A stretch of DNA of 32,000 nt from Acaryochloris marina S15 (GTDB lineage: Bacteria; Cyanobacteriota; Cyanobacteriia; Thermosynechococcales; Thermosynechococcaceae), in NCBI RefSeq assembly GCF_018336915.1, contig NZ_CP064923.1:1440001-1472000 (forward strand), written 5' to 3'. The notes under the pieces are model-generated. The model was not told the DNA's origin and searched no databases. It worked only from the letters and a program-made list of their open reading frames with translations. A program made the position numbers and the translations under genes. This document shows, in pieces, positions 1-32,000 of the stretch (positions are counted from its first letter, which is position 1; each line of letters opens with the position of its first letter).

Positions 1-89
1 CCACCCAATTGGCTCATCCAATCTCAGTAGTTATGACAAGTATGAACTAGCCCATAGCAGGGGTAGTTCAAGAAGCCTGTACCTACCAT

Positions 90-305
90 CTAACCTTCGC
101 GGTTGATGAAAGGAAGCAATGCAACGACTCGAGCCTGCTTGATGGCACGGGTCAAATCTCGCTGTTGGCGAGCAGTGAGGCCAGTAATCCGTCGAGGCAA
201 AATCTTGCCGCGTTCTGTGATAAAGCGACGGAGTAGATCAACATCCTTGTAATCAATCGGATCACCTGGCTTGATCGGAGAAACACGGCGACGATAGTAA
301 GGCAT
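90..305 (-). CDS. rpsR: 30S ribosomal protein S18
   Basis: The 71-aa ORF has the S18 core [49 protein letters not shown]. Its size and its position directly downstream of rpmG on the same strand are typical. Confidence 0.95.
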
Positions 306-337
306 AAGGTCTTGATGAACGTTTAATAGGTGGACAA

Positions 338-526
338 CTACTTGATTTCTTTGTGGTTCGTATGCTTATTGCAATGGGTACAGAATTTCTTCAGTTCCAG
401 ACGAGACGTGGTATTTCGTCTATTTTTTGTGGTTGTGTACCGGGATACCCCTGGTGATCGCTTATTGGAGTTGGACCGACATTCGGTACATTCCAATGTG
501 ACGATGATCCGAACACCTTTTGCCAT
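338..526 (-). CDS. rpmG: 50S ribosomal protein L33
   Basis: The 62-aa ORF has a zinc-ribbon type L33 pattern: CTEC...CTHC plus [20 protein letters not shown]. It forms an rpmG-rpsR pair. Confidence 0.95.
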
Positions 527-628
527 GTGTTTTTACCGCATCAAAATTTCTAATTGGACACAAACGATAATTATCTCATGATTGATCGAAAATCAGCTAC
601 TTTTTTTTTACGTTTTTCAATACTGCAA

Positions 629-1999
629 TTATCCCTCACCTATTTGATCTACAGGAGCTGACTGTCGAGACAACCGATGGTAAACCTTGACAAGATCTTC
701 CGATTGGCCAACATTCCCCGGAAATAAAACCACCAGCATTTGAGGGAAATCATGATTCGGTGCAGTTTGCACGACACAACACCCAGGCAAAACTTGGCCC
801 AATAGTCTGACAGAAGACAAGTTTAGACCGCGAGCCAAAATAACATTCGAGGTCATTCCTCCTTTGCTCACTAAGTACCCTAGATGAGTGGGCAGTTGTT
901 GCACAATATCTGCTAACAAACTAGTAACCCGGACACTAAACCGGAGTCGCTCTAGCAAATCTGAAAAGTCTAGAGGTTGGCGACTCGTATAAATCACGGG
1001 TGTATTGTGTCGGTGCAGCATGGCATCAACTTTCTCCAAAACCTGGGCTTTGATCAGGTTGCTATCCACTTCGCTATTTTGGAGGGGAGTGAGATTAATT
1101 TCGATTCCCGCGACTTGAGGCAAGGCTAATAAGGCCGTGAGTTGAGTCGTCGTTCTCTGGACGTAGGAGCCGACGATAAAAACCCCTGGATAAGCACTTT
1201 GAACCGTTTGCCCCATTGTTTCTGCTGGAATGGGTTGGGGAGGTAGATTTCCAAATGCGGTCAGTAGGCTGGCTGCACTGCGAAATAAAAACCGTTTTCC
1301 CTGAGCAGAAGCCAATAGGGTTCGTTGAGCAAAACGATCGAGATCGGCTTGAACGGCTGCATCTACAACTGCATATTGGTTGTCTTGCAATCCCATTAAT
1401 CGCTCTAAGCTGGTTGCTTCAGGTTCATTCGTTGGAAAATAGGAGACTTGGGAGGCAGAAACTCGCCCCTCTGTTTTCTCGGCGATATAGTCTGCAAGAA
1501 AACTATGGCAATAGCCAAAAACGGGATCTTGGGCAAATTCAGTTTCGTGAACCGGAACAAGCTGATCTTGAGTTTGGATATAGTGAATACCGTTTTGGGT
1601 GATTCTGCCCCCTTCTAGGAAGGCCGGAACCAGGAACTGAGCATCAAAGGGGCCAAGTTCTTCCGTGATCACATCCGTCTCTAAAGGGTAATGACCCCGT
1701 AAGGTTGAGTCTGAACGGCTAACGATTAAATAGCGTGTGAGACAGTCTTTGCTATCTGTCGCAGATTGGATTTGCGCCATTGCCATCTTTAAATTGCGGC
1801 ACACTTCCCGAGTGACTTGGGCTGCTTCTTCAGCCGATCGAGCACGGGTATTGGTCAAGATAAACAAAAGTGGCGACGCGTCTAATAACCCCTGGCAGAG
1901 AGTTTCTACATCCCACTGCAGCAATAACAAGCAACTATGGACGGTTTGCGATCCAGTTGGATCATCATCCAACACCACAATTTTGGGAGAGTCAGCCAT
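629..1999 (-). CDS. Four-carbon acid sugar kinase family protein (DUF1537; OtnK/DtnK/4-hydroxythreonine kinase-like)
   Basis: The 456-aa ORF has an N-terminal VVLDDDPTGSQTV motif and the two-domain length typical of DUF1537 kinases. It starts 4 nt after the stop of the upstream PNPOx-like gene, so the two are probably an operon. Confidence 0.7.
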   Translation of the reverse strand: MADSPKIVVLDDDPTGSQTVHSCLLLLQWDVETLCQGLLDASPLLFILTNTRARSAEEAAQVTREVCRNLKMAMAQIQSATDSKDCLTRYLIVSRSDSTLRGHYPLETDVITEELGPFDAQFLVPAFLEGGRITQNGIHYIQTQDQLVPVHETEFAQDPVFGYCHSFLADYIAEKTEGRVSASQVSYFPTNEPEATSLERLMGLQDNQYAVVDAAVQADLDRFAQRTLLASAQGKRFLFRSAASLLTAFGNLPPQPIPAETMGQTVQSAYPGVFIVGSYVQRTTTQLTALLALPQVAGIEINLTPLQNSEVDSNLIKAQVLEKVDAMLHRHNTPVIYTSRQPLDFSDLLERLRFSVRVTSLLADIVQQLPTHLGYLVSKGGMTSNVILARGLNLSSVRLLGQVLPGCCVVQTAPNHDFPQMLVVLFPGNVGQSEDLVKVYHRLSRQSAPVDQIGEG

Positions 2000-2003
2000 C
2001 CCT

Positions 2004-2552
2004 TCAGTCCTCTGCCATCAACCCCGTCGGATAGCCATCAATGCTGACCTGATTTTTCTGGGCTTGATATTCTTGCAGGCCAGCCTTTCCTTTTTGAGTC
2101 GCCCAATTGATCAACTGGTCTCGATCGCCTTGGTATTCGTAAAGAGGAACACCAAACCCACAGGAAGTTTGGACAGATTCGATATGCAGCACGACAATCT
2201 GCCGGGTTCCGGGTAGAAGATCGAACGGTTTTATCCGGTCAGACCAGGTGCGATCCCACGGACGAATCACCTCTCCTTGCCCGTACAAACGCAGAATTAA
2301 TGGATCCCCGACAAAGCTACAAAACATAATGGTTAACCGCCCATTCTCAGCCACATGGGCACTCGTCTCATTGCCACTACCCGTCAAATCTAGATAAGCA
2401 ACTTCAGTTGCTCCCAGACATCTGAACGTATTCATGCCCTTAGGAGATAAATTGACACGGCCCTGAGACGGAGCCGATGCCGCGAAAAATATTTGTTGCT
2501 TTTGAATAAATGCTTGCAACGTTGGAGTTAGCTCAGAATAAAACTTGGCCAT
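2004..2552 (-). CDS. Pyridoxamine 5'-phosphate oxidase family (FMN-binding split-barrel) protein
   Basis: The 182-aa ORF has an N-terminal pattern (FFAASAPSQGRVNLSPKG...YLDLTGSGNET..H) recalled from PNPOx-related split-barrel proteins. The assignment rests on family resemblance only. Confidence 0.6.
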   Translation of the reverse strand: MAKFYSELTPTLQAFIQKQQIFFAASAPSQGRVNLSPKGMNTFRCLGATEVAYLDLTGSGNETSAHVAENGRLTIMFCSFVGDPLILRLYGQGEVIRPWDRTWSDRIKPFDLLPGTRQIVVLHIESVQTSCGFGVPLYEYQGDRDQLINWATQKGKAGLQEYQAQKNQVSIDGYPTGLMAED

Positions 2553-2809
2553 GACGCGGTTGAGGGAAACTTTGAAAATTCTTAGACAAAAATAGCCACA
2601 TCAAATATAAAAAAAATATAAAAATCAAGCAAAATGAGTGAAGTTAAACGGCGATACGCTCTGTTTGAAGCAGGGTATAGCTTAGATAGCTCAGAATTAG
2701 CCATTTTTTGGGTACCAATCTGATTAACTGTCCCAAATGGGCTTGTGCAAATTTCCTATGTTCTCGATAATATTAGCTGGAAAGTATAAATACTTAGAGA
2801 AACAATATT

Positions 2810-3304
2810 ATGTTCCGACTCAAATCCGCCTTAATCATAGGACTTTTAAGCGCTCTTTCCCTCACTGCTTGTAGTGAAGCAGGCGATGCCGTTAAGGATA
2901 CTGCCGACAAAGCCAAAGAGACTGCTGCTGAAACCACTGAGAAGGTAACAGATACCGCAACTGAAACTGCAGAAAAAGCCAAAGATACCGTTTCAGATAC
3001 CGTTAACAAAGGTGCAGACCTCGTTGCCCTCAAAGATAACGTTTCCACTATGAAGGACGGCGTTACCTCAACCCTAGACGCTGCAAAATCTGGAGATTTT
3101 GACACTGCAAAAACAGAATTTGCCAAAGTACAAGATGCTTGGCCTGCACTCAAAGACAGCATCAAGCCTGACTCTGCTCAATCCATTCAAGATGGTATTG
3201 AGAACGTCAAGACTAGCCTAGGTGAAGGCGAGCCCAATAAGGACAAAGTTGTTGGCGAACTGACCAACCTGCTGAAGTCTGTTACAGGCATCAAGCTAGG
3301 CTAG
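2810..3304 (+). CDS. Lipoprotein of unknown function with K/E/T/A-rich repetitive N-terminal half
   Basis: The 164-aa ORF has a signal peptide ending in the lipobox LSLTAC. It then has reiterated DT(A/V)xKAKET/TEKV segments, followed by a helical-looking C-terminal half. A hairpin terminator lies downstream. Confidence 0.7.
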   Translation: MFRLKSALIIGLLSALSLTACSEAGDAVKDTADKAKETAAETTEKVTDTATETAEKAKDTVSDTVNKGADLVALKDNVSTMKDGVTSTLDAAKSGDFDTAKTEFAKVQDAWPALKDSIKPDSAQSIQDGIENVKTSLGEGEPNKDKVVGELTNLLKSVTGIKLG

Positions 3305-3339
3305 AGTTTCATTTTTTAAACTTGTAATCAATGCTAAGG

Positions 3340-3365
3340 GCTAGAAAACGTTTGTATTTTCTAGC
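3340..3365 (+). terminator. Stem-loop downstream of the lipoprotein gene
   Basis: GCTAGAAAA (3340-3348) and TTTTCTAGC (3357-3365) form a perfect 9-bp stem with an 8-nt loop. CTTTCG follows, so the U-tract is weak. Confidence 0.45.
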
Positions 3366-3436
3366 CTTTCGTATATCTTCTCAAGAGATTGAACAGCCCA
3401 ATCGTTGTTTGTCAGCAGCAGATTGGGCCATCATAG

Positions 3437-4036
3437 TTACTCAAAATCAGGACTAACCTGAAAGGCTGGATCGAGCAGTCGGACTTCATAGGCTTCATCA
3501 GGCGCAATGGTCCATAGAGTATCGGCAAAGGTAACGGATTGTCCTGGCGCGATGATACTGGGTTGGGGTTGAGCACTGCCCGTTTGCAACAAATTCCCCC
3601 TTCTATCCAGAATTTCATAGTTCACGGCTAAAACAGTCACTGGTCTATCATTTTCATTCGTGAGAATTCCAGATAAGTGAGAGGAGCCGTTGAGCTGAAT
3701 GATGTAGTCTAAGCCAATATCTTCGACCTTAAGATTGCGAAGGATCTTGTTCAGCTTGACTTCTCGATTGGTACGGGCAGCATAATTGGACTGAACTGGT
3801 GATTTCGGCCTAGCACGCTCCGCCGCTTGGTTGAGATTGAGTAACTGCTGCCAATAGGATTGAAATTGCTGTTTTTGCTCCGCCGTCTCGCCAATAATGA
3901 CTATATCTTGCTCAGCCTGGGCAACAGTGGGGAATACGAAGGGCAGCATTGTTAAACAACTCAACAGAACTTTCAGCAGGGTTGGAGAAGTGCGGTTTAT
4001 CATTTCGCTCTCAGCCTTTTTATCACGAGTATTCAA
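3437..4036 (-). CDS. Secreted hypothetical protein (signal peptide, Q-rich helix, beta-rich C-terminal domain)
   Basis: The 199-aa ORF has a hydrophobic leader LLKVLLSCLTMLPFVFPTVAQA. The C-terminal roughly 90 aa alternate in a beta-sandwich-like way (VTVLAVNYEILDRRGNLL...IAPGQSVTF). The true start may be the internal Met12. No family is recognised with confidence. Confidence 0.55.
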   Translation of the reverse strand: MNTRDKKAESEMINRTSPTLLKVLLSCLTMLPFVFPTVAQAEQDIVIIGETAEQKQQFQSYWQQLLNLNQAAERARPKSPVQSNYAARTNREVKLNKILRNLKVEDIGLDYIIQLNGSSHLSGILTNENDRPVTVLAVNYEILDRRGNLLQTGSAQPQPSIIAPGQSVTFADTLWTIAPDEAYEVRLLDPAFQVSPDFE

Positions 4037-4201
4037 GTCCCCTTTTCAACCCTAACGAACGGAAACTGGAATGAGTGTGATCAGTCATAAATCTTGCAGA
4101 GTAGCGTTTGCATGTCTCCAATGCTTGAAACAGTCCATACATCAGGCGTGGTAAGGGTTTTTAGATTGTTATCACCCCATCTGCTTCATGAGGATGAATG
4201 A

Positions 4202-4528
4202 ATGGTCAACGCCTATGGGGCCTTTGAGCAAGGGGGAATCCTTCAACCCTACGAGTATGAACCTGGTCCGTTGGGAAGCCAACAGGTGGATATCCAAGTT
4301 ACATATTGCGGCATCTGCCACAGCGACCTCAGCATGATCCAAAATGAGTGGGGGATGACCCAGTATCCCTTTGTGCCTGGCCATGAGATTGCTGTTAAAG
4401 TGCTGGGTTTTGCGGCTCGGCATACCCTTATGCCCCAGACTGAGGTATTTCCCTTTGCCCAAGTCAATGAAGCGCTAGATAAATTACGCGGTCAGCCCCC
4501 TCCCTATCGATTGGTCCTGAAGTGCTAA
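4202..4528 (+). pseudogene. Zn-dependent (MDR family) alcohol dehydrogenase remnant with in-frame internal deletion
   Basis: The 108-aa ORF starts with about 65 aa of a GroES-like ADH N-terminus ([28 protein letters not shown]). This joins directly to an ADH C-terminal tail (VLGFAARH...[27 protein letters not shown]). The whole Rossmann domain, about 230 aa, is missing. Confidence 0.7.
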
Positions 4529-5427
4529 GTCCAAACAGCTCTGAATCCCCCCCAAAGATTCTGATTACCGGTGCCAGTGGCTTTCTGGGGTGGTATCTCT
4601 GTCAAGTTGCTCAAGCCAGCTGGCAGGTTTTTGGCACAGCTTATTCCCATACCATTCAAGTGCCAGGATGTTCCATGGTGACTGTCGATTTACGCAATTT
4701 TGCCGACCTCAAACAGGTTCTGCAGACGGTTCAACCATATGCGATTATTCACGCTGCAGCCCAAGGGCGTCCTCATGTTTGTCAAGCTGAGCCTGAAGCT
4801 ACCTATGTCATCAATGTGAAAGCCTCTTGGCATTTAGCTGATTTGTGTGCGGAATATCGGATTCCACTACTATTTGTCTCAACCGATCTGGTTTTTGATG
4901 GGCAACATCCACCCTATAAGGAATCTGATGCTGTTTGCCCCCTTAATACTTACGGAGAGCAAAAGGTATTAGCAGAGCAGGGAATGTTGGAGCGCTATCC
5001 TTCAACCATCATTGCTCGTATGCCGCTCATGTTTGGTGTTGCATCCCATGCTTCCAGCTTTATTCAACCGATGATACAAAATCTAGAGACTGGCCAAGCT
5101 TTGCAATTGTTCGAGGATGAGTTTCGGACCCCTGTCAGCGGATTAGATGCAGCTCGTGGCATTCTGTTGGCCTTGGTCAAAGGTGAAGGATATATTCATT
5201 TAGGTGGAAAGGAACGTCTCTCCAGATATGAAATGGGGCAACAGCTAGCAAATTGCTTAGGATACTCTGAATCTCTATTGGCAGGCTGTTCCCAGCAAGA
5301 TGTATCACTTTCTACGCCTCGACCTGCAGATGTTTCTTTAGACAGTTCCCTCGCTTATTCCCTGGGCTATAACCCTAAGTTATTCGGCCAATCACTGTGC
5401 CACATGCTGACACCACCTAGTCCTTAA
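4522..5427 (+). CDS. NAD(P)-dependent SDR, RmlD (dTDP-4-dehydrorhamnose reductase)-like
   Basis: The 301-aa ORF has the glycine-rich [11 protein letters not shown] motif, STDLVFDG and the catalytic YGEQK (YxxxK). Its GTG start overlaps the end of the ADH remnant by 7 nt. Confidence 0.8.
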
Positions 5428-5444
5428 AGGTAGGTAGGGCTGGT

Positions 5445-5777
5445 CTAGCTTCCCAACATAAAGGCAATCACAAATAAGCCATAGGTGAGTCCCAACTTAA
5501 AGGTATTCAATGCCTCTCCCCAGAGGGCTTTGCGAGCGTTGCCACGGTTTTGATGAAAGATCCAGCTCACTACTTCTGTAAATAACAAGACTAGGGCTGC
5601 AACGGTGATATCGAGGTAGGCTAACTGACCTGCGATCGCAGCAAAGGATACGCCGATATAAATTCCAAACAGCAGGGCAATCACCAGCACTGAAATTCGC
5701 CGCCAAGGGTTGCGCAGCTCCTGTTTCAGTTGCTGACCTAAACCAGAAACTAAGGTATTGAGACGGGTATTCTGCAT
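5445..5777 (-). CDS. DUF565 / Ycf20-like membrane protein
   Basis: The 110-aa ORF has two or three hydrophobic helices and an N-terminal NTRLNTL...NPWRR pattern recalled from cyanobacterial and plastid Ycf20-like proteins. Confidence 0.65.
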   Translation of the reverse strand: MQNTRLNTLVSGLGQQLKQELRNPWRRISVLVIALLFGIYIGVSFAAIAGQLAYLDITVAALVLLFTEVVSWIFHQNRGNARKALWGEALNTFKLGLTYGLFVIAFMLGS

Positions 5778-5795
5778 CAGAAACGCTCCTAGCAG

Positions 5796-6146
5796 TTATA
5801 AATGGACCTGGGTTGAAATCCAGTTGAGATAGGACATCGAACCTGCCGTAACAGGCAAAGCAATGACTTCCGGCACATCATAGGTGTGCAATTCACGCAC
5901 TTTAGCTTCTAAAGTCGTAAATTTATCCTGTTGAGTCTTGATCACCAACTGCCATTCTTGATCATGATGCACCTGTTTATCCCAGGTATAGATAGATGAG
6001 ACGGGAAATAGACTGACACAGGCAGCTAGGTGATCACGCACGAGATGATTTGCGATCGCAACCGCTTCATCCTCGGAAGAGGTAGTCACCATCACCACAA
6101 TAGCGTCTGTAGCCATGCTCGAAAATAACTTGTTAGGATTAACCAC
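5796..6146 (-). CDS. cutA: Divalent-cation tolerance protein CutA
   Basis: The 116-aa ORF has the CutA1 core: VVMVTTSSEDEAVAIANHLVRDHLAACVSL.PVSSIYTWDKQV..DQEWQLVIKT....F..L...V.ELHTYDVPEVIALPV..GS..YLNWI. Confidence 0.85.
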   Translation of the reverse strand: MVNPNKLFSSMATDAIVVMVTTSSEDEAVAIANHLVRDHLAACVSLFPVSSIYTWDKQVHHDQEWQLVIKTQQDKFTTLEAKVRELHTYDVPEVIALPVTAGSMSYLNWISTQVHL

Positions 6147-6327
6147 AGTGTATCGGCTATTCGCTCAAATCTGGCAGGGAAGCACTCTTGACATCGCAGT
6201 TATTGAATCTCACTAGCATTTAGTCCTTCTCAAATATCGTGCTCGGCTTCAGCATTAACCTTTATAGGTGTGTTGCTGAATTTTATGTTGCAGCCTCAAT
6301 ATCTATCGCACTTCACAAGGGGCATCC

Positions 6328-7971
6328 ATGCAAATTATCTGGCTTCTTATCAAAGCGTCTTGGGTCAGTGCGACCTTAGCAATTCTGACTGGAATCATCA
6401 GCGGGATTTGTAGTGCACGACTGATTGCTTTGGTTAATTCTGCCATTAGCCAAAACTCTACCCAGTCACTGCTAATCTCCTTTGCCGGATTGTCTATTTT
6501 GGCCTTTGTGACCGGGAGCCTATCTCAGTTTCTACTGGTTGATCTGGCCCAAAATTCTGTCTATCAATTGCGCTTGCGTCTGAGTCAGCGAATTCTCACC
6601 TCTTCCCTACGGCAGTTAGAACAGTTAGGCCCCAGCCGACTGTTTGCGGTCTTAACCAAAGACGTACAGGCCATTTCTAATACCGTTTTTGTTATTCCAT
6701 TCTTGTGTATTGACGTTGCGGTCGTAGGCGGATGCTTGATCTATCTGGGTTGGTTATCGATTTGGGTTTTTCTAATTGTGGTAGCCTTTATGGCCGTTGC
6801 GATTCCCTTGGTCCAGCTGTTGCTCAACTTCGCCTATCGCTATTTGAATCTGGCCCGCCAAGAAGATGATCAACTGTTTACCCATTTTCGTAGCATCACC
6901 GATGGCCTAAAAGAACTGAAGCTGCATTCTGTCCGAAGACAAACTTTTTTTACCGAAGATCTATCTGTCAGTGCGGCTAAATCGCGTCAATACCAAAAAA
7001 ATGCCTTTAAGTTTGTGGCATTATCTAGTGGTGGCGGCCAGTTTCTATTCTTTCTGCTACTTGGGGTACTTCTGTTTGGCATCCCCGAGATCTTACCTTC
7101 AACCCAGACCATTTTACCCGCCTATATCCTCACCCTGTCTTATCTAATGGGGCCTTTGGGAAATATTATCCAGCGCTTGCCAAATCTAGCTAGTGCCAAT
7201 GTCTCAATTCAAAAAGTCAACCAAATGGGATTGAAGCTGGCTAAAAATGCTGAGGTGGAAACGGTAGTTACAAAACCCACTCCCAAGGATTGGAACCAGT
7301 TGAAATTAGCAAAGGTTATCCATACCTATCAAGATCCAGCAGCAGAGCATCAATTTAGGGTTGGACCGATTGATCTGACGATCAATTCAGGAGAGTTAGT
7401 CTTTATTGTTGGGGGCAATGGTAGTGGCAAATCTACTTTGGCAAAGCTGATTACAGGTTTATACGTCCCGGAGTCAGGAGAGATCTGTTTGGATGCTGAG
7501 CCCATTGTATACACCAATCGTGAATGGTATCGGCAGCTTTTTTCGACGGTCTTTTCGGACTATTATCTATTTGAGCGATTAATCAGCGAGGAGTTCGCTA
7601 CCCTAGATGAACAAGCTCGGGCCTATTTACACAAGCTGGAACTAGAGCAAAAAGTCTCCGTACAGGATGGACAGCTATCCACCACAGGACTCTCTCAAGG
7701 TCAGCGAAAACGGTTAGCCCTATTGTCTGCCTATCTAGAAAATCGATCCATATACCTATTTGATGAATGGGCGGCAGACCAAGACCCCATTTTTCGGGAG
7801 ATCTTTTACACGCAACTGTTAGCTGAACTCAAGCAGCGAGGCAAAACTATAATCGTGATCAGCCATGACGACCATTTCTTCCATCTGGCCGATCGGATCA
7901 TCAAGCTTGATTACGGTCGCATTGAATCTGATGCGTATCTGGCTAGTGAAGTCCAGCAGAAGCTATCGTAA
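6328..7971 (+). CDS. Cyclic-peptide-type export ABC transporter (fused permease-ATPase; SyrD/YojI/PvdE-like)
   Basis: The 547-aa ORF has an N-terminal multi-TM domain, Walker A GGNGSGKST, signature LSQGQRKRLAL and the family-typical Walker B region IYLFDEWAADQDP. Confidence 0.85.
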   Translation: MQIIWLLIKASWVSATLAILTGIISGICSARLIALVNSAISQNSTQSLLISFAGLSILAFVTGSLSQFLLVDLAQNSVYQLRLRLSQRILTSSLRQLEQLGPSRLFAVLTKDVQAISNTVFVIPFLCIDVAVVGGCLIYLGWLSIWVFLIVVAFMAVAIPLVQLLLNFAYRYLNLARQEDDQLFTHFRSITDGLKELKLHSVRRQTFFTEDLSVSAAKSRQYQKNAFKFVALSSGGGQFLFFLLLGVLLFGIPEILPSTQTILPAYILTLSYLMGPLGNIIQRLPNLASANVSIQKVNQMGLKLAKNAEVETVVTKPTPKDWNQLKLAKVIHTYQDPAAEHQFRVGPIDLTINSGELVFIVGGNGSGKSTLAKLITGLYVPESGEICLDAEPIVYTNREWYRQLFSTVFSDYYLFERLISEEFATLDEQARAYLHKLELEQKVSVQDGQLSTTGLSQGQRKRLALLSAYLENRSIYLFDEWAADQDPIFREIFYTQLLAELKQRGKTIIVISHDDHFFHLADRIIKLDYGRIESDAYLASEVQQKLS

Positions 7972-7995
7972 CGCGCCCAGGTAATACCCTGTTTG

Positions 7996-8013
7996 CTCAG
8001 GAAACCTCCTGAG
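7996..8013. terminator. Short hairpin between convergent genes
   Basis: CTCAGGA-AACC-TCCTGAG forms a 7-bp stem followed by ATTTAATTTT. It lies between the ABC exporter stop (7971) and the PTPS-like stop (8032). Confidence 0.35.
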
Positions 8014-8031
8014 ATTTAATTTTCCCAAAAA

Positions 8032-8907
8032 CTAGCCCACTAATGCAGGTTCACTGACTCGACCAGAGAGCACTGGAGCCGTATCGAATAAGTCAGAGCA
8101 CAACACTTCGCAGGAGTTATTGGGACTTTCAATTAGCTTAATCCGATGGAGTTCCGCCCCAATATTGAGAATTGGCTCTCGCAGCAGCTGGGCAATATAA
8201 ACAGCAATATTTTCAGCCGTGGGCACCACGTCAGCAAAGTGAGGAATGTCCTTATTCAAGAATGTATGGTCAAGGGGTTCTAACACCACATCATCCACCA
8301 GATTTTGGAGGGCCACTAAATCCACAATCATGCCCGTCCGTTCATCCACCTCACCTTTGACAGTTATTTCCAGATGATAGTTATGGCCATGACCATTGGG
8401 CCGAGCGCATTTGCCATAGATTTCACAGTTTTCTTCAAAACTCAATTCGGGGAGTGCCAATCGATGCGCAGCACTAAAATGACTTCCAACAGTTAAATAG
8501 GCTTCCATGCCAGCTCCTTCGTAGTCGGCCCAAAGTTTGGGATGTTCAAAAAGTTGAATGTTTACGATTGGCAAGTGGGGTTCTAACCGTTGCCAGATTA
8601 CCCGCGCCAGATGCTCAGTCGTGGGCAGCGTTTCCTTAAACTCGGGCCATACCCCATTCAAATAGGAAAAATTGAGGGGGTCAGTGACCTCTCGCTTAAT
8701 CACTTGTTTGACATCTGAGAGATTTAAGACCATTCCATATTGATCTAACTCGCCCCACATGGAAACGAATAGTTCATAGTTGTGGCCATGGCCAGGCGCT
8801 CGAGTACATAGCCCAAATTTCTCCTGATTTTCTGGTTCAGATAGCTCAGGTAACCAATACCGATGGCTGGCAGAAAACTCAGCTCGTCGGTGGATGACAC
8901 ATTTCAT
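8032..8907 (-). CDS. Tandem-duplicated 6-pyruvoyl-tetrahydropterin / 6-carboxytetrahydropterin synthase (PTPS/QueD) family protein
   Basis: The 291-aa ORF has two PTPS-like halves. Each has the SA(S/A)HR motif, a Cys (GLCTRAPGHGHNYEL and GKCARPNGHGHNYHL) and the HGHNY zinc-ligand motif. Confidence 0.85.
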   Translation of the reverse strand: MKCVIHRRAEFSASHRYWLPELSEPENQEKFGLCTRAPGHGHNYELFVSMWGELDQYGMVLNLSDVKQVIKREVTDPLNFSYLNGVWPEFKETLPTTEHLARVIWQRLEPHLPIVNIQLFEHPKLWADYEGAGMEAYLTVGSHFSAAHRLALPELSFEENCEIYGKCARPNGHGHNYHLEITVKGEVDERTGMIVDLVALQNLVDDVVLEPLDHTFLNKDIPHFADVVPTAENIAVYIAQLLREPILNIGAELHRIKLIESPNNSCEVLCSDLFDTAPVLSGRVSEPALVG

Positions 8908-9021
8908 AACAGGGCAAACCGTAGCAACAGCCGCTCTTCATTGGAGATACGGCACTGACAACATTTCTTAATATTTTAACCTATAGTTCAGATTCCCTGG
9001 GCTAAGACTGAACCTCAGACT

Positions 9022-11395
<2,374 letters not shown>

Positions 11396-11686
11396 TTATG
11401 TCCCTAGGATTACAGCGTCTTTTCTGAACCACCGACCTGCCAAGTGGTGGTTTACAGCCCTAATTATACCTTTGCAAACTGTAACAATTCATGAAAACTA
11501 AAAAAAATATAAATTTTTCTGAAATGAACAGATGGAGTTAATGCGAAACACGTTCTATTTTGGCGATCTGCACAGCCCTTTGAGCCCAAACTCAACTAGC
11601 GATGCTGGCAAATCCTTCAAACCTCGTCACTACAAGATCTTGTTATATTTAAGAGCAAATTTAGCGTTTCACCCAGTCCCAATTAA

Positions 11687-12673
11687 ATGAACCTTCTCTT
11701 TGTCCTGCTTGCTCTTTTTGCCCTGGTGGTAGTCGGTATTGCGGTTTACATTTTTACCGCCCGCAGCTATAACTCTGCCGACTCCGTTGCCACTTCCTAC
11801 GATCAATGGACCGAAGATGGGATTTTAGAGTTTTATTGGGGCGAACATATTCATTTAGGCCATTACGGCTCCCCTCCCCATCGCAAGGATTTTTTGCAAG
11901 CCAAATATGACTTTGTCCATGAAATGGTGGCCTGGGGCGGTCTGGATAAGTCTCCCGTCGGGACAACTCTATTGGATGTGGGCTGTGGTTTTGGCGGCAG
12001 CAGTCGGGTTTTAGCCAAAGACTATGGCTTTTCCGTTACTGGTGTAACCATTAGTCCTAAACAGGTCGAACGGGCTGGAGAGCTAACGCCAGAAGGGGTA
12101 GATGCTCAGTTCAAAGTGGATGATGCCATGGCCTTATCCTATCCAGATGCCAGCTTCGACGTGGTTTGGTCTGTGGAAGCGGGGCCTCACATGCCGGACA
12201 AAGCGGTGTTTGCTAAAGAGCTTATGAGAGTGCTCAAGCCAGGTGGCATCTTGGTGCTAGCGGATTGGAACCAGCGAGACGATCGGCAAAAACCGCTGAA
12301 TATCTGGGAGCGTCCGGTCATGCGTCAATTGCTGGATCAGTGGTCCCATCCTGCTTTTGCCAGCATAGAAGGCTTCTCTGAGGAACTAGCGGCAACGGGA
12401 CTAGTCGACGGCAATGTGATCACTTCCGACTGGACGAAAGAGACGCTGCCTTCTTGGTTAGACTCCATTTGGCAGGGAGTGGCTCGACCAGCTGGCTTAG
12501 TTAAGTTCGGTTTTTCTGGCCTACTAAAATCTTTGCGGGAAGTCCCCACGATTTTATTGATGCGGTTGGCATTTGGAGCTGGGCTGTGCCGATTTGGTAT
12601 GTTTCGGGCACAACGAGCAGATACTCCAGTAAAGCCCCACGCAGGCACTGTGAACGAGATTGCTCAGGTATAA
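11687..12673 (+). CDS. SAM-dependent prenylquinol methyltransferase (Synechocystis Sll0418-type MPBQ/MSBQ methyltransferase)
   Basis: The 328-aa ORF has an N-terminal TM helix and the SAM motif LLDVGCGFGGSS. Long blocks match Sll0418 as I recall it (YDQWTEDGILEFYWGEHIHLGHYG, DVVWSVEAGPHMPDKAVFAKEL, LDQWSHPAFASIEGF, VPTILLMRLAFG.GLCRFGMF). Confidence 0.8.
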   Translation: MNLLFVLLALFALVVVGIAVYIFTARSYNSADSVATSYDQWTEDGILEFYWGEHIHLGHYGSPPHRKDFLQAKYDFVHEMVAWGGLDKSPVGTTLLDVGCGFGGSSRVLAKDYGFSVTGVTISPKQVERAGELTPEGVDAQFKVDDAMALSYPDASFDVVWSVEAGPHMPDKAVFAKELMRVLKPGGILVLADWNQRDDRQKPLNIWERPVMRQLLDQWSHPAFASIEGFSEELAATGLVDGNVITSDWTKETLPSWLDSIWQGVARPAGLVKFGFSGLLKSLREVPTILLMRLAFGAGLCRFGMFRAQRADTPVKPHAGTVNEIAQV

Positions 12674-12716
12674 AGTGATTTTGAGTTCGAACTATATTCT
12701 CAATGAATGGTTTCTA

Positions 12717-13901
12717 TTATGTGGGTGAAGCAACACCTAAATTCTGATAGAAAGAGAATAAGCGTCTGAACACAACATTCTCGTCATACTCGGTTTCCAC
12801 TCTTTGACGCCCCGCTAATCCATAGGCTGTTCTTAAATCTTGATCCGCCAATACTGTCCGTAGCGCTTTAGCCAAAGGGGTAGTGGTCTGTGACGGTACG
12901 ATCAATCCTGTTTGACCTGGAAGCACTGCCTCTCGGCACCCCCGAATATCCGTAGTAACAACGGGTACACTCATGGCCATCGCTTCCAAAATAGAGCGCG
13001 GTAACCCTTCATGGGCAAATGTCGCAAGGACAAAAATATCCATGAGCCCTAGCATCTGCGGAATATCCGTTCGATCCCCAGTAAATGTGACATGGGATGT
13101 TAGGTTAAGCTGCTCAATTTTTTCAGTTAGCTGGTCGTAATAAGGTTCTGGATCGGATTTGAGTTCTCCTCCTACAATCAAAATGTGCAGGTGAGGAAAT
13201 TCTTCAACTAACTGTGCTGCTGCTTCGATTAAATATCCACTGCCTTTGGTTCGGGTTAGTCGCCCAACCGTACCCACAATCAGTTTGGCAGAGGCCGGAA
13301 TCCCCAACTCATCTCGCAAGCGAGATTGATGATCTGGATTTAATACACTTCGATTAAATCGTTCAATATCAACCCCATTACCGAGGTAGCCTAGTTTCGA
13401 TTCCGGACATAATCTTTTCTGGGCTGCAGTCTCCAAGTCTTCATGATTTTGAGACAAAATGAGATCGGTGATTTTGGCACATCCATATTCAATCGCAAAA
13501 TACATCTGAGATTGAAGGGGGGGAGTCAGTTGATGGAACGGAAGGCCGTGGGAGGTGTACACAATCGTGGGGACCCCTGCTAGCTTTGCCGCAATTCGTC
13601 CCAATACAGCAGCAATCGGGGTATGCACATGGACAAGATCGTAAGCCTGCGATCGCATCAACTGAACCAGATTCTGTATTGATTTAAAGTTTAAGACGGG
13701 CGAAATCTTACGATCTATTTGAATAGGATGAACCGTATACCCCTGGGCCTGTAGACGATCAACGGCACCATCGGGGGAGCAGGCAATATCAACCGTAAGG
13801 TGTTGCGATCGCAAATAATCAATTTGAGGTAACAACAGCGTTTCGGCAGTAGCACCCAAAGCACAAACGTGTAAAACTTTCATTTCTTCTTTGTTTACCA
13901 C
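12717..13901 (-). CDS. Glycosyltransferase family 4 (GT-B)
   Basis: The 394-aa ORF has the C-terminal EX7E motif (HEGLPRSILEAMAMSVPVVTTD) and the layout of a GT4 N-terminal domain. It contains two HIP1 octamers, so it has native-like composition. Confidence 0.85.
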   Translation of the reverse strand: MVNKEEMKVLHVCALGATAETLLLPQIDYLRSQHLTVDIACSPDGAVDRLQAQGYTVHPIQIDRKISPVLNFKSIQNLVQLMRSQAYDLVHVHTPIAAVLGRIAAKLAGVPTIVYTSHGLPFHQLTPPLQSQMYFAIEYGCAKITDLILSQNHEDLETAAQKRLCPESKLGYLGNGVDIERFNRSVLNPDHQSRLRDELGIPASAKLIVGTVGRLTRTKGSGYLIEAAAQLVEEFPHLHILIVGGELKSDPEPYYDQLTEKIEQLNLTSHVTFTGDRTDIPQMLGLMDIFVLATFAHEGLPRSILEAMAMSVPVVTTDIRGCREAVLPGQTGLIVPSQTTTPLAKALRTVLADQDLRTAYGLAGRQRVETEYDENVVFRRLFSFYQNLGVASPT

Positions 13902-13929
13902 TCTTCTGACTCAAGTAGACTTTTAAAAA

Positions 13930-15353
13930 ATGGGCAAAGAACTGATGCAAACAAAGATACAAAAAGCTAGCTCAGTACTATGGAGTTTTATTTTTTTATC
14001 AGCATACGTTAATGCTAGTACCAATAGAGCGATTGCTGCTGAAATAAGCGGCACACAATCTCGACAATACGAAAAAAGCAACGAAGACTTTCCCAATCCA
14101 GAAAGGGGTTTTTTTTTCCATATAATCCTTGGGGAACTCAACCTCGCCCTTCCCTTAAGTTAAGCGAGCTGCAAAAGTTAAGAACCCAAAACATAACCCT
14201 AGCTCGAAGAATCTATCTCATCTCAGAGTTTAGAACTCAACCCCTATCTAGGTCATTCATAAATAAGGTATCAGCGGATCTTTCAACAGCCCGGAAGTCC
14301 GGGATAAAGTTAATTATCAGGTTTGCCTACAATTGGCTAGGAGGTGGAGAAGACACCTCAGTAGAAAGAATAGTCTCTCATTTAGATCAGTTAGAACCAT
14401 TACTGAAAGACAATTATGATGCTATTGCCTATCTAGAAGCAGGATTTATTGGATATTGGGGAGAATGGAATCGATCAACCAACGGATTACGAACTAACCC
14501 TAAAGCCAGAAGAAAAATATTAAAAAAATTATTGTCAGTTCTTCCCTCCGGACGAATGGTGGCCCTAAGATATTCCTATTACAAAGGCGATATTTTTAAC
14601 CAGAAAAAACCGCTTACCCTTAGCGAAGCCTTCAATAGAAGCGATAGAGCCAGAACAGGAGCACATAATGATTGTTTTCTAGCTGGAATCGATGATTGGG
14701 GTACGTATAGCCACACCGATCTGAATATTATCAACAAACAGAAAGCCTTCTTACACTTGGACAACCGATATGTTGTACAGGGTGGTGAAGTCTGCAATCC
14801 CAGCCAGTATGATAACTGTCCAAACGCACAAAAAGAGCTAGCTTACATGCGCTGGAGTACATTAAATAGTTTCCCTTCTGATGGGAAAAGCATATTAGCA
14901 GACTGGGTAACTCAAGGCTGTATGGACAACATCAAGCATCGCCTCGGTTATCGGTTTAGGTTACTAAATGCAGAAATGTCTAACAAAATTGTATCTGGTG
15001 AACCGTTAGCTTTAAAATTTTCAATCATAAATGAGGGTTGGGCCACTGCCTATAACCCTCGAAAGCTAGAAATCGTTCTGCGCCACAAATCATCTGAACG
15101 GAACTATACTCTACTTACAAAAGAAAATCCTCAATATTGGTTGCCTGGGCAAAAAACTACTATCAATATCATTATCAATACCCCCAGTACTTTACCATCA
15201 GGAATATATGAAGTATTTTTGAATCTCCCAGATCCATCGAAGAAACTATCGCATCAGCCAGAGTATTCGATCAGACTGGCAAATGAAGATACTTGGGAAG
15301 AAAATACTGGGTTTAATTCACTAATAATGAATCTGCTAGTTAAGAGCAAGTAA
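13930..15353 (+). pseudogene. Secreted DUF4874/DUF4832-type (glycoside-hydrolase-like) protein, interrupted by a frameshift at a T9 run
   Basis: The frame starting at 13930 encodes a signal peptide and FPNPERGFFF, then stops at 14161-14163. My manual translation of the next frame is open from 14043 to 15353. It continues sensibly as PYNPWGTQPRPSLKLSELQKL...IIRFAYNW...AYLEAGFIGYWGEWN.... The two frames overlap only around T9 (14109-14117). The ORF track reports only the distal part (14532..15353), which starts at an internal TTG. Confidence 0.65.
14109..14117 (+). repeat. T9 homopolymer at the frameshift site
   Basis: Counted directly in GAAAGGGG-TTTTTTTTT-CCATAT. One extra T or two fewer would fuse the two reading frames. 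Confidence 0.9.
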
Positions 15354-15425
15354 ATTACATTCAAAATTTTGAAAGACAAATATATTTAATCTCTGATTAA
15401 CCTCAGAAATATTTAGGGAAGGTAG

Positions 15426-16811
15426 ATGGAGCAAGGTAAACTACAGAAACTATTTTCTTCCTGCAGAAGAATAAGAAGTAACTCCATAAACAACCAAATC
15501 TTCAGTGCAACACTGACTGTAGTGATGCTAACAGTCGCTGTCAAAATAGCTTCTTTTTTAAAAGAGCTTGTTGTGGCTTGGCGCTTTGGAACAAGAGATG
15601 AGTTAGATGCCTTTTTAATCGCATTGGTCGTTCCGTCTCTCCTCAGCAATGTTGTAGCATCTTCTTTCAACTCTGCACTTATTCCTACCTATATCCAGCT
15701 TAGAGAAACCAAAGGTATATCTGCAGCAAATAAGCTTTTCTCAAATTTGATGGTCTGCGTTTTAATGATATTAAGCTTAATATCATTGTTGATGTTAGGT
15801 TTTGCTCATCTATATTTGCCATTTCTTGCTGCAGGCTTCGATGAGCAGAAAATAACTTTAACTTTTAGAATACTTTGCACCATTTCACCCATCATTCTTC
15901 TTGACGGAATCATTTGTAATTGGAGGGCAGTATTGAATGCAGAGGAAAATTTTACTGTAGCTGGTGTTGCACCAATATTTACACCTATTGTGACCATTAT
16001 TCTCCTTCTTCAGGTCCATTCATGGGGTGTATATACTTTAGCGGTTGGATTATGTGTGGGAATGATCCTAGAAGTATTAGCAATAGGATTCATACTCAAT
16101 CAAAAAGGAATTTCACTCATCCCTAAATGGCAGGGATGGGATGACAATCTAACTCATATTTTCAAGCAATATCTCCTTGTCTTGTCTGGAGCTGTTTTGC
16201 TCTGTAGTGCTATTCCCATCGATCAAGCTATGGCGGCAATGTTATCACCTGGGAGTGTAGCTTCTTTGAACTATGGGAATAAAGTAATTGCTGCTCCTAT
16301 GGGTTTATTTACCAGTGGTTTAACAGCTTCAATCATACCGTACTGCTCAAAAATGTATGCCAATGGAGATTGGATTAAAATCAGGCAAGTATTCAAACAA
16401 AATCTAGGCTTAATTATACTCATTGGTACCTCTTTGACTATACTGACAATCACCTTCTCAGAACCAATTGTTCAACTTCTTTTTCAGAGAGGTTCATTTA
16501 TAGAAAAAGACACTAAAATAGTTAGCCAAATACAATCTTTATACTCCTTGCAAATTCCATTTTATATAGGGAATTTATTTTTAATTCGTCTAGCCAGTTC
16601 AATCAAGCAAAACCATCTCCTTCTATGGGTTTCTGGACTTGATCTCATCATAAATATAATACTGAACTATATCTTTGTTAGAATATTTGGTATCAAAGGA
16701 ATAGCACTTTCTACTAGCATCGTTTATATATTTTCTTTCTTTTTTCTGTTATTTAGAATCAACGGATATACGAATCAAGAAACCAATAAGTTAAAAATTA
16801 AAAATGAATAA
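15426..16811 (+). CDS. MurJ/MviN-family (MOP superfamily) flippase
   Basis: The 461-aa polytopic ORF has the MurJ-typical N-terminus KIASFLKELVVAWRFGTRDELDAFLIALVVPSLL...ALIP. A GGAAGG sequence lies upstream of the ATG. Confidence 0.8.
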   Translation: MEQGKLQKLFSSCRRIRSNSINNQIFSATLTVVMLTVAVKIASFLKELVVAWRFGTRDELDAFLIALVVPSLLSNVVASSFNSALIPTYIQLRETKGISAANKLFSNLMVCVLMILSLISLLMLGFAHLYLPFLAAGFDEQKITLTFRILCTISPIILLDGIICNWRAVLNAEENFTVAGVAPIFTPIVTIILLLQVHSWGVYTLAVGLCVGMILEVLAIGFILNQKGISLIPKWQGWDDNLTHIFKQYLLVLSGAVLLCSAIPIDQAMAAMLSPGSVASLNYGNKVIAAPMGLFTSGLTASIIPYCSKMYANGDWIKIRQVFKQNLGLIILIGTSLTILTITFSEPIVQLLFQRGSFIEKDTKIVSQIQSLYSLQIPFYIGNLFLIRLASSIKQNHLLLWVSGLDLIINIILNYIFVRIFGIKGIALSTSIVYIFSFFFLLFRINGYTNQETNKLKIKNE

Positions 16812-16856
16812 ATTCTTTTGGAATTATATTAAGATGCTAGAAATATATATTCAGAC

Positions 16857-16907
16857 TCAAATAGTATCTAACTAAAATCAAATAGTATTTATTTCTCAAT
16901 ATAGTAT
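16857..16907 (+). promoter_or_regulatory. Three direct repeats TCAA(T)ATAGTAT upstream of the glycosyltransferase gene
   Basis: Copies lie at 16857-16867, 16878-16888 and 16896-16907 (the third has one extra T), spaced 21 and 18 nt apart. They sit in the 248-nt AT-rich gap before the 17060 start. Function is not established. Confidence 0.3.
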
Positions 16908-17059
16908 ATAGAAATCTGAAATCAATCGTGAGCTATAGAGAGGCTGAAATCTTTACCAGTATCCATTTAGGTTGAATATAATTCTCACAACTCACGTCAG
17001 ATCGCTATACAAAATAAATATTCAATCAATATAACCCATATAATTCTTACTAAAGGATC

Positions 17060-18151
17060 ATGAAACACACTGCTTTTTTTCTACCAACTCTTCATGGCGG
17101 AGGTGCTGAAAAAGTAGTTCTTGCCCTAACTAATGGCTTTATTGAAAGAGGTATCTCGGTTGATTTAATACTAATCAATATAGAAGGTGAATATCTAAAT
17201 CAGATAAATCCTGAAGTTAACGTTATCGATTTAAAACAAACAAGGGCTTTAAATGCTGTGATCCCCTTAGTTAAGTATTTACAAGAGTTTAAGCCATCTG
17301 TACTCATCTCTCATATGAGTCGGGCCAATCTTGCGGCTATCATAGCCAAAACATGTGCAAGGGTAGATACTTCTCTAATATTAGTGGAGCATAATACTCT
17401 ATCAGCCACTCAATCAAAATTATTCCGGGCTAAGTTATTTCCATTCTTCATGAAACTGCTGTACCCCAAAGCCGAAAAAATTATTGGTGTTTCTCAAGCA
17501 GCATCAAGAGACTTAGAAAAATCATTAAGCTTAAAGGCAGGAAGCATTACAACAATATATAACCCAGTTGTGGATAATGCTTTAGGTCTGAAGGCAAAGC
17601 AATCCTTAAAACATCAATGGTTGGCACCTGGCTCACCCCCCGTATTTTTAACTGTCGGAAGATTAACTGAACAAAAAGATTTTTATACTGCCATCAATGC
17701 ATTTGCAATGGTCCGAAAAAAAATTCCCTCCCGGCTCATAATTTTAGGAGAAGGGGAACTGAGACCGCAAATTGAAGAACTTATTTACACGCTCGATATT
17801 GCACAGGATGTGCACATGGTGGGTTTTGTACAAAATCCATATGCTTATATGAGTCAAGCAGCAGCGTTTATCTTATCTTCTCGATGGGAAGGATTGGGTA
17901 ACGTTCTCATTGAAGCGATGGCATGTGGCACTCCAGTTATTGCTACCGATTGTCCCCATGGACCAAAAGAAATCTTAGAGGATGGAAAATATGGCCCATT
18001 AGTTCCTGTTGGCGATGCGAATGCACTCGCTAACGCCATGCAGAAAATTTTGGAAACCCCCATTGACCGTGAACGTCTTATTGAGAGAGCTAATTACTTT
18101 TCAGTGCAAAGTGCTATCACTCAATATTTATCAGTCATTGGTATTAACTAA
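17060..18151 (+). CDS. Glycosyltransferase family 4
   Basis: The 363-aa ORF starts with FFLPTLHGGGAEKV and has the EX7E motif (WEGLGNVLIEAMACGTPVIATD). Confidence 0.85.
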   Translation: MKHTAFFLPTLHGGGAEKVVLALTNGFIERGISVDLILINIEGEYLNQINPEVNVIDLKQTRALNAVIPLVKYLQEFKPSVLISHMSRANLAAIIAKTCARVDTSLILVEHNTLSATQSKLFRAKLFPFFMKLLYPKAEKIIGVSQAASRDLEKSLSLKAGSITTIYNPVVDNALGLKAKQSLKHQWLAPGSPPVFLTVGRLTEQKDFYTAINAFAMVRKKIPSRLIILGEGELRPQIEELIYTLDIAQDVHMVGFVQNPYAYMSQAAAFILSSRWEGLGNVLIEAMACGTPVIATDCPHGPKEILEDGKYGPLVPVGDANALANAMQKILETPIDRERLIERANYFSVQSAITQYLSVIGIN

Positions 18152-18171
18152 CTAGTAAAACTATCAATTCT

Positions 18172-19533
18172 ATGATTTTATTAGCTTATCTTGGGCTAGT
18201 CATTTTTATAGCTATATTTGAATTCACTAGGGATAAACAGACTTTACTTGATTTCTTAAGCTTTTTTAATATTCTTTTTTGTTTAGCATTTCCCTTGCCA
18301 GGTTTATTCCTATTCTTTTCAGAAAACAATAATCTAAACACATCCATTCTGAAAGGAACTACTATTGATCTCAATAGTTTTCAAGTTCCATTGCTAATTT
18401 TTTTAACCTATTTTTTTGTCACAATAGGATTCCATTTGGATTCTGCCATTCAATCTGCTAACAAAATTCACTTCAAAGAAAAAAATGGCGGCCATATTGT
18501 AATCACTTATGCATTAATTCTAATATTATTTTCTTGCCTCTCGATCTTAATTTATAGTACTCAAAATGGTGGTCTAGTTAATGCAATTTCTAATGCATCC
18601 TTACTACGTTCTACTGTTATTGAAGCACCTCAATTTTCCTTAGTTAAAAGATTCTTTTTGCTATCCTTTATGGGATCTTTTTTATTGTCTTCACTCCTGT
18701 TTGACTCTAAAAGTAAAAGAAAAAAATTGCCATTACTAATTACTTTTTTGATTTCAATTGTTGTTTCATTGCTTTCTTTCTTGTTAATAGCAACTCGCGC
18801 AAATATATTAAGATATATGCTTACTTTTTATTTAGTATATTCCATTAAAAAAGGCAAACACTCTTGGGGGATATTAATATTTTTTATTACACTACTCACC
18901 ATTATTTCTTCCTATGGAAAAGAAATATTTGGGAGTCTAATCTATCTTTCAGATGGTATTGATGCTGTTACTGATAATTTCCAGAATAATATTAACGCTA
19001 ACATGCAGTCAGAAGGTGATCAATCTAATGTCTTAGATGAATTCAGTGCTCCATTTTTTTCAATATTTGCAGCCATAAATTCTACCTATGAACTTAGGTT
19101 ATTTAGTGATTGGCTCTATGGCTTTGCATCATTTCTTCCTGATCGAATTTATGAAGCACCCCCAACAGTCTCTTACTACAATACTTATTTCTTAGTTAAT
19201 ACTGATAAATATGAAATCCCTTCTGGATTTATCTCTTCATGCTTATACAGCATGTCTTGGCCAGGGCTAATGCTTTTTAGTTTATCTTATGGATGGCTTG
19301 GAAGATTTATCCAGCAAGTAACTTATAATCATTCACACGAAATTCATTGGATGCAATATATATATGTTTATTCTGCATTGATATGGTCAGACTATACAAT
19401 ATATGCAGATCCAAAAATATTGCTACAAACACATTTTTGGTTCTTTATTTCATTCTTTTTTTTGATTGTACTATCAAGAAAATTAATTATATCTGATAAA
19501 TATTTAACTATAAAAATGAGGCCAGATAGGTGA
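18172..19533 (+). CDS. Polytopic membrane protein, Wzy-like O-antigen/EPS polymerase candidate
   Basis: The 453-aa ORF is very hydrophobic (F/L/I/S-rich), with at least 10 predicted TM segments and one larger hydrophilic loop (YLSDGIDAVTDNFQNNINANMQSEGDQSN). It sits between two GT genes and after a flippase. No diagnostic motif was recognised, so the call rests on context and topology. Confidence 0.5.
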   Translation: MILLAYLGLVIFIAIFEFTRDKQTLLDFLSFFNILFCLAFPLPGLFLFFSENNNLNTSILKGTTIDLNSFQVPLLIFLTYFFVTIGFHLDSAIQSANKIHFKEKNGGHIVITYALILILFSCLSILIYSTQNGGLVNAISNASLLRSTVIEAPQFSLVKRFFLLSFMGSFLLSSLLFDSKSKRKKLPLLITFLISIVVSLLSFLLIATRANILRYMLTFYLVYSIKKGKHSWGILIFFITLLTIISSYGKEIFGSLIYLSDGIDAVTDNFQNNINANMQSEGDQSNVLDEFSAPFFSIFAAINSTYELRLFSDWLYGFASFLPDRIYEAPPTVSYYNTYFLVNTDKYEIPSGFISSCLYSMSWPGLMLFSLSYGWLGRFIQQVTYNHSHEIHWMQYIYVYSALIWSDYTIYADPKILLQTHFWFFISFFFLIVLSRKLIISDKYLTIKMRPDR

Positions 19534-20663
19534 TGAACAGAAAATCTATATTATTTATCATCACAAACTTCGACAGAAATGGAGCACAAGTAATACTCTA
19601 TAATATTTTATTGAAAATAGATCGCTCACTTTTTAGCCCAGTTGTTATCTCTTTAATGAATTCCTCCGATTTTGGAGATCAATTCCAAGAGCTGGAAATT
19701 CCTATGTATGCGTTAGGAATGCAACAAAAACTTCCAAATATAGATCACCTTTCTGAATTAGTATCGATTATCAAAAAACATCAGCCAGATATAATCCAAG
19801 GGTGGATGTATCATGGCAATATTGCTAGCTGTTTTGCTTATTTATTTTGCTCCCATTCACCTCCAGTCATATGGAGTATTCATCACTCGATCAATGAACT
19901 CTCTGCTGAAAAACTACTCACTCGGCTCTTAATTAGAATTGGAACTATATTTTCCTATTCAACTAGAAAAATAGCTTATGTTTCTAAGACTAGTAAAGAG
20001 CAGCATGAAAAGCTAGGATATACCTCTCAAAAAAGTTGTGTCATACCCAACGGTTTCGATACTTCGCTATTCACCCCTTCCATTGAGAGAAAGAAGGCTT
20101 TTAGAGCTGAGCTTAACTTATCAGATGAAGAGATTGTCATCGGTATAGTTGCTCGATATCATCCCATGAAGGATCATCATAATTTTCTTGCTGCTGCAGC
20201 TCTTCTTGTCCCAAAATTTCCTGACATTCACTTTGTTCTTGTGGGAGATGGAGTAGATGAATTAAACACGACCTTAACTCAATTAGTAGAAACCTCAAGA
20301 CTTCAAAAGCATGTTCATTTGCTTGGGAAAAGAATTGACATGCCTAATATTTTCTCAGCATTAGATATATTGACCTCTGCCTCTGCATATGGAGAGGCCT
20401 TTCCATTAGTGGTTGGTGAAGCTATGTCTTGTCAAGTTACCTGTGTCGTCACAGATGTCGGAGACTCAGCTTTTCTAGTTGGAGATACTGGGATAGTAGT
20501 ACCGACTAAAGATCCTGAATCTCTTGCCAATGCTTGGAGTACATTAATATTAAGGACTCCAGAGGATAGGCTTCTTATGGAAGAAGCCGCCAGACAAAGA
20601 ATAATTGACTCTTTTTCACTAGAGTCAATTGTGAAACAGTATGAAAGTATGTATGCAGGCTAA
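19530..20663 (+). CDS. Glycosyltransferase family 4
   Basis: The 377-aa ORF has the EX7E motif (YGEAFPLVVGEAMSCQVTCVVTD). Its start overlaps the upstream stop (GTGATG), which suggests translational coupling. The ATG at 19533 is an alternative start. Confidence 0.85.
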   Translation: MMNRKSILFIITNFDRNGAQVILYNILLKIDRSLFSPVVISLMNSSDFGDQFQELEIPMYALGMQQKLPNIDHLSELVSIIKKHQPDIIQGWMYHGNIASCFAYLFCSHSPPVIWSIHHSINELSAEKLLTRLLIRIGTIFSYSTRKIAYVSKTSKEQHEKLGYTSQKSCVIPNGFDTSLFTPSIERKKAFRAELNLSDEEIVIGIVARYHPMKDHHNFLAAAALLVPKFPDIHFVLVGDGVDELNTTLTQLVETSRLQKHVHLLGKRIDMPNIFSALDILTSASAYGEAFPLVVGEAMSCQVTCVVTDVGDSAFLVGDTGIVVPTKDPESLANAWSTLILRTPEDRLLMEEAARQRIIDSFSLESIVKQYESMYAG

Positions 20664-20689
20664 AAATACATACAACTCAAATCTCTTGA

Positions 20690-20721
20690 AATTTGTAGAT
20701 CTCGTTTGAGACCTACAAATT
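20690..20721. terminator. Hairpin between convergent genes (candidate bidirectional terminator)
   Basis: AATTTGTAG-A-TCTC-GTTT-GAGA-C-CTACAAATT forms 13 bp with one A/C mismatch. It lies between the GT4 stop (20663) and the aminotransferase stop (20783). Confidence 0.5.
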
Positions 20722-20782
20722 ATTGACATCATGCTGCCATAATCGCTGTTGAAATAGGAACTTCATCACACGATCTCAAAGC

Positions 20783-22432
20783 TCATGAAACAAGAGATGA
20801 AATGATAGCAATGACGCGATCTAAATCTGCATCTGTCATGCAAGATCCAGACGGCAAACATAAACCATTCTTGAACAGGTCTTCAGACACTGCACCGCCA
20901 ATATGGTCACACTTAGCAAACAAAGGCTGTAAGTGCAAAGGTTTCCAGACAGGTCGAGACTCAATTTGATGGTCACGTAGTGCTTCTTGGACTTTATCTC
21001 GGCTCACTCCGAATTTGCTAGAGTCTATCATCAGGCAGGATAACCAATGTGTTGCCTGACCAAAAGTAGGCTCTGGCATTAAAGTTAGCCCAGGCAATAC
21101 CCCTAAATCTCGTAGATATCGATGATATATTCGACGTCGGGCTGCGACTTTTTTGGGTAAGAGCCTCAGTTGGCCCCGACCTATACCAGCCAACACATTA
21201 CTAAGACGATAGTTATATCCCAAGTGAGAATGTTGGTAATGGGGAGCCATGTCTCTTGCTTGCGTGGACAAGAATCGAGCTTTAGCAATCAATGTGGCAT
21301 CTTCTGAAACCAACATTCCTCCACCAGAAGTAGTGATAATTTTATTGCCATTAAAGGAGAACACACCAAGTCGGCCAAATGTACCTGTGGCTTTACCCTG
21401 ATAAGTTGCCCCCAGAGATTCAGCAGCATCCTCAATCAGTGGAATATCGTATTCATTGCAGATTTCTAAAATAGGGTCGATATCTGCACTTTGGCCGTAC
21501 AAATGAACTAAGACCACAGCCTTTGGCAATTTACCTTGGCGAGCCCGCTGCCTTAAGGCCTGCGAGAGTAAATTAGGATCCATATTCCAGGAGGTGCGAT
21601 CGCTGTCTATGAAAACAGGCACTGCCCCTTGATAAAGAATGGGATTCGCACTCGCTACAAAGGTGAGGGTCGAACAAAATACTTCATCGCCAGGTTCAAC
21701 GCCTACCAGTTGCAAAGCTAGATGTATACCAGCAGTTCCTGAACTCAGTGCTGCTGCATGGGAAATACCCACTGCTTCACTGAATTCCTGTTCAAAGGCA
21801 TCTAGATGCGGACCTGCAGGTGCAATCCAATTAGTTTCAAAAGCATTAACAACAAAACCCAACTCATCCGTACCCAAGTGCGGCGGAGACAAAAGAATGG
21901 GGGGGGCCGTTTTTTTGATATTAAGATCTGATCGTTCAGCAATATTAGTTTTGCTGACGTCAGGAGTCCTATTTTCTAGAGTTTCAGGTTGAAGGTGTAG
22001 CAAGAAAAAGTTAACGGTATCTTGCTGAATCCAACCTTTTCGCACAGAAATTTCCCCAAATTTGAGATCTGACTGCTCCTGAACTTGGAGAATTTCCGAA
22101 ATCTGGTTTTCATCTAGTAGATCGGCTGCGTGCAGATATTGTCCAATAGGCTGGTAAGCAGATTGCGTTAGGAGTTGCGGGAATTGATCCACAAAAAAAT
22201 GGATTGTGGATGTTTTTAAGGTTCCTTGCGAAGCTAAAATTTCACCAATTTTGAGATTGTCACATTCAGCTTGCGTTTGCAAAGCTTGTTCAAGCTGCTG
22301 GGCAGAAACTAAGCCTGCTTTTTTGAGCACAGATCCTAACGGTTTGAGTGGAGTTTTAGTGATAGAGCGATCCAAAGGAGTAGGTAACATCGATTTAGCA
22401 ATCTCATGAAAGAAATGAACATGGACGCACAC
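20783..22432 (-). CDS. DegT/DnrJ/EryC1/StrS-family PLP sugar aminotransferase with N-terminal tandem MshEN/T2SSE_N-like extension
   Basis: The 549-aa ORF has a complete DegT-type domain from residue 183 onward (GDEVFCSTLTFVASANPI, PLIEDAAESLGA, and the PLP-Lys context FSFNGNKIITTSGGG). Residues 31-84 and 95-147 are an internal duplication with an LGxxLxxxGLxxxxQLxxALxxQ-type motif. The start could instead be Met15 (22390). Confidence 0.85.
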   Translation of the reverse strand: MCVHVHFFHEIAKSMLPTPLDRSITKTPLKPLGSVLKKAGLVSAQQLEQALQTQAECDNLKIGEILASQGTLKTSTIHFFVDQFPQLLTQSAYQPIGQYLHAADLLDENQISEILQVQEQSDLKFGEISVRKGWIQQDTVNFFLLHLQPETLENRTPDVSKTNIAERSDLNIKKTAPPILLSPPHLGTDELGFVVNAFETNWIAPAGPHLDAFEQEFSEAVGISHAAALSSGTAGIHLALQLVGVEPGDEVFCSTLTFVASANPILYQGAVPVFIDSDRTSWNMDPNLLSQALRQRARQGKLPKAVVLVHLYGQSADIDPILEICNEYDIPLIEDAAESLGATYQGKATGTFGRLGVFSFNGNKIITTSGGGMLVSEDATLIAKARFLSTQARDMAPHYQHSHLGYNYRLSNVLAGIGRGQLRLLPKKVAARRRIYHRYLRDLGVLPGLTLMPEPTFGQATHWLSCLMIDSSKFGVSRDKVQEALRDHQIESRPVWKPLHLQPLFAKCDHIGGAVSEDLFKNGLCLPSGSCMTDADLDRVIAIISSLVS

Positions 22433-24165
22433 GAAAAACTAATTTAGAACTGGAATTTCCATTAGGTTTGGCCAAAAGATTTCGCCACTAAGGCACTAAA
22501 TCTTCGTGGAATCCTTTCAGTGCTTTATTTTGGCTAGGTGATCTAACCTACATAGCCACTATTCTAAATTTTAGATATTTGGAGAAGCTGATATTGGCTG
22601 ACACAAGAGGCTCTCACTCAGAAAAGACCGCACTCAAAGGCCTTGTGACACCTAACTTCGCTTGAATAACCAATGCTCATATCACTACCGTAGTTGTGAT
22701 GTGAGCAAGGGGGATGATTAGAGTATTTGAACTAGTTGCGTCATCAAAACCATCACCCCCCCCAGAATTGTTGATGTAAAGAATAAGTCGGAAGACTTTT
22801 ATTGCGACTTTTATGGAAATATGAAGTATCCTAAATCAAATTTACCATAATCTTTGTGTTCCTTGACACAAGAAGTTGAGCTTTCATTACCAAGATTTAT
22901 TAGTGAGCATATAACTATCTGTTTTAGAGCAAAAAATGGATGTGGCTATTTTTTGCTCAGAAAAGTGGTTTTATTCCAGGATCAAAATTTAATCTATACA
23001 TAAATACTTATACATATTTTTTTAAGATCAAGTAAAATAAGCAATAGGCCAAATAAAGACTTGATGATAGCGCTAAAAGAACTAAGCAAGGTCGTTAAGA
23101 TAGGCGAACTATGAATATGAGTATCTGTTTATAGGATTATCATCTTAGCTTTGTTTTCTTGGGTTAAAAGATGTTTAGGCTGTAATTATTTGGAAATTTA
23201 AATAGGCAATATAATATTCTTTGTTTTTTGATGCTCTCTTTGAATTATCTAAATAAAAATATTGCAAAAATAAACTTTATGAAGATTGTGTATTAAATGG
23301 ACATAACTATTACTAATCTAGAGTTATTTAATCATCAGGTAAAAATATTATGTTTATTTGCATAATACTTATCTACCTATCTTGTGCTGATACCTTTCTG
23401 AGCAGTATAGCCCCACTAATTTATTAAATATTTTGACCCATATCAAAAAGCTCACATCCCAATTATCTAAAGAGTTTTATGCGACCTAATACTCCTGTTT
23501 AGTGTGGGGATATAGCAGATGTTGGTGTGACTTAGTCAATACCTTAGGGGGATCAAAAGCAGTCAATTACACACGTTAGGAAAGTAGGTTGTAAGAACAA
23601 CAATTACTATAGACTTGGTTGAGGAGGATTATACGAAATTGGAAGGCTACTCAATGCACTTTTTAGATAGAAGATGTGTGAGTTTATATGGCCATGATTT
23701 TTGCTATGTTTTCTGTAATTAGATAACTATTTTAGTGAGAATGAGTACTCTCAAGAGTTAATTTCGGTTGATATAGAATGAGCGACTCACTACAGTTTTG
23801 TAACTGACAATACAATTGAACTTCTGTTTAGCAAGATTGTTGTTCAGGAGTCATGGTTCCCCTTAGGGCAAATTATCTTGATCGAGTCCCGGAACAATCT
23901 GCTTCACTTTTGATACTAGGATGATAGAGGCAACAGAATTATATTGATAAACCCTAGTGATCAAGTTCGCTATAAATATTATTTATGTTGCTATCTATGT
24001 TTTGTTGGGTTCTTCTTAGACTAACTAAAGATTGGCCGTTAGCTTAAACATGTACTGGCATATATAGAAATTCTATTTTTCAAGCTAGATGAAACTTAAA
24101 CTAGAACTTAGGAAGCAAAAACATTATTACTGTCTTTTTCTCCTAAAAGTTCTGCACAATAGGAG

Positions 24166-26808
24166 TTGGCACCAGTGCTAGCCTCTCAAAACAGTAAATC
24201 AAGAAAGTTCAGATTAATCCTGCAACGCCATTGGCTACCGTCCTCAGTAGCTTTCACTTTAGTTCTGACCCTCGGAACGCTTGCAATTAAGTTCCTTTAT
24301 CAGCCTCTTTATGTAGCCGAGGGCCAATTGCGATTTACAAAAGTGAATCCCATTTCTAAACTCACTACGTTAGGCTCTGAAATTGGCAATTTAGATCCGC
24401 TTGATCTAGAGGGTAGGCCACTTGAGACTGAATCTGCGGTGATTCAGTCCACCCCTCTTTTGCAAACCACCTTAGATAAACTAAGCTCCCAGAAAAATAT
24501 TGATTACCCCCTAGACCTCAAAGATTTTCGGCAGAATTTTATCATTTCGGATGTTAAGGGCACTGATATCCTCCGAATTACATATAAATCCATTCGTTCT
24601 GACCATGCTGCTTCTGCGGTAAATCTATTGATGCAGGTTTACCTTGAGAACCATCTTCAAGACAATCGCAATTCCATAGAAACGGCTAGCAAATTTATCT
24701 CAGAACGAATACCTCAATCAGAAAATACTGTTCAGAAGGCTGAAAGAGCGCTCCGGCAATTTAAGCAAAAAAATCAGATCGTAGACCTCAGTAACCGTGA
24801 GCAAGATGCTGAGACAAAAATTGCTGAATTACAGGGAAAAATCAGCGATGCTCAAGCTCAAATTGCACAGATCCAAACCGAAGCTAATGTGCTGAGCAAT
24901 CAATTGGGTATGACGCCACAACAAGCCATGGCCGCTGTCAGCCTGAGTCAATCTGCCGAGATTCGCGATGTGCTCACACAATTGCAACAAAAAGAGTCTC
25001 AGCTTGCTCTGCAAACCAACCAGCTCACCGCCACTCACCCCACGGTTCTTGGTTTAGCGCGGGATGTAAACAAGCTAAAGACTCTATTTCAACAACGTGC
25101 CCAGAAAATACTGGGGACAAAATTAGCCACTCCTGAGCCCTTGATTGGTTCCCTACAAGAAGATTTGACCGCAGACCTCGTAAAATTGGAGGCCCAGAGA
25201 CAAGGCTTAGTTAGTCAAGTTATTGCCCAATCAAGAACTTTAGAATCCTACAAAAAACAACTCAACATTTTCCCTGGCTTAGCAGAGAAGCAGCGAGAAT
25301 TAGAGCGAAAATTGGAGGCGGCACAGTCTACCTATGCCTTACTGTTACAAAAACAGCAGGAGATTTTAGCTGAAGCGAATCAAAAAGTAGGAAACGCCAG
25401 AATTTTAGTACCTGCTCAAATTCCCAAAGTACCGGTTACACCCAGTCAATCGGACTATTTGGCAACCGGACTATTAGGGGTGTTAGCCTTCTTTGCCACT
25501 GCCTACATCCTAGAAACTCTGGATAAGTCAATTAGAACCGTAGAAGAAGCCGTTCATCAGTTTGAGTATCCATTACTGGGGGTTATTCCCGTGTTCGGGA
25601 CTTCTAACCATTCCCTGTTTTACGATGGGGGCTTGCAGCAGTTAGCCCCTAAACTGTTCCTCAGAGATTCTCCGGATTCACCGGTCAGTAATGCCTTTCG
25701 GATGCTACAAGTTAGCCTGAAATCGCTAAAAATAGATCACCATTGCCAAACTTTAGTGGTAACGAGTACCTCACCCCAGGAAGGTAAATCCACAGTAGTT
25801 GCGAATTTGGCTATGGCCCTTGCCCAAGCAGGTAGTCACGTGCTGGTCGTGGATGGAAATCTTCGCAACCCGTTTCAAGATCGGATGTGGGATGTCTCGA
25901 ATGAATTTGGTTTAAGCAATATTTTGTTTGGGCAGGCTGATTTGAAAACAGCGACTCAATCGGTTACCTCCCAGGTGGATGTGATGACAGCAGGTAATCT
26001 TCATGCCAATGCCATGGGGACCTTGGAATCAAAACAAATGACTTTGATGCTGAATGCAGCTAAATCTACCTATAACTATGTTCTGATTGATGCACCTTCA
26101 TTAAATTCGGCGGCAGATGTATCCATTTTGGGAGGGCGAGCAGATGGAATTGTGATTGTAGTGAAACCGGGTATTGCCAACCTTCCCAATATAGCTGCAG
26201 CAAAGGAGCTATTAATGCGTTCAGGACAACGGGTAACCGGTCTGATCATTAATGGTGCTTTATCGCAAAATCAGGCATATGGGAACGTCCAGGTCCAACC
26301 CATGAACGGTCAGGTTACCTCCCAACCCTTGCCCAGCCCATCGCCTGGTGTTTCCTTCAATCAAAATCCTTTTCCCGATTATACGCCTGAAGCTTCGTCA
26401 CACGTTTTAATCCAGGCTAATGGTCAATCACCCGATGAAATCCCTTTGCGAGATTTGCAAGATCAAGTTGAGCATTTGCGTACAGTGTGGATTCGATCAG
26501 TTCAGTTTGTCGAGGAACAAGAAGAAGAGCTCGTCCAGCTGCACCATACTGTATCTGACTTGCAAGAGCAGATTCGCGATGCAGGAGGTTACTCCCAAAG
26601 TAACTCTGCAGCGACGGATTTGATACGGTTAGAGCTGCGGCTGGCTCATGACAAAGAACGGTTGCGGTTGTTTGAAAAGACTTTGGTTGGACAGCGGCAG
26701 CGTTTACAGTCTCAGGAGACGGTTTTTCAACATCATCTGGGACTTCTTCAGCGACGCATTAAGCGGATTGTGGGCCATCTTGATCAGAATCAACATTGGC
26801 ATGCTTGA
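24166..26808 (+). CDS. Wzc/GumC-like polysaccharide co-polymerase with BY-kinase-like P-loop domain and C-terminal coiled-coil extension
   Basis: The 880-aa ORF has TM1 (VAFTLVLTLGTLAIKFLY), a long coiled-coil periplasmic region and TM2 (YLATGLLGVLAFFATAYIL). It has Walker A SPQEGKST, a Walker A'-like VLVVDGNLRNP and Walker B YNYVLIDAPS. The annotated TTG start abuts the AGGAG sequence. The in-frame GTG at 24175 has better spacing, 9 nt from AGGAG. Confidence 0.85.
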   Translation: MAPVLASQNSKSRKFRLILQRHWLPSSVAFTLVLTLGTLAIKFLYQPLYVAEGQLRFTKVNPISKLTTLGSEIGNLDPLDLEGRPLETESAVIQSTPLLQTTLDKLSSQKNIDYPLDLKDFRQNFIISDVKGTDILRITYKSIRSDHAASAVNLLMQVYLENHLQDNRNSIETASKFISERIPQSENTVQKAERALRQFKQKNQIVDLSNREQDAETKIAELQGKISDAQAQIAQIQTEANVLSNQLGMTPQQAMAAVSLSQSAEIRDVLTQLQQKESQLALQTNQLTATHPTVLGLARDVNKLKTLFQQRAQKILGTKLATPEPLIGSLQEDLTADLVKLEAQRQGLVSQVIAQSRTLESYKKQLNIFPGLAEKQRELERKLEAAQSTYALLLQKQQEILAEANQKVGNARILVPAQIPKVPVTPSQSDYLATGLLGVLAFFATAYILETLDKSIRTVEEAVHQFEYPLLGVIPVFGTSNHSLFYDGGLQQLAPKLFLRDSPDSPVSNAFRMLQVSLKSLKIDHHCQTLVVTSTSPQEGKSTVVANLAMALAQAGSHVLVVDGNLRNPFQDRMWDVSNEFGLSNILFGQADLKTATQSVTSQVDVMTAGNLHANAMGTLESKQMTLMLNAAKSTYNYVLIDAPSLNSAADVSILGGRADGIVIVVKPGIANLPNIAAAKELLMRSGQRVTGLIINGALSQNQAYGNVQVQPMNGQVTSQPLPSPSPGVSFNQNPFPDYTPEASSHVLIQANGQSPDEIPLRDLQDQVEHLRTVWIRSVQFVEEQEEELVQLHHTVSDLQEQIRDAGGYSQSNSAATDLIRLELRLAHDKERLRLFEKTLVGQRQRLQSQETVFQHHLGLLQRRIKRIVGHLDQNQHWHA

Positions 26809-26864
26809 CAGGTATGCGGTGACCTTTCCCAGTAACGGTAATTTCCTAATAGAGGCGAAACTAT

Positions 26865-27176
26865 CTAGGCTGGAGTGCTGAGGCTGCCTAAAACTGACGA
26901 TAATAAACCTGGAAACAGCTCATCGAGTTCTTCTTGCCGCAGGGAATTAATATGTTGAGTCCCTTCTTTGCGCGCATAAATCACGCCAGACTCCCGCAAA
27001 ATTTTGAAGTGATGGGAGAGGGTGGACTTAGCAATTTCACAATCGAAGGCATTGCAAGTCAGTTCCCCTGAAGTGGCAAGTTGATTGACGATATTTAATC
27101 GAACTGGGTCTCCTAGGGCGTACAACACAGCCGCCAAGGAGATTTGCTGCGGTTCTGGATGGAACAAAATTTTCAT
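26865..27176 (-). CDS. ArsR/SmtB-family winged-helix transcriptional regulator
   Basis: The 103-aa ORF has ALGDPVRLNIVNQL...STLSHHFKILRESGVI, the typical ArsR HTH region. It is transcribed divergently from trxA. Confidence 0.8.
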   Translation of the reverse strand: MKILFHPEPQQISLAAVLYALGDPVRLNIVNQLATSGELTCNAFDCEIAKSTLSHHFKILRESGVIYARKEGTQHINSLRQEELDELFPGLLSSVLGSLSTPA

Positions 27177-27208
27177 AGTTGCATTATGCCACGGGATGAT
27201 CTATATTT

Positions 27209-27241
27209 TAATTGTTCGAGATTCTCGAATAAAAGAACAAT
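27209..27241. promoter_or_regulatory. Nested inverted repeats in the arsR-trxA divergent promoter region (candidate operator)
   Basis: AATTGTTC (27209-27216) and GAACAATT (27234-27241) form 8-bp arms. The inner perfect palindrome TTCGAGA-T-TCTCGAA (27214-27228) overlaps the left arm. All of this lies in the 80-nt intergenic region. The TGTTC/GAACA half-sites resemble ArsR/SmtB-type operators. Confidence 0.4.
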
Positions 27242-27256
27242 AAAGGGAGTCACATT

Positions 27257-27580
27257 ATGTCTTCTACTACCACTATCAATGACACCACCTTTACTACAGA
27301 GGTGCTTGAGAGCCAGCAACCTGTTCTCGTCGATTTTTGGGCCCCTTGGTGTGGACCTTGCCGCATGGTCGGTCCAATCGTTGAAGACATTGCTTCGGAC
27401 TATCAAGATCAGGTCAAAGTCGTTAAATTCAATGTTGATGAAAGCAGCGAGATTGCCAGTCAATATGGGATTCGCAGCATTCCAACTTTAATCGTATTTA
27501 AGGAAGGCCAGCCTGTTGAAACCTTGGTTGGTGCTTCTCCTAAAGCAGTTTTAGTCGAAGCTTTAGACAAACATCTTTAG
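27257..27580 (+). CDS. trxA: Thioredoxin
   Basis: The 107-aa ORF has the active site [10 protein letters not shown] and a GIRSIPTL block. A GGGAG sequence lies 7 nt upstream of the ATG. Confidence 0.95.
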
Positions 27581-27682
27581 GGCTGCTGCTTTTTGAAGAT
27601 AAGGCGTAGCGCGCGCTGCCTGCCTATTTCCCAGGCCAGTTCAGTTTTTTACCACTACCGCAAATAGACAGGGAGATTTCGC

Positions 27683-28783
27683 GTGTCTAACTCACCCTTG
27701 TTCGAACCCATTCACCTGGGTGCCATTGCCCTGGGCAATCGAATTGTGATGGCACCCTTAACCCGAGGTCGATCCGGTATTGAACGGATTCCCAACGATC
27801 TGATGACGGAATACTACCAACAGCGAGCCAGCGCTGGCTTGATCATTGCAGAAGCGACTCAAATCTCGGCGCAAGCTGCTGGTTGGGGCGAAACGCCAGG
27901 GATTTATGCTGATGCCCAAATCCAGGCCTGGCAGAGAATTACAAGTGCGGTCCATCAGCAGGGGGGCAAAATTGTCCTGCAAATCTGGCATACGGGACGA
28001 GCTTCTCATCCTGATTTTCAGTTGAATGGGGCACTGCCAATTTCTGCCTCAGCCGTTAAGCCAGCCGGTGAAATCCATACTATTAAGGGCAAAAAACCTT
28101 TTGTTACCCCAAAAGCTGCAAGCCTGGAAGAGATTGCTGGCATTATCCAAGATTTTGCTCAAGCCACTCGCAATGCTCGACAAGCGGGTTTTGATGGGGT
28201 TGAAATTCATGCTGCCAATGGTTACTTGATTGATCAGTTTCTTAGAGATGGTACCAATCAGCGACAAGATGCTTATGGTGGCCCGATTGAGAATCGGGTT
28301 CGGTTTTTGCTGGAAGTGACGGAAGCGGTGGTCGATGCCTGGAGTGCGGATCATGTCGGTGTCCGATTGTCTCCAACCAATGCGTTTAATGACATGACCG
28401 ATAGCAATCCGATCGCAACTTTCACCCATGCCGCTCAAGCGCTCAATACTTACAATCTAGCCTATCTCCATATTCTCGAAGCCCTACCAGGACATATGCT
28501 GGCGGTGGAAGGCGAGCGGGTGAGTCCTTATATGCGACAGGTTTTTCAAGGTCCGTTGATGATCAATGGTGGCTATGATGCAGCGAGTGGTGCTGCTGCG
28601 ATCGCAAACCAAGAAGCCGATCTAGTCGCCTATGGTGTGCCGTTTATTGCCAATCCTGACTTACCGGAAAGCTTTGCAAGACAAGCGCCCCTCAATGAAC
28701 CGGATATATCCACGTTCTATTCCCGTGGGGCAAAAGGCTATACAGACTATCCATTTTTAGACCCGGTCGTGACAGCCGCATAG
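27683..28783 (+). CDS. Old Yellow Enzyme family NAD(P)H:flavin oxidoreductase (NemA / alkene reductase-like)
   Basis: The 366-aa ORF has a GTG start. OYE blocks are present: RIVMAPLTR, IWHTGRASH, GFDGVEIHAANGYLIDQFL and VGVRLSP. Confidence 0.9.
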   Translation: MSNSPLFEPIHLGAIALGNRIVMAPLTRGRSGIERIPNDLMTEYYQQRASAGLIIAEATQISAQAAGWGETPGIYADAQIQAWQRITSAVHQQGGKIVLQIWHTGRASHPDFQLNGALPISASAVKPAGEIHTIKGKKPFVTPKAASLEEIAGIIQDFAQATRNARQAGFDGVEIHAANGYLIDQFLRDGTNQRQDAYGGPIENRVRFLLEVTEAVVDAWSADHVGVRLSPTNAFNDMTDSNPIATFTHAAQALNTYNLAYLHILEALPGHMLAVEGERVSPYMRQVFQGPLMINGGYDAASGAAAIANQEADLVAYGVPFIANPDLPESFARQAPLNEPDISTFYSRGAKGYTDYPFLDPVVTAA

Positions 28784-28817
28784 CATCGAGCTTTTTATCC
28801 CGATACTTTCCTAGATC

Positions 28818-28856
28818 GTCTCGTGGTTACCCGTCGGGTCACTACGAGACTTTTTT
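28818..28856 (+). terminator. Rho-independent terminator after the OYE gene
   Basis: GTCTCGT...ACGAGAC forms an outer stem and ACCC-GTC-GGGT an inner stem (28818-28850). A T6 run follows immediately (28851-28856). Confidence 0.6.
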
Positions 28857-28923
28857 GAGTGGGTGATTATGCACCTAAAAAATACACCGTTAATTTATAG
28901 GTGCATAGTCTCGATCGGGTTGA

Positions 28924-29400
28924 TTACAACCCCAATTCGGATAAGCCAGGATGACCGGCAGGGCGGGGGTCTAAGGGCCAGTGGAATTTGCGATCGCACT
29001 CCTGAATCGGCAGATCATTAATGCTGGCAATGCGACACTTCATTAGACCTAACTCATTAAATTCCCAATTCTCATTGCCATAGGCACGAAACCAGCTACC
29101 TGCGTCATCATGCCATTCATAGGCAAAACGGACCGCAATCCGATTTTCATGGGTCGCCCAGAGTTCTTTAATCAAGCGATAGTCCAGTTCTTTTGCCCAC
29201 TTTCGTTGCAAAAAGGCCACAATCTCAGCACGACCTGAAATAAATTCAGCGCGGTTTCGCCAGACACTATCAACGCTATAGGCCAGAGATATTTTGTCAG
29301 GATTGCGACCGTTCCAGGCATCTTCGGCAAAGCGAACTTTGGCTGTTGCGGATTCGATATCAAAGGGAGGTAAGGGGGGTTTTGCAATATCTTCAGGCAT
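28924..29400 (-). CDS. DUF1348 (NTF2-like/SnoaL-like fold) protein
   Basis: The 158-aa ORF has blocks recalled from DUF1348: [69 protein letters not shown] and ASINDLPI. Confidence 0.75.
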
Positions 29401-29823
29401 AGGAAAGCTATTCAGAGTAGAGAAAAATGAGCATGGGGTCGGTTTACTTTTAGCTGGATGGCTGATTCGCTAAACCTAGAGCCACTCTCAGTCCCCAAGG
29501 ATAGGTAGTTCTGTTCCCTGAAAGAGTAGTCTATGATTCAAAATACTATTTCCGCTACACCTTTGATCGTTATGAGGTTGCAACTAGATCGAGCAGAGTT
29601 CCCCCAATAACGGCACGATGTTTTACTCCTTAAGTAGTATTGAATTTTCTCAAGTGGCGTCTTTGAATATAGAGGTACTCCGTCTAGAACTATTCGGTCA
29701 GTAAAGTATCTACTCTAAGCATTACAAGTGCCGAGTATTTTAGACATATGACCCAACCCAGGCGAGAATTATCGCTTTTTTGGCAATTGACGATTAACCA
29801 ATTGATAGTTTTGGCTAGCCAGC

Positions 29824-31080
29824 ATGGCTTTCTCTCAAAGTAGAAGAACTTGTTTATCTGTAATCCTGTTATTGAGCTTGGGGTGGTTACCTGGATGTCA
29901 GTCTCCTCAGAAGACTGCGCCTAGTGAGGGAGCCTCTGGTCGCACAGTTACATTTGGTTCAGTCTTGGCTTTAGCTGGACAAGAAGAAGGCCTGGGCAAC
30001 CGGATGAAAATCGGTTTAGAGGCCGCATTGAAGGATCAAAAAGTGCAAGGGAGATCCATTCGTCTGATCTTCAAGAATGACTATTACGAACCAGCCAGCA
30101 CTCAACAAGCAACCCAAGAAATCATTCAAGACAAGATATTTCTGATGATTGGCAATGTGGGCACACCCACAGCCAAAGTGTCTTTACCCATCCTGGCAGC
30201 ACAGAACATTCCGGCGGTCGGCTTTTTCACAGGCTCGGGGATTCTGAGGCCCGGCAAAGGCCCCATCGTCAACTATCGTGCCAGCTATGGGCAAGAAATT
30301 AAAGCAGTGGTTCAACTGGCAATCCGTAATGGCATAACTCCCCAACAAATCTGTGCCTATGTCCAAAATGACAGTTATGGCATGTCTGGTTTAGCAGGGC
30401 TAAAGTCAGCCATCGCAGCCGCCAAGGGTGATCCAGCCATCATTCAATCCTTTGAAAAGATCCTTGCCATGACAGGGGATAACCCCCAACGCAACAATAT
30501 TGGCCCCGTTGGTGTATATGCTCGCAACACGCCGGATGTCGTTCCTGGCTATCAGTCCATCAAAGCCTGGGAAAAAGCAACTGGAGCCCAGTGCCGCCTG
30601 ATCGTCACAGTCGGTTCCTACAGCAACATTGCTCGCTTTGCCAGCCACCTTCAGCAGCAAGGCGAAAAATGGATTATCTCAGCGGTTTCCTTTACAGGCG
30701 GCGATGATTTCATTCTTGATTTAGAAGAGTATGGCATTCGTGACCGAGTGATCATGACCCATGTCGCTCCTTTATTAGATTCAACGCTGCCCATTGTCAC
30801 AGAAGCCAGAACTAAACTGAAGAATGAATTCGGTCATGTCTCCTTAGAAGGGTACATTGTGGGCAAAATGACCCTGCGAATTTTCAATGATATTCCAGGA
30901 GAAATCACTCGTGAAAGCTTTATGCAGCAAGTGGCTCGTTCCCAGTTTGATTTAGGGGGGGTAACGATTGATTTTTTGGAAAACGATAATCAAGGTTCAA
31001 ATCTAGTGATTTTGAGCTACTTAACCCCTCAAGGATTTAGAACCTTAGACCCTTCAATATTCAAAGCCATGCTCCAATAA
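29824..31080 (+). CDS. ABC-transporter substrate-binding lipoprotein, LivK/Peripla_BP_6-like
   Basis: The 418-aa ORF has a signal peptide with the lipobox LGWLPGC. Type-I periplasmic binding protein patterns follow (FGSVLALAGQ..., GNVGTPTA, PAVGFFTGS). No cognate permease or ATPase is present in the window. Confidence 0.75.
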   Translation: MAFSQSRRTCLSVILLLSLGWLPGCQSPQKTAPSEGASGRTVTFGSVLALAGQEEGLGNRMKIGLEAALKDQKVQGRSIRLIFKNDYYEPASTQQATQEIIQDKIFLMIGNVGTPTAKVSLPILAAQNIPAVGFFTGSGILRPGKGPIVNYRASYGQEIKAVVQLAIRNGITPQQICAYVQNDSYGMSGLAGLKSAIAAAKGDPAIIQSFEKILAMTGDNPQRNNIGPVGVYARNTPDVVPGYQSIKAWEKATGAQCRLIVTVGSYSNIARFASHLQQQGEKWIISAVSFTGGDDFILDLEEYGIRDRVIMTHVAPLLDSTLPIVTEARTKLKNEFGHVSLEGYIVGKMTLRIFNDIPGEITRESFMQQVARSQFDLGGVTIDFLENDNQGSNLVILSYLTPQGFRTLDPSIFKAMLQ

Positions 31081-31172
31081 CAGGAGATTGAGTTCATATT
31101 CTATTTGATCGCGATTTTGATGAGTAAAACATCCCTGGAGAGAAATCCCATCCCCAATATCCAAGCGCAAAG

Positions 31173-32000
31173 ATGAACAAAACGCTTCTTGACGAGAACA
31201 ATGATCATCCCTTGGCAGAAAGCTTTCAGAGAGTCAATGTGATCTCCGAGGATTATCTACGTTTAGCGGTAATTAAACAGGAAGCCAGTCAATCTCAGCT
31301 TTCCTTAGCTGCCTATATTCATCAACTTGAACAATATAACCAGGCACAGCAGTCTACCCCCCCTCCAAAACCACCTCTCCTCAAACCGTTCTCGATTCTG
31401 GATGCCAAGGTGAGTGATTTTGTGGCTTGGCTAGAAATGATTTCTATCATTAAGCTGGCAACGGTCCTGGGCGAAGCAGCTATTCTCATTGCCTTTATTT
31501 CTTATCTTTTCTCTATCCCCTATCAACAGCAGAAAAAAATAGACGATGCTCGTAATGTTCTCGTGGATCAAAAGGGGCAACAACATAGTGATGGCAGAAT
31601 AGCGGCCCTCAAAACCCTCGATTCACTCTGTGCTAGCAATGCTGGCCTGCAAGCCCCCAAGGCCCAAATGGTGGGAATTCAACTGAATCATTGCCACAAA
31701 TTGTTTTTCAGTTTCGAAAGTTTTCACCAATGGCCTTTCCAGTTTTCTGAGCATCAAGGCATTGATTTATCCTATGCAAATTTAGATCGAGCCAATCTTG
31801 CCAAAGCCAATTTAGAAAAAGCCAACCTCAAGGGCAGTAATTTAAAGGGAATCAACCTCAGCGAAGCCAATCTGCAAGGGGCCAATCTGCAAGGGGCCAA
31901 TCTAGAAGGCGCGAATCTAGAAGGGGCCAATCTGCAAGGGGCTAACTTTACGGATGCAGTATTGCACGGCAGCTTTCTCAATAATGCCAATTTAACGAAG
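31173..32000 (+). CDS. Membrane-anchored pentapeptide-repeat protein (3' end beyond window)
   Basis: My manual translation from the ATG at 31173 gives 276 codons without a stop up to the window edge. The order is an N-terminal soluble region, a PPPKPP linker, one TM helix ([22 protein letters not shown]), then A(N/D)LxxANLxx pentapeptide repeats from about 31770. The ORF is missing from the track because it has no stop inside the window. Confidence 0.85.
31866..31940 (+). repeat. Five tandem 15-bp units encoding ANL(Q/E)G
   Basis: The units are GCCAATCTGCAAGGG x2, GCCAATCTAGAAGGC, GCGAATCTAGAAGGG and GCCAATCTGCAAGGG. They lie head to tail inside the pentapeptide-repeat CDS, and more degenerate units flank them. 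Confidence 0.9.

Follow-up and report, generated by a model that had tools for sequence, protein, structure and literature searches.

An open reading frame on the reverse strand of Acaryochloris marina S15 places a tandem repeat in front of a sugar aminotransferase, and raises the question of whether an enzyme of exopolysaccharide precursor synthesis carries its own cyclic di-GMP (c-di-GMP) receptor. The window analysed was the whole 32,000-nucleotide stretch of DNA that contains this gene. The gene product is a single chain in which two tandem MshEN_N modules are joined through a disordered tether (~31 aa) to an intact aminotransferase of the PglE/EpsN type.

The mechanical ORF extends over 20783..22432 (-), encodes 549 aa and reaches a GTG at 22432, with its first 183 codons at 21884-22432. 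The preliminary description used this full-length frame; the homologs favour a start at the ATG at 22390, because all eight fused homolog clusters begin at the position equivalent to Met15 of the 549-aa frame, and the fusion-protein CDS is most likely 20783..22390 (-) (535 aa plus stop). Ahead of the enzyme domain the frame has a single ATG, codon 15, and the following Met is located 105 residues into that domain. A promoter and terminator scan (9 sites versus 9.7 expected) was uninformative for the start site.

Translation could also begin downstream of the repeats, near residue 180, which would leave the N-terminal region outside the mature enzyme and the repeats non-coding or vestigial. Most public models resemble this arrangement, including those of the A. 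marina MBIC11017 ortholog (GenBank ABW29807.1, 406 aa; RefSeq WP_049783845.1, 386 aa, and WP_041660991.1, 378 aa), and unfused orthologs of ~380 aa are the cyanobacterial norm. However, the modules are under purifying selection in frame, with dN/dS values (0.03-0.14) on par with those of the enzyme domain (0.04-0.05), against 0.27-0.85 in the linker, and they are therefore translated in frame. The frame is open throughout in five genes despite saturated synonymous divergence, the junction between modules and enzyme is without a stop codon in at least nine homologs with identity as low as 53%, and two fused paralogs located on one contig (L005/L006; 71% identical) have both retained the modules. 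The truncated public models begin at Leu or Ile codons, the 406-aa start of ABW29807.1 being a Leu codon within helix 4 of module 2; no in-frame ATG is found between Met15 and residue 270, and the 535-aa form is annotated elsewhere (BDM78691.1, WP_010478219.1). A downstream start as the sole origin of the enzyme is thus very improbable. An internal extra start may yield some free enzyme, and the fusion product would still exist. Wrong start codons in most public annotations hide the architecture by deleting the modules.

The internal duplication that had been noticed at residues 31-84 and 95-147 (549-aa numbering) lies exactly where it was described, and comparison of copy 1 with copy 2 by BLASTP gave E=1e-11 (37% identity across 52 aa). 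An HMM of the module built from relatives, searched against a six-frame translation of the window, returned exactly two matches (E=8.5e-24 and 2.9e-26). The proposed relation to MshEN was borne out by NCBIfam NF053729 (MshE-related c-di-GMP motif), which matched in two stretches (full protein 66.5 bits, N-terminal fragment 74.5 bits, cutoff 38), and by sequence comparison with MshE (5HTL; E=0.0046), in which module 1 was aligned to MshE residues 8-62. The only meaningful PDB sequence matches of the modules were MshE 5HTL and the Thermus PilF GSPII domains. In an AF2 model of both modules (pLDDT ~90 per module), each module consists of four helices in a short-long-short-long order, and the superposition on MshE that had been suggested was carried out with a module-1 model (pLDDT 84), which fits c-di-GMP-bound MshE (5HTL_B) with a TM score of 0.80 and an rmsd of 1.2 Å over 57 columns at 37% identity. 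The Foldseek matches ranked next after 5HTL_B were all GSPII domains; Foldseek E-values exceed 0.1 for this 65-residue helical query, and the evidence for the fold is the TM score, rmsd and ranking. An earlier Foldseek run with residues 1-203 also ranked MshEN/GSPII domains first, at an rmsd of ~11 Å because the alignments ran two modules against N- and C-subdomains, and the single-module model was used instead.

Two matches to Pfam T2SSE_N (PF05157; the full MshEN/GSPII domain of ~140 aa) had been predicted, and none was obtained even at E<=10, because only the N-terminal four-helix subdomain (53 residues) is present. The C-terminal alpha/beta subdomain is absent: no strands are predicted, and only a 10-aa connector comes after module 1 and only the disordered linker after module 2. 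The modules correspond to the 'MshEN_N only, no T2SSE_N1' class defined by Wang et al. 2016, and the two repeat units share homology with the MshEN_N module that binds c-di-GMP. A DUF4388/PATAN match was also seen below threshold (23.7 bits versus a cutoff of 25).

Each module comprises two 24-residue half-motifs joined by a spacer of 5-6 residues, as first described. The first half-motif of module 1 (M1-A, PLGSVLKKAGLVSAQQLEQALQTQ; 22271..22342 (-)) retains 9/11 strict and 10/11 relaxed MshEN positions, and across the fused clade its Gly3, Leu2, Leu17, Leu21 and Gln24 either never vary or are replaced conservatively. It is followed by the 6-residue spacer AECDNL (22253-22270 (-)) and by the second half-motif (M1-B, KIGEILASQGTLKTSTIHFFVDQF; 22181..22252 (-); 4/11 strict, 9/11 relaxed), with Thr at position 11 and Phe at position 24, where 34 and 44, respectively, of 49 stand-alone relatives have Trp. 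A 10-residue connector, PQLLTQSAYQ (22151-22180 (-)), leads to the first half-motif of module 2 (M2-A, PIGQYLHAADLLDENQISEILQVQ; 22079..22150 (-); 6/11 strict, 9/11 relaxed), with an invariant Gln24 and with Asp at position 10, where 45 of the 49 stand-alone relatives have Gly or Ala. The 5-residue spacer EQSDL (22064-22078 (-)) precedes the last half-motif (M2-B, KFGEISVRKGWIQQDTVNFFLLHL; 21992..22063 (-); 5/11 strict, 9/11 relaxed), whose position 24 is Leu or Phe across the whole family. The flexible linker (21899..21991 (-); residues 134-164 from Met15) is 77% polar or charged, has AF2 pLDDT <50, is under relaxed selection and differs in sequence and length between homologs; the layout of linker then enzyme stands as proposed, with a length of 31 aa rather than ~35.

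The modules belong to a large cyanobacterial (MshEN_N)2 family, mostly stand-alone or TPR-fused, for which a profile search returned 1,631 representatives at E<=1e-3. The fused unit aligns to stand-alone members without gaps at E-values down to 4e-40 (40-50% identity, ~95% coverage), and a family signature, G-[WT]-x4-T-x2-FF, is invariant and missing from the MshE consensus. The tandem module is also fused to WecG/TagA-family and Alg13/14-like glycosyltransferases. The fusion to an aminotransferase comprises eight 90% clusters among the matches listed, and the named members are all Acaryochloris; its rarity rests on the homolog search and a GTDB scan, again among the matches listed. No other DegT fusion was found among the top 146 representatives, a library that is blind to fusions because at 50% identity fused proteins collapse under unfused representatives. 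The preliminary description knew of no characterised aminotransferase with MshEN-type modules, and none with this architecture was found here, characterised or catalogued. Two entries of the A. marina census of Wang et al., AM1_4892 and AM1_4963, were considered as the fusion protein and neither is; the fusion is absent from that published MshEN census of MBIC11017 because the gene models start downstream and delete the modules. The fusion is a rare, real and new architecture of a known sensor-module family.

Whether the modules bind ligand depends on residues defined largely in MshE, in which the Gly3 backbone amide reads guanine O6/N7 and so discriminates against adenine, the position-1 Arg and Leu triads (positions 2, 17 and 21) stack on guanine, and Gln24 touches the ribose-phosphate. 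In MshE, G11L abolishes binding, whereas G40I carries a 72-fold cost, Q61A 12-fold and L29V 4-fold. In the fused clade, Gly3 is invariant in all four half-motifs (9/9 sequences). Only Leu, Ile, Val or Phe occurs at positions 2, 17 and 21, which in this protein are L/L/L (M1-A), I/I/V (M1-B), I/I/L (M2-A) and F/V/L (M2-B). Gln24 is invariant in both first halves and replaced by Phe (M1-B) or Leu (M2-B) in the second halves. Position 1 of the four half-motifs is Pro, Lys, Pro and Lys, and Arg in none. Caution over ligand binding had been advised at the outset and is justified; the Pro and Lys at position 1, on which it was partly founded, are within the relaxed MshEN motif of Wang et al. 2016, which permits [RKPN] there. 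The Asp at position 10 of copy 2, pointed out at the same time, is among the more serious deviations, together with the second-half Gln losses and Thr11 of M1-B.

Deviations at position 1 can be tolerated: Aeromonas CheA carries R1M and R30K, yet binds with a KD of 2.6 μM. In the Thermus PilF GSPII-A domain, binding became measurable only once the motif-II Arg and the terminal Gln of each motif had been restored; Ser at position 1 of motif II abolishes binding in PilF-A, and Ile was tolerated in the PilF experiments. For a Deinococcus PilB domain, the F48K change has been singled out as critical to its failure to bind, and Thr11 of M1-B corresponds to MshE Phe48. Natural domains span affinities from 13.5 nM to 2.6 μM, and binding is not assured even by a perfect consensus. 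An additive estimate of affinity loss from the MshE point mutants was set aside, given the large context effects. The list of 'Predicted c-di-GMP binding' proteins in Wang et al. includes the cyanobacterial tandem proteins cce_1044, Sll0547, AM1_4963 and AM1_6001; the literature holds no ligand-binding report for any cyanobacterial MshEN domain, and reviews say likewise.

These deviations fall at experimentally important sites (second-half Gln24, Arg1, M1-B 11 and M2-A 10) and would be expected if the modules were degenerate and non-binding, serving as a constitutive interaction or oligomerisation handle that tethers the enzyme to the exopolysaccharide machinery or a TPR-type partner. Candidates for such second-messenger-independent channelling would be the Wzc-like protein encoded next to the fusion gene and a priming transferase. 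The fused clade departs from the stand-alone family precisely at sites where Trp or Gly is otherwise conserved: Thr/Ser or Leu/Phe stands in place of Trp, and Asp in place of Gly/Ala. This loss suggests altered constraints. MshEN/GSPII folds are known as ligand-free interaction modules, the complex of the Xanthomonas PilB N-domain with PilZ (7LKM) being among the fold matches, and XpsE/GspE N-domains are catalogued as non-binders. Partners of the tandem module are mostly interaction scaffolds (TPR in 23 of the 59 long proteins, with pentapeptide repeats and FHA also seen). By contrast, the known non-binding relatives have each lost at least one Gly3 (XpsE G11V/G40L, Deinococcus PilB_3 G40E, PilF-A Ala41), whereas here all four persist over saturated divergence; the conserved positions make up the ligand-contact set and not just the core set; and the curated c-di-GMP motif HMM scores at nearly twice its cutoff. 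A non-binding, constitutive handle keeps a substantial chance, though one clearly below even.

The invariant cyanobacterial signature, which is foreign to the MshE consensus, could also indicate a different ligand, such as 3',3'-cGAMP, c-di-AMP or a nucleotide-sugar, held in a remodelled second half-site where the invariant Thr16, Phe19 and Phe20, together with Trp in relatives, would substitute for the Leu and Gln contacts. VcMshEN binds cGAMP weakly (Fig. 1h legend, Wang et al.), and aromatics often stack on purines (Discussion, Wang et al.). Against this, the guanine-reading Gly3 backbone amide, the adenine discriminator in MshE, is retained, and positive evidence for any alternative is lacking; the idea is speculative and we consider it improbable.

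The C-terminal domain is a PLP-dependent NDP-4-keto-6-deoxyhexose C4-aminotransferase domain of PglE/EpsN/LegC-like type (20783..21898 (-)). As had been described, it is a complete DegT-type enzyme: Pfam DegT_DnrJ_EryC1 (PF01041) matched at E=2e-97, spanning positions 5-359 of the 360 in the profile. Among solved structures, Campylobacter jejuni PglE (1O61/4ZTC; E ~1e-94) is the best match, with DAAE and NGNK conserved, and the catalytic Lys of NGNK (Lys350 from Met15; 21341-21343 (-)) is aligned with that of PglE. The enzyme most likely converts an NDP-4-keto-6-deoxy-hexose to a 4-amino sugar, with UDP-4-keto-6-deoxy-GlcNAc as the probable substrate. The substrate remains inferred because the LegC-family (TIGR04181; 383 versus 420 bits) and PseC (TIGR03588; 247 versus 423.5) scores fall below their equivalog cutoffs. 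The window yielded neither a 4,6-dehydratase nor an acetyltransferase nor a PglC-type transferase.

The neighbourhood is as originally outlined, with glycosyltransferases, a flippase, a polymerase candidate and a divergent wzc-like gene. Pfam and NCBIfam scans identified a low-GC polysaccharide cassette (14532..20663 (+); GC 0.30-0.38) convergent with the fusion gene, beginning with a DUF4832 fragment (+) and including a MurJ-like flippase (15426-16811 (+)), a GT4 (17060-18151 (+)), a polytopic Wzy candidate (18172-19533 (+)) with a weak polymerase match (TIGR04370; 21.7 bits versus a cutoff of 40) and another GT4 (19530-20663 (+)). GT4 genes in the context of the fusion gene number three, and the fused paralogs adjoin a similar cassette. 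On the other side lies the gene for a Wzc-like polysaccharide co-polymerase/tyrosine autokinase (BY-kinase) (24166..26808 (+); TIGR01007, 129.8 bits versus a cutoff of 108; GNVR and AAA_31 domains) with an HmpF-like coiled-coil tail (residues 751-870; NF038350 HmpF, 68 bits). The AT-rich divergent region between the two genes (22391..24165; GC 0.32-0.39) is without an ORF of >=50 aa, is collinear with A. marina MBIC11017 at ~82% nucleotide identity, and presumably holds the promoters of both. The fusion gene is part of an exopolysaccharide locus of the Wzx/Wzy/Wzc type, carried by an Acaryochloris-type cyanobacterium. An unfused aminotransferase gene lies directly upstream of a Wzc-like gene in at least 22 cyanobacterial loci, and this conserved pairing would suit a constitutive tether as well.

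A functional link between module and enzyme is without support from gene adjacency, because the three stand-alone (MshEN_N)2 genes examined are located in unrelated housekeeping contexts and a Rosetta-stone test found no module gene within ±6 kb of ~75 unfused aminotransferase loci. No GGDEF, EAL or HD-GYP gene was found in the window, and no Rfam family, c-di-GMP riboswitch included, was detected at the gathering threshold or E<=1, either across the window or within the 1.7-kb gap. These absences (cyclase, phosphodiesterase and riboswitch in the window; module genes near unfused orthologs) were counted against c-di-GMP sensing. A recurrent theme, MshEN-type modules on polysaccharide enzymes (tandem-glycosyltransferase fusions, the GT2 NfrB and the BY-kinase EpsG), was counted in its favour.

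Our preferred reading, put forward tentatively and at a little short of an even chance, is that c-di-GMP is bound, as in MshE, by one module or both and that the tethered sensor then docks and gates amino-sugar supply. The N-terminal tandem unit would be a regulatory sensor recruited from the widespread cyanobacterial (MshEN_N)2 family. Gly3 backbone amides would read the guanine edge, the hydrophobic positions 2, 17 and 21 would stack on the base and Gln24 would contact the ribose-phosphate, with an affinity probably below canonical because Arg1 and the second-half Gln24 are missing. A long flexible tether, with no rigid joint, makes docking the most likely way for the liganded module to act; its target could be the dimer of the enzyme itself or a component of the assembly machinery, such as the Wzc-like protein, the conserved neighbour. 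At high c-di-GMP, the supply of amino-sugar precursor would be switched on or channelled, by a logic analogous to the c-di-GMP activation of the glycosyltransferase NfrB via its MshEN domain. We infer the activation, direction and partner of this regulation entirely. The more specific proposal, that c-di-GMP directly gates a nucleotide-sugar aminotransferase and so controls a Wzx/Wzy-type exopolysaccharide through precursor supply, is doubtful as matters stand.

If true, precursor amino-sugar synthesis would be a new point of c-di-GMP control over exopolysaccharides, acting at precursor supply and not at a synthase, transcription factor or secretion ATPase. Cyanobacteria have many c-di-GMP cyclases and phosphodiesterases and few validated receptors (PilZ on cellulose synthase, CdgR/ComFB); a cyanobacterial MshEN_N module would for the first time have been shown to bind a ligand, and this would provide a handle on the predicted function of the ~1,600-cluster 'hypothetical' (MshEN_N)2 family. 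The locus is a compact test case, with a soluble enzyme, an assayable reaction and two tethered candidate receptor modules. Whatever the outcome for ligand, the Acaryochloris ortholog gene models that lack the modules are corrected.

Among known systems, Vibrio cholerae MshE (MshEN; 5HTL), the prototype c-di-GMP receptor, shares with the fusion the 53-residue unit of two half-motifs in a four-helix bundle, together with Gly3, Gln24 of the first half-motif and hydrophobic residues at positions 2, 17 and 21. Unlike MshE, the fusion has the N-subdomain only, duplicated in tandem, with a 6-residue spacer in module 1, Pro or Lys in place of Arg1, Phe or Leu in place of the second-half Gln24, and a PLP aminotransferase rather than a secretion/pilus ATPase as output. 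The direct family of the fused unit is represented by cce_1044 (Cyanothece), Sll0547 (Synechocystis) and AM1_4963 (A. marina) (Wang et al. 2016, Supplementary Tables 3 and 4). Stand-alone (MshEN_N)2 proteins (150-220 aa) also pass NF053729 and show the same tandem arrangement, KPLG start and T..FF, with gapless alignment over ~128 residues, whereas the fused unit is enzyme-linked and is without the Trp or Gly at M1-B 11, M1-B 24 and M2-A 10. The catalytic domain and C. jejuni PglE align over their whole length, PLP-lysine motif included; PglE and EpsN are UDP-4-keto-6-deoxy-GlcNAc C4-aminotransferases of the bacillosamine pathway and, unlike the fusion, have no N-terminal extension, and unfused cyanobacterial orthologs carry the JGI label 'EpsN' (cf. 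Bacillus subtilis EpsN). Methylobacillus EpsG (MshEN_N plus AAA_31 BY-kinase) has an MshEN_N-only module joined to a Wzc-type exopolysaccharide protein, and residues 5-53 of TIGR03029 EpsG match module 2 at E ~1e-7; there the kinase itself carries the module, whereas here it is on the neighbouring aminotransferase and the Wzc-like protein is without one by the module HMM. Escherichia coli NfrB, a GT2 exopolysaccharide synthase shown to be c-di-GMP-activated, similarly has an MshEN-type module and a polysaccharide-biosynthesis enzyme on one chain, and its MshEN region gives weak HMM matches to the fusion modules. NfrB combines a full, fully conserved C-terminal MshEN with a membrane-bound processive glycosyltransferase and the fusion combines two partial, deviant N-terminal modules with a soluble, precursor-forming aminotransferase of a Wzx/Wzy-type pathway, for which NfrB is the precedent for allosteric activation.

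The minus-strand ORF listed at window positions 20783..22432 encodes 549 aa, and the coordinates used in the preliminary description of this gene cover its first 183 codons. The internal duplication proposed there was recovered with its two copies at residues 31-84 and 95-147 (37% identity over 52 aa; BLASTP E=1e-11), each built as claimed from two 24-residue half-motifs around a spacer, of 6 residues in one unit and 5 in the other. The units are joined by a 10-residue connector and followed by a linker, which had been put at about 35 aa and was measured as a polar stretch of 31 residues, and then by the complete DegT_DnrJ_EryC1 domain (Pfam) that had been described. A module HMM derived from relatives identified exactly two units in the six-frame translation of the window, with no further unit elsewhere in it.

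The likely start codon is the ATG at 22390 (Met15 of the ORF), because the first residue in all eight clusters of fused homologs (63-92% identity, 535-553 aa) corresponds to Met15. Annotated lengths of the Acaryochloris ortholog differ: 535 aa in A. marina MBIC10699 and in Acaryochloris sp. CCMEE 5410 (BDM78691.1, WP_010478219.1), and 406, 386 or 378 aa in MBIC11017 and others (ABW29807.1, WP_049783845.1 and WP_041660991.1, respectively). The MBIC11017 gene occupies positions 5959-7608 of the compared locus L008 (NC_009925.1), equivalent to window 20783-22432; the 406-aa model starts at a Leu codon within helix 4 of module 2, the RefSeq short models start at Ile codons, and these short models delete both MshEN_N modules. 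Nei-Gojobori dN/dS between the window gene and four homologs was 0.03-0.14 for the modules, 0.04-0.05 for the enzyme domain and 0.27-0.85 for the linker, which settles the question of whether the modules are translated. The reading frame is unbroken from modules into enzyme despite saturated synonymous divergence, no in-frame ATG occurs between Met15 and residue 270, and the modules are retained in both of two 71% identical paralogs on one contig. The fusion protein is real; a translation start near residue 180, raised as a possibility in the preliminary description, is rejected by the module dN/dS and the open frame, and it is very improbable indeed that the modules go untranslated, as the short gene models would have it. 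Some additional internal initiation within the gene may occur.

Pfam T2SSE_N, which had been expected in two copies, gave no match at all. The curated NCBIfam model NF053729 (53 positions, 'cyclic di-GMP-binding domain, MshE-related') matched twice at 66.5-74.5 bits (cutoff 38), and the only meaningful sequence matches in the PDB were V. cholerae MshE (5HTL; query 16-70 to chain 8-62) and the GSPII domains of Thermus PilF. In an AlphaFold2 model of residues 1-203 two four-helix units were predicted with pLDDT ~90, with the linker disordered. A single-module model superposed on c-di-GMP-bound MshE with a TM score of 0.80 and an rmsd of 1.2 Å over 57 columns (37% identity), and all next-ranked structure matches were GSPII domains; Foldseek E-values are non-significant for such a short helical query, and the fold evidence therefore lies in the TM score and the ranking. 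From the lack of a T2SSE_N match, the NF053729 and PDB matches and the superposition on MshE, the units are MshEN_N subdomains without the C-terminal alpha/beta subdomain. They belong to the 'MshEN_N only, no T2SSE_N1' class of Wang et al. 2016 (PMC5013675, Supplementary Table 4), which includes stand-alone cyanobacterial (MshEN_N)2 proteins (cce_1044), (MshEN_N)2-CheX, MshEN_N-AAA_31 (EpsG), MshEN_N-Peptidase_M23 and TrxB-MshEN_N; none of the 'MshEN_N only' architectures in that table includes an aminotransferase. Residues 28-80 of the 549-aa ORF also gave a sub-threshold match to Pfam DUF4388/PATAN (23.7 bits, cutoff 25; profile positions 48-93), a weak match also present in the WecG fusion P0196, and a relationship between the PATAN helical insert and MshEN_N is possible.

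A profile of the tandem unit retrieved stand-alone cyanobacterial 'hypothetical proteins' of 150-220 aa, 40-50% identical, which align without gaps over ~95% of the unit and likewise pass the NF053729 cutoff. Searched exhaustively with the profile, 1.84 billion cluster representatives yielded 1,631 matches at E<=1e-3, of which 134 reached E<=1e-30; among the best 146 matches, 82 were <=260 aa and 39 were >400 aa in length. Pfam scanning of 59 longer tandem-unit proteins identified TPR repeats as the commonest partner overall (23/59), along with pentapeptide repeats (4/59), FHA (3/59) and AAA_35 (3/59), WecG/TagA-family glycosyltransferases (P0196, P0304) and an Alg13/14-like glycosyltransferase carrying two tandem units (P0187). 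In P0187, P0196 and P0304 the (MshEN_N)2 unit is fused C-terminally to the glycosyltransferase. On this survey of partners, the module is both common and portable in cyanobacteria, with more than one instance of its fusion to polysaccharide enzymes. The DegT fusion is rare, with only eight 90%-identity clusters among 5.8 billion proteins, and A. marina MBIC11017 (90% identity), to whose genome the window is collinear at ~82% nucleotide identity, was the only full-length match among the matches listed for 185,579 species-representative genomes. The protein is missing from the census by Wang et al. of 12 MshEN proteins in MBIC11017, an absence that use of the 406-aa GenBank model would explain.

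The catalytic domain is closest to C. jejuni PglE (1O61/4ZTC; E ~1e-94), has intact DAAE and NGNK (Lys) motifs and falls under both the LegC and PseC equivalog cutoffs. From its sequence it can safely be predicted to be an NDP-4-keto-6-deoxyhexose C4-aminotransferase, most likely acting on UDP-4-keto-6-deoxy-GlcNAc, judging from the nearest characterised homologs. On the contig with two fused paralogs (P0008 and P0005; loci L005/L006, JAHLSW010037718.1, GCA_020357715.1), these flank one EPS cassette encoding a PglC-like Bac_transf, a formyltransferase, a PIG-L deacetylase, a PhyH-family protein and a FemAB-like acyltransferase, a gene set suggestive of priming by an N-acylated 4-amino-4,6-dideoxyhexose; the PglC-like, formyltransferase, PIG-L and FemAB-like genes are absent from the window.

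The locus is a Wzx/Wzy/Wzc-type polysaccharide cluster, in keeping with the setting first described, with three GT4 genes, a MurJ-like flippase, a BY-kinase/Wzc-like gene and a polytopic protein with a weak polymerase match. In at least 22 cyanobacterial reference loci (L014, L019, L023, L026, L028, L031, L033, L040-L046, L051-L054, L061, L063, L064 and L068), from genera including Nostoc, Rivularia, Calothrix, Altericista and Chroococcidiopsis, an unfused ortholog, an EpsN/PglE-like aminotransferase, lies directly upstream of a co-directional Wzc-like gene; no description of this conserved pair was found in the literature searched. The fused relative L007 (83% identical) has the ancestral-type order, its fusion gene and Wzc-like gene being co-directional with a 155-bp gap. 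In the window and A. marina, the fusion gene and ~440 bp upstream of it are inverted relative to L007 (window 20795-22873, L007 9515-11599), with flanks at 11620-13883 and 24310-28824 still collinear, and the inversion has left a divergent 1.7-kb AT-rich intergenic region. This region (window 22433-24165; GC 0.32-0.39) is likewise collinear with MBIC11017 at ~82% nucleotide identity, contains no ORF >=50 aa and no Rfam match, and presumably has a regulatory role. Because the unfused orthologs and L007 share the Wzc-adjacent order, the enzyme-Wzc pairing is ancestral and the N-terminal module is a lineage-specific addition.

The glycosyltransferase/flippase/polymerase cassette at window ~15000-20000 has a GC content of 0.30-0.38 versus 0.44-0.50 in its flanks, and L007 carries another gene set at this position (Polysacc_synt flippase, O-ag_pol_Wzy), the usual pattern for serotype-like cassettes that can be swapped while their flanks stay conserved. 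A DUF4874/DUF4832 gene, which in L006 encodes an intact protein of 488 aa, is apparently split on the plus strand of the window (13930-14163, 77-aa ORF; 14532-15353, 273-aa TTG-start ORF) and may be a pseudogene or frameshifted. The Wzc-like tyrosine autokinase (24166-26808, plus strand) has a C-terminal coiled-coil extension at residues 751-870 resembling HmpF, a pilus-motility taxis protein and type IV pilus polarity factor (NF038350, 68 bits, under the cutoff of 200; the L007 ortholog is listed with PF28019), and it is unusual for an EPS co-polymerase to be linked to a pilus polarity factor.

Several features argue for c-di-GMP binding by the tandem unit. Gly3 is invariant in 4/4 half-motifs; in MshE, binding is abolished by G11L and weakened 72-fold by G40I, and in each of the known non-binders XpsE, Deinococcus PilB_3 and PilF GSPII-A one or more Gly3 is missing. 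Only Leu, Ile, Val or Phe occurs at positions 2, 17 and 21, which stack on the guanine, and both first halves have an invariant Gln24. At position 1 the relaxed motif allows [RKPN], which covers the Pro and Lys seen here; a CheA module from Aeromonas that carries R1M and R30K retains binding (KD 2.6 uM). Wang et al. listed the tandem proteins of cyanobacteria as 'Predicted c-di-GMP binding'. The main rival, that the modules act as a ligand-free adaptor like the GspE/PilB N-domains, is itself quite possible, if doubtful. Against binding, position 1 Arg is absent from all half-motifs, Gln24 is replaced by Phe or Leu in both second halves (Q61A costs 12-fold), position 11 of M1-B, the second half of module 1, is Thr where MshE has Phe48, and position 10 of M2-A, the first half of module 2, is Asp. 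PilF GSPII-A bound measurably only after both terminal Gln and the motif-II Arg were restored, and in the full-domain context even a perfect consensus failed. Two Trp and one Gly/Ala that the stand-alone family conserves are specifically missing from the fused clade. Neither a c-di-GMP riboswitch nor any GGDEF, EAL or HD-GYP gene is present in the window. That the modules bind some ligand other than c-di-GMP is improbable.

We favour, with less than even confidence, a tandem unit that is a c-di-GMP-responsive sensor controlling amino-sugar precursor supply by ligand-dependent docking. Such a unit would sense c-di-GMP, probably with reduced affinity, while tethered to the aminotransferase by the flexible linker; once liganded, it could dock on the enzyme dimer or on a partner in the assembly machinery, for which the Wzc-like protein is a candidate as conserved neighbour, and docking at high c-di-GMP would switch or channel precursor supply. 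The data show the protein's architecture, its homology and fold, purifying selection, the enzyme class and the gene context; the ligand, the partner and the direction of regulation are inferences. The fusion offers a clean, testable entry to a putative cyanobacterial receptor family, and a new point at which EPS synthesis may be controlled. It has a narrow distribution and a degenerate binding motif. The preliminary description knew of no characterised aminotransferase with this architecture, and the combination was likewise not found in published architecture tables or searchable literature. Both the module family and the function predicted for it were already known, as was the principle of MshEN-enzyme fusion in polysaccharide synthesis; the combination of MshEN_N modules with a nucleotide-sugar aminotransferase is masked in most annotations. 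The proposed mechanism follows a logic like that of NfrB, in which the MshEN domain serves to activate the glycosyltransferase domain (PMC8669469).
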